From Octopus sinensis (Eukaryota), in contig NC_043001.1 of NCBI RefSeq assembly GCF_006345805.1, positions 14,074,001 through 14,138,000 on the forward strand: a stretch of 64,000 nt of DNA, read 5' to 3'. Position 1 is the stretch's first letter; every line of letters starts with the position of its first letter. The position numbers and the translations under genes are program-made. The notes beneath the pieces are model-generated. The model was given only the letters and a program-made list of their open reading frames with translations. It searched no databases and had not been told where the DNA came from. This document shows, piece after piece, positions 1 to 64,000 of the stretch.

Positions 1-170
1 TGGAGTGGCTGTGTGGTAATTAGCTTGTTTACCAACCACATGGTTCCGGGTTCAGTCCCACTGTGTGGCACCTTGGGCAAGTGTCTTCTACTATAGCCTT
101 GGGTCGACCAAAGCCTTGTGAGTGGATTTGGTAGACGGAAACTGAAAGAAGCCCGTCGTATATATATATG

Positions 171-208
<38 letters not shown>

Positions 209-442
209 CATATATATATATGCGTGTGTGTTTTTGTGTGTCTGTGTTTGTCCCCCTAGCATCGATTGACAACCGATGCTGGTGTGTTTATGTCCCCGTT
301 ACTTAGCGGTTCGGCAAAAGAGACCGATAGAATAAGTACTGGGCTTACAAAAGAATAAGTTCCGGGGTCGAGTTGCTCGATTAAAGGCTGTGCTCCAGCA
401 TGGCCGCAGTCAAATGACTGAAACAAGTAAAAGAGTAAAGAG
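1..442 (+). mobile_element. tRNA-derived SINE, family 1 (CORE-like core, internal TA/TG microsatellite), near full length
   Basis: Head GGAGTGGCTGTGTGG...GGTTCAGTCCC (A/B-box-like), core GGCACCTTGGGCAAGTG, tail CAGTCAAATGACTGAAACAAGTAAAAGAG; many further copies in the window. Confidence 0.85.
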
Positions 443-488
<46 letters not shown>

Positions 489-1432
489 CACAAGTAAGCA
501 TACATAGATATACACAAACATCTCTACGTATTTTCATATGTATGTGTCTGTGAACCTTTGTGTATATGTCGGCGTTGGTATGAACACTTGAAACCACTCC
601 CTTGAACTAAAGTGCGTTTTTCTCTGTCGGTCGGTCAATCTATCAATAGAACTACACTTAACTATCTTTATGAATCACCATCCTCTTCGACCCGATAACT
701 CCTCAATCACTTTCTTCCACAGACATAAACAAACATACAGCTTTCAACTTCATTAGTTAACACCACCCCCAATACACCAAACAACATTCTCCGTAAATAA
801 ATAATTAGCTTTTAAAATATTGGAACATCACTCTCTCGTATTCTACTCGATGAACTTCATTGTGTCCAAAACAAATTTACTCACCCTGAAAGCTTTCACT
901 CACAAATCAATCACGCTACCACCAAACCTCTAGCACTCAATCTAAGTTCTGGCTTTTTGCCATTAAGGCCGAAAGTCTGTTTTGTGCACCTAAGAAGTCC
1001 TTTCTCGCATATAATCTTCTCTCGCAAATAAACTATGTACGTTTCTTCCCTCGCTTTTTAATTACCGCAGATTGACAAATTAAAACTACCTAACTTGTCT
1101 TCTAATGACCCCAAAACAAATCTGTAGGTGGAAGAGTTGCCTGTATTTTATTTATTTATTTTTTTTTTTTACACATCTTATCTGACCTTCTCCATAATGA
1201 TTGTATGAACAGAAACCCTACTTGAAAAACAGAAGTCTAAAAAGCACATATACATGTGTGTGTGTGAAAATATATATATATATATATATATATCATATTA
1301 AATTAGAGATAAAACCACTATTAGGTAAATCAAACAATGAAAAACATAAGCCAATACATAAAATTAATTAATTTATATTATTTTAAATATATATCAGAAG
1401 TATTAAAAGTTTAATAAAAGATAATGAGTAAA

Positions 1433-1495
<63 letters not shown>

Positions 1496-1645
1496 AACAC
1501 ACGATCTCTATTGATCGTTGTTTTACGATCCCTTTTGATCAAAAATCTACCCCACCTTTTTTTTTTCTTTTCTCCCCAAAAAGAAAAGCTCTACTTTGTA
1601 ATTTGTCCCCTTGTGTGGCTAATAAGAAACACACACACACACATA

Positions 1646-1693
<48 letters not shown>

Positions 1694-2134
1694 TCACACA
1701 CACGTGCATATATCTACGCATATATATATATGTGTATTTATAGTGTGCGGTGTGTTTGTATACATACATACATACATACACACACATATGAAGGTGCAAG
1801 CGTGGCTGTGTGGTAAGAAGCTTGCTTCCCAATCACATGGGTTCCGTGTTCAGTTCCATTGCGCGGCACATTGGACAAGTGCCTTCTTCTATAGTCTCGC
1901 GTCGAGCAAAGCCCTGTGAGGGGACTTGGTAGATGGAAAAGGAAAGAACCCCGTCGTATACATATCTATGTATGTCTTTGTGCTACATAACCCCAAAAAC
2001 GTTTTGGGGTACGCAGCACCAGGCGTCATATGACTGTGTGTGTATCTGTATATGTGTGTGTCTATACAGACATACACAGATGTAGACAGACAGACAGACA
2101 CAGATAGACGACAGACAGACAGACATACACAAAC

Positions 2135-2280
2135 ACATTCAGACACAGAAACACAGACAGACATACACACACACATTCAGACACAGAAACACAGACAGAC
2201 ATACACACACACATTCAGACACAGAAACACAGACAGACATACACACACACATTCAGACACAGAAACACAGACAGACAGCC
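2135..2280. repeat. ~38-bp minisatellite, about 4 copies
   Basis: ACATTCAGACACAGAAACACAGACAGACATACACACAC repeated in tandem. Confidence 0.85.
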
Positions 2281-2288
2281 AGACACAC

Positions 2289-2361
<73 letters not shown>
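2289..2361. repeat. (GATA)n microsatellite
   Basis: Pure AGAT tandem run. Confidence 0.95.
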
Positions 2362-2367
2362 TAACGC

Positions 2368-2585
2368 TCCCAGAAACGTTAGCATGGGTAGTAAAGAAAT
2401 AGGTATTTCGTCCGCCTCTGCGTTCTGAGTTCAAATTCCGCCGAGGTCGACTTTGCCTTTCATCCTTTCGGGGTCGATAAATAAGTACCAGTGACGCACT
2501 GGGGTCAATGTAATCGACTTAATCCGTTTGTCTTTACTTGTTTGTCCCTTCTATGTTTAGCCCCTTGTGAGCAATAAAGAAATGG
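2368..2585 (+). mobile_element. tRNA-derived SINE, family 2 (Nin/Deu-type core), with an isolated tail fragment nested in its head
   Basis: CAGAAACGTTAGCA-TGGGTAGTAAAGAAATA-GGTATTTCG..., B box GAGTTCAAATTCC, core GCCTTTCATCCTTTCGGGGTCGATAAA. Confidence 0.75.
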
Positions 2586-2762
2586 GTATACTGATCATGC
2601 TTCTAGAACCCTGCAGAGAACTCTTGCAGTTCCAAGCAACGAAGATTTTTCTAGATGTTCTAGCTTTACATTTGTAACAATCTTTTTGAGCCATGCTGGT
2701 AGTTGAGTGCTGATACTTCCAAACGGGCTCATATCAGCACTTGATCGATAATAATAATAATA

Positions 2763-3024
2763 ATTATTATTATTATTATTATTATTATTTTATTATTATT
2801 ATTATTATTCAGTAGTTTTATTTTTATAGCGTGCTTTCACTTCACTACCGAGCCTTAGGTATGTGCTGTGATTTGTTGTGATGCTCTGATGGTTATTGTA
2901 TGGAAAGTGTTCTGCGTAGGATGTGTGCAGTGCCTAGTAGTGCAATTTTCTGTATGTTATGTGTGTTTGTAAGTCCTGGTGTTTTTGTTACGTATTTGTC
3001 TGAATATTTTTTTATCATGCCTAA
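2763..3024 (-). mobile_element. 3' end of an RLE-type (R2 superfamily, NeSL/HERO-like) non-LTR retrotransposon with (AAT)n tail
   Basis: Minus frame 3024-2893 reads LGMIKKYSDKYVTKTPGLTNTHNIQKIALLGTAHILRRTLSIQ*, matching the remembered IQKxxLLGTAHILR C-terminal motif; followed by a short UTR and (AAT)n. Confidence 0.7.
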
Positions 3025-3791
3025 TTATTATTATTATTATTATTATTTTTTATTATTATTATTATTTTTTATCATGCCTAATTATTATTATTATTATTAT
3101 TTTCATCATCATTTGTTCCAACGTTGTCGATTTCCCTTTTCAAATCTCACAACGAGTGTCTTCGTTTATCAACATCACGTGGCCGATAGACTATGCAAAT
3201 ATATGTTGTTTAAATGTTGTCATTGCATCCGGTTATCACGTTCGACATGTTTGCTGCTGTATTGATACCTGTGAATAGTTGGTAGTTTTAAATGGAACCA
3301 GAAACGTGCGCCGAGTGTAAATCGCCATTGCACAGACACAGATTAGATTCACACCTCACAAAACGCGAAACGAACAGTTTTTAGTAAAAAGAATCTGAAA
3401 TTTAGAAATGAACTTTTTTTAATTACAAAAAAATCACAGCATTCATTAAGAATTTAATTCAAGCTGTCAGTTTAATGTTACTTCTGATCCTGGAGCGTAA
3501 GAATACTAACATCATTTTGTAATAAACTTTGAATAACCATAACTGTAGAACGCAAAATAAAAGATGGATTTGTAATTACGATTTCTCTGAAAAGTTTGTT
3601 TGTTGATGTTGTTACTGTTGTTATTGTTCTTGTTGATGATGATGATGTTTAGATTTTAATTCAAAAGTTTTGGAGAAAGGGATTGGCAATAAAAATATTT
3701 CCAAAAGAACAGAAACCAAAATACTATTTATAAGCTCAGGAAGAATAGATGATATATTTGAGAGAAAAAGAGAGTGTGTCTGTGTGTGTGC

Positions 3792-3823
<32 letters not shown>

Positions 3824-4108
3824 CAGACAGAGGGGAGAGAGACACACACACACAGAGAAAGGTAGTGGTAAAGAATTTAAGAACAAAAATACGTAAATAC
3901 ACAGATGTATGAAACGGTACGCAAAAGATGAAACTAAATTTACGAATCGTAAACGTTGAAGAAAGAAACATTTCTAAGTTAAACGGGTGCAAGACAATTT
4001 CAATGTTATTAATGTAATTTAATAGAATTAATAACTTAAAATCTCAGAAGGAAAGATAAAGAAGATCACACACATCGTGCAACCCTGTAAACGGAATAGT
4101 GTGTGTGT

Positions 4109-4700
4109 GGCGAACTGGCAGAAACGTTAGCGATATTTCGTCTGTCTTTACGTACGGAGTTCAAATTCCGCCGAGGTCGACTTTGCCTTTCATCCTTCCC
4201 GGATCGATAAATTAAGTACCTGTTTCTTTACTACCCACAAGGGGCTAAACACAGAGAGGATAAACAAGGACAGACAAATGGATTAAGTCGATTATATCGA
4301 CACCAGTGCGTAACTGGTACTTAATTTATCGGCCCTGAAAGGATGAAAGGCAAAATCGACTTCGGCGGAATTTGAACTCAGAACGTAGCGGCAGACGAAA
4401 TACCTATTTCTTTACTACCCACAAGGGGCTAAACACAGAGGCGACAAACAAGGACAGACAAACGGATTAAGTCGATTACATCGACCCCAGTGCGTAACTG
4501 GTCCTTAATTTATCGACCCCGAAAGGATGAAAGGCAAAATCGACCTTGGCGGAATTTGAACTCAGAACGTAACGGCAGACGAAATACGGCTACCCATTTC
4601 GCCCGGCGTGCTAACGTTTCTGCCAGCTCGCCGCCTTCAGGGTCGATAAATTAAGGACCAGTTGTGTACTGGCCCTGGCCCCCTCCCCAGAAATTTCAGA
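4109..4700. mobile_element. Family-2 SINE (+) interrupted by two tandem family-2 copies (-)
   Basis: The plus copy breaks at AAGTACC (~4220) and resumes near 4640; two minus copies are joined at GAAATACC|TATTTCTTTAC. Confidence 0.8.
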
Positions 4701-4786
4701 TTTTCCGTCGGGATTACATGGCGCTTCTTGGTCACATTCTCCCACAAAACTACTTTCATACATCAGTCGGGGTAGTCTTGATTGAA

Positions 4787-5163
4787 GCACTCCGTCGGTT
4801 ACGACGATGAGGGTTCCGGTTGATCCGAATCAACGTAACAGCCTGCTTGTGAAATTAACGTGTAAGTGGCTGAGCACTCCACAGGCACGTGTACCCTTAA
4901 CGTAGTTCTCGGGGATATTCTGCGTGACACAGAGAGTGACAAGGCCGGCCCTTTGAAATACAGGTACAACAGAAGCAGGAAGTAAGAGTGAGAGTAAGTT
5001 GTGGTGAAAGAGTACAGCAGGGATCACCACCATCCCCTGCCGGAGACTCGTGGAACTTTAGGTGTTTTCGCTCAATAAACACTCACAACGCCCGGTCTGG
5101 GAATCGAAACCGCGATCCTATGACCGCGAGTCCGCTGCCCTAACCACTGGGCCATTGCGCCTC
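4787..5163 (-). mobile_element. tRNA-derived SINE, family 3 with tail a (...GTAACCGACGGAGTGC)
   Basis: Minus head GGCGCAATGGCCCAGTGGTTAGGG...GTTTCGATTCCC; related copies at 10021 and 16469. Confidence 0.8.
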
Positions 5164-5425
5164 CACAGTCAGGGTAGTTACCTCTTACCTTGCTGTAAAT
5201 ATGTTACTTCGACTTAACAGCAAACTCGAAACTCTGTAATTGCAGCGAGGAAGGCAAACATTAGCCACAAAAGTGGTTCTGTGGTAAGATGTTTGTTTCC
5301 CAACCATATGGCTTCGGGTTCAGTCCCACTGCTTGGCAGTTTAGGCGAATGTCTTCTAATATTTACCGGGCCAAACAAAGCCTTGTGAGTAGGCTCGGTA
5401 GACAGAAACTGACAGGAGGGTGTCG

Positions 5426-5461
<36 letters not shown>

Positions 5462-5625
5462 TATATACACATCTACATACGTATAGATACACGTATATTC
5501 ATACATATATACATACACACGCACATACATACACACATACATACACACGCACATACATACGCACACCTGCGCGCATGCACGCACACGCGCGCGCACACAT
5601 ACACACACAAATGTAGATGTATAAA

Positions 5626-5656
<31 letters not shown>

Positions 5657-5754
5657 TTGTAAAAAATGAAGTTCGAAAATGCTGCTATATTATACAATTT
5701 TTAATTTTTTATATACATTATAACATGTTTCATATATATATGTATGTATGTATG

Positions 5755-5821
<67 letters not shown>

Positions 5822-7951
5822 TAATAGTGTATAAAAATTTATACACGGAGAGAAGACCACCATGTAGACTTCTTACATGCTGAAAAGGGCAGTCAAAACC
5901 CAGACCACGAAAAGAAACATTCAACTTTAAAGCCTGTTGCTTGTAAGCGAGCAGGATATCTAAACAGATAAAAGTCTCAGTTAACCCTATACCCATGAGT
6001 TTCACCATTAGTGATCAGATAAATCAATTAGTTAATCAATTAATTTAATTAACCATCCGTGGCTCATCAGTAGAACCGCTGGAAAATGCATAGCTATGAA
6101 ACTACAATACGTATCGAAAGATACGAAATAAAACACACGTACTTTTAGCTCCATTTTTATACATCAAAAAGTCAATCAAATATCCTGAAGCACGGTGCCG
6201 AATCAGAATAGTACAGCAGGGAAAAAATTCAACTGTATATTACAGCCGAAGAATCGAAATATTTAGCTGCCGTTTTCAGCATGTAAGAGGTCCACATGAT
6301 GGTCTTTTCTGCGTATATAATTTTTTATACATTATTATATAGAAATATTTATTGTCTGACTTTTATAACGCATATATATATATATGCATATATATACGCA
6401 CACACGTTTGTGTGTGTGTATGTGCTTGTCCCCCCTCAATCGCTTCACAACCGATGCTGGTGTGTTTACGTCCCGTAACTAAGTGGTTCGGCAAAAGAAA
6501 CCGAGAGAATAAGTACTAGGCTTAGGGGTCGATTTGCTCGACTAAAGGCGGTGCTCCAGCATGGCCACACTCAAATGACTGAAACAAAAGTATAAACGAA
6601 CATACATACATCTTTCTATCTGCTTGTATGTATGTTGATCACATATACACACTGCCTAAAAAATAACTGACTCCTTAAACTATCATCAGTTTGAGCTTTC
6701 TTTGGGGAAAAGATCCCCATCTACAGCTGGGTAGCATACGATTGATCCCACCCCCAAAATACAATGCAATTTCAACCATCTCAGAACAGGGCTCCTTTTC
6801 TTTGTTTCTGTCTTCTTTCTTTTTCCAGTCTTTTATTTTCTCTCTCGAACCAATCCTCCAAAAACTCACCACACACACACATTTATAAACACACACACAC
6901 ATAGATTTACAATAACGAAGACTGTTCTCTTCCCGATTCAACTCCAGATTATTATTTTTTAACTAATTCACATTAGTTAAAAAATAATCAAATTCGTAAA
7001 AGGGATAAAAACAAAATTACCCCTGAAGAATCTCTGAAACGAAATGAAAACGCTAAATAAATAATCATTCGAAATATTGTCAACCTCCTTTTTCTTAATA
7101 TATAAAATCTGTACACCACTTCAAACAATCCAATATATATATATATTTATATATACATTCCATTACAAATCACCACACACACACACACACACACACACGC
7201 CTACACAAATATAGTTATCTGTCCAAATAGTTGAAAACACAGATGTTTTCACATAAACAAACCCCTCAAACTCAGCAGGAGATGCAACATTTATTAGAAA
7301 TAAAACACACCCTAAACTACTTTGCCAAGTAATTTCGTTGAAAACATTCAGCTGAAAAACTTTACACAAACACACAAAAAAAACAGTGAAATAAACAAAT
7401 AAATAAATAAAGCTACTGACCAGAGATATATTACATTCAGAAAATATTATACCAACTGATGACATGCATATATCCACTCATACACATCTATATATATATT
7501 AATTTACAGATATGCAAAATACTACACATACACCACATGCGCGCGCACACACTCAGAAATACACTCACACATACAACCCCACAGAAATATACACATCATA
7601 TTTTTTCCAAATAACATTCTCTTTCTCTCTTTTACACTCTTTTCCTTGTTTGAGTCATTTGACTGCGGCCATGCTGGAGCACCGCCTTTAGTCGAGCAAA
7701 TCGACCCCAGGACTTATTCTTTGTAAGCCCAGGACTTATTCTTTGTAAGCCCAGTACTTATTCTATCGGTCACTTTTGCCGAACCGCTAAGTTACGGGGA
7801 CGTAAACATACTAGCATCGGTTTTCAAGCGATGTTGGGAGGACAAACACACACACACATATCTATATATATATAGGGAGAGTTTACGAAAAAAACAAAAG
7901 ACGAAGACAGGTTGTGTACAAAACAAACAGATGTATTAGTATAACGCTCAG

Positions 7952-8003
<52 letters not shown>

Positions 8004-8088
8004 TTCGAGACAAAACCACTATTTTGCAAAACAAACAAGGAAAGACTTAATCAATACATAAAAATTTTTAATATAAAGAAATAAACCG

Positions 8089-8131
8089 CCACTACAATCG
8101 TTTCATGTCTTCAATGACATTCGTCAGGTGG
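8089..8131 (-). ncRNA. Minimal type I hammerhead ribozyme (mirror copy)
   Basis: Reverse complement of 8172-8214. Confidence 0.75.
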
Positions 8132-8171
8132 ATTTTCGATCTCCTAATCTGTTTTAATTTATGAATTAAAT

Positions 8172-8214
8172 CCACCTGACGAATGTCATTGAAGACATGA
8201 AACGATTGTAGTGG
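8172..8214 (+). ncRNA. Minimal type I hammerhead ribozyme
   Basis: CCAC-CTGACGA-ATGTC(attgaa)GACAT-GAAAC(gatt)GTA^GTGG: stem I CCAC/GTGG, intact CUGANGA and GAAA core, GUA cleavage triplet. Confidence 0.75.
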
Positions 8215-8388
8215 CGGTTTATTTCTTTATATTAAAAATTTTTATGTATTGATTAAGTCTTTCCTTGTTTGTTTTGCAAAATAGTGGTTTTGTCTCGAAT
8301 TAATATTATATAATATTTTACTTTAAAATTGGATTTAATCCTAAATCTGATTTTCCCCTGTAAATTTGGATTTATTCCCTAATATTTA

Positions 8389-8444
<56 letters not shown>

Positions 8445-10020
8445 TATATATGACGGGCTTCTTTCAGTTTCCGTCTACCAAATCCACTCAGAAGGCTTTG
8501 GTCGGCCCGAGGCTATAGTAGAAGACACTTGCCCAAAGTGCCACGCAGTGGGACTGAACCCGGAACCGTGTGGTTGGGAAGCAAGCTACTTACCACACAG
8601 ACACTCCTGTGACTAGATTATTTCAGTTGAAATACTCTACACACACACACACAGGTTGGATTTGCTCAAGTAAATAAACAAACAGAAATACAACACCATA
8701 ATAATGATTTCAAATTCTAGCACAAGACCAAAACTTCGGGGTAGGGGCTATTCGTTTACATCAACCCCAGAGCTCAACTGCTACTTATTTTATCGACTCA
8801 GACAGGACGAAAGGACGAGCTTCTCTCAGTTTCCATAAAACACTTGCCCAGGGTGCCGCATAGAGAGACTGAAACCGCAACCATGTGATTGGGAAGCAAC
8901 CTTCTTACTACACAGCCATGCCTGGAATTTCTTATGCTAATACAGTTTATGGAGTAATAGAAACATCCAAGGATAGCCTGATCTTGTGTGAATATCCAAT
9001 TTTATTAGGTTTTCTAAAGGGTTTATGGCAGGTTGTGTTTAGATCTTAAGATTAAGAAGGTTAACTGTGTCTAAATTAAGAGCTCTAGTTATACTTAGGC
9101 AGAAAGTACTGAATATGTGTATAATTTTCTTCCTTTGTGTGTCTAATTTACGTCCGTTTGAACTAATTAATAGAGCTAATTAGTCATCGCTATCAAGATT
9201 GAAATTTAGTAATGCAAATATCTAAGAACATTTAAAATGTGTAATTTTACAAGATCGCATATTTCCCCGTTGGCATCTGATCTTATAATTACATTAATAA
9301 ATAATATTGCTTTCAAGCTTTGACACAAGGCCAGCAATTTCGGGGGAAAGGATGAAGACAATTACATCGATCTTGGTGTTCACTTGGTATTATATTATCC
9401 CTTTCATCCCCGAAAGGGGACGAAGGGCAAAATCGACCCTATCGAAATTTGAACTCTCAACGTCAAGACGGACGAAATGCCGCTCAGCATATTATCGATT
9501 CTGCCAGCTCGCCGCCCTCCGTATTAACATGTAATATTACGTTAACAAAGGACAGCGAACTGGCAGTATCGTTACCGTATTGTCATTTTTTTCAGATATT
9601 TTACGTTCCGAGTTCAAATCACGCCGAGGTCAATTTTGCCTTTCATCTTTCGAGTTCGATAAAATAAGTATTGGTCAAGTACTGCGATCGATGTCATCGA
9701 CTGGCCCCTGCCCTCAAAATTTTAGGCCTTGTGCCTATACTCTTTACACTTTTACTTGTTTCAGTCATTTGACTGTGGCCATGCCGGGGCACCGCCTTTA
9801 GTCGAACAAATCGACCCCAGGATTTATTCTTTGTAAGCTTGATACTTATTCCATCGGGCTCTTTTGCCCAACCGCCAGGTTATCGGGACGTAAACACACC
9901 AGCATTGGTTGTCAAGCGATGGTGGGGGGGACAAACACAGACACACATAAATAGAAAGATAAATAGAGAGAGAGAGAGGTGGGAGAGAGAGGGAGGGAGG
10001 GAGAGAGAGACACACATCTC

Positions 10021-10381
10021 GTGGCACTCCGTCGGTTACGACGACGAGGGTTCCAGTTGATCCGATCAACGGAACAGCCTGCTCGTGAAATTGACGTGCC
10101 AGTGGCTGAACACTCCACAGACACGTGTACCCTTAACGTCGTTCTCAGGGAGATTCAGCGTGACACAGAGTGTGACAAGGGCTAGCCCTTTGAAATACAG
10201 AAACAGGAAGCAAGACTGAGAGAAAGTTGTGGTGAAAGAGTACAGCAGTGTACGCAACCACCCCTTACCGGAGCCTCGTGGTGTTTCCGAGCCTTTAGGT
10301 ATTTCCGATCAATAAACACTCACAATGCCTGGCCTGGGAATCGAAACCACGATCCCACGACCAGTGGCCCATTGCTTCTCC
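10021..10381 (-). mobile_element. Family-3 SINE, tail a
   Basis: Homologous to 4787-5163. Confidence 0.75.
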
Positions 10382-11356
10382 ACGCGCACACACCTATATA
10401 TATTGTTGAACCGAGTGAGAGAAAGAGCGAGAGAGGGATACATTTTTATATTTGCTATACCTTGTACAGCACAGATAAGTGTTTTATTGGAAGCCAGTAT
10501 TTGCCTCCATATCTGTATTTCTAATACAAACTCACCAACACGCACATACAGGCAAATAAAATTTTTTCGTTTTTGTTGGTTTCGTTTCTTTCAAAATATA
10601 ACTAAACGTATAAAACTTGAAAATATATATTTGAAAGATAATACTTCCAATTTTTATGTTTTATGTCATTTTCGTAAAAGATACATTCATTAAAAACTGC
10701 AAAAAAGAAACAAGACAAATATATTGTTTCGCTCTTCATAAACTATAATCAAATTTGAAATTTTGTGCGTAGCTACGTTTCAAATATTGGAACTTAAAAT
10801 ATAAAGAACCATGAAATATAGACAGTATCGTGTTAAATACTAGAAATGCAAAAACAATATAGTCACAATTTTAATATTCATTTCATTCAGTAATATATTT
10901 TGAATCTTATTAAATGTTATTCATTGTTTATTTGGCTTTAACGTATCTGTTTGTTTAAGCAAGTATGAAGACATTCGTGTACGAGTGATGTGTCAACCTA
11001 CAAATAGATACACGTCTGTGTGTGGTTATATACAAATATACACACACACGTCTGCATGAATGTGTGTGTGTGTGTGTATATATATATATAGTGAGAGAGA
11101 TAAACAGACACATAGACAAATAGACAGAGACAGCCAGACACAGACAGCTAGAAAAAGAAAGAGAGATAGAGCCAGACACATAAACAAATAGAGAGAGAGA
11201 GAGAACCAGACACATAGACAGCTAGAGACAGACAGACAGACACACACACACACACACAGATAGACAGACAAAGATAGATAAAGAGAGAGATATATGGACG
11301 GATGGATTGATTGATGGATACATACATTCACATATAAATATTCATATATACGCATA

Positions 11357-11399
<43 letters not shown>

Positions 11400-11545
11400 G
11401 CACATTTTAGGTATATATTTATATATAATTATGTATATATATATACATGTATACAAATGTGCATGTATGCACATATGTGTACATATATATATATATGCTT
11501 ATATATTTGTATATATAATATATATGTACATATATATATACATGC

Positions 11546-11614
<69 letters not shown>

Positions 11615-11619
11615 ATTCA

Positions 11620-11852
11620 TTCTGTTACTTCTTTCAGTCTTGTGACTGCGGCTATACTAGAGCACTGCCATTAGTCGAACGAATCGACCCCAGGACTTTT
11701 TCTTGCAAGCCTAGTTCTTATTCTATCGGTCCTTTTTGCCGAACCGCTAAGTTACGAGTACATAAACACACCAACATTGGCTGTGAAGCGATGGTGGGAG
11801 GACAAAAACAGACACACAGTCACACACATCTATATATCACATCTATATATCA

Positions 11853-11887
<35 letters not shown>

Positions 11888-11980
11888 GACGGGCTTCTTT
11901 CTGTTTCCGTCTACCAGATCCATCCACAAGGCTTTGGTCGTCCCGCGGCTATAGTAGTAGACACTTGCCCAAGGTGCCAT
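11620..11980 (-). mobile_element. Family-1 SINE (5' truncated)
   Basis: Homologous to 1-442. Confidence 0.75.
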
Positions 11981-12102
11981 AATGTTTGTAGCTGCGTATC
12001 TGTTTACCTGCTGTTAGTTATAGTTATCTTGGCGCCGGCTTTAACGTTGGGGAAGATAATGGAAGAAAAATGAAGAGACGGATAGAACAGAGAGAAGGAG
12101 AT

Positions 12103-12591
12103 GATTCTTTATTAGAATAATTACATATCCAACATAGATGGGACAACACAGGACATTACAAACAAATATTGTGTTTCTGAATTCGTTTTTAAAGGGGTTT
12201 TTAAAATATGATGAAAATCATATTTTAAAAGTTTACAAGTTTTACAAGTTTACTCTTGGACGTGAAACCGAACGGCTAGACCATACTTTTTTTTTTTACC
12301 ATGGATGAGATTAAGTATGGTCCTTCACACCCAACTTCCTTGCCACATCCTTCTATCTTTTTTCCAGAATATACTTCGCGACAGGTGTCTCCTATCCAGC
12401 CCCATATTGCTCTTCAGATAATATTTGAAGTAATATAGCAAACCAAGGCCGGAGATGAAAATTCCTACCACGACTCCTTTCATTGTTGTTTTCCATATAC
12501 ACTCCTTCAATACGGCGACTGTGCATAAAACACATGCTTCACCTTCCTTTCATAGTCCGGGCGGCGGTACAATCTCGATCATGGAGTAAGC
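12103..12591 (-). mobile_element. Degenerate 3' end of an L1/Tx1-clade LINE (ORF2 C-terminus plus 3' UTR)
   Basis: Minus reads AYSMIEIVPPPGL*KEGEACVLCTVAVLKECIWKTTMKG...LLYYFKYYLKSNMGLDRRHLSRSIFWKK, then shifted KDVARKLGVKDHT; resembles remembered Tx1-like ORF2 C-termini; ends ...TGTCCCATCTATGT...TAATAAAGAATC. Confidence 0.55.
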
Positions 12592-13116
12592 AACAGAGAG
12601 AAAGAGAGGCAGAAGCAGGTAGATTAGAAGAGAAGGCTATGGTGATAGTAATAGTGGCGGTTGTGACGCTTATGCATTCTGTCTGTGGCTGTGGTTTCTA
12701 GTGGTGGCCGCGGAGACACAAATGATGACGTTCTTCATTTGTTCTCCTGGTGGCTTTGGTGATTAATAGTTTAGTCGTAGTCTGACAATGATTTGCAAGA
12801 CGCTGGTATATTTGCGTAAATATACTTAAAATTATGTCCATGAGTAAACCACACCTGTTCTGTGGGATTTCCACAGGTTCAGAAAATATACATATATATA
12901 TACATCGTGGCACGCCGAAACAACTGTAGTATTTGTAATAAAGCGGCTGAAGATTTATATATATACATATATATCACCGTGACCGACCAGGCTATTAGAT
13001 GTTGCTACACATCGCTGGTCACAATGCGCTTCGCATTGTTTTAGCCTTCAAATGACGCCACCCCGCTGGCTAAGCGAGCAGGCCAATATATATATATATA
13101 TATATATATATGCGTA

Positions 13117-13480
13117 GCCGCAAGCGTGGCTGTGTGGTAAGTAGCTTGCTTACCAACCACATGGTTCCGAGTTCAGTCCCACTGTGTGGCACCTTGGGCA
13201 AGTGTCTTCCACAATAGCCTCGGGCCGACCAAAGCTTTGTGAGTGGATTTGGTAGACGGAAACTGAAAGAAGCCTGTCATATATATGTGTGTGTATGTGT
13301 GTGCGTGCGTCCCACTATCGCTTGATAACCGATGTTGATGTGTTTATGTCCCTGTAACTTAGCGGTTCGGCAAAAGAAACAGATAGGATAAGTACTAGGC
13401 TTACAAAGAATAAGTTCAAGGGTCGATTTGTTCGACTAAAGGTGGTGCTCCAACATGGCCGCAGTCAAATGACTGAAAGA
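13117..13480 (+). mobile_element. Family-1 SINE
   Basis: Homologous to 1-442. Confidence 0.8.
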
Positions 13481-13654
13481 AAATTATATATGCCTTGTGA
13501 GTGAATTTGATAGACGGAAACTGAAAGAAGCCCGTTGGGTGTGTATGTGTGTGTGCGTGTTTTACCACCACCACCATCGCTTGACAACCGATGTTTGTGT
13601 GTTTACACCTCCGTAACCAAGCGGTCCTGTCAAAGAGACCGATAGAATTAGTAC

Positions 13655-13876
13655 TCTTTTAATTGTTTCAGTCATTTAACTGCGTCCATGCTGAAGCACC
13701 GCCTTTAATCGAGAAACTCGACCCCGGGACTTATTCTTTTGTAAGCCCAGTACTTATTCTATCGGTCTCTTTTGCCCAACCGCTAAGTGACGGGGACGTA
13801 AACACATCAGCATCGGTTTTCAAGCAATGCTAGGGGAACAAACACAGACACACAAACACACATACATATATATATA

Positions 13877-13929
<53 letters not shown>

Positions 13930-14095
13930 CGACAGGCTTCTTTCAGTTTCCGTCTACCAAATCCACTCACAAGGTATTGGTCGGCCCGGGGCTATAGCAG
14001 AAGACACTTGCCCAAGATGCCACGCAGTGGGACTGGACCCGGAACCACCATGTGGTTGGTTTGCAAGCTACTTACCACACAGCCACTCCTGCGTC
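13655..14095 (-). mobile_element. Family-1 SINE
   Basis: Homologous to 1-442. Confidence 0.8.
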
Positions 14096-15554
14096 TGTTC
14101 ATATACTGTTCATATATTTTTTATAATTTTTGGAATCATTATATTCAGTTAGTTTAGTTGCCTAGAATCGAATAAAAAACATAAAACAATAACCTGCAAA
14201 GTGTTAACGCTGCAATTATAAAATAACGAAACTTTATGATTGGCGATTCAAATCTCACTACCGCCACATAGTTTCCCTTAGCAAAATATGACAGATTTAT
14301 TTTCTAGGGATTACTGATGGAGAAAATAGTAAACTTCCTACGATATATATATTTGAGTGGTTGACGGCGAGAAAAGCATTTGATGTGAAAATAATTCTCT
14401 TATAACATACAGCAAAGTAAAATCGATGTAAAACAATTTTCAAAAATGTTGGTTATATACAAAATTTTATATATTTTCTTCTCTAGAGACGAACACTTAC
14501 AATTCTGCGATACCCTCATGAATTATTCAAATACTCCACTAAATACCATTTAACTTGCAATTTCGATCTCAAACTTTTTCCCAGAATAATTGAAACATCG
14601 CTCACGTTTTATTAAACAGGTATAAGTATACATACCTTCGAATCTATATGAACTTCAACAACACTCCTTTGTGGAATTCTATATTCATTTTTGTATTCAG
14701 TAACACTCCGTTGTATTTTATATGGTGTTCTTCATGCCAAAATGGAAACCGCTTCTTTTAGTAACGATAACATTATCAAGACTTGTAAGGGCAGAACATA
14801 TTTTTCCATTCTGTAGTTTATAATTGGTCAAGTTTTAAAGTTAGGACTTTGTAGCGACGCCTGGTTCTAGACGCCATTGTGGAACATTCATCCACACATG
14901 CGCATAGAATTAGAACTTTCAGCAGCTCGGTTTGACCACCCATTCATCCTCTTCGACCCCGGCTTCTCACCAGACAGGACGCAACTTAGACCAGCTCCGT
15001 GGAGCTGGAATTCTGACGGCGAGCGACGTTGCGAATCTGTAAAAATGCTGTCGTATTTTTTTTCCGGAAAAAGAAAGAAAGAAGTAAGGGAAAAAAGAGG
15101 AAAAAGCTCTTTTACTGAACTGCTAAGTTACTGATACATAAACACCTCAGCATCGGTTGTCAAGTGATGGCGGGGTGACAAGCATAGACACACACATATA
15201 CATATATATATATATATATACGAGGGCTTCTTTCAGTTTTCGTCTCGCAAATCCACTCACAAGGCTTTCATCGGCCCAAAGCTATAGTAGGAAACTCTTG
15301 ACCAAGGTACCACGCAGTGGTAGCGAACCTGGAACCATGTGGCTGAGAAATTTGCCTTTCATCCCTTCGTGGTCGATAAAACATAATACCAGTCAAGTAC
15401 CGGGGTCGATGTAATCGACTTCGCCTTTCGAATAACAAACCCATCGAAGAGGAATGGTGTGATCGCCATCGCCAGACAACCGAGCTCGAGAAAAGAGTCC
15501 CTGAACCACAATGACTTCAAAAGTTATGTTCTTTTCTATTCGGGGCACAAGGCC

Positions 15555-16045
15555 CGAAATTTAGGGGGAAGAGGGCCAGTTGATTTGACGGACCATAGAG
15601 CATAACTGGTACTCAATTTATCGACCCCGAAAGGATGAAAGGCAAAGTCGACTTCGGCGGAATTTGAACTCAGAAGGTAACGGTAGACGAAATATCTATT
15701 TCTTTACTACCCACAAGGGGCTAAACACAGAGAGGACAAACAAGGACAGACAAACGGATCAATTCGATTACATCGAGCCCAGTGCGCAGCTGGTAATTAA
15801 TTTATCGACCCCGAAAGAATGGAAGGCAAAGTCGACCTCGGCGGAATTTGAACTCAGAACGTAATGGCAGACTAAATTAAGTCGTTTATATTGACCCCAG
15901 TGCGTAACTGGTAATTAATTTATCGACCCCGAAAGGATGAAAGGCAAAGTCGACCTCAGCGGAATTTGAACTCAGAACGTAACGGCAGACGAAATACGGC
16001 TACGCATTTCGCCCGGGGTGCTAACATTTCTGCCAGCTCGCCGCC
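15555..16045 (-). mobile_element. Family-2 SINE tandem trimer
   Basis: One complete head at 16045; further monomers restart inside the head, one after tail ...GTAAAGAAATA. Confidence 0.8.
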
Positions 16046-16468
16046 TTATTACAAATATAATATTCTTGCCTCACACTCAAAAGTCAAGAAGGATATTTGC
16101 AACATGTTAAAACATTTACGTACCAATATTATTGTTGGTGAAGTGTGTAGCCTAAAAGGTCTGCATTATATTAACTAAACAAAAAGATTCATTCTCGCTA
16201 TAAGTGAGAAAAAGAAATATTTTTGCAATTGTTATGAAACTTCAGGAAAGAAAGCTAATAAAGGCCTATATTGTATAACGAAACCTCATGCTGTCTTTTT
16301 GTAATAGATTTTCTCTAAATTAGATGTCTGTCTTTCAGAAATACAGCTTAATTTTACTGATTTTAAAGATATGAGTAGTTTCAGATGTTAACATTGGTTT
16401 CTTTAACTGTCTGGTGAGACACAAAGCATTAAAATAAATCAGTGTTGTATATTAAACAGAAATTCGTG

Positions 16469-16787
16469 GTACTCCATCGGTTACGAAGACGAGGAGGTAC
16501 CAGTTGATCCGATCAACGGAACAGCCTGCTCGTAAAGTTAACGTGCAAGTGGCTGAGCACTCCACAGACACGTGTATCCTAAACGTAATTCTCAGCCCTT
16601 TGAAATACAGGTACAACAGAAACACGAAGAAAGAGTGAAAGTTGTGGTGAAAGAGTACAACAGAGTTCGCCACTACCGGAGCTTTAGGTAGTTTTGCTCA
16701 ATAAACACTCACAACGCCCGGTCTGGGTATAGAAACCGCGATCCCGCAATCGCGAGCCCGCTGCCCTAACCACTGGGCCATTGCGCC
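16469..16787 (-). mobile_element. Family-3 SINE, tail a, internally deleted
   Basis: Homologous to 4787-5163. Confidence 0.75.
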
Positions 16788-17404
16788 ATTGCGACAATGC
16801 GACAATTCAGTATTGTATATTAGACAGAAATATGCAATACTTATCTGTCTAAAGGCAGACCTATGAGTTTTCTGTTTTGTTTTTTTATATTTGTTATATC
16901 GCATTTTGCGAACAATAGCGTCGTTGGTTCTATTCATTATATTATTCTATTTATGATAAAGAGACAAACAGACAGAGACTAGTGATTGTTTGAGCGACTT
17001 GTGAAGTTCTCAATCGAACCCATCTGCTTTACCAAAATATGTAATCATTTTCTTCATTTAAATACAAACATTTACTACAAGGTTTCCTGAAATATTCTGA
17101 CGCATTCCAGCTACTACGACACATCGATTAAATGAATAAAGAAGCTGTCTGCTCGTAGAAGACTTGTGAGACAATATCTCCTCATTGTTAGTGAGATAAT
17201 CCGAATATTGAAATGATTTCCATCTGTTAAAGACAAAATACTAACTATTTTCGCACCTGATTCTTCTTTTCAACAAAACACACTCACACACACACACATA
17301 CACACACAGCCTCAACACCTGCCATAGTTGTCAAACTTCAATCTACATTCGTCAACCAATGTACGCACCTATTTCACATAAAAAGCAACACTAAATGGCT
17401 GAGA

Positions 17405-18032
17405 GAGAAGGCAGTCGATTAGATCGACCCCAGTACGCAACTGGTACTTAATTCATCGACCCCGAAAGGATGAAAAGCAAAGTCGACCACGGCGGAATTT
17501 GAACTCAGACCATAAAGACGGGCGAAATACTGCTAAGCATTTCGCCCGGCATGCTAACCTTTCTTATTTCTTTATTGCCCAGGAGGGGCTACACACAGAG
17601 AAGACAAACAAGGACAGACAAACGGATTAAGCCGTTTGCATCGACCCCAGTGCGTAACTGGTACTTATTTAATCGACCCCAAAAGGATGAAAGGCAAAGT
17701 CGACCACGGCGGAATTTCAACTCAGACCATAACGACAGGCGAAATACTGCTAAGCTTTTCGCCCGGCATGCTAACGTTTCTTATTTCTTTATTGCCCAGA
17801 AGGGGCTACACACAGAGAGGACAAACAAGGACAGACAAAGCGATTAAGTCGATTGCATTTTTTTTACTCTATTACTTGTTTCAGTCATGCGTAACTGGTG
17901 CTTATTTAATCGAACCCGAAAGGATGAAAGGCAAAGTTGACCTTGGCGGAATTTGAACTCAGAACGTAGCGGCAGACAAAACACCGCTAAGCTTTCCGTC
18001 CGGCGTGCTAACGATTCTGCCAGCTCGCTACC
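17405..18032 (-). mobile_element. Family-2 SINE tandem trimer joined at site B
   Basis: Junctions GCTAAC(G/C)TTTC|TTATTTC at ~17560 and ~17780. Confidence 0.8.
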
Positions 18033-18613
18033 TTATAATAGCAAATAATGTTAAGCAGGTGGTAAGAGTTTCTTTATGCAGCTGTTTCATGTTTGTTTTT
18101 TCTCTTTTTGTTTTTCAACTGCCATCATGGTTTGGGCTGGTGCACACCGTCCGTTTGCTTTAGAAACGCCTGTCAAACTGTAAAGTGTGGGAAGGTTTTT
18201 GTACTGCACCTTGTATAAATTTAAGATATTCAGTGTTTTACTAATGTGGCCTACGCACGCCAGAATGGAAAACACCAACGTCGAAACGATGACGATAATA
18301 ACAACGAAAGCAATGATGAAGATGACAACGAAGACGACGATGTTAGGAGGAGGGGAAGGAGTGAAGGAGAAGTAGGAGGAAATGATGGCGCTGATATTTA
18401 ATATCGTCTGAACATATTGGAAATACGATAATTAAAATCAGAAAACAAGTGATCACGCTGAGCACAAATCATTGACATATTTGAAACAAATGAGAAGAAC
18501 ATAATGTTAGTAAAAAAAAAACAACACTTAAAAAACGTTACAAACTAAGTCAGGCTTTATTAGTAACTTACTTCGACATTAACAAACCTCAAAATTCGGA
18601 AAATTATTCATAA

Positions 18614-19446
18614 ACTAGCAGCATAGCCCGGCGTTGCCCGGGTATGTAAGAGCCCCTAGTAGGCAACGACTAATCCCAATCTAGTCCTTTCCCTCTAGGG
18701 AACGAAGGCGCATGTGTAGGTTACAATGTCTTCTCTTCACTCGAATACTTCTGTGTATACGATGTTCCTAGCTGTCCCTTTGGGCGAAAACATGAAAACA
18801 TCATTGCGCCTCCCAAGAGAGTTAAAAAGGTCGAGTTGCGTCCCCTAGACAGTCTGTGGTTTGTGTTTAATACACAAATCGGTTTGCTATGTGTGCCACA
18901 TATGATTTAATTAACCAATTTTTTCCAGTAATAAAGTATCCTATTGGAATAAAAAGGGCCATATAGCCCCTTGGAGCAGACATGATGCTCGCTGTGAATT
19001 AAAACAAAAATTCCTGCCAATTTGTGAAAGATATTGTCGAAAATATGTCATCTTGAATTTGAACGCGATTTCCCAAAATGGCATGATTTTATCGATTTTT
19101 TCTGATGGTAAGGTATTGCATGGAAAACTAACGTCAGAATTAAGTTTCTTAGGGTAACATTAAGCTTCACCATGAGTTTGGTGAAAATCGATTGCAAGTT
19201 GCGAAAACTACAACAGAAAATGTGTTGCATATAAAAAGCTTAGATTCTTGACCCCATGTCGAATTTATTGATTGTTTTCAGAACTGGGGGAACTTTTCAA
19301 AATTTTCGCTGCGTTAGTTTTGAATTATGACATTGGGCTATGTGTGTGTCAAGTTTCATCAGAATTGGTTGAAAGCCGTGGTCAGGGTGAGGGTACAACC
19401 TGACAGACACACAGACAGAAAAACTGCCGTTTATATAGAGAGAGAT
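18614..19446 (+). mobile_element. Non-autonomous Helitron-like element (Lep1/DINE-like ends)
   Basis: 5' ACTAGCAGCATAGCCCGGCGTTGCCCGGG; subterminal CAAGTTTCATCAGAATTGG; 3' ACAGACAGAAAAACTGCCGTTTATATAGAGAGAGAT; ends match 54039-54432. Confidence 0.55.
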
Positions 19447-19473
19447 GCAACACACCTCCTCAATCTGTTTTGA

Positions 19474-19770
19474 GGCACATGGCCTAGTGGTTAGAGCAGC
19501 AGACTCGTGGTCGAGGGATCGCTGGTTCGAATCTCAGACCGGGTAATGTGTGTGTTTATGAGTGAAACACCTAAGCTTCACGCGGCTCCGGCAGAAGGTA
19601 ATGAGGAACTTCTGCTGACTATTTTGCCACAACTTTCCCTCACTCTTTCCTCCTGCATCTTGCATCTCACCTGCGACGGACCGGTGTACCGTCCAGGTGG
19701 GAAACCTATACGCCAAGGAAACTAGGAAACCGGCCCTTATGAGCCATGCATGACTCGAGAAGGAACAAAC
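19474..19770 (+). mobile_element. Family-3-type SINE with tail c (...GAAACCGGCCCTTATGAGCC...)
   Basis: tRNA-like head plus family-3 body; second copy at 35829. Confidence 0.7.
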
Positions 19771-19969
19771 ATAATATGTCATCTACGTTACATGTAGGCT
19801 TGACTGTGTGTTTGAGAAGTTCACTTCGTGGCTCTGTAGGTTTGGGCTCTAGCCTACTTCGCGGCAGCTTTGGTAACTTTGAGAAATGTCTTCTAAATTA
19901 GGTTCTTATTTCTAGGGTCAACCAAAGCCATGTGAGTTGACAGAAACCGTGTGGAAGCTTGCTGGAGAG

Positions 19970-20250
19970 GCGGTTGCGCCCTTTTCAAGCCTAGCCAGGC
20001 TCATGGGCCCGGTTTCTATGGCGTATGTGTTCGCCCCAGCTGATCGAGACGCCAGTCCATCGCAGCGTTACTCAAGAAACAGGAAGAAAGAGTGAGAGAA
20101 AGTTGGGGCGAAAGAGTACAACAGGGGTCTCCACCACTCTCTGCCTGGTAGAGCTTTAGGTGATTTCGCTCAATAAACACACACAACGCCCGGTCTGGGA
20201 ATCGAAACCGCGAGTCCGCTGCCCTAACCACTGAGCCATTGCGCCTCCAC
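19970..20250 (-). mobile_element. Family-3-type SINE with tail-c-like end
   Basis: Head GGCGCAATGGCTCAGTGGTTAGGG; tail ...GAAACCGGGCCCATGAGCC. Confidence 0.65.
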
Positions 20251-20334
20251 TTGTCATTGAGTAGTAGACCAAATCTGTCACCAGATCTAACACCACTCCC
20301 TGGCTATTAGGGATCAATAGGGATCGTGGGATAG

Positions 20335-20614
<280 letters not shown>

Positions 20615-21287
20615 GTAGAATAAAGCATCACGTCACACTTTGAAGTGTTTGTTGCAATCGGTTCAGTGGTGGAATAGACGTGCAATGCATGTCCATGACA
20701 AAAACCGGGTCACGTCAAAACCATGTCCTGACCTACACCAGTCGCCTAATTCACTGCAATAAAACCACTTCTCCGGATAAACCCTGGTGACCGGACACAT
20801 CGGTAAATTTATTGTAATACTCTTTAGTTTCTCAATAAAACATTATTTAAACATCGTTCAACATTATTTAAAGATTTTGTTCTTAATATTTCCTTGTAAT
20901 CAATCTGGAATTTTGTTGGGCGTCAGTTTGCGTGAATCATACGCCGTTATATATAAACAATAAACGTCATTAAACAATGTTTAAGTTTGTTTCTTTCTTT
21001 GTGTTATGTAATTTGATACTAAAGTCTAATTAGATTCGGAAAACAGCTCATAAATCTGATGTGTATGTATGTGTCTCTCTCTTTTTGCTGATAATACGTA
21101 GTAAATTTGTAAAGCAAAAGAAAAGAGATGTGCTGTGAAGATACAATGAACTGCCGGCGTGTTTCGTTTATTACTGTACTTTCACTGTCTCTATGAAAAT
21201 GAACGTGTGTGTGTGTTTATATGTATATGTTTGTGTGTATGTATATGCGTATATGTATATATGTGTGTATATGTATGTGTGTATATG

Positions 21288-21328
<41 letters not shown>

Positions 21329-21477
21329 TATATTATATTATATTATATTAAATTAGAGATAAAACCACTATTAGCCAAATCAAATCAAACAATGAAAAAT
21401 TTAAGCCAATACATAATATTAATTAATTTATATATATATCTGTGTATATGTGTATATATGTATGTGTATATGTGTCT

Positions 21478-21542
<65 letters not shown>

Positions 21543-22384
21543 TGTAATCTTACTGGATGTTACTATATGAACACCTTTGGTCACCTGTACACAAGGAAAG
21601 GGGCTGCATATATTAGGCAAAACTGAGCAGGTTGTTCAATAAGAAACTGCGGGTCCCTCATCTGTCGTTTAAGCCAGGAGAGAGTCTACGACTGGCAAAT
21701 ATATATCAGCTTAAAGAAAACGTTGAACGCTTGTTGTGGACTAGAACTGACTGCTCGCAACAAGAATATGCAATATCTTATCAACTTGGCCACTTAACTA
21801 CAAGTCTGAGACAATTTGTCCAACTAACCTTCACAGAAAATGTTCTGGAAAACATGGCCAATAAATTGAGAAAGAAATATTGCTTTTTCTCACTTAGATA
21901 AAGTTTCCTAAACAAAATTTTCTACTAAATAGAAACAATGAAGCATGATTAATTTTGTTGATTTGTATAAACCAAATTCCCATAAATCTAATTGTAATCT
22001 TTATACATGTTATATAATGCTGGGCTTTCATTACTATCAGTACTAGTTTTTTCTTATGGTACAGAGGAGAAAATGTATGAGCATATACGTGTTGTGCGTA
22101 TGTGTGTGCGAGTTTGGGTGAGTGAGTGTAAATGTTAAATTTAAGTTGTTTTCGAAGAAGTGCAGGAATAACAAAGGAATATTCACAGAGATATGTACAC
22201 GCGATATTGGTTTCAAATTTTGGCCCAAGGGCCAGCAGTTTTGTGGGTGGGTGTAAGTCAATGACATTGACCCCAATGCTAGAGCTGGCACTTATTTTAT
22301 CGACCCTCGCCCCACGAAAGGATGAAAAGACAATGTCGACCACGGCGGAATACGGGTGTAAGCAATACTGAGAATGGAATCTTA

Positions 22385-22990
22385 AGGTGGCGAGCTGGCA
22401 GAATCGTTAGCACGTCAGGCGTAATTCTCAGTGGTATTTCGTCTGCCGTTACGTTCTGAGTTCAAATTCCGCCGAGGTCGACTTTGCTTTTCATTCTTTC
22501 GGGTTCGATTAAATAAGTACCAGTTATGCACTGGGGTCGATATATTCGACTTAACCCCTTTGTCTGTCCTTGTTTGCCCCCTCTGTGTTTAGCCCTTGTG
22601 GGTAGTAAAGAAATAGGTATTTCGTCTGTCACTACGTTCGGAGTTCAAATTCCGCTGAGGTCGACTTTGCCTTTCATCCTTTCGGGTTCGATTAAATAAG
22701 TACCAGTTATGCACTGGGGTCGATATATTCGACTTAACCCCTTTGTCTGTCCTTGTTTGTCTCCTCTGTGTTTAGCCCATTGTGGGCAGTAAAGAAATAA
22801 GAATCGTTAGCACGCCGGGCGAAAACGCTTCGCGGCATTTCGTCCGTTTTCACTTTCTGAGTTCAAATCCACCGCGGTCGAATTTTTACCTTTCAACTCT
22901 TCGGAGTAGCTAAAATAAGTACCAGTTGAATACTGAGGTCAATGTAATCGATTTATCCCCCACCACCGACCGGAAACTGCTGGCGTTGTA
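22385..22990 (+). mobile_element. Family-2 SINE tandem trimer using both site A and site B
   Basis: Junctions AAAGAAATA|GGTATTTCG (~22617) and AAAGAAATAA|GAATCGTTAGC (~22800). Confidence 0.8.
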
Positions 22991-23120
22991 CCAAAATTTG
23001 AAACCAATTTTGAGAGTAAAGTTGAATTCCTTGTAAATATTGCGTTGACTAAATTATGGGTTTCTTTATTAAGAAAAAGTATTACATTCACAATTTTTTT
23101 TATTCAGGCGGACATACATG

Positions 23121-23289
23121 ATATTATTTACATTATTTACATTTGACGGATATTTGTCCTCATCCTGTTTGTTGTTAACACAACGTTTCGGCTGATATAC
23201 CCTCCAGCCTTCATCAGGTGTCTTGGGGAAATTTCGAACATGGGTTCTCATCCCTAAGGTATTTTTCGATGCTATTATTATTATTATTA

Positions 23290-23332
<43 letters not shown>

Positions 23333-23407
23333 GAGGTCACTGCCTGAAATCGAACTGGGGATCTTGGGATTATTAGCCCGTGCTCTTAACCACTACGACA
23401 TATGCCC
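23121..23407 (-). mobile_element. tRNA-headed, hammerhead-bearing short retroelement (Penelope-type tail)
   Basis: Minus: GGGCATATGTCGTAGTGGTT (A-box-like)...AGTTCGATTTC (B-box-like), then (AAT)n, a hammerhead, and an AAATAATGT repeat end. Confidence 0.6.
23177..23222 (-). ncRNA. Minimal type I hammerhead ribozyme
   Basis: GACAC-CTGATGA-AGGCTG(gagggtatat)CAGCC-GAAAC-GTT^GTGTT; palindromic AACGTT stem III. Confidence 0.7.
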
Positions 23408-23712
23408 TTGTGCCGAGAGTAGACAAGAATGCTTAGCGGTGTTTCGTCTGTCTTTACGTTGTGAGTTCAAATTCCGTCGAGGTCGACTTTGCTTTCCTTC
23501 TTTTGGGATCAGTAAATTAGGTACCAGTTGCTTACTGTGGTCCATCTAATCGACTGGCCCCCTCATGAAAAATTTCGGGCCTTGTGCGTAGAGTAGAGAA
23601 GAATACTTCATAAATTTCCTAAAACTTCTGCGATTTTTTTTGTTAGTTTATTATTCGTTCCTTTAAGTAATCCAATAAATTTGTGTTCAATAAAAAAATT
23701 AATAAATTAGTA

Positions 23713-23877
23713 GGCGCGGCAGTGGATGTGTGGTAAGTAGGTTGCTTACGAACCTCATAGTTCCGGGTTCAGTCCCACAACGTGGCACCTTGGGCAAGTG
23801 TCTTCTACTATAGCCTAGGGCCTACCAAAGCCTTGTGAATGGATTTGGTAGACGGAAACTGAGAGAAGCCCATCGTA

Positions 23878-23926
<49 letters not shown>

Positions 23927-24140
23927 ATGTGTGTGTCTGTATTTGTTCCCCCAACGTCGCTTAACAACTGATGCTGGTGTGTTTATGTCCCCGTAACTTA
24001 GCGGTTCGGCAAAACAGACCGATAGAATAAGTACTAGGCTTACAAAGAATAAGTCTTGGGGACAATTTGTTCGACTAAAGGCAGTGCTCCAGCATGGCCA
24101 CAGTCAAATGACTGAAACAAGTAAAAGAGTAAAAGAGTAA
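23713..24140 (+). mobile_element. Family-1 SINE
   Basis: Homologous to 1-442. Confidence 0.8.
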
Positions 24141-24529
24141 AAAAAAAGAGTAAACATTTATATACTCTAAAAGTCATTAAAGGCAAAAAAGGGCGTTACT
24201 TCTGCCACACCCTGTATATAATGTGTGAGGGCGCGTGGCGTAGTGGTCAGGGTGTTGCACTCACAATCGCAAGATCGTGATTTCAATTCCCAGACGGAAT
24301 GGGGCGTTGTGTTTTTGAGCAAAACATTTCATTTGACGTCGCTCTACGATCACCTCACACCTGACGCGTGGCACACCGTGCAGCCATTCAGACGAAGTCG
24401 ATTTGATAGAGAAAGGGAGCTAAAGTGCGGCATGGGCATTTGATCACTATAAACGAATTATTCGTGCAGGTCGTTCGGTAAAAAGCTGAATGTTCACACG
24501 TCATCTTCGACGAATGAGTCCGTCTTATG

Positions 24530-25059
24530 CAGGGTGTTCAAAAAGTCTCTCCGCAGTCCCTCAGTCATTGTGTACCCTTCAGCGTGTTGACACGCTAACC
24601 ATTGAAGAACGTACGTTTTTAGTTGAATGGGTGTTTCGAGCAGGAAACAAATACACAGATAATGTGAAACAGAAATTCAGTGAAACTTTCCCAAATGCTG
24701 CTTGTTCGTCATCGTGACACTGTGCAGGGATTTGATAAGAAAATTTAGAAACACAGGCTCAGAGGAAGACGCAGCAAGAAGCAGTAAGCCTACTGTTCTT
24801 TCAGACGAAACACTCTCCAATATTTCTGATAAACTGTTGGTAAGTCCGTCAAAGTCCTTACGCAAATTGTCACGGGAAACGGAAAGCAGCCCAGGAAGTG
24901 CTCACAAAGCAGTAAAAAAGAAATTAAATTTCAACACCACTTATAAAGTTTTTTAAAGTCTTGTAAAGTCTAATATATTCTTTTGTAGTCTTATACCATC
25001 TTGTAAATATTTATTTTGTAATAAAATACTTACTGCTGAGAGGCTTTTTGGACACCCTG
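24530..25059 (+). mobile_element. Internally deleted Tc1/mariner-superfamily transposon
   Basis: TIRs CAGGGTGTTCAAAAAGTCTCTCCGCAG / CTGCTGAGAGGCTTTTTGGACACCCTG with TA on the right; frameshifted N-terminal HTH-like coding (TIEERTFLVE...LIRKFRNTGS...SPSKSLRKLS); no DDE/D region. Confidence 0.75.
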
Positions 25060-25438
25060 TATAACGTAAAGGAATAGGAATGGAATTTTGAATTCGAGCA
25101 AGAATCTAACAAGCTCTCTAGCGTAATCCAAGTTCTGGCTAACCTCATCGAATGACATGCAATAACAGAAAATTGCTTGAAGTAAACGAATAAGACAGTA
25201 TTTCACCCGACAGATAAATCCTGAATCACTTCTTTGGATTTTACACAGTATACAGAGTGTGTATTCAATACATTATTATAAATAGGAACGGAGTATTATA
25301 CATCCTCAAACACTTCTTTATTACAGTATTATATACCATACACTCACTTTAAATCTCAGCCCAACACGTATTTCTACTGCATAGACTTTGGACCCTAGGC
25401 TATTGCAGTACCTGGTCCTGAATTTAGACGGAGTGGAT

Positions 25439-25666
25439 GGCGAGCTGGCAGAATCGTTAGCACGCCGGGCGAAATGCTTAGCAGTATTTCGTCTGCCGCT
25501 ACGTTCTGAGTTCAAATTCCGCCGAGGTTGACTTTGCCTTTCATCCTTTCGGGGTCGATTAAATAAGTACCAGTTATGCACTGGGGTCGATATAATCGAC
25601 TTAATCCCTCTGTCTGTCCTTGTTTGTTCACTCTGTGTTTAGCGCCTTGTGGGTAGTAAAGAAATA
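25439..25666 (+). mobile_element. Family-2 SINE monomer, full length (reference copy)
   Basis: GGCGAGCTGGCAGAATCGTTAGC head, B box, Nin/Deu-like core, tail ...GCCTTGTGGGTAGTAAAGAAATA followed by GGTA. Confidence 0.85.
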
Positions 25667-26629
25667 GGTACCTATGGTACAATACAATGGTAGCTAGTTT
25701 TAGCATTTGTATAAATACTGAATGCCAAAGTTAGGTGTTAGCCCTTCTAGGATTTTCCATTTGTATATTATTATACATATAGATGCGGGACTCTCTCCCT
25801 TTGCTTTAACCTCTTCAATCTTTCTCCCCCCCCCCTCCTCTCTCTTCGCCGCGTGTCCCCTCCTCCTTCCCTCTTCCTTGCCTATAAACAAAATTCTTTA
25901 CACGTGGTTACCACTATTGAAAAAGACTGCCTCCACGCGCTGCTACTACACTTTCGTCCTTGCCAGCCAAAAAGGCTTCTTCGTTCGTCCCCTTGTGTGG
26001 TTAATTCCTGTTATAGTATTTCTGTTATTTTCGTTTTGTAACTAATTGTACTTTTTGTACATGTATTTTTATTTTTGCAGGTTTATTGTTGTCTATGCCA
26101 GAAAAAAGGCTTTTTCGTTCGTCTCTTGTGTTTGTTTTTGTACATGTATTTTAATTTTGCAAGTCTTATTGTTACGTCTTGTTTGTTTCGTACTCATTGT
26201 GCCCCGCTGCTTGAAATTTTATTTTAATTCTCTCGCAGGAAGGCCTATTGGATTAGTGTTCTGTTATGCCTTCGAAACATGCCTGACTCCTCTAGCGACA
26301 GCTGATGACGGGGGTTTTGTCCTTGGTGTAACCTGTCCTGTATTTGGTTTTCGTTTTCCGTTTTCCTGTTTTTGTTTTTTTCTGTTTCTACGTCTTATTG
26401 TGATGTCCTGTACTTCCGTATAATTATTATATATGCATGTATATATACATGTAGATGTAGGTACGTACATATATGTTTGTATGTATGCATATATTTTTAT
26501 TTATTTCCTATATATATATATACATATATATATAATATACATATATATATGTATATTATATATATATTACATATATGTATGTATGTATATTATATCTATA
26601 TATATTATATTATATATATACATGTATGG

Positions 26630-26970
26630 GAGACCCCCTTCGGTCATGAATAACCATGGAATTGCATCTAGAAAGTTACCCTCACCGGGAAAAGCCCGGC
26701 CAAGGTTGTTTATGGAAGACCAGCAGTTGCCAATGCATACTGGCCTCCCCTCTCCACGCCATCAATGCTATCCAAGGGAAAGGCAAAGGGGCCGATACAG
26801 CTTGGCACTATTGACGTCACAGCTCATTTCTACAGCTGAGTGAACTTGAGCAACATGAAATAAAGTGTCTTGCTCAAGAACACAACACGCTGCCCGGTCC
26901 AGTCCGGGTATCGAACTCACAACCACACGATCGTAAGCTCGACGCTCTAACCACTGATCCATGCACCTTC
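26630..26970 (-). mobile_element. tRNA-derived SINE, family 4 (core GTTGTGTTCTTGAGCAAGACACT)
   Basis: Minus head GCATGGATCAGTGGTTAGAGCG...GAGTTCGATACCC. Confidence 0.65.
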
Positions 26971-27279
26971 ACATATACATGTATTATATATATATATATA
27001 TATATATATAAACGATGAATAGTTTGCGTAAACCATTGGTTCGTTTTGTTCTCTTACTTTATCATCATCTTATAATCATCTCATAATAATGACTTTTATG
27101 ACTCGTATTACTACCTCAGTCAATCTAAATGTATATATTTGTTGCTACCTGTCATAAATAGCCTTTTTCTATTGCAATATGCATTTTCGTTGATTTTTCA
27201 TATTTTACCTTACATTTCCACGTGTATTTTATATTTTCTTTTCGTAACATATTTCTACTATATATATATATATATATAT

Positions 27280-27314
<35 letters not shown>

Positions 27315-27917
27315 TAGAGGGCATTATTACACATAAATGCCACACGCTAGGAGGGACTTTTAAAGTCATAACTACCAAAAATAAACAAATCGTACCGAAT
27401 GCAGCTCTCGAAGCAAGAATTTAGTTCCAGATCACCTGTGATTTCGCAATTAACGTATTATCTACGTTTCTTGCTGTTCAGTGAAATGAATTCAAAATAT
27501 ATCATGAATGAACAAAACTAACATACCAGGCGGAACCAGACAGACAAACGTCGCCTCCATCCACACACACATTTATATTAAAAGAAACAAAAAATAAGGA
27601 ATAAAAAATTTGTTGTGAGGATTGAAGCGAAAGCGTCAAACGTGAAGTAATATTTATAAACTTAAAAAGCACTTATCAGTACAAGCGGTCTGTATGTGTG
27701 TGTATATATAAATTGCATATACGTATACAAAGACATCTGTGTACATGTATATGCATGTGTGTATATGTAAGCATATGTGTACATATATATGTGTGTACAT
27801 GCATGTATATGTAAGTGTATGTGCATATGAATGCTCGCATATGTATATATACATATAGGTATGTGTATATTTAAATGCTTACTTCTGTGTGTATGTGCGT
27901 GTATGAATGTGTGTGAA

Positions 27918-27949
<32 letters not shown>

Positions 27950-28387
27950 AGATGTAATTAGTGTTACCGCATTTGGAAGTCTTACCGATAGCTGCTATAA
28001 TTTCTTTGTGACATTTGCACATCAAAGCAAAGCATCATGTTTTTTTTGTTCTGTTTCCCAGTTTTCTCACACCTTAAAATATCTCCTACAAACCTAATTT
28101 CTTATACTTAAACACCAGGTAAAAAAAAAACCTTTTCCAACTGATGATTGTACTTTTGTATATAGCAAACATAAATTGAGAACATAGGTAAAAATAAATT
28201 AAAGTTCAATTAACACTTTAGCACTGATACTGGCCAAATCTAGTCCAAATTTTCTACTTGTTTAATTGTCAAACCGGCCGGCTCTGGCCTCTCACATCAA
28301 CCCTAAAATGTCATTATAAGAATAAACAATTGGATCAGAAGAATCTCAAAGCTACGAGGTGATTCTTAATTCATAACAATAGGAATA

Positions 28388-28608
28388 CGACGGGGTGAGG
28401 CTGAAAAGTTGCTGGCCTTGAGTAAAAGAAAAAAGCAGGAGGATCAGTTAATTATGAATTTATTCAACGTATTCCCCTCTCAGATTCACACACTTATTGA
28501 AGTGGTCCTTCAGTTTTTCTAAGCCCTGTAAAGAGAACTCAGATGTTTGGGCCTCAAACCAGGCCTTTCATGAAACTCTGAAAGCCAGGAACTTTTCAGC
28601 ACCCCTCG
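28388..28608. mobile_element. Mariner-derived MITE
   Basis: Imperfect TIRs CGACGGGGTGAGGCTGAAAAGTT / AACTTTTCAGCACCCCTCG flanked by TA; related copy at 38444. Confidence 0.7.
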
Positions 28609-28704
<96 letters not shown>

Positions 28705-29066
28705 GGGTTGGACAAAGTAATGGAAACAACGGCCATCAAAATTCCGGTAGTGAGAGACCCTAAACCTTGTTTAGACATCTATTTAGACAAATGAAAACCG
28801 AGACAAAATATTTGCGACTTCATTTGTATCCAATGATAGAGATTAGTTCTTCTTTGCAGGCAAATACATGCATTGTTTAGAGAGTAGGGTTGGTCCTGCA
28901 CAAGATCGCAAGATCTTTCCTCACTTTAAGAAGCATTAGACATAGACAACGCTTGAATTTTAACATCCCAATTAACACCTTTTGTATGTGTCTCATGTTA
29001 TAGATGGCTGTAACCGATAATGGCAGAACAGTCAGTGAAGAGTCTCATATTGAGATGAAGGTATAT

Positions 29067-29480
29067 TATTTCTATACTACCTACAAGGGGCTATATACAG
29101 AGGGGACAAACAAGGACAGGCAAACGGATTAAGTCGATTACATCGACCCCAGTGCGTAACTGGTACTTAATTTATTGACCCCGAAAGGATGAAAGGCAAA
29201 GTCGACCTCGGCGGAATTTGAACTCAGAACGTGAAGGCGGACGAAATACCTATTTCTTTACTGCCCACAAGGGGGTAAACATAGAGGGGACAAACAAGGA
29301 CAGACAAAGGGAGTAAATCAATTACATCGACCCTAGTGCGTAACTGGTACTTAATTTATCGACCCCGAAAGGATGAAAGGGAAAGTCGACCTCGGCGAAA
29401 TTTGAACTCAGAACGTAGCGGCAGACGAAATACCGCTAAGCATTTCGCCCGGTGTGCTAACGTTTCTGCCAGCTCGCCGC
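29067..29480 (-). mobile_element. Family-2 SINE dimer flanked by a 16-bp target-site duplication
   Basis: TGAGATGAAGG(T/C)ATAT at 29051-29066 and 29486-29501. Confidence 0.8.
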
Positions 29481-29819
29481 ATTCATGAGATGAAGGCATA
29501 TGTTAGCGCGGGTGATACACTCCCTGAACACTCCGATCGTTGCTTCATCTGTGGAGAAGAGTGTAATGTCTTAACCTAGCAGGACTGAAAAGAGACAAAG
29601 AAAAGTACAGTGAATCCGCTATAGGGAGTGGGAAACCCAACTTTTCGGACAAAGTCCTTCAGACAAAAACTGAGGAAGGACTCAGTCTGAATCAAGTTCT
29701 ACACCCAACAGCAAGTTTATACGACACATTTTGTCTATTTTACTAGAGGTATAGATGCGTATATTATATATGTGTGAGTGTGCGTGCCTGTATATTTACA
29801 TATATGTATATATATTCTT

Positions 29820-30046
29820 TTATACTTTTATTGTCTCGGTCATTTGACAGCGGCCATGCTGGAGCACCGCCTTTAGTCGAGCAAATCGACACCACGACTT
29901 ATTCTATTCTTTCTAAGTCGAGTACTCATTCTATCGCTCTATTTTGCCGAACTGCTATGTTACGGAGACGTAAACACACCAGTATCGGTTGTCAAGTGAT
30001 ACTGGGAGGACAAACACAGACGCACAAACACACACACATACACACG

Positions 30047-30085
<39 letters not shown>

Positions 30086-30246
30086 ACGGGCTTCTTTCAG
30101 TTTCTGTCTACTAAATCCATCCACAAGGTTTTGGTCAGCCCAAAGCTATAGTAGAAGACACTTGCCCAAGATGCCACGCAGCGGGACTGAACCCGGAACC
30201 ATGTGGTTGGGAAGCAAGCTTCTTACCACACAGCTACTCCTGCGCC
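29820..30246 (-). mobile_element. Family-1 SINE
   Basis: Homologous to 1-442. Confidence 0.8.
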
Positions 30247-30295
30247 TATATACATAGATTTGTATACATATGTGTATCTATCTCTCTCTCCCTCT

Positions 30296-30331
<36 letters not shown>

Positions 30332-30460
30332 CAAACACATATACATATATACATATATATATACACACATATATATACATACATATATATATACATATAC
30401 ATACATATATATACATACATATACATACAAATATATATATATATATATATATATGTGTAT

Positions 30461-30495
<35 letters not shown>

Positions 30496-30767
30496 TTAAA
30501 CATGGACAAGCACATATAGAGAGAGACAATGAAGAAAAGGTAGAAAAAAAGATAGGTTTGTTTCCATGTGTGTGTGTGTGTGTTGTGCGTGTGTGTGTGT
30601 GTGCGTGTGTGTGTGTTGTGTGTGTGTGATTAATATCTCAGCTTAAAATTGTGTATAACATCCTGGCTAGACTGACTGACTTGATTAACTCTCAAATTGT
30701 ATTTCGTAAAAGAAATTATTTGAATTTTCATGAATAATGTTTCCGGGCTATCAATCTATCTTTTACT

Positions 30768-30845
<78 letters not shown>

Positions 30846-30878
30846 CACACACTCTCTCATATGTATATATATATATAT

Positions 30879-30917
<39 letters not shown>

Positions 30918-31412
30918 AGATAGATAGATTTGTAAACAAAAAACAATACAATAGAATGGTGAATGTGGCGCCATCTGGGAGAAAGTACAATTCTGGAACA
31001 TTCATTTAACTACCTGTTAGGAAATAATTTAATCAAATGACAATTAATGCCTGTCTGTTAAAATATATATACATTTTCTACATATTTTTTATCCTCTAGC
31101 CAGGAAAATGATAATGGTTATTTACATTCAAGTTTTTGTCTTCGCATTTTAATGTTTTGTTTTGTTTTTTTTTGTTCTCTGTTTTGTTAAAATATTTTGT
31201 TGTTAGCTTTCGCTCGTTTCAATCATTGGACTGCAGCCATGCTGGGGCACGACCTTGAAGAATTTTAGTCGAACGAATCAACCCCAGTACTTGATTATTA
31301 TTTTTTTTTATAGTCTGGTACTTATTTCATCCACCTCTATTGCTGAACCGCTAAGTTGCGGAGACGTAAGCATAACTACCCCGGTTATCAAGCGGAGACA
31401 AACACACACACG

Positions 31413-31449
<37 letters not shown>

Positions 31450-31651
31450 TAGATAAACTTAGATATGTTTCGACCAAAGATTGGTCCAGACCATGTCTAA
31501 CTTAATAGCACCACCTGATAGGATTATTCGAATCCTGTTTAAGTCAAGTTTTGTTTATGGTCCATTCAAGTAGTGAGTTCTTGCTGGGTGAGTTGTATCC
31601 AATTATGGGTGGCTTATCTGGTATTCTTTGAAGGAATCTATCCAGACTCCG

Positions 31652-31740
<89 letters not shown>

Positions 31741-33103
31741 GTAGAATAAAGAATAGAAAGTCCTTGGCACAGTATTTATATTTGAAAAATGGATAGAAAT
31801 GGCTTTTCTGATAACTATGTCTTCCTTCTAACTTACTATCCCCAGTACTTCTAACTAATAATTGCTATTTAATCCTGTTATGTTATCCTCAAGGGTAACC
31901 TAAAAAGACTATGTGCACCTCCTTCAGATCTATGGATAAGCAGTTCACTTTTTATTAAAACCACGAACATGCTTGCGATCAGTTCTTGACTTTGAAATTA
32001 TTGTATTTTATTAGCCTAAAGCAAACTCACAGCTGCGACAATCAAAATTATTTCTCCGTCTGACCAATCAAAAGCTATTTTCCGAACATGTTCAACTTGT
32101 CTTCTAATTATATCGGTATTTGAATACAAAGTTTTCGTCATTAGCAACAATATCAACGCCAGATAATGGTCGATTAATTCGCATATTGTCATCTTGAATA
32201 TATGAAATCAAATATCAGAGAATATTAGTCATTACATGAGTTCAAATTCCACCAGGGTCGACTTTACCTTTCATCCTTTCGGGGTCAATAAAATAAGGAT
32301 CAGCTGGGTATTGGGGTCGATCTAATCGATTTAATCCTTTCTCCAAAACTTCTGGCCTTTGAAACCAATATTAAAAATGCTTTGTGGTATTTGTTCTGAT
32401 TCTGTTCAAAACCCACGAGGATCAACTTTACCTTTCGGTTTCGATAAAATATGATACCAGGTAATGAAATAACATGTCCCAACTCAAAATTGTTGTTCTT
32501 GTGCCCGAACCAGAAACTATAATTTTTCGGCGGTGGGTGGGGTGTGGTGATGGGTTCTCTCCACATTAAAATGCAACTACATCTTCTCAAAAAGAATATC
32601 TCTTATTTCACAGATAATTCGTCAGCCACAAAGTAATATTTGCTAGACTATTAATGTTTGAAATAACGAAGCATTACGAAATATAACGAAACGAAACGTT
32701 GCCCTACCTTGAGTCTGAAATTGTTGGCTACGATAACAAATAATATTTACATTAACATTTTCGCAGTTTGTTAAAACAAATGCTTTTAATTAAAATAGTT
32801 TACGATAACTACGTTGTAAACAAGTAAATATTTGGATTGAGATATTTTAATGAAATGTTGATATTGTTGCTAATGAGACAATCTTAGTAGACAAACACTG
32901 ACATAATTGAAAGAAAGACACCTTTATAGAGATCGTGTTGAGAAGATAGTTTGCTATAGGTTAGATGGACAAATCATTTATCTCAGCAATCTATCCGTTC
33001 AGAAGTTAAACTGAGAGCTAGTCGTATGATCACAAGTTCAAACTTACTGTAAACGTAACTGTGAATTTAAAAATAGTTATTGTTTTTTTTTTATATATAA
33101 ATA

Positions 33104-33505
33104 GGCGCAGGAGTAGCTGTGTGGTAAGTAGCTTGCTAACCAACCATATTGTTCCGGGTTCAGTCCCACTGCGTGGCATCTTGGGCAAGTGTCTTCTGCT
33201 ATAGCCGCGGGCCGACCAAAGCCTTGTGAGTGGATTTGGTAGACGGAAACTGAAAGAAGCCTGTCGTATATATGTATATATATATATGTGTGTGTGTGTG
33301 TATGTTTGTGTGTCTGTGTTTGTCCCGCTAGCATTGCTTGACAACCGATGCTAGTGTGTTTACGTCCCAGTCACTTAGCGGTTCGGCAAAAGAGAACGAT
33401 AGAATAAGTACTGAGCTTACAAAGAATAAGTCCCGGGGTCGATTTGCTCGACTAAAGGCGGTGCTCCAGCATGGCCGCAGTCAAATGACTGAAACAAGTA
33501 AAAAG
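33104..33505 (+). mobile_element. Family-1 SINE
   Basis: Homologous to 1-442. Confidence 0.85.
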
Positions 33506-33669
33506 AAAAAAAAGAAAAAGAAAAAAAGATCTGAGAGAGAAGGTGAACATAATCTTTTTAAGCCATCATTGAGGATGACAGTACAGGATTAAATCAGTAA
33601 ATCTTTAATTTGGAATACTAGTGATTATAAGTTAGAAAAAAAGACAAACGTAGTTTAAAGATTCCGAAG

Positions 33670-33908
33670 AAATACCTATTTTTTTACTGCCCACAAGGGG
33701 CTGAACACAGAGAGGACAAACAAGGACAGACAAACGGATTAAGTCGATTACATCGACTCCAGTGCGCAACTGGTACTTATTTAATCGACCCCAAAAGGAT
33801 GAAAGGCAAAGTCGACCGTGGCGGAATTTGAATTAAGAACGTAGCGGCAGACAAAATACGGCTACGCATTTCGCCCGGCGTGCTTACGTTTCTGCCAGAT
33901 CGCCGCCT
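33670..33908 (-). mobile_element. Family-2 SINE
   Basis: Homologous to 25439-25666. Confidence 0.8.
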
Positions 33909-35828
33909 TGGATTTCTGAAGCAATACAGCACCAGAGGAGCTAAGTGTTACCAAACTTATATTATTCATCTTAAATCTATATACATCTCTTAATCTGAAG
34001 TTATATAGATAAGCAGTACCTGTTGCAATTCCATGGATATTTTGCGGTACAATGTCAGCCATAAACAACCCCACTACTATAATAATATTCTGTTACTTCC
34101 TCCTTAATCTTCTGAATAACCTCTTTTCTCTTCTTTTTTTCTGTTTTCTAACCTTGTTTTCTCATTCTCGTTTGCGCAAAATAGTCTTACATATCATCGT
34201 TCATATTTTACCTTCGTTCTTAATCAACAAATCTTAATTTTTTTCTCATTAGCTTCAGTTTGTCGTTCGTCATACGCCACCTCATACACACAGGCACCTG
34301 CACACACACACACACACACACACATACACATACACACAATTAATTGCCATCATACACGTGTGTGAGTACGTGTATGTGTGCAAGTGCTAGTAACATCGTT
34401 TGAATCTCTCTTTCATTTTCTCTCTCTCCTTCTTTCTCTCTTGCAAACACACTTTTATACCATTTCCAGGGTAACAGATTTTTTACACTACAGGAAACTA
34501 TCGATAACACCCTAATATAACACATGATAACAGGAATATAAAACCTCATCAGAATGTTTTAAACCCAGTAAAGTCACAAGTTCTAGTCTTCACACGTATT
34601 TTGCCTTTTCTTTTCTCTCTCTCTCCCACTCTGCCTATTCTAACACTACAACAGTGATCTCTGCTCCTTTTAGCTTCTCGGATTCGTGCCACATCTTTTC
34701 AGATACTACCGAGCCTTACCTATATTATGTCCACCTAATCAAGTCCTACATTAATCATTCCACCCAGCTTTCTCCTGCAGCGATGATTTTCTACTGTTAC
34801 TGGGTAATGTTAACTGAGTGGCTACCATTAGCCTTGGAGGCACTGCAAAGACCATAGCCACAATCAGTTCCTTCTAACCAAACTAACAAATACAATAAAA
34901 GAAACTGAACCCTATCATAAATTTTCATCAGTGAACGTTTAACATTCTCCACTGATTACTTGTAATACATTATCATCCATAAATATTTCTCCACTGATTA
35001 CTTGTAATACATTATCATCCAAAAATATCTCTCCACTCGGTAATAATATCCTGTCATTTATTTCATAATCCTTTGATTAATTTAAAGGAAATTTTGTCAG
35101 TTCCTGTCTCTCATATTTTCTATTCTAGCGTGTTTTCTCTTTCTGGTTTGTACAAAATATTCTTTCCTAACATCACAGTTTATATTTTCTCATCTTTCTT
35201 GTTTAACAATTCTGTGTAAATTTTGCTTCGATGCTATCAAGGAAATAATATCAAGCAAATAATATCACCAAAAACAATTTAGAAAAGTTTTATATTTAAA
35301 TATAAACTAAATTATTTGAGGAAACAAAATACAGACATTGGAAGAGAATAAAACGAATTGCGTTCGGTGACAGTCAATTCAGAGTAAAATGTTAAATTCA
35401 TGTATGGAACGATGCTAAGTTATATATTATGAAGGAACTAACAAAGGAAATAAATATTTCTTTCAGAAAAACTTCAACGAAACAAAAATATAAATTCAAT
35501 ATGTTCCCATTAAAACGAACAGACTGTGTTTCTTTGTTTCTTGTCTTCCCTTTTTTTTTTTCTGTGATTATTAGTAGTAAAACACACTTTTTTACAAAAA
35601 CATTTGTGCATATTCGATCAAAATAAAATTCAAAGAAATAACTTGAATATAAATTTAATCTTATACACTCGCACGAACTAATTTTATTTACTGTTTGAAC
35701 GTTTTTTTTTTATACACCGCACAATGATTGCTATAAATTTTAATGCTATCAGCAATAAAAGAACATTGAAGTGACAGGAAGACTAGTGTACCAAAGAAAT
35801 AAATAGGTTGTGATATTATATTGCGTAG

Positions 35829-36118
35829 AGGGACATGGCCTAGTGTCTCACGGTCGAGAGATCGCGGGTTCGAATTTCAGATCGGGCGATATGTGTGTTT
35901 ATGAGCGAAACACCTAAGTTCCACACGGCTCCGGCAGAAGGTAATGGCGAACTTCTGTTGACTCTTTCGCCACAACTTTCTCTCACTCTTTCCTCCTGCA
36001 TATAGCAGCTCACCTGCGAGGACCGACGTCCCGTCTAGGAGGGGAACCTATATGCCAATGAAACCGGGAAACCGGCCCTTATGAGCCAAGCATGGCCCCG
36101 AGAAGAAACAAACAACAG
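35829..36118 (+). mobile_element. Family-3-type SINE with tail c
   Basis: Homologous to 19474-19770. Confidence 0.7.
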
Positions 36119-36956
36119 CATTCCTATTTCAGATCCTGTTGGAATCGACAGGGACTTTAAACTTCTAAAGATCGGTAACAGTTCACTCCCCTTGTTTCAC
36201 TTCTCTACGGTTTAACTGATATTACATTCAGCACTTGCTGTCCCAAACATGAATGCCGCTTATTTTATCTGAACAACTTAAACTAAAAAGCTGATGCTTT
36301 TCGACAATCCTCAACACATGAAGAGGGAAACAAAATGGTAACTTGCGAAATTCGTTAGTTTTCCTTAAGCAATTTAAGTACACATGCATATATTTATAGT
36401 TTATCTTAATCTTTTTGATGCAACTCTACTCTATTGTGTTCTCTCGTTCTTTTCTCTAATTTCCTTTTTCTCCCCTTCGCCGTTTTCTATCCGTCTCTCC
36501 CCCTCTTTCTCCCTTTCTCTCTCTCGTTGCTCACATGTGACCATCGTCCATCTTTCTTTTCCTCACGTGATCATCTTTCTTTTCTTTCAGGACTGTCCTA
36601 AGGACTGGACGTATCCTATCTCTCTCTGCTATCTTTTCTCTTGTCAAAGAAAATATTTCTCCAGCGCTCGCTATTTTACCCTCGTTCTGGTCTAACGACC
36701 CTCCATCTTTGTTTTCGTTCGGTTTCTTTTAACTAAGTTGGTGAGTTTTATGTGACTTCTTACCATAAATTCCCCACAGATCTTATACGAGCATATACAT
36801 ATAAATATACATACATATACATACATATAAATAAGATAGTATGTATGTATGTATGCGTATATATATATTTCAAAAGTCACATTCGATCACAGCACCAGTA
36901 ACAGTTAAGCTTCGTGCAATGGCCACGCTCGATAACGAGGGACAGCCATAATAATG

Positions 36957-36998
<42 letters not shown>

Positions 36999-37029
36999 AT
37001 ATACGTGTATATTATAACTATATGCCCGA

Positions 37030-37408
37030 GTGGTATTAGGGCAAGTTACCTCGGGTGAAAATCCTCGGAGTGTCTGTTTCGGCAACCGGCGGCTCCTCGG
37101 TCGTTCTGTCCCTGCGTCTGCGGACAATCTGCGGCAAACAGGATGTCTCTACATGTGGGATTGTTGGGGACCGCTTGTGAAATCCACATATTCTCACGAA
37201 ACTTCTTCCATGAATTCTCAATGGCGAATACAATGGCAACATCGGCCTGCGCCGATGGAACCGTGACTGGCTCGCTATCTCCAGTGAACTGGCGCAGGAC
37301 CGTCGTGCGTGGGCTGCCATGGTTCGAGATGCCTCGAGAGTGGTAGAAGAAGCCGACTCAACCCGCCCAGGGGGAATGTCGCCACAAGTACAAGTAAGTA
37401 AGTAAGTT
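37030..37408 (+). mobile_element. 3' end of an RTE-clade LINE
   Basis: Frame from 37241 reads IGLRRWNRDWLAISSELAQDRRAWAAMVRDA (RTE-type AQDRxxW motif); ends in an (AAGT)n tandem tail. Confidence 0.75.
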
Positions 37409-38169
37409 AAAGTAGTTGACATATGTTCAAGATGCAACACAGCTGAATCGGTCCCTGAACTTCGTGATTGCACACCAGATACCATAATCACATAGTCATG
37501 CTAGAACTCAGTTTCTGAACAACACAGCCATATCAAATAACCATTTAAGCAAATAAATAGAAAGTAAATTTCAAGCCAAATATGAAAGTACTGCTGGCTT
37601 CTTAGCGACTAATTATTTCGTCTGTCTCAACTGAACACGCCAATAGTTTCGAAAATAATTGAACACTAGTTTGACCGTCAATGAGACCAAGTATAATACA
37701 GCCTACCATTTAGCTAGAACGTGTTTCAGAATATAATTGTACTACTTAAAGTAAGAATATAAATACATTCCAAAAATAATGACTGGAACATCTGTAGGAA
37801 GTTAAACCGATTTTGTTAGATATAAATAATGATTTGTCAATGATTGCTTTCCGCCTTTGTTTCACGTAGCTGTGATCAGCGTTAATCGACTGACATTAAT
37901 CTATACATGCTAGAGTGCTTTTGACATAACATTGTGAATTTCTTAGATGCAACGTAACACGTTTCTACTGTATATTTTGAATCAGCTAGCATAATATCAT
38001 AGTACCCGTCTCACAGACGGAGAAAATTATATGTAAACAGACATTTGGCTTGTATGCCTTAAATGAATGTTCCAATGATTTAAGATTTTAAAAAACTCAA
38101 TGATTTATTTCTTTGTACATACATTGCGTGTGTGTACATATGTACGTGTGTTGGCATTTCTGTACGTAT

Positions 38170-38220
<51 letters not shown>

Positions 38221-38224
38221 GATA

Positions 38225-38410
38225 TTTCTCTCCAGTTTCACATGGAGGCCCAACCATCCGAGATTTTCTTGCAGGACTTCGAAAAATTGAAGGACTGCTG
38301 CAAAAAGTGTGTGAATCTGAGAGGGGCCGCATTGAATAAAATCATAATTAACTCATCGTCCTCTATTATCTTTTACCCAAAATCAGGAACTTTTCAGCTC
38401 CCCACCCTCT
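38225..38410 (+). mobile_element. Mariner transposase C-terminal remnant with right TIR
   Basis: FLQDFEKLKDCCKKCVNLRG resembles mariner C-termini; ends GGAACTTTTCAGC. Confidence 0.55.
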
Positions 38411-38443
38411 TGTGTTGTGTGTGTGTGTGTGTGTGTATTTATA

Positions 38444-38657
38444 CAAAGAGGTACTGAAAAGATCCTAGTTATAAGGGTATCGTGAATGGCCTGATTGGAG
38501 TCTCAACCTTCCGAGTTCTTTTACAGAACTTAGAAAAAAAGGACCACTGCAATAAGTGTGTGAATCTGAGAGGGGAATATGTTGAATAAAATCATAATTA
38601 ACTGATGCTCCTGTATTTTCTTTTACCCAAAGCCAGGAACTTTTCACCACCCTATCG
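38444..38657. mobile_element. Mariner-derived MITE
   Basis: Reverse-oriented relative of 28388-28608. Confidence 0.65.
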
Positions 38658-39005
38658 TTCTTTTGCTGCCATGTGAAATATTGCATACATACAACAATTA
38701 TAATTTAAATTTTGTTAAACTGTTTTCGGTCCTTAAACAAAAGAGCGTAAGGATACAAGTTTTCAAAAAAAAGTATATAATAGCTTAAGATAAAATTAAA
38801 TAAAAGTGCAACTCATCTCGTAACTGCTCAGTCATTTACTCATTCACTCCTTCCTTCGGCATCTTTGTAATTCTTTCTTTCCATTCGTCCGTCACTTATG
38901 TTAACTTCCCTATAACTCATCTTTACTTTCTCCGAACCTCTTAACTTATGATGTGAAGCGTGACTAGTGAATTGACTAACCAACGAACCACCCAATATTT
39001 ATATC

Positions 39006-39404
39006 TATTTCTTTACTACCCACAAGGAGTTAAACACAGAGAGGACAAACAAGGGCAGACAAAGGGATTAAGTCGATTACATCGACCCCAGTGCGTAACT
39101 GCTACTTAATTTATCGACCCCGAAAGGATGAAAGGCAAAGTCGACCTCGGCGGAATTTGAACTCAGAACGCAACGGCAGACGAAATACCTATTTCTTTAC
39201 TACCCACTAGGGGCTATCACAGAGAGGACAAACAAGGACAGACAAAGGGATTAAGTCGATTACATCGACCCCAGTGCGTAACTGGTACTTAATTTATCGA
39301 CCCCGAAAGGATGAAAGGCAAAGTCGACCTCGGCGGAATTTGAACTCAGAACGTAACAGCAGACGAAATACTGCAAGACATTTCGCCCGGCGTGCTAACG
39401 TTTC
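39006..39404 (-). mobile_element. Family-2 SINE dimer hosting the ORF1 array at its site-B hexamer
   Basis: Minus begins GAAACGTTAGCACGCCGGGCG immediately after the array's 3' end; internal site-A junction at 39189/39190. Confidence 0.85.
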
Positions 39405-39554
39405 TTATTTCTTTATTACCCACTAGGGGCGACACAGAAAGGGACACTAAGAAACATGGGGACATATAACATTATAATTAAACTTTATGAACATGAATTG
39501 TTAAACGAAAAAATGATTAAATGAAAGCGATACCAACGGCCCCGTCCGTCAGCA

Positions 39555-40963
39555 TCACTTACCTGTCCTTTGTTTTTCATAGTCACTTGAATGTTCCTTG
39601 CCAATACGAACAAATTCCATATCCATTCTTACTCCGAAATACTCATCCATATTTTCCACGAATTCATCGCTCATTCTTATATCTTTCACCTCCCAATTCT
39701 CGCATTCACACATCACCATAAAGTCACCTATGTTCTTCTTTTCAATCACAGCATACCTAGTCTCACCAACATCATACCATTTATACTCTTCCATTAGACT
39801 TTTAACTTCTTTCTGTTCAGTCATAGTACAAATGTACGGCCTGATATCGATTTCAATCTCTTGTGTGTGTGTATTCTTTTTTTTCTTTTGTTTTCTTGTT
39901 GGGGGGGAGCAGGTGGGTTCAATGTCTGCATGGATAGGGTGGGACTCAGAGGGCGTGGGTGGTTTTGGGGTGGATTGGAGTTCCATATTATTTTCTTTTC
40001 CACGTATTCTTCTCTTCCTCTTACTTCCAGCTTCCTTCCATTTCTGTGTATTCTCTTCCTCTGTTTCCTTCTCCTCTGGTTTCTGCTTCTCTCTCTCTGG
40101 TTCGGGATCCATTTCTTTCCCTGGGGGAGGGCAGAAGGCTCTTATGTGACCCCTCAGGCCACACTTGTAACAACGTGGAGCCTGCCCTCCACCCACACTC
40201 TCATGATCACTTCTCCCAGTCTGATGCTTTCCGTCAGGTCCACCAGTACCTCGGTCTCTGCCTGTACGTTCAGCTCCACTGTTACGCCTCTCCAGCCCTC
40301 GGACTTAACCGAGGCATGGAGAATATCTTCGTCCTCGTGGCCGCTGATCACAGCCGCACAATCCATTCTGCCTCCACGTTTGGTGGCACTCCCTCCACCC
40401 TTATTCGTGTAATCCTCCTGTTTAAATACGTAGGTAACAGTGTACCTTTTCCGACTTCACCGCCTTCGCCGCCATCTTCCTCGCTGCAGATTCACTTTTA
40501 AAATGCACAACTACGGTCCCATACTTGGATCCTCGAGTCAGAAAATTTATTTCCTCCTCAGTTCTTCGCAGGGCTTCCTCTATCCATTCCATGGTTACAA
40601 CTTCTACCCTCTTCCTTTCGTTTGCGAACACCCTGTAAACAATGGTCCTCTTATCATACCATTCTTTTCTCCTGGGTGTCGGTGATAGTTCCACCTCACC
40701 GCTTTCCTTTTTCATGTGTTTCTGGTAACTTGGTAGCTTGGCCAAGTCGACCCCTTTCTCTTCCGCCTTCTTGGTTACACCGGCATAAGTATAACTCAGC
40801 TTCTTTTCCAAATTCTCGCTGCCATTTCTAGCTCCTTCTCAGACGTAGGCGAGTCTGATAAAGACTCGAAAACTCCAGCCTTTTCCTCCATCAGCTTCAC
40901 TGCAATTGCCTGTTCCAGTTCCTCATCTGTCGTGGACAAGTCTGTTAGAGACTCATAGTCCAT
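39555..40963 (-). CDS. L1/Tx1-type ORF1 (gag-like) protein, unit A1, frame-disrupted as assembled
   Basis: Homologous to unit A5; several 1-bp deletions. Confidence 0.7.
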
Positions 40964-41306
40964 TTCCTTCTGTCTGACAGACCGAAAACGGCCGCCAAAA
41001 CAGAAAAAAGTTTAACGCGCTGAACGAGCGAAACGCGAAACCGCGTCAACGCCGTTCAGAATTTCCACAACAACAACCACGCTTTTTGTTCTTTTTTACC
41101 GAATTTTACAGAGCGTAAAAAAACACGACCGACGTCAAACGAAGTGGTGACGTTTCTTATTTCTTTATTACCCACTAGGGGCGACACAGAAAGGGACACT
41201 AAGAAACATGGGGACATATAACATTATAATTAAATTTTATGAACATGAATTGTTAAACGAAAAAATGATTAAATGAAAGCGATACCAACGGCCCCGTCCG
41301 TCAGCA

Positions 41307-42725
41307 TCACTTACCTGTCCTTTGTTTTTCATAGTCACTTGAATGTTCTTTGCCAATACGAATAAATTCCATATCCATTCTTACTCCGAAATACTCATCC
41401 ATGTTTTCCACGAATTCATCGCTCATTCTTATATCTTTCACCTCCCAATTCTCGCATTCACACATCACCATAAAGTCACCTATGTTCTTCTTTTCAATCA
41501 CAGCATACCTAGTCTCACCAACATCATACCATTTATACTCTTCCATTAGACTTTTAACTTCTTTCTGTTCAGTCATAGTACAAATGTACGGCCTGATATC
41601 GATTTCAATCTCTTGTGTGTGTGTGTTCTTTTTTTTCTTTTGTTTTCTTGTTGGGGGGGAGCGGGTGGGTTCAATGTCTGCATGGATAGGGTGGGACTCA
41701 GAGGGCGTGGGTGGTTTTGGGGTGGATTGGAGTTCCATATTATTTTCTTTTCCACGTATTCTTCTCTTCCTCTTACTTCCAGCTTCCTTCCATTTCTGTG
41801 TATTCTCTTCCTCTGTTTCCTTCTCCTCTGGTTTCTGCTTCTCTCTCTCTGGTTCGGGATCCATTTCTTTCCCTGGGGGAGGGCAGAAGGCTCTTATGTG
41901 ACCCCTCAGGCCACACTTGTAACAACGTGGAGCCCTGCCCTCCACCCACACTCTCATGATCACTTCTCCCAGTCTGATGCTTTCCGTCAGGTCCACCAGT
42001 ACCTCGGTCTCTGCCTGTACGTTCAGCTCCACTGTTACGCCTCTCCAGCCCTCGGACTTAACCGAGGCATGGAGAATATCCACTTCGTCCTCGTGGCCGC
42101 TCCACTGATCACAGCCGCCACAATCCATTCTGCCTCCACGTTTGGTGGCACTCCCTCCACCCTTATTCGTGTAATCCTCCTGTTTAAATACGTAGGTAAC
42201 AGTGTTACCTTTTCCGACTTCACCGCCTTCGCTGCCATCTTCCTCGCTGCAGATTCACTTTTAAAGTGCACAACTACGGTCCCGTACTTGGATCCTCGAG
42301 TCAGAAAATTTATTTCCTCCTCAGTTCTTCGCAGGGCTTCCTCTATCCATTCCATGGATACAACTTCTACCCTCTTCCTTTCGTTTGCGCACACCCTGTA
42401 AACAATGGTCCTCTTATCATACCATTCTTTTCTCCTGGGTGTCGGTGATAGTTCCACCTCACCGCTTTCCTTTTTCATGTGTTTCTGGTAACTTGGTAGC
42501 TTGGCCAAGTCGACCCCTTTCTCTTCCGCCTTCTTGGTTACACCGGCATAAGTATAACTCAGCTTCTTTTCCAATTTCCGCTGCCATTTCTAGCTCCTTC
42601 TCAGACGTAGGCGAGTCTGATAAAGACTCGAAAACTCCAGCCTTTTCCTCCATCAGCTTCACTGCAATTGCCTGTTCCAGTTCCTCATCTGTCGTGGACA
42701 AGTCTGTTAGAGACTCATAGTCCAT
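41307..42725 (-). CDS. ORF1 protein, unit A2, frame-disrupted as assembled
   Basis: ORF-track fragments of 88, 179 and 273 aa tile the consensus. Confidence 0.7.
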
Positions 42726-43067
42726 TTCTTCTGTCTGACAGACCGAAAACGGCCGCCAAAACAGAAAAAAGTTTAACGCGCTGAACGAGCGAAACGCGAA
42801 ACCGCGTCAACGCCGTTCAGAATTTCCACAACAACAACCACGCTTTTTGTTCTTTTTTACCGAATTTTCAGGAGCCGAAAAAAACACAACCGACGTCAAA
42901 CGAAGTGGTGACGTTTCTTATTTCTTTATTACCCACTAGGGGCGACACAGAAAGGGACACTAAGAAACATGGGGACATATAACATTATAATTAAACTTTA
43001 TGAACATGAATTGTTAAACGAAAAAATGATTAAATGAAAGCGATACCAACGGCCCCGTCCGTCAGCA

Positions 43068-44480
43068 TCACTTACCTGTCCTTTTTTTCATAGTCACTTG
43101 AATGTTCCTTGCCAATACGAACAAATTCCATATCCATTCTTACTCCGAAATACTCATCCATATTTTCCACGAATTCATCGCTCATTCTTATATCTTTCAC
43201 CTCCCAATTCTCGCATTCACACATCACCATAAAGTCACCTATGTTCTTCTTTTCAATCACAGCATACCTAGTCTCACCAACATCATACCATTTATACTCT
43301 TCCATTAGACTTTTAACTTCTTTCTGTTCAGTCATAGTACAAATGTACGGCCTGATATCGATTTCAATCTCTTGTGTGTGTGTATTCTTTTTTTTCTTTT
43401 GTTTTCTTGTTGGGGGGGAGCGGGTGGGTTCAATGTCTGCATGGATAGGGTGGGACTCAGAGGGCGTGGGTGGTTTTGGGGTGGATTGGAGTTCCATATT
43501 ATTTTCTTTTCCACGTATTCTTCTCTTCCTCTTACTTCCAGCTTCCTTCCATTTCTGTGTATTCTCTTCCTCTGTTTCCTTCTCCTCTGGTTTCTGCTTC
43601 TCTCTCTCTGGTTCGGGATCCATTTCTTTCCCTGGGGGAGGGCAGAAGGCTCTTATGTGACCCCTCAGGCCACACTTGTAACAACGTGGAGCCCTGCCCT
43701 CCACCCACACTCTCATGATCACTTCTCCCAGTCTGATGCTTTCCGTCAGGTCCACCAGTACCTCGGTCTCTGCCTGTACGTTCAGCTCCACTGTTACGCC
43801 TCTCCAGCCCTCGGACTTAACCGAGGCATGGAGAATATCCACTTCGTCCTCGTGGCCGCTGATCACAGCCGCCACAATCCATTCTGCCTCCACGTTTGGT
43901 GGCACTCCCTCCACCCTTATTCGTGTAATCCTCCTGTTTAAATACGTAGGTAACAGTGTTACCTTTTCCGACTTCACCGCCTTCGCCGCCATCTTCCTCG
44001 CTGCAGATTCACTTTTAAATGCACAACTACGGTCCCATACTTGGATCCTCGAGTCAGAAAATTTATTTCCTCCTCAGTTCTTCGCAGGGCTTCCTCTATC
44101 CATTCCATGGTTACAACTTCTACCCTCTTCCTTTCGTTTGCGAACACCCTGTAAACAATGGTCCTCTTATCATACCATTCTTTTCTCCTGGGTGTCGGTG
44201 CCAGTTCCACCTCACCGCTTTCCTTTTTCATGTGTTTCTGGTAACTTGGTAGCTTGGCCAAGTCGACCCCTTTCTCTTCCGCCTTCTTGGTTACACCGGC
44301 ATAGGTATAACTCAGCTTCTCTTCCAAATTCCTCGCTGCCATTTCTAGCTCCTTCTCAGACGTAGGCGAGTCTGATAAAGACTCGAAAACTCCAGCCTTT
44401 TCTTCCATCAGCTTCATTGCAATTGCCCGTTCCAGTTCCTCATCTGTCGTGGACAAGTCTGTTAGAGACTCATAGTCCAT
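43068..44480 (-). CDS. ORF1 protein, unit A3, frame-disrupted as assembled
   Basis: Fragments of 168 and 306 aa tile the consensus. Confidence 0.7.
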
Positions 44481-44823
44481 TTCCTTCTGTCTGACAGACC
44501 GAAAACGGCCGCCAAAACAGAAAAAAGTTTAACGCGCTGAACGAGCGAAACGCGAAACCGCGTCAACGCCGTTCAGAATTTCCACAACAACAACAACGCT
44601 TTTTGTTCTTTTTTACCGAATTTTCAGGAGCCGAAAAAAACACAACCGACGTCAAACGAAGTGGTGACGTTTCTTATTTCTTTATTACCCACTAGGGGCG
44701 ACACAGAAAGGGACACTAAGAAACATGGGGACATATAACATTATAATTAAACTTTATGAACATGAATTGTTAAACGAAAAAATGATTAAATGAAAGCGAT
44801 ACCAACGGCCCCGTCCGTCAGCA

Positions 44824-46232
44824 TCACTTACCTGTCCTTTGTTTTTCATAGTCACTTGAATGTTCCTTGCCAATACGAACAAATTCCATATCCATTCTTA
44901 CTCCGAAATACTCATCCATATTTTCCACGAATTCATCGCTCATTCTTATATCTTTCACCTCCCAATTCTCGCATTCACACCTCCCCATAAACTCACCTAT
45001 GTTCTTCTTTTCAATCACAGCATACCTAGTCTCACCAACATCATACCATTTATACTCTTCCATTAGACTTTTAACTTCTTTCTGTTCAGTCATAGTACAA
45101 ATGTACATCCTGATATCGTTTTCAATCTCTTGTGTGTTTGTATTCTTTTTTTTCTTTTGTTTTCTTGTTGGGGGGGAGCGGGTGGGTTCAATGTCTGCAT
45201 GGATAGGGTGGGACTCAGAGGGCGTGGGTGGTTTTGGGGTGGATTGGAGTTCCATATTATTCTTTTCCACGTATTCTTCTCTTCCTCTTACTTCCAGCTT
45301 CCTTCCATTTCTGTGTATTCTCTTCCTCTGTTTCCTTCTCCTCTGGTTTCTGCTTCTCTCTCTCTGGTTCGGGATCCATTTCTTTCCTGGGGGAGGGCAG
45401 AAGGCTCTTATGTGACCCCTCAGGCCACACTTGTAACAACGTGGAGCCCTGCCCTCCACCCACACTCTCATGATCACTTCTCCAGTCTGATGCTTTCCGT
45501 CAGGTCCACCAGTACCTCGGTCTCTGCCTGTACGTTCAGCTCCACTGTTACGCCTCTCCAGCCCTCGGACTTAACCGAGGCATGGAGAATATCCACTTCG
45601 TCCTCGTGGCCGCTGATCACAGCCGCCACAATCCATTCTGCCTCCACGTTTGGTGGCACTCCTCCACCCTTATTCGTGTAATCCTCCTGTTTAAATACGT
45701 AGGTAACAGTGTTACCTTTTCCGACTTCACCGCCTTCGCCGCCATCTTCCTCGCTGCAGATTCACTTTTAAAATGCACAACTACGGTCCCATACTTGGAT
45801 CCTCGAGTCAGAAAATTTATTTCCTCCTCAGTTCTTCGCAGGGCTTCCTCTATCCATTCCATGGTTACAACTTCTACCCTCTTCCTTTCGTTTGCGAACA
45901 CCCTGTAAACAATGGTCCTCTTTCATACCATTCTTTTCTCCTGGGTGTCGGTGATAGTTCCACCTCACCGCTTTCCTTTTTCATGTGTTTCTGGTAACTT
46001 GGTAGCTTGGCCAAGTCGACCCCTTTCTCTTCCGCCTTCTTGGTTACACCGGCATAAGTATAACTCAGCTTCTTTTCCAATTCCTCGCTGCCATTTCTAG
46101 CTCCTTCTCAGACGTAGGCGAGTCTGATAAAGACTCGAAAACTCCAGCCTTTTCCTCCATCAGCTTCACTGCAATTGCCTGTTCCAGTTCCTCATCTGTC
46201 GTGGACAAGTCTGTTAGAGACTCATAGTCCAT
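44824..46232 (-). CDS. ORF1 protein, unit A4, frame-disrupted as assembled
   Basis: Multiple fragments tile the consensus. Confidence 0.7.
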
Positions 46233-46574
46233 TTCCTTCTGTCTGACAGACCGAAAACGGCCGCCAAAACAGAAAAAAGTTTAACGCGCTGAACGAGCGA
46301 AACGCGAAACCGCGTCAACGCCGTTCAGAATTTCCACAACAACAACAACGCTTTTTGTTCTTTTTTACCGAATTTTCAGGAGCCGAAAAAAACACAACCG
46401 ACGTCAAACGAAGTGGTGACGTTTCTTATTTCTTTATTACCCACTAGGGGCGACACAGAAAGGGACACTAAGAAACATGGGGACATATAAATTATAATTA
46501 AACTTTATGAACATGAATTGTTAAACGAAAAAATGATTAAATGAAAGCGATACCAACGGCCCCGTCCGTCAGCA

Positions 46575-47990
46575 TCACTTACCTGTCCTTTGTTTTTCAT
46601 AGTCACTTGAATGTTCCTTGCCAATACGAACAAATTCCATATCCATTCTTACTCCGAAATACTCATCCATATTTTCCACGAATTCATCGCTCATTCTTAT
46701 ATCTTTCACCTCCCAATTCTCGCATTCACACATCACCATAAAGTCACCTATGTTCTTCTTTTCAATCACAGCATACCTAGTCTCACCAACATCATACCAT
46801 TTATACTCTTCCATTAGACTTTTAACTTCTTTCTGTTCAGTCATAGTACAAATGTACGGCCTGATATCGATTTCAATCTCTTGTGTGTGTGTATTCTTTT
46901 TTTTCTTTTGTTTTCTTGTTGGGGGGGAGCGGGTGGGTTCAATGTCTGCATGGATAGGGTGGGACTCAGAGGGCGTGGGTGGTTTTGGGGTGGATTGGAG
47001 TTCCATATTATTTTCTTTTCCACGTATTCTTCTCTTCCTCTTACTTCCAGCTTCCTTCCATTTCTGTGTATTCTCTTCCTCTGTTTCCTTCTCCTCTGGT
47101 TTCTGCTTCTCTCTCTCTGGTTCGGGATCCATTTCTTTCCCTGGGGGAGGGCAGAAGGCTCTTATGTGACCCCTCAGGCCACACTTGTAACAACGTGGAG
47201 CCCTGCCCTCCACCCACACTCTCATGATCACTTCTCCCAGTCTGATGCTTTCCGTCAGGTCCACCAGTACCTCGGTCTCTGCCTGTACGTTCAGCTCCAC
47301 TGTTACGCCTCTCCAGCCCTCGGACTTAACCGAGGCATGGAGAATATCCACTTCGTCCTCGTGGCCGCTGATCACAGCCGCCACAATCCATTCTGCCTCC
47401 ACGTTTGGTGGCACTCCCTCCACCCTTATTCGTGTAATCCTCCTGTTTAAATACGTAGGTAACAGTGTTACCTTTTCCGACTTCACCGCCTTCGCTGCCA
47501 TCTTCCTCGCTGCAGATTCACTTTTAAAGTGCACAACTACGGTCCCGTACTTGGATCCTCGAGTCAGAAAATTTATTTCCTCCTCAGTTCTTCGCAGGGC
47601 TTCCTCTATCCATTCCATGGATACAACTTCTACCCTCTTCCTTTCGTTTGCGCACACCCTGTAAACAATGGTCCTCTTATCATACCATTCTTTTCTCCTG
47701 GGTGTCGGTGATAGTTCCACCTCACCGCTTCCTTTTTCATGTGTTTCTGGTAACTTGGTAGCTTGGCCAAGTCGACCCCTTTCTCTTCCGCCTTCTTGGT
47801 TACACCGGCATAAGTATAACTCAGCTTCTTTTCCAAATTCCTTCGCTGCCATTTCTAGCTCCTTCTCAGACGTAGGCGAGTCTGATAAAGACTCGAAAAC
47901 TCCAGCCTTTTCCTCCATCAGCTTCACTGCAATTGCCTGTTCCAGTTCCTCATCTGTCGTGGACAAGTCTGTTAGAGACTCATAGTCCAT
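46575..47990 (-). CDS. L1/Tx1-type ORF1 (gag-like) protein, unit A5, 471 aa open frame
   Basis: RRM-like segments GTVVVHFKSESAARKMA and TRIRVEGVPP, VWVEGRAPR-CYKCGLRGHIRAFC (CX2CX4HX4C), basic KRKRRIR and RKQKKKK; residues ~51-87 read a compensated alternative frame. Confidence 0.8.
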   Translation of the reverse strand: MDYESLTDLSTTDEELEQAIAVKLMEEKAGVFESLSDSPTSEKELEMAAKEFGKEAELYLCRCNQEGGRERGRLGQATKLPETHEKGSGEVELSPTPRRKEWYDKRTIVYRVCANERKRVEVVSMEWIEEALRRTEEEINFLTRGSKYGTVVVHFKSESAARKMAAKAVKSEKVTLLPTYLNRRITRIRVEGVPPNVEAEWIVAAVISGHEDEVDILHASVKSEGWRGVTVELNVQAETEVLVDLTESIRLGEVIMRVWVEGRAPRCYKCGLRGHIRAFCPPPGKEMDPEPEREKQKPEEKETEEENTQKWKEAGSKRKRRIRGKENNMELQSTPKPPTPSESHPIHADIEPTRSPPTRKQKKKKNTHTQEIEIDIRPYICTMTEQKEVKSLMEEYKWYDVGETRYAVIEKKNIGDFMVMCECENWEVKDIRMSDEFVENMDEYFGVRMDMEFVRIGKEHSSDYEKQRTGK

Positions 47991-48333
47991 TTCCTTCTGT
48001 CTGACAGACCGAAAACGGCCGCCAAAACAGAAAAAAGTTTAACGCGCTGAACGAGCGAAACGCGAAACCGCGTCAACGCCGTTCAGAATTTCCACAACAA
48101 CAACCACGCCCTTTGCTCCCTCTCACCGAACCTTCAGGAGCCGAAAAAAACACGACCGACGTCAAACGAAGTGGTGGCGTTTCTTATTTCTTTATTACCC
48201 ACTAGGGGCGACACAGAAAGGGACACTAAGAAACATGGGGACATATAACATTATAATTAAACTTTATGAACATGAATTGTTAAACGAAAAAATGATTAAA
48301 TGAAAGCGATACCAACGGCCCCGTCCGTCAGCA

Positions 48334-49738
48334 TCACTTACCTGTCCTTTGTTTTTCATAGTCACTTGAATGTTCCTTGCCAATACGAACAAATTCCATA
48401 TCCATTCTTACTCCGAAATACTCATCCATATTTTCCACGAATTCATCGCTCATTCTTATATCTTTCACCTCCCAATTCTCCATTCACACCTCCCATAAAG
48501 TCACCTATGTTCTTCTTTTCAATCACAGCATACCTAGTCTCACCAACATCATACCATTTATACTCTTCCATTAGACTTTTAACTTCTTTCTGTTCAGTCA
48601 TAGTACAAATGTACATCCTGATATCGTTTCAATCTCTTGTGTGTGTGTATTCTTTTTTTTCTTTTGTTTTCTTGTTGGGGGGGAGCGGGTGGGTTCAATG
48701 TCTGCATGGGAGGGTGGGACTCAGAGGGCGTGGGTGGTTTGGGGTGGATTGGAGTTCCATATTGTTTTCTTTTCCACGTATTCTTCTCTTCCTCTTACTT
48801 CCAGCTTCCTTCCATTTCTGTGTATTCTCTTCCTCTGTTTCCTTCTCCTCTGGTTTCTGCTTCTCTCTCTCTGGTTCGGATCCATTTCTTTCCCTGGGGG
48901 AGGGCAGAAGGCTCTTATGTGACCCCTCAGGCCACACTTGTAACAACGTGGAGCCCTGCCCTCCACCCACACTCTCATGATCACTTCTCCCAGTCTGATG
49001 CTTTCCGTCAGGTCCACCAGTACCTCGGTCTCTGCCTGTACGTTCAGCTCCACTGTTACGCCTCTCCAGCCCTCGGACTTAACCGAGGCATGGAGAATAT
49101 CTACTTCGTCCTCGTGGCCGCTGATCACAGCCGCCACAATCCATTCTGCCTCCACGTTTGGTGGCACTCCCTCCACCCTTATTCGTGTAATCCTCCTGTT
49201 TAAATACGTAGGTAACAGTGTTACCTTTTCCGACTTCACCGCCTTCGCGCCATCTTCCTCGCTGCAGATTCACTTTTAAAGTGCACAAACTAGTCCCATA
49301 CTTGGATCTCGAGTCAGAAAATTTATTTCCTCCTCAGTTCTTCGCAGGGCTTCCTCTATCCATTCCATGGATACAACTTCTACCCTCTTCCTTCGTTTGC
49401 GCACACCCTGTAAACAATGGTCCTCTTATCATACCATTCTTTTCTCCTGGGTGTCGGTGATAGTTCCACCTCACCGCTTTCCTTTTTCATGTGTTTCTGG
49501 TAACTTGGTAGCTTGGCCAAGTCGACCCCTTTCTCTTCCGCCTTCTTGGTTACACGGCATAAGTATAACTCAGCTTCTTTTCCAATTTCCTTGCTGCCAT
49601 TTCTAGCTCCTTCTCAGACGCAGACAAGTCTGATAAAGACTCGAAATCTCCAGCCTTTTCCTCCATCAGCTTCACTGCAATTGCCTGTTCCAGTTCCTCA
49701 TCTGTCGTGGACAAGTCTGTTAGAGACTCATAGTCCAT
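48334..49738 (-). CDS. ORF1 protein, unit A6, frame-disrupted as assembled
   Basis: Homologous to A5; many 1-bp deletions. Confidence 0.65.
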
Positions 49739-50094
49739 TTCCTTCTGTCTGACAGACCGAAAACGGCCGCCAAAACAGAAAAAAGTTTAACGCGCTGAAC
49801 GAGCGAAACGCGAAACCGCGTCAACGCCGTTCAGAATTTCCACAACAACAACCACGCTTTTTGTTCTTTTTTACCGAATTTTACAGAGCGTAAAAAAACA
49901 CGACCGACGTCAAACGAAGTGGTGACGTTTCTGATTTCTTTATTACCCACTAGGGGCTACATAGAGGGGACATTACAAACATTGGGGACATAGAACATCA
50001 CAATTACATATATATGAGCAAAATGGAATATGAAAATGATATATGAGAGTGATACCGACGGCCCCATCCGCCAGCATCACTTATCTGTCCTTCT

Positions 50095-51410
50095 TCACCC
50101 ATTTCCAATTAGCATTCCTTGTTTTCCTATCACAACATTCGTTTTTCTTTTAGCCATCTCTATCCATTCATCTTTCATTTCCACTGACCTCCAACACACA
50201 CCCTCTTCCTCAAACCTTCTCATCAATATACCCGTATCATCACTATCCACAGCCGTGTAGCTACAATCTTCGTGTTCGTACCACTTGGTTAACACCTGTT
50301 TTTTAACGTTTTGTATGTCTTTCCCATGTATAACACATAAAAAATGGGTCTCGGGACTTTCTTTGCTCTGTGTGTTATGTTTTGGATTTTCTTGTAGGAG
50401 GGGAGTGGGTGGAATCACTGTTTGCCGGGGAGGGTCGGGACTCCAAGGGTATGGGTGGTGAGGGGTGGGTTGGGGCTTCGCACAGTTTTTCTTTTTCCTT
50501 CTTTTTCTCTTTGTTCCCCTTCTTTCCACTCTTGTTGCATCTCCTTCTGTCGTTTCCTTCTCTGTTTGTTTCTGTTTATTTTTCCTCTCCTGGGGCTTCC
50601 TCAACGCTTTCCTTTTCTTTTCCTTTGGTGGGGGGGCAGTAGGCTCTTATGTGACCCCTTTGGCCACACTTGTAGCACCTGGGCGCCCTACCTCCACCCA
50701 CACTCTCATAATAATATTTCCAGTTTTATGCTTGTCCGTAATCCTCTCTATAACATCCGCCTCCGTTTGAATGTTCATAACTAGTGTGGCACCTCTCACG
50801 CCTTCATACTTCAAATGGCGTGGAGGATGTCCACTTTATCTTCATTTCCTTTTATAACCGCAGCCGTTATTATTCGCCCTCTAGGTGTGGAGGTATTCCT
50901 TCCACCCTAATTCTGGTTGTCCGCCTATTCAGATACGAGGGTAACAAGTAAAACTTTTCAGTACTCACCACCTTGGCTGCTACATTCCTGGCTGCTTTTT
51001 CACTTTTAAATTGCACCGTTATGGTTCCGTATTGTAATCCTTTTGTCATGTACACAATTTCCTCTCCTGTCTGCTTGAGAGCCTCTTCAATTGCTTCCAT
51101 GTTAATTACTTCCATCTTTCTCCCTCCATTCATAAAAACTTTATATTTAATGGTTCTACGATGGAACCAGTCTCCGTGCCCTACTGGAGGCAGCAGCTCG
51201 ACCTCTCCGTTTTCGTCCTCCTTCACAAACTCCTGGAGGCCCGTCAACTTAGCCAGGTCTATCTCTCTTTCCATTGACTTCTTCGTTACACCTGCGTAGG
51301 TGCCTTCCATCTTTTTCAACAGCCAACTCCTCCTCAGATGACGATACTTCCGTCGAAATTTCAGAGAAATTTCTCGCCTCCATCTCCTCCGTTTGATGGA
51401 GGCGGCTCAT
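50095..51410 (-). CDS. Diverged ORF1 paralogue, unit B, frame-disrupted as assembled
   Basis: TYAGVTKK...DLAKL, LLPSYLNRRTTRIRVEGIPP and reconstructed CYKCGQRGHIRAYC; ATG at the position homologous to type A. Confidence 0.7.
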
Positions 51411-52584
51411 AATCGCCTCAGACCGAAAACGGGCCTCCCGAACCGAAAAAGTGTGCAACGCGCAGAACCAGTGAAACGCGAAAACCGCATCAACTACGTT
51501 CAAAATTTCACAACAATAACCATTCACTTTTTGTTCTTTTTTACCGAATTTTCAGGAGCCGAAAAAAACACAACCGACGTCAAACGAAAGTGGGTAGTGT
51601 TCGTTTCTTCCATCCAATATTTATATCGACTATTAGTATATAAATTTTTACTGGTATATATCAGTCATCTGTAACTTATTATTGGTCAGTGTGTGTTATA
51701 TTTTGACTATTACTGCCTACATACATACATACGTACATACATGCATACGAGTGTGTAAGTGTGTATGAAATAAATCAGTGTTTAATGTGAAAATGTCTAC
51801 TTTGATGGGCGATTCTACTTTGAAAGAAGGGACAAATTCTAAAATATATTGAAAAATTAATTTTTTATGGAAAATACCGAAACAAACACTTGATAAATTA
51901 TATTACAATATAATTTATCAGAATCTCTTAATGGGTACCATCGCCTGTTTCTCGTTCTATTTTTCTTTCTACCCAAACCCCACCATTTTTTGTTTTGTTT
52001 TGTTTTATTATTGGAAATATTACTGATCATATATGTACAAATTTTCTTTCATTTTTTTTTAAAATACATTTTCACTTTTGCTTATTAATAATGTTGCTGC
52101 TGACTCTATGCGAAGCTTTGGACCATCAATTTACTTATTGAAATTAAAAGTAATTTATCTTATAAAATTCCTCCAAGCAAAGATATAATCTCTATCAAGT
52201 TACACCCGTCAAAGAATATTTTCCAAACTATAAAGGCATTGTTGTTCTGAACAAAACAACTCAAATATTGATTTCCACAGATCAAAATGTTCGTGAATAT
52301 GTTATGTTCTCTTTCCTTATATATATATAAGGAGTGGTTGTGTGGTAAGTAGCTTGCTTACGAACCACATGGTTCCGTGTTCAGTCCTACTACGTGGCAC
52401 CATGGGCAAGTGTCTTCTAAGCCTTGTGAGTGGATTTGGTAGACGAAAAACTGAAAGAAGCCAGTCGTTTACATGTGTGTGTGTGTGTGTGTGTGTGACC
52501 GATAGAATAAGTAGTAGGCTTACAAAGAATAAGTCCTGGGGTCGATTTGCTCGACTAAAAGCAGTGAAGCAAAAAAAAAGGAAG

Positions 52585-52619
<35 letters not shown>

Positions 52620-52622
<3 letters not shown>

Positions 52623-52905
52623 GTGGCTTAGTGGTTAGAGTATTCGGCGTAAGGTCGTGAGTTCAATTCCCGGCAACGCGTTGTGTCCTTGAGCAAGACA
52701 CTTTATTTTAACGTTCCTCCAGTCCACTCAGCAAGCAAAAATGAGTAGAACCTGTATTTCAAAAGCATCAGCCTTGTCACATTCTGTGTCGCGCTGAATT
52801 AACATTAAGTGTCTGTGGAGTACTCGGCCACTTGCACGTTAATTTCACGAGCATCGTATAAACTTGAACCCCTTGTCTTCGTAACCGACGGAGTACCAAC
52901 CATAT
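52620..52905 (+). mobile_element. Hybrid SINE: family-4 core with family-3 tail a
   Basis: GTTGTGTCCTTGAGCAAGACACTTT followed by CCTGTATTTCAAA...GTAACCGACGGAGT. Confidence 0.65.
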
Positions 52906-52912
52906 TATATAT

Positions 52913-52956
<44 letters not shown>

Positions 52957-53600
52957 AGTGTGTGCGTGGGTGTACGTGTGTTGCGTGCAATCTATAGGTG
53001 GCGGATACGGCTGAAATTTTTTTTTAATTATTAGTTTCAAATTTGGGCACAATGCCAGCAATTTCGTGGGAGGGGCGTAAGCAGATTATATCGACCCGGT
53101 GATCAACTGGTACTTACTTTATCGACCCCTAAGTGATGAAAGGCAATGTCAACCCCGGAGGCATTCGAACTCAGAACGTAAACGCAGACGAAATCCCGCT
53201 AAGCATTTCGCCCAGCGTGCTAACGATTCTAGCAAATCGCCGCCTTAATCAGTAAGAAATATTGATTTCAAGTTTTGGCAAAAGGCCAGCAATTATATCG
53301 ACCCCGGTGATCAACTGGTACTTTTTTTATGAGGAAAGGCAAGATCAATTTCGGCGGAATTTGAGCTCAAAACGTAAAGACGAACGAAATGACACCAAAT
53401 ATTTTTCCCAGCATGCTAACGATTTGACAAGCTCGCCGCCTGAGGCAAAAAGAGATATTAAATGTTTAGTTGCTGTACACTCTCTTTACTCTCTTTGATT
53501 TAAAATTCAAACTCCTAGTCCCGCTTTAATTAAATCTAGAAGGGATTATTAACCCTTTGATAGCTGACCACGCGGGTCACACCAGATGCATATATACATA

Positions 53601-53930
53601 TTGGGTTGGCCAAAAAGCTGTTCAGATTTTGTCGACAGTAAACGTCAAGCACTCTAATAATAAGTAGCTAACGTTAGTCTGTCCCTTGCACATGCGCATT
53701 TTTCAGATACTTGACACTTCAACGTAGTTCAACACCAACTTGTGATGAGACAGATTGTATTTTCTGTGCTTGGGATCACCCTGAAAATGGAGACCCAAAA
53801 CGAACTTCATTGATACCAAATGCTTTTGTTTTTTAGATAAATAAAAGGCAGGAGAGTAGTGGAATCCTACAGAAAGATATGCGCTGTATACGCAAAGAAT
53901 TGGTAACTATGATTACAGGTTCAAACCTTA
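53601..53930 (+). mobile_element. Mariner 5' fragment (TIR plus degenerate transposase start)
   Basis: TA-TTGGGTTGGCCAAAAAG TIR; from 53787 METQNELH*YQMLLFFR*IKG...YRKICAVY resembles mariner N-termini. Confidence 0.65.
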
Positions 53931-54038
53931 TTACAAATATGGATGTATTTTTAAGCGGAAATGTATATTTTTAGTTAATGATCTGAGAGAGCGGTTACTT
54001 GAGCCTTTGTGGCCAATAAAAGAAAACGTTATGATTAA

Positions 54039-54432
54039 ACTAGCAGTATCGCCCGGCGTTGCTCGGGTTTGTTTCGACCCTTTAGAATTGGAATTTTTGA
54101 AAAGTAAAAGTTTTGCATTATGTAGCTTGTTATTCTCTTTAAGGGAACATTTTTCTGGTTGAAATACACCGAAAAATGGTGACACAGCAGTAAAAGAATT
54201 GTAAAAAATAGGGATTTTCATAGGCAAAAAGCACCTTTTTGATGTAAATAATTTTTGGTGTTAACATGGTCCGATTTGAATTTTTTCTTCTACAGAAGGA
54301 AGAGCAAGCCTTCTTCTATCATACTCTCAATTTTGGTCAACTTGCGCTGCAGGGTCTCGGAGGAGATAGTGTTAGTTGAAGGCTACCAAACCTGCCATAC
54401 ACAGACAACTTCAGCTTTATATATAGAGAGAT
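54039..54432 (+). mobile_element. Non-autonomous Helitron-like element
   Basis: 5' ACTAGCAGTATCGCCCGGCGTTGCTCGGG and 3' ACAGACAACTTCAGCTTTATATATAGAGAGAT match 18614-19446. Confidence 0.55.
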
Positions 54433-55597
54433 AATGCGGAAACAGGCAGAGCCATTAACGCACCGGACGAAATCCTTAGCGGCTTTTCCTCCAACTCTTT
54501 ATGTTCTGAGCTCAAATCCACTAAGATCAACTTTGCCTTTTATATTTTCGGGGTCAACAAAATACTGAAGTCGATGTAATCGACTTTCTCCCTCCCCCGC
54601 AGAATCCCTTGACTTTGAGCTAAAATTAGAAAGAATTATTATTATTGAATAAAATTTGAGAATAATCCGATCGAAACAAAATTCATTGAAATATCTGTTA
54701 TTCGAAATTTAAAGAAAAATACATATTCATTCTGATCTTCCATGGATATACAATACATGCAGAGAAACAAAACCAGGTAGAAAAAAAAGAGGGTTTCGAG
54801 CAAAACCGATTTATCTCGCTTCATTTAATTAACGCATGTGCACAAAGGAGCCAACGTCATTTCCGGCAAAATGCCGCCGTTGATAAATTTCTGTATTTTG
54901 GCTTTCAAAAGATATCATTGGACTCCCATTAATATTTCATTACACTATCAAAAACTTTGTCTTTATCAATATTTACGCTTTGCTTTCCAGCTCCCATTCT
55001 TCACTTTCTTTTATTAACTTCAATTAATATTTGTTTTTATATCCTTTAACTTTCCTCTCACATTCAATTAGTATTTCGCTTCTTCCTTTGCACGGATGTT
55101 TCATTCATATCTCTCACTTACTCTGCACTGTCAATATACTGTTCATCTCCTTTCATTCCTAAGACACAACAATAAACAAAATATTTTCAAATATTTTATA
55201 GGTGCAGGAGTGGCTGTGTGCTAAGTAGCTTGCTTACCAACCACATGGTTCCGGGTTCAGTCCCACTGCGTGGCACCTTGGGCACGTGTCTTCAACTATA
55301 GCCTCGGGCCGACCAAAGTCTTGTGAGTGGATTTGGTAGACGGAAACCGAAAAGAAGGAAGAGCAAGCCTTCTTCTGTCATACTCTCAATTTTGGTCAAC
55401 TTGCGCCGCAGGGTCTCGGAGGAGATGATATTAGTTGAAGCCTACCAAACCTGCCACACACAGACTACTTCAGTTTTATATATATAGATTAGGCGCCACA
55501 TGATTCCAGATTCAGTCCCATTGCGGGGCCGACCAAAGCGTTGTGGATAAAGTTGGTTTACTGAAACTGAAAGAAACCTGTCGTATGTTGGGGGGTG

Positions 55598-55892
55598 GGG
55601 CGCAATGGCCCAGTGGTTAGGGCAGCGGACTCGTCTCATAGGATCGCGGTTTTGATTCCCAGACCGGGCGTTGTGAGTGTTTATTGAGCGAAACACCTAA
55701 AACCTCCACGAGGCTCCGGCAGAGGGTGGCGATCCCTGCTGTACTCTTTCGCCACAATTTTCTCTCACTCTTTCTTCTGTTGGCCTACTCGCTCAGCCAG
55801 CGGGATGGCGTCATTTGAAGGCTAAAATAATGCGAAGCGCATTGTGACCAGCGATGTATAGCAACATCTGATAGCCTGGTCGATCACGTGAT

Positions 55893-55900
<8 letters not shown>
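55598..55900 (+). mobile_element. Family-3 SINE with tail b
   Basis: Head and body as at 4787; tail GCCAGCGGGATGGCGTCATTTGAAGGC...GATCACGTGAT is also present alone at ~12975-13087 (minus). Confidence 0.7.
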
Positions 55901-55929
<29 letters not shown>

Positions 55930-56011
55930 TATATATATATATATATATATATTTAAATTATAAGTATATGAAAGAATGGAGTTGGAACGACTAGTTAACA
56001 AATATCCTTTA

Positions 56012-56094
56012 TTCTCGACATATGTTTCGAAGGCTGCATATTCCTAATTCCGAAGGAATAAGGAGTACATTGTGCAGATTTCTCTTTAGGAAAA
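56012..56094 (-). ncRNA. Degenerate hammerhead motif (Penelope-type remnant)
   Basis: TTTTC-CTAAAGA-GAAATCTGCA...TGCAGCCTTC-GAAAC-ATAT-GTC^GAGAA; core G5 is mutated. Confidence 0.4.
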
Positions 56095-56702
56095 TCAAGG
56101 AAACTTGTGTCGACATCAAAATGCACAAAAAACTTTTAGCTGACCGCTCTCAAGGAGCCCATGGCGATAATGAGTGTCTCTTTATATATATATACAAAGA
56201 GAGAGAGAGAGAAGAGAAAAAGGGAGAGAGAGAGAGGAAAGAGAGAGAGGAAAGAGGGAGAGAGAGATGGCTTTCCATTTTAATCTTATTGTTCCTGCCG
56301 TTATTTTAAAATCTTCCAGGTTATTAATTGCCATTTGTATCTTCTGACAGTACAGTAAACGAAATATTTGTATTTTTCTTCGTTTTCCGAACTTGTGAAT
56401 TTTTACCTGTTTCTGAATTTTTACTCAATAATTGCTTTACATTATTAGTTTTCAAATGGAATAATATTATTATATATAATTATAATTTCACTTAATTTAT
56501 CTAGACATAAAATCGTTTTAGACATACTGTTCAATATAATAACAAAGTTAAAAATACAATGCTATTTTTATTTCTTATTTGTTCTTTGTTTTGTTGGATT
56601 TTTTTTTTTTTTGCGGAGCTAGAATTATTAACCAATTACAAAGATGATTCTCTCTGCATATGATGCAAACACCCTGTTGCCTGCACGTTTATTTCAAGAC
56701 AT

Positions 56703-57690
56703 AGGCGACGAGCTGGTAGAATGGTTAGCACCCAAGACAAAATGCTTAGCGGCATTTCGTCCGCTCTTACTTTCTGTGTTCAAATGCCACAGAGATCGAC
56801 TTTGCCTTTCGTGCTTTCTGGGTAGCTAAATTAAACGCACTTTCATTTCTTTATTGCCCACAGGGAGCTAAACATAGAAAGGACAAACAAGGACAGACAA
56901 AGAGATTAAGTCGATTACATCGACCCCAGTGCGTAACTGCTACTTAATTTATCGACCTCGAAAGGATGAAAGGCAAAGTCAACCTCAGCGGAATTTGAAC
57001 TCAAGCACTGGGGTCGATGTAATCGGCTAGCTGCCACCCTCAAATTTCTGGCTTTGTTCCAATAATAGGAAGGATTTTACTGTCGCTACTTATTATCACT
57101 AGCGAATACCATCCATCCATGTATCCATTCTCTCCAACTATTCTTGAGAAGGTCCTTGGAGTAGAGTCCTCAGGCACCTCATCCATAGTGTCGTACCAAA
57201 CAGCCATCATTACATTTCTCATTTCTTTATTGCCCACAGGGAGCTAAACATAGAAAGGACAAACAAGGACAGACAAAGAGATTAAGTCGATTACATCGAC
57301 CCCAGTGCGTAACTGCTACTTAATTTATCGACCTCGAAAGGATGAAAGGCAAAGTCAACCTCAGCGGAATTTGAACTCAGAACGTAGGGGCAGACGAAAT
57401 ACCTATTTCTTTACTACCCACAAGGGGCCAAACATAGAGAGGACAAACAAGGACAGGCAAAGGGATTAAGTCGATTACATCGACCCCGGTGCGTAACTGC
57501 TACTTATTTAATCGACTCCGAAAGGATGAAAGGCAAAGTGGACCTCGGCGGAATTAGAACTCAGGACGTAGCGGCAGACGAAATACCGCTAAGCATTTTG
57601 CCCGGCGTGCTAACGTTTCTGCCAGCTCGCCGCTGGGGTCGATCTAATCGACTGGCCCCCTCCCCCAAAATTTCCGGCCTTGTACCTAGA
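56703..57690. mobile_element. Nested cluster of family-2 SINEs
   Basis: Plus host copy interrupted by minus copies; an identical 159-bp segment occurs at 56845 and 57221. Confidence 0.75.
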
Positions 57691-58099
57691 GAAAAAAAAA
57701 CGGAAAACGGAAAAGTAATCATAAATAAATAAAAAGAGCATTAAATACATCCTAAGTCACCCATAAAACATTAATTAGTCCAGTAAAACACAATTTGCCC
57801 AAAGTACCACGCAGTGAGAATTGCACCTGAGACCACGTAGCTGCAATGCAAGTTCCTACCCTCTCCGCCATACCTGCGCCTAGCGACAGTTTTTGGGAAA
57901 GTGAAGTTGTAATTAAAGGAAAAAAGCAAATTGATAACTAACGATAAATATTTAATTTACATTCATTTATTTTTATTTCATATAATTTGTTTTAATGAGA
58001 TAAATTTAAATCTTTCCAATAAAAATTTTTTTTTAAATATCCAGAGATTTTTTTTTTTTTTGGAAAAATATTAAACACAGAATCACACAAACAGCCTCA

Positions 58100-58700
58100 C
58101 ATTAACGCACACATGCACATACACACACGCACAAACATTCATGTATACACACGCACATACACACACGTGAATACACACACGCGTTTACATACTCACCCTT
58201 ACACACATGCATATATACATATACACATACACACACGCATATATACACATGTACATGCACATATACACACGCACATACACCCACACATATATACACATGC
58301 ACATACACACATGCACATATACACACGCACATACACCCACGCAGACATCACACGCACATACACCCACGCACACATCATACACACATACACACACGCATAT
58401 ATATACATGCACATACAAACACACATATATACACATGCACATACACACACGCAAACACACACACACACATACACACACGCATATATACACACACGCACAT
58501 GCACACACCAGTATATACATATACACATACACTCGCACATACACATATATACACACATGCACATACACACACATATACACACACGCGCATACGTACTCAC
58601 ACGCACATATACACACACATATACACACACATATACACATACAAATACACACATACACACGCGCCCATACTCTCACACACACTTACTCACACGCATGTGT
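58100..58700. repeat. Complex (CA/TA)-rich low-complexity tract
   Basis: Degenerate ACAC/ATAC/GCAC repeats. Confidence 0.9.
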
Positions 58701-58920
58701 GTAGAGTAATTTTATCAGCGGGCATTAACCTAGACAAAAAGCAGAGAGCTCGATACTGGCGGAGAGTAAATAAGCGAGTATTAGACACTATAATAGTTTA
58801 CTTTGTCATCCATTACTGTACAGTTTCACCAGTATGGATATTTCAAATGGTTCATATGGAACAATTTACATGTATATCCGGCTATATACTTTAAATGGTG
58901 GAATCTTGTGTCATGCATAA

Positions 58921-59270
58921 GGCGCAGGAGTGGCTGTGTGGTAAGTAGCTTGCTTACCAGCCACATGGTTCCGGGTTCAGTCCCACTGCGTGGCACCTTA
59001 GGTAAGTGTCTTCTACTAGAGCCTCGGACCGACCAAAGCCTTGTGAGTAGATTTGGTAGACGGAATCTGAAAGATGCCTGTCGCATATATGTATATATAT
59101 ATATATGTCTATATGTTTGTGTGCTTGCGTTTGTTCCCCCAACATGGCTTGACAACCGATGTTGGTGTGTTTACGTCCCCGTAACTTAGCGGTTCGGCAA
59201 AAGAGACAGATAGAATAAGTACTAGGCTTACAAAGAATTAGTCCCGGGATGGACTAAAGGCGGTGCTCCA
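58921..59270 (+). mobile_element. Family-1 SINE
   Basis: Homologous to 1-442. Confidence 0.8.
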
Positions 59271-59365
59271 GCTACTTACAACACAGCCACACCCATATTT
59301 ATATATTTTTTATATTAATATTTGAGCGAACGCTACGCATCCATTTCCAAGTAAGTTTATATATA

Positions 59366-59530
59366 GGAGTGGCTGTGTGGTAAGTAGTTTGCTAACCAAC
59401 CACATGGTTCCGGGTTCAGTCCAACTGCGTGGCATCTTGGGCAAGTGTCTTCTGCTATAGCCCCGGGCCGACCAATGCCTTGTGAGTGGATTTGGTAGAC
59501 GGAAACTGAAAGAAGCCCGTCGTATATATG

Positions 59531-59571
<41 letters not shown>

Positions 59572-59787
59572 TTGTGTGTCTGTGTTTGTCTCCCCAACAT
59601 CGCTTGACAACCGATGCTGGTGTGTTTACGTCCCCGTCACTTAGCGGTTCGGCAAAAGAGACCGATAGAATAAGTACTGAGCTTCCAAAGAATAAGTCCC
59701 GGGTCGATTTGCTCGACTAAAGGCGGTGCTACAGCATGGCCGCAGTCAAATGACTGAAACAAGTAAAAGAGTAAAAAGAGAAAAGAG
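59366..59787 (+). mobile_element. Family-1 SINE (young subfamily)
   Basis: Diagnostic GCATCTTGGG, CTGCTATAG, CCAATGCC. Confidence 0.85.
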
Positions 59788-59954
59788 TATAGTAAATCCC
59801 AAAAAAGCAGAACAAACACAAAAAAAAAACAACGTGGTACTTGTGAAGTATTAGCAGACGCTCAGGGAAGGAGAGAAAGATGGTTTAACGTTACGAGCAA
59901 TGCACCTTTTCAGAAACAGAGTAAAATCCATATAAATATATATGTATTTATATG

Positions 59955-60228
59955 TACATACATACACACGCACATACATACATACATACATACATACATA
60001 CATACATACATACATACATACATACATACATACATACATACATACATACGTACGTACGTACGTACGTACGCACGTTCGTACATACAGCAAAGTCGATCTG
60101 GGTGACATTTGAACACAGAACGTAAGAGCGGAAGAAATACCTATTTCTTTACATGCATACATACATACATACATACATACATACATACATACATACATAC
60201 ATACATACATACATACATACATACATAG
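59955..60228. repeat. (TACA)n microsatellite split by a family-2 SINE fragment
   Basis: Two TACA runs flanking ~60085-60152. Confidence 0.85.
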
Positions 60229-60521
60229 AATTATTCTACACAGATTATAAATTCAAGTTTATACTTGTAATTATTGGGGCACTGAGATATGTAACAAACT
60301 GCCTAGGCACCAATCTTAAGAAATCATGCTTCTCAAATACTGAAAGGAGGAAGCTTATTAAAATATTACAGATTCAACCCACCACTAGAACTGCAAAATT
60401 TCTCAAACCACCTAAATCACTTGGATAACTTTGATAGATTTCGGCCAGTATAGGCCCAGGCCATTTCTAGCTTAATAACACCAATGCACATGAGAATACA
60501 TACTCTCTTTTTCTCTCTTGT

Positions 60522-60920
60522 ACTCTCTTTTACTTGTTTCAGTCATTTGACTGCGGCCATGCTGGAGCACCGCCTTTAGTCGAGCAAATCTACCCCGGGA
60601 CTTATTCTTTGTAAGCCCAGTACTTATTCTATCGGTCTCTTTTGCCGAACCGCTAAGTGACAGGGACGTAAACACACCAGCATCGGTTGTCAAGCAATGC
60701 TAGGGAGACAAACACAGACACACAAACACATACACACACATACATATATACATATATATACATATATACGACAGGCTTCTTTCAGTTTTCCGTCTACCAA
60801 ATCCACTCACAAGGCATTGGTCGGCCCGGGACTATAGCAGAAGACACTTGCCCAAGATGCCACGCAGTGGGACTGAACCCGGAACCATGTGGCTGGTTAG
60901 CAAGCTACTTACCATACAGC
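60522..60920 (-). mobile_element. Family-1 SINE (young subfamily)
   Basis: Same diagnostics as 59366. Confidence 0.85.
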
Positions 60921-61125
60921 AAAAAAAAACATACAAATCTGCACGTGCACTAACAGCAAATATTGCTGACATATACACAAACTTGTACAAAAACCCTGTT
61001 GATGCTGTTGAATTTCCAGTGGAGGAGACTTGGATCTAGATTAGAAACCGAATCTTTCTCCAGTGGTAAGAAATCTTGAAATAAAACTCGATAATAATAT
61101 ACACACATATACATAAATGGGAAAA

Positions 61126-61329
61126 GGAGTGGCTGTGTGGTAAGTAGCTTGCTAACCAACCACATGGTTCCGGGTTCAGTCCCACTGCGTGGCATCTTGG
61201 GCAAGTGTCTTCTGCTATAGCCCCGGGCCGACCAATGCCTTGTGAGTGGATTTGGTAGACGGAAACTGAAAGAAGCCTGTCGTATATATATATATATATA
61301 TGTGTTTTGTGTGTGTGTGTGTGTGTGTG

Positions 61330-61364
<35 letters not shown>

Positions 61365-61569
61365 TCCCCCTAGCATTGCCTGACAACCGATGCTGGTGTG
61401 TTTACGTCCTCGTCACTTAGCGGTTCGGCAATAGAAACCGATAGAATAAGTACTGGGCTTACAAAAAGAATAAGTCCCAGGGTCGATTTGCTCGACTAAA
61501 GGCGGTGCTCCGGCATGGCCGCAGTCAAATGACTGAAACAAGTAAAAGAGTAAAAAGAGTAAAAAGAGT
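61126..61569 (+). mobile_element. Family-1 SINE (young subfamily)
   Basis: Same diagnostics as 59366. Confidence 0.85.
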
Positions 61570-62700
61570 AAATAGGAAAAGGAGTTCGTAGAGTAGAATT
61601 ACAAACGAAAAGTACATTCGATGTTTTTTAAGAAAATATATTTCCATTATCTTATCCGATCTCGTAATTTCTTAGAAACAGTGATGGCTTGTTTGTTTGT
61701 GAGCGACAGTAATTTATGTTTGTGTATGTATGAGTAAATAGGTTCTTTATGTGTTTGTTTGAGATACTATGAAAAAACAAGAGTATAAGGCTTTGATCAT
61801 TTGGTTGTAGTGAATGTATTTATTTGATATATTGTTATAGATTATTCAACTCTGGTTTGTATATTTAATAAACATTTTTTTTGTCCGTACGTGATCTGTG
61901 GTTTTGACAGAACAAAAGTAAAATGATAAAATTTGGGATGTATTTCTGTCAAAACCACGCATCAAATACGGGGAAAGAAAATAATAAAGAACACATATAT
62001 TTATTTTAAAAAAATACCAACAATGACTACATAAGCAATTACAAGATATCGAAAAGACACAATCATTAAATACTGCCTCAGCAAAACATTACACCATTGC
62101 TGTTCACGCACAGACACACACACACCGATGTATTACTGTCACTCGCATACAAACAAGAAGTCTAGTTCTCAGGTTTTGGCTATTCTAACAGCCTGTCATG
62201 TGACACATTCTCCGGATTAACACAGCTGTGGCTTTCGGTGTAATTGTTATCCATTTTCTTCTAAAAGATTCAGTTTTCGTGGCAGCATGTGGCCTAGTGT
62301 ACCTCGATGACCCTAAGAGATACGCCAACGCAGTTCAGATTTCTAATCGGGCCTCCTATGCTGGACAGATTAAAAGCGAGAAACCACACTACTATAGGCC
62401 ACCTCTTCCCAGAGGTAAACTTGTTCTTGATAAACTGTTGTAGTAAAAATGGTACATCCTTTTCCACGTGACAAAGTGGTTTGAGGAGCCACTATAAAAT
62501 CAGAAGTAGTGGAAACGTCGTACGAGTTCTCAGTTGGAGTCAGTGTCAGTTTATACGGGTTCGTGTTACCGTCAAGGTAGACATTTCAGTGTCATAGTCT
62601 TGCGGAGCTGTCAGCAATAGCACGATAGACGAGTCAAAGATAATATGACGCGGAATGGCGCCAGAAAATAATAGTAGCAACAAGAATATTACAGTATAAA

Positions 62701-62813
62701 GCGGTGAGCTGGCAGAAACGTGAGCGTGCCAGACGAAATGCTTAGCAGTAGGAGGGCGCCGCAGCGTGCACGGAAGCCGCGGGCGCGAGCCCGGGTGAAG
62801 CCGACCGCGGGTG

Positions 62814-62844
<31 letters not shown>

Positions 62845-63009
62845 CGTTACGTTCTGAGTTCAAATTCCGCTGAGGTCAACTTTGCCTTTCATCCTTTCGG
62901 GGTCGATAAATTAAGTACCAGTTATGCACTGGAGTCGATGTAATCGACTAAATTCCTTTGTCCATTTTTCCCTCTCTATGTTTAGCCCCTTGAGGGTAGT
63001 AAAGAAATA
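62701..63009 (+). mobile_element. Family-2 SINE carrying a 28S rRNA insertion in its head
   Basis: Head ...GAAATGCTTAGC, insert, then TTACGTTCTGAGTTCAAATTCC through to tail GTAGTAAAGAAATA. Confidence 0.85.
62747..62846 (+). rRNA. 100-bp 28S rRNA fragment (captured, non-functional)
   Basis: AGTAGGAGGG...GGTGCAGATCTTGGTGGTAGTAGCAAATATTCGAACG, a highly conserved eukaryotic LSU rRNA segment. Confidence 0.9.
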
Positions 63010-63780
63010 GGAATATGACAGTGCTGATGACAACATACAAGTGGATGACGATCCATATTATAACAATAACAAAAGTGGAAAGCTACGGAAGCATCGATGA
63101 CAATTCAAATCCAACAAGATCTGGAAAAGGAGGGCCTTCTCTCCGGGAAACGTAACATGATGCAACGAAATCCGACAGAAAACCAGGATCCTACATTACA
63201 TATCAATACGCATAGGAGTGGCTGTGTGGTAAGTAGTTTGCTTACCAACCACATAGCCTCAGGTTCAGTTCCACTGCGTGGCACCTTGGATAAGTGTCTT
63301 CTACTATAGCCTCGGGCCGACCAAAGCCTTGTGAGTGGATTTAGTAGGCGGAAACTGTCTGCAACGTCCTGTTTTTGGTATTATTATTATTATTGTTTTT
63401 ATGTATTTTTGTATTCTTATTCGTGTAACATCGTCCGTTTTTCCATCCTTGTTTTGTATACATTCGAGGCTTTCTTCCAAGGAATCTAATGCGCTTGGCT
63501 TAGATTTTCCTTTGGGGCTGACCAGATCGGAGCAATCTCAAGATTAATCAGCCGAAATTGCGAGGATGATCCGGTTCTTGACTGAAGATTGAAGGCTTCG
63601 AATGTCCCGTCCGTGTATTTTGTATCGTCTTCTAAATGTTTTGTGTTCTTGTCCCAGTTTGTATTTTTTTTTACACACACACACACACATATATATATAT
63701 ACACGTATCTATTATTCGCCATGATTGATCGCTAGCCACTAAACCTGTTTTATTTTCTCTCTCTTTTTATTTCTGTGTTC

Positions 63781-63816
63781 CTTTCTGTTGAAGAGCGTAG
63801 GCTCGAAACGTAAAAG
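63781..63816 (+). ncRNA. Hammerhead-like motif with variant core (Penelope-type remnant)
   Basis: CTTT-CTGTTGA-AGAGC(gtag)GCTC-GAAAC-GTA^AAAG; A6 is replaced by U. Confidence 0.45.
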
Positions 63817-64000
63817 ATTTTCTCACTTCCCGACCGTTAAACTAATACATCTATTTCTTGTTTACACACCCGTCTTTTGTTGTTTTTTGTAAATTCTCAC
63901 TATAATATATATATACTTACATATATATATATAGGTATATATATAATATATATATATTATATATATATATATTATATATATATTATATATATTTTAATAT

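What the first reader, a model, noticed from the sequence alone, without database searches (positions are those of the whole stretch)
39405..51607. Tandem array of ORF1-only ('half-LINE') retroelements with no reverse transcriptase
Seen: seven head-to-tail 1.68-1.76-kb units, each with a 5' UTR, one ~470-aa ORF (RRM-like region plus a single CCHC knuckle) and a short 3' UTR. There is no room for ORF2, and no LTRs or TIRs. Known: this architecture matches L1/Tx1 ORF1 proteins. ORF1-only non-autonomous retroposons exist (HAL1), and gag-only head-to-tail arrays exist at Drosophila telomeres (HeT-A). Inference: this is a non-autonomous, protein-coding, apparently site-specific Tx1-derived family that accumulates in interstitial arrays and is mobilised by a partner LINE shared with a SINE. 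I know of no description of such a system in molluscs.
Basis: partly seen in the sequence, partly recalled or inferred. Interest (0 to 1): 0.92.

Follow-up and report, generated by a model that had tools for sequence, protein, structure and literature searches.

The report
ORF1-only Tx1-like retroelement array, octopus
This stretch of octopus DNA holds seven head-to-tail copies of a "half" jumping gene that keeps the RNA-binding protein of an L1/Tx1-type LINE but has no reverse transcriptase, all lodged in the head of a SINE that shares its 3' end; this extends mammalian HAL1-type elements to molluscs, with a site preference and an array habit of its own.

Summary
The array is real. It has six 1,748-1,761-bp units (98-99% alike) plus one diverged 1,681-bp unit, all on the minus strand. 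They are followed head-to-tail by a SINE, and one 13-bp target-site duplication flanks the whole 12.6-kb block. Only one unit has a full 471-aa ORF, and about 35 residues of it are out of frame; the others are frameshifted. Intact 468-472-aa copies exist at other octopus loci.

The protein has two RRMs (AlphaFold2 pLDDT 91, tandem-RRM fold matches), a CCHC knuckle and a C-terminal domain. Its relatives are all octopod where a source is named. Three of them sit directly upstream of an APE + RT + zf-RVT ORF2, so it is a LINE ORF1p of the L1/Tx1 superfamily.

Units, LINE and SINE share a roughly 40-nt 3' module. At least four ORF1-only subfamilies exist. Copies are solo, 5'-truncated or arrayed on at least five chromosomes. 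One solo copy splits a SINE head with a 17-bp TSD, and the window array joins a SINE at the same nucleotide.

Sense-strand A>G clusters with an ADAR-like context mark two copies and point to an RNA intermediate.

This is a new variant of a known kind (HAL1-like, Tx1-like site preference). How the arrays grow is only partly resolved.

The parts
38992..39004 (.). Left copy of the 13-bp target-site duplication (minus-strand ATATAAATATTGG) that bounds the whole composite
   Evidence: Read directly. Random flank pairs 12.6 kb apart share a 13-mer in 209 of 200,000 trials.
39005..39188 (-). 5'-truncated SINE monomer (body plus tail), the 3'-most member of the composite
   Evidence: It matches SINE positions 50-232 at 95%.
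39189..39405 (-). SINE running from the head motif AGAAACGTTAGCACGCC to the tail. It lacks the first 14 nt (GGCGGCGAGCTGGC) found in intact SINEs.
39406..41157 (-). ORF1-only unit 1 (subfamily A, 1,752 bp), ORF frameshifted
41158..42918 (-). ORF1-only unit 2 (A, 1,761 bp), ORF frameshifted
42919..44674 (-). ORF1-only unit 3 (A, 1,756 bp). It carries the ancestral reading frame across residues 50-90 but is broken further downstream.
44675..46426 (-). ORF1-only unit 4 (A, 1,752 bp), ORF frameshifted
46427..48184 (-). ORF1-only unit 5 (A, 1,758 bp), the only unit with an uninterrupted ORF
46575..47990 (-). 471-aa ORF1 (stop codon included). The ORF ends in the splice-donor-like sequence CAG|GTAAGT.
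47211..47753 (-). Two RRM domains (about residues 80-260)
   Evidence: AlphaFold2 with a 91-sequence alignment gave pLDDT 90.8. The top Foldseek PDB hits are tandem-RRM proteins, E 5e-5 to 1e-3.
47157..47198 (-). Single CCHC zinc knuckle (CYKCGLRGHIRAFC)
46578..46844 (-). Conserved C-terminal domain (about residues 383-471). Gene models elsewhere pick it up as an exon.
46427..46466 (-). 3' module (...TGTCCCTTTCTGTGTCGCCCCTAGTGGGTAATAAAGAAATA) shared with the SINE and the LINE. The same module ends every unit.
48110..48132 (-). Cluster of 9 sense-strand A>G changes private to unit 5 (ADAR-like)
48185..49932 (-). ORF1-only unit 6 (A, 1,748 bp), the most decayed A unit
49933..51613 (-). ORF1-only unit 7 (subfamily B, 1,681 bp, frameshifted). 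Its 5' end carries a head-like segment (TGGAAGAAACG...).
51614..51626 (.). Right copy of the 13-bp target-site duplication

Best explanation
The block 39005-51613 is a composite retrotransposon insertion in an octopus genome. It is a head-to-tail array of ORF1-only ('half-LINE') non-autonomous elements derived from an L1/Tx1-superfamily LINE. Six units are subfamily A and one is subfamily B. The array sits in the head of a SINE that shares the family's 3' recognition module.

Each unit has a short 5' UTR, an ORF1 (N-terminal region, two RRMs, one CCHC knuckle, a charged linker and a C-terminal domain), a 3' UTR of about 150 nt and the shared tail. None has an ORF2.

Shown: the anatomy, the homology to ORF1 of ORF2-bearing LINEs, dispersal, 5' truncation, TSDs and the shared tail.

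Inferred: unit RNA is copied by the ORF2 protein of a related autonomous LINE, which recognises the shared tail. Insertion favours the sequence GGC^AGAAACGTTAGCACGCC in SINE heads. Every member of the family begins with a related segment (AGRAACGTYAC...TTTGAC). Each insertion therefore recreates a landing site next to itself, so units, SINEs and LINEs pile up head-to-tail. DNA-level duplication and homogenisation then act on the arrays. In this particular array most copies are now dead or mis-assembled.
For: Array and units.

Outer 13-bp TSD.

Protein. AlphaFold2 of residues 75-300 gave pLDDT 90.8 with tandem-RRM fold matches and a CCHC knuckle. There are 355 relatives at E<=1e-3. All 16 with a named source are from Octopus or Argonauta.

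LINE link. L013 holds a 503-aa ORF1 that overlaps an intact 1,132-aa ORF2 with Exo_endo_phos + RVT_1 + zf-RVT, itself arranged in head-to-tail tandem with a period of about 5.3 kb. L012 and L008 also show ORF1 followed by ORF2.

Shared tail. It is present in LINE, A, B and D units and the SINE.

Retrotransposition hallmarks. 5'-truncated copies lie inside arrays in L001 and L010. L011 holds a solo copy. A, B, D, LINE and SINE members occur together in mixed arrays. In L014 an ORF1-only copy has a 17-bp TSD, and joining its flanks restores an intact SINE. Six of 31 SINE heads are preceded by the family tail at exactly the same nucleotide.

RNA intermediate. The L011 copy has 65 A>G among 138 private substitutions, clustered, with 5' G depleted. 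Unit 5 has 9 of 9 private substitutions as A>G.

Coding constraint. Intact 468-493-aa ORFs exist in four copies, and dN/dS is 0.34-0.53.

DNA-level processes. Identity within arrays (98.6-98.7%) exceeds identity between arrays (95.8-96.6%), and junction types in L009 follow a repeating pattern.

Precedent. Tandem insertions of Tx1-mobilised SINEU-3 that sandwich a TSD are described in PMC4494074. L1-Tx1 families are listed as recently active in O. vulgaris in PMC13282606.
Against: No ORF2-bearing element with an A-type ORF1 was found. The LINE in L013 is only 35% identical in ORF1, so the actual partner is not identified.

Transcription and trans-mobilisation were not observed.

The site preference rests on two unit-SINE junctions (one with both TSD copies) plus SINE-SINE junctions. 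The arrays in L009 and L010 and the solo copy in L011 are not in SINE heads.

The six internal junction segments (AGAAACGTCACCACTTCG) differ from the canonical SINE head at the 3' junction (AGAAACGTTAGCACGCC). They are therefore not simple TSD copies of this target.

The near-equal pairwise distances between units (27-36 differences) fit a burst, a single event or unequal crossing-over equally well.

Six of the seven ORFs are broken.

Placement in the Tx1 clade was not tested by phylogeny.
Confidence: 0.78

Rival explanations
1. One TPRT event with serial template jumps. The reverse transcriptase first copied the SINE RNA. It then jumped end-to-end onto the 3' ends of six A-unit RNAs and one B-unit RNA, and inserted the whole 12.6-kb concatemer at once.
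For: A single 13-bp TSD bounds the whole composite. The members belong to different families but all face the same way. Units are about equally distant from one another. Unit 5 carries its own RNA-editing-like cluster, as expected if each unit came from a separate RNA molecule. Arrays elsewhere contain copies truncated at different 5' positions. Template jumping by LINE RTs is established for R2 and L1 (PMC11371274 and PMC4494074 mention it).
Against: The outer TSD is equally well explained as the TSD of the SINE, which was later invaded. In L014 both copies of a 17-bp TSD lie inside a split SINE, which shows true DNA-target insertion at this nucleotide. Seven consecutive full-length jumps covering 12 kb would be unusually processive. 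Identity within arrays exceeds identity between arrays in every array.
Confidence: 0.2
2. A single insertion followed purely by DNA-level tandem amplification (unequal crossing-over or replication slippage). On this view the array is a young satellite seeded by a transposable element, and retrotransposition plays no part in array growth.
For: Within-array identity is 98.6-98.7% against 95.8-96.6% between arrays. Junctions are identical within an array but differ between arrays. Junction types in L009 follow a repeating pattern. Arrays seeded by transposable elements are documented in Drosophila (10.1101/158386).
Against: Unequal crossing-over cannot produce copies with different 5' truncation points inside arrays (L001 at consensus positions 1231 and 1419; L010 at 1462). 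It cannot produce arrays that mix subfamilies A, B and D with LINE and SINE. It cannot produce a private cluster of nine A>G changes in one unit. It probably contributes to array growth but is not sufficient on its own.
Confidence: 0.15
3. A tandemly duplicated host gene family: a domesticated ORF1-like RNA-binding protein gene cluster, not a mobile element.
For: Intact ORFs with dN/dS below 1 exist. Gene models in O. vulgaris, O. sinensis and O. bimaculoides include parts of it. Domesticated L1 ORF1-type genes are known (L1TD1, PMC4161310; ZCCHC3-type domains occur in a fish relative).
Against: Six of the seven local copies are frameshifted. The units carry the SINE/LINE 3' module. They have TSDs and 5' truncations. 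They are dispersed over at least five chromosomes. They carry retrocopy-style A>G footprints. The gene models are chimeras made through the CAG|GTAAGT site at the end of the ORF.
Confidence: 0.03
4. Assembly artefact. The copy number and the frameshifts come from mis-assembly or poor polishing of a repeat, and the locus really holds fewer units, or intact ones.
For: About one third of the differences between units are 1-bp indels, many in short homopolymer runs. Tandem repeats are hard to polish.
Against: Arrays of at least 9 units with unit-specific variants are seen at other loci of an independent public assembly. The units here differ by private substitutions, and the ends of the composite are clean with a TSD. 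This rival bears on copy number and ORF integrity, not on the nature of the element.
Confidence: 0.1

Closest known systems
HAL1 ('half-L1') of mammals
   Same: It is a non-autonomous LINE derivative that keeps ORF1 and the LINE ends and has lost ORF2. It is presumed to be mobilised by the ORF2 protein of a related LINE. HAL1 arose more than once, which parallels subfamilies A-D here (HAL1 as cited in PMC5753468 and PMC4161310, plus my recollection of Bao and Jurka 2010).
   Different: HAL1 derives from mammalian L1 with a type II ORF1p (coiled coil, RRM, CTD) and a poly(A) tail, and its copies are dispersed. The octopus elements have two RRMs plus a CCHC knuckle and a specific tail without poly(A). 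They prefer a SINE head and form kb-scale head-to-tail arrays.
Tx1-clade site-specific LINEs and their SINEs (Tx1L in Tx1D; crocodilian SINEU-3 in Mariner-N4_AMi)
   Same: The ORF2 has APE, RT and a C-terminal zinc-binding motif. Insertion goes into a specific sequence inside another repeat, with a TSD of about 16-17 bp. Tandem copies sandwich a TSD through sequential insertion. LINE and SINE share their 5' ends (PMC4494074; PMC4758252).
   Different: Here the target is the head of the family's own partner SINE, and a related segment starts every family member. A protein-coding ORF1-only element is the main occupant. The arrays reach 7-10 units. Clade membership was not tested.
HeT-A of Drosophila telomeres
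   Same: It is a gag-only non-LTR element that forms head-to-tail arrays and depends on a partner's reverse transcriptase.
   Different: HeT-A adds to chromosome ends and has a host function. The arrays examined here are interstitial (13.9-135 Mb into records of 40-182 Mb), are flanked by a TSD, and are largely decayed at this locus.
R1/R2 tandem arrays and satellites seeded by double insertion of transposable elements
   Same: Repeated insertion at the same target gives tandem dimers. These then expand by unequal exchange (10.1101/158386, PMC2718515).
   Different: The enzyme class and the target are different, and those elements are autonomous or non-coding.

Membership tests
LINE ORF1p with RRM plus CCHC knuckle (type I in the Khazina and Weichenrieder scheme, recalled from memory) | RRM fold(s) in ORF1 | tested here: met
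   AlphaFold2 gave pLDDT 90.8 and the secondary-structure order of two RRMs. The top 50 Foldseek hits are tandem-RRM proteins.
LINE ORF1p with RRM plus CCHC knuckle (type I in the Khazina and Weichenrieder scheme, recalled from memory) | CCHC zinc knuckle C-terminal to the RRM | tested here: met
   CX2CX4HX4C at residues 265-278. The family profile hits HIV NC and ZCCHC8 knuckles. Pfam zf-CCHC is found in 13 relatives.
LINE ORF1p with RRM plus CCHC knuckle (type I in the Khazina and Weichenrieder scheme, recalled from memory) | Encoded directly upstream of a LINE ORF2 | tested here: met
   This holds for homologues, not for this element. L013: ORF1 at 1623-3134 overlaps ORF2 at 3058-6456. L012 and L008 show the same order.
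L1/Tx1 superfamily LINE (for the associated autonomous element) | N-terminal APE endonuclease, RT, and a C-terminal zinc-binding motif | tested here: met
   Pfam Exo_endo_phos 1.9e-15, RVT_1 8.2e-31, zf-RVT 5.4e-9 in the L013 ORF2.
Tx1 clade proper | RT groups with Tx1 reference elements in a phylogeny | not tested
   No reference set was available. Indirect support only: the nearest named relatives are teleost proteins with ZCCHC3-type RBD x2 + CCHC + APE + RT, and L1-Tx1 is the only L1-type superfamily among the LINE superfamilies listed for O. vulgaris in the passage read from PMC13282606.
Tx1 clade proper | Sequence-specific insertion | tested here: inconclusive
   There is a precise recurrent junction at GGC^AGAAACGTTAGCACGCC, with a 17-bp TSD in L014. 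However, L009, L010 and L011 lie elsewhere, and the sample is only about 230 kb.
HAL1-type ORF1-only non-autonomous LINE | ORF1 retained and ORF2 absent in all copies | tested here: met
   25 full A copies, plus B, C and D copies of 1.6-1.9 kb, run from 5' end to tail with no RT or APE.
HAL1-type ORF1-only non-autonomous LINE | 3' end shared with an autonomous LINE | tested here: met
   A module of about 40 nt is conserved between the units and the LINE tails in L013 and L001. Identity to the available LINE is partial, so the true partner is not pinned down.
HAL1-type ORF1-only non-autonomous LINE | Independent retrotransposed copies (TSDs, 5' truncation, dispersal) | tested here: met
HAL1-type ORF1-only non-autonomous LINE | Mobilised in trans by the partner's ORF2 protein | not testable with these tools
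   This needs a retrotransposition assay or polymorphism data.
HeT-A-like telomeric gag-only element | Located at chromosome ends and added without an endonuclease or a TSD | tested here: not met
   The related loci examined are interstitial, and the composite has a TSD.
Penelope-like element / retrozyme arrays | Hammerhead ribozyme in the repeat; GIY-YIG RT partner | tested here: not met
   Rfam at gathering thresholds found nothing in the window. The partner has APE and an L1-type RT.

The most novel reading that the evidence does not exclude
Octopods harbour an old, diversified guild of protein-coding half-LINEs (at least four ORF1-only lineages with 30-55% ORF1 identity). These elements supply their own RNA-binding protein, borrow only the ORF2 enzyme, and carry a landing-site motif at their own 5' end, so each insertion creates the next target. 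That would make a self-reinforcing insertion trap that builds mixed LINE, half-LINE and SINE arrays and seeds new satellites. ADAR editing of the transcripts would be written back into the genome with each copy, giving an editing-driven route to diversification of the repeats.
Probability: 0.3. Interest if true: 0.8.

Novelty: new variant of a known kind. Interest (0 to 1): 0.6.

Why it matters
It would extend ORF1-only 'half-LINEs', so far described mainly in mammals (HAL1) and at fly telomeres (HeT-A), to molluscs. It would do so with a different ORF1 type, several parallel lineages and intact, constrained ORFs.

It gives a concrete case in which LINE, half-LINE and SINE share both a 3' recognition module and a 5'/target motif. 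That combination offers a sequence-level explanation for how head-to-tail arrays of retroelements, and eventually satellites, arise.

It identifies a Tx1-like partner family for one of the abundant octopus SINEs; SINEs as a whole make up 11.6% of the O. vulgaris genome according to PMC13282606.

The sense-strand A>G hyperediting footprints show ADAR acting on retroelement RNA in an animal known for heavy RNA editing, with the edits fixed in DNA.

On the practical side, the splice-donor-like end of the ORF creates chimeric gene models in public octopus annotations.

Tried and rejected
- Pfam and PDB sequence searches with the 471-aa protein gave nothing above threshold. The only hits were DUF4833 below its cut-off and weak knuckle matches.
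- A single-sequence AlphaFold2 model was useless (pLDDT 36). A 91-sequence alignment was needed.
- My first alignment of ORF fragments was mis-aligned by MAFFT and I dropped it.
- A profile comparison against the ORF1-like part of a fish relative matched only the knuckle.
- The EEP/endonuclease stretch in gene model P0004 looked at first like an attached ORF2. It lies 11 kb away and is a splicing artefact of the gene model.
- The RT ORF downstream of the L010 array has a CCHC motif followed by a PD...D...K-like motif C-terminal to the RT. I read this by eye as a restriction-like endonuclease, so it belongs to an unrelated LINE group.
- A ribozyme or retrozyme/Penelope-type explanation for the arrays is rejected: there were no Rfam hits. 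ARAGORN does not recognise the SINE head as a tRNA.
- An exact look-up of the window's ORF found no record, so the source assembly and species remain unidentified beyond 'octopod'.
- A search for a higher-order repeat pattern among the six A units found none. Their distances are star-like.
- Microhomology-mediated joining at AGAAA does not fit, because both the tail and the head copies of the motif are retained at the junctions.

Full report
**1. The observation.**
The window contains a head-to-tail array on the minus strand. Using one unit as a BLAST query gives six copies at 97.6-98.5% identity, starting every 1,748-1,761 bp. A seventh, diverged copy matches in three pieces at 70-81%. From the sequence the units are 39406-41157, 41158-42918, 42919-44674, 44675-46426, 46427-48184, 48185-49932 and 49933-51613. 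The claim of one ~470-aa ORF per unit is not right. Only unit 5 has a full ORF (46575-47990, 471 aa). The other units give longest ORFs of 85-306 aa.

Even the 471-aa ORF is out of frame for about residues 50-87 compared with unit 3, unit 7 and intact copies elsewhere. Each unit differs from the six-unit consensus by 9-24 substitutions and 4-12 indel columns. Many of the indels lie in short homopolymer runs. I cannot separate decay from assembly error. Outside the array there is no credible long ORF in the window, and no RT.

**2. The edges.**
Read on the minus strand, the array is followed at its 3' end by a SINE (39189-39405) and a 5'-truncated second SINE monomer (39005-39188). This is what Tandem Repeats Finder reported as a 183-bp repeat. 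The whole composite, 39005-51613, is bounded by a 13-bp direct repeat, ATATAAATATTGG, at 38992-39004 and 51614-51626. Random pairs of 20-nt flanks 12.6 kb apart in this window share a 13-mer in 0.1% of trials. This is a target-site duplication.

**3. The protein.**
Sequence searches against Pfam and PDB gave nothing useful. The word-indexed search found only five Octopus vulgaris gene models, all sharing the C-terminal domain. The exhaustive HMMER search found 355 relatives at E<=1e-3, centred on residues 80-330. Of the 20 I looked up, 16 carry a named source, and each is from Octopus vulgaris, O. sinensis, O. bimaculoides or Argonauta hians.

With a 91-sequence alignment, AlphaFold2 modelled residues 75-300 at pLDDT 90.8. 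Foldseek against the PDB returned tandem-RRM proteins (U2AF65 RRM1-2, IMP3 RRM12, hnRNP A1 UP1, HuR) at E 5e-5 to 1e-3. The family profile matches retroviral nucleocapsid and ZCCHC8 knuckles. The architecture is therefore an N-terminal region, two RRMs, one CCHC knuckle, a charged linker and a conserved C-terminal domain.

**4. It is a LINE ORF1.**
Three relatives sit directly upstream of an ORF2.
- In L013 (O. vulgaris OX597840.1), a 503-aa ORF1 with 35% identity overlaps an intact 1,132-aa ORF2 with Exo_endo_phos, RVT_1 and zf-RVT.
- In L012 (O. sinensis), a 615-aa ORF1 is followed by degraded APE and RT frames.
- In L008, a 603-aa ORF1 is followed 35 nt later by MALLKVGSINVRGLGS..., which I read as the start of an APE.

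The nearest named relatives of the ORF2 are teleost proteins carrying ZCCHC3-type RNA-binding domains x2, CCHC, APE, RT and zf-RVT. In the passage I read from a 2026 repeat annotation of O. vulgaris, L1-Tx1 (13 families, 421 recent insertions) is the only L1-type superfamily among the LINE superfamilies listed as recently active (PMC13282606). I call the family L1/Tx1-superfamily, Tx1-like. I did not run a phylogeny.

**5. ORF1-only elements are a family, not a locus.**
The unit occurs at four further O. vulgaris loci on different chromosome-scale records.
- L009: nine full units plus a B-type unit.
- L010: at least nine units, including one truncated to consensus positions 1462-1740 inside the array.
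- L001: two 5'-truncated copies (starting at 1231 and 1419), one full copy and an inverted partial copy.
- L011: a solo copy at about 90% identity.

None of the 25 full A copies has an ORF2. Three further ORF1-only lineages appeared.
- B: window unit 7, which is 86.7% identical to L009 20836-22515.
- C: L014 in O. sinensis, 1,600 bp.
- D: L001 about 10430-12331, with an intact 493-aa ORF1.

Intact 472-aa ORFs exist in L009 and L010, and a 468-aa ORF in the solo copy. Pairwise dN/dS is 0.34-0.53.

**6. Shared ends.**
All units end in ...TGTCC(C)nTCTnTGTnnGCCCCT(A/T)GTGGGTAATAAAGAAATA. The SINE ends in ...TTTGTCCTCTCTGTGTTTAGCCCCTTGTGGGTAGTAAAGAAATAG. The L013 LINE ends in ...ATTGTCCCCTCTTTGTTGGCCCCTTGTGGGTAAATAAAATAAAAC. 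A 5'-truncated LINE copy in L001 matches the last 54 nt of the SINE at 81%.

The 5' ends are also related.
- LINE: AGGACGTTACTTTGAC.
- A unit: AGAAACGTCACCACTTCGTTTGAC.
- SINE head: GGCGGCGAGCTGGC-AGAAACGTTAGCACGCC.

Shared 5' ends between Tx1 LINEs and their SINEs are on record for crocodilians (PMC4758252 citing Kojima 2015).

**7. Site preference.**
In L014 the C-type element lies between two copies of AGAAA(C/T)GTTAGCACGCC. Joining the flanks restores a complete SINE head and body. The window array joins its SINE at exactly the same nucleotide (39405/39406). These include SINE-into-SINE cases at window 17564, 17781 and 22800. Kojima described the same pattern, tandem copies sandwiching a TSD through sequential insertion, for Tx1-mobilised SINEU-3 (PMC4494074).

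The preference is not absolute. The L009 and L010 arrays and the L011 solo copy are not in SINE heads.

**8. How arrays grow.**
Several facts require a retrotransposition-linked process rather than unequal exchange alone.
- Arrays contain copies with different 5' truncation points.
- Arrays mix A, B, D, LINE and SINE members in one orientation. L001 reads [A truncated][A truncated][A full][D full][LINE 3' fragment].
- Full LINEs themselves stand in tandem (L013).
- Unit 5 has a private cluster of nine A>G changes.

Other facts point to DNA-level duplication and homogenisation as well.
- Within-array identity (98.6-98.7%) exceeds between-array identity (95.8-96.6%).
- Junction sequences are array-specific.
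- L009 shows a repeating order of junction types.

The internal junction segment in the window (AGAAACGTCACCACTTCG) is identical at five of the six junctions (one differs by a single base) but differs from the canonical SINE head at the 3' junction. I therefore infer that it travels with the unit RNA and acts as a ready-made landing site for the next insertion. The rival of a single concatemer made by template jumping is not excluded. The star-like distances between units do not discriminate between the two.

**9. RNA-editing footprints.**
Relative to the 25-unit consensus, the solo L011 copy has 65 A>G changes among 138 private substitutions (G>A 14, T>C 5, C>T 8). Of these, 59 fall in alignment columns 200-800, whereas the other substitutions are spread evenly. 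A 5' G neighbour precedes 12% of the changed sites against 34% of all A sites. Window unit 5 has 9 of 9 private substitutions as A>G within 23 nt of its 5' UTR (48110-48132). This is the signature expected of ADAR hyperediting of the sense transcript, fixed by reverse transcription. It is direct evidence for an RNA intermediate.

**10. Comparison and verdict.**
Functionally the element is a HAL1-type half-LINE. By domain content and target behaviour its parent family resembles Tx1. Its array habit recalls HeT-A, R1 and SINEU-3. It fails the tests for a telomeric element (the related loci are interstitial and the composite has a TSD) and for Penelope/retrozyme arrays (no ribozyme, APE-type partner).

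I found no description of ORF1-only LINE derivatives or of such arrays in cephalopods in five literature searches. The library is incomplete, and Repbase-type consensus libraries could not be checked.

I rate it a new variant of a known kind. The stated ORF integrity is not.

Noticed in passing
L011:8710-10398; window 48110-48132: There are sense-strand A>G hypermutation clusters with 5' G depletion: 65 of 138 private substitutions in the solo L011 copy, and 9 of 9 in window unit 5. This looks like ADAR editing of retroelement RNA written back into DNA.
   Followed up: yes
window 4218-4621, 15578-16031, 17413-18018, 22400-22959, 29067-29467, 57221-57620, 39005-39405: The SINE nearly always occurs as head-to-tail dimers or trimers, with two recurrent junctions. 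One is the tail followed by AGAAACGTTAGCA (head minus its first 14 nt). The other is the tail followed by GTATTTCGTCTGC (SINE position 50). I did not explain the second junction; it may be a second target or a built-in dimeric structure. From memory, the SINE body resembles the CORE-SINE domain (octopus OR1/OR2 of Ohshima and Okada 1994).
   Followed up: partly
window 46575-46583 and the same site in every unit; P0001-P0007: The ORF ends in a consensus splice donor (CAG|GTAAGT). Public octopus gene models splice the C-terminal domain of successive units together. They also splice it onto unrelated genes, for example a 652-aa protein with many domains and a HAUS1-like protein. This creates chimeric annotations.
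   Followed up: partly
L009:22511-23008 and L010:15654-16128: Two arrays on different chromosomes are 98.3% alike and share about 500 bp of 3' flank at 89.6%. That flank reads as a fragment of another ORF1 (RRM-like '...RGGKFATIEARFESTERAREY'). It could be an inter-chromosomal segmental duplication or a repeated insertion into the same older element. Not resolved.
   Followed up: partly
L010:16945-19888: A 5'-truncated LINE of a different group lies about 1.3 kb downstream of the array. It has Pfam RVT_1, then a CCHC motif and a PD...D...K-like motif that I read by eye as a restriction-like endonuclease.
   Followed up: partly
L013:1440-15026: Full-length LINEs (ORF1 + ORF2, period about 5.28 kb) stand in head-to-tail tandem, at least three copies, the first with an intact 1,132-aa ORF2. 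This is a candidate active autonomous element. It carries an A-rich run of about 30 nt in its 5' UTR.
   Followed up: partly
window 49933-50380 versus L009:22030-22350: Window unit 7 (subfamily B) has a C-terminal domain only about 30% identical to the A-type domain, whereas the B-type unit in L009 carries an A-like C-terminal domain. This suggests exchange of modules between subfamilies. The first ~80 nt of the 5' UTR are nearly identical between A and B even though the bodies are 70-80% identical.
   Followed up: no
L001:7020-7818 versus 7813-8325: An inverted partial A copy abuts a direct 5'-truncated copy head-to-head with a 5-bp overlap. This is reminiscent of twin priming, but it would involve two RNA molecules.
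   Followed up: no
L002-L007 (runs SRR11869384-94): A distant relative (P0025, 294-aa ORF) was assembled as the same ~1.7-kb contig in six independent sequencing runs, with the same 5' end in five of them. If those runs are RNA-seq, this may be a discrete transcript of a related ORF1-only element. I did not check the run type or species.
   Followed up: no
window 11356-11982 and 58113-58709: The only other long ORFs in the window are translations of TA/CA-rich microsatellite-like low-complexity DNA and are not genes.
   Followed up: no
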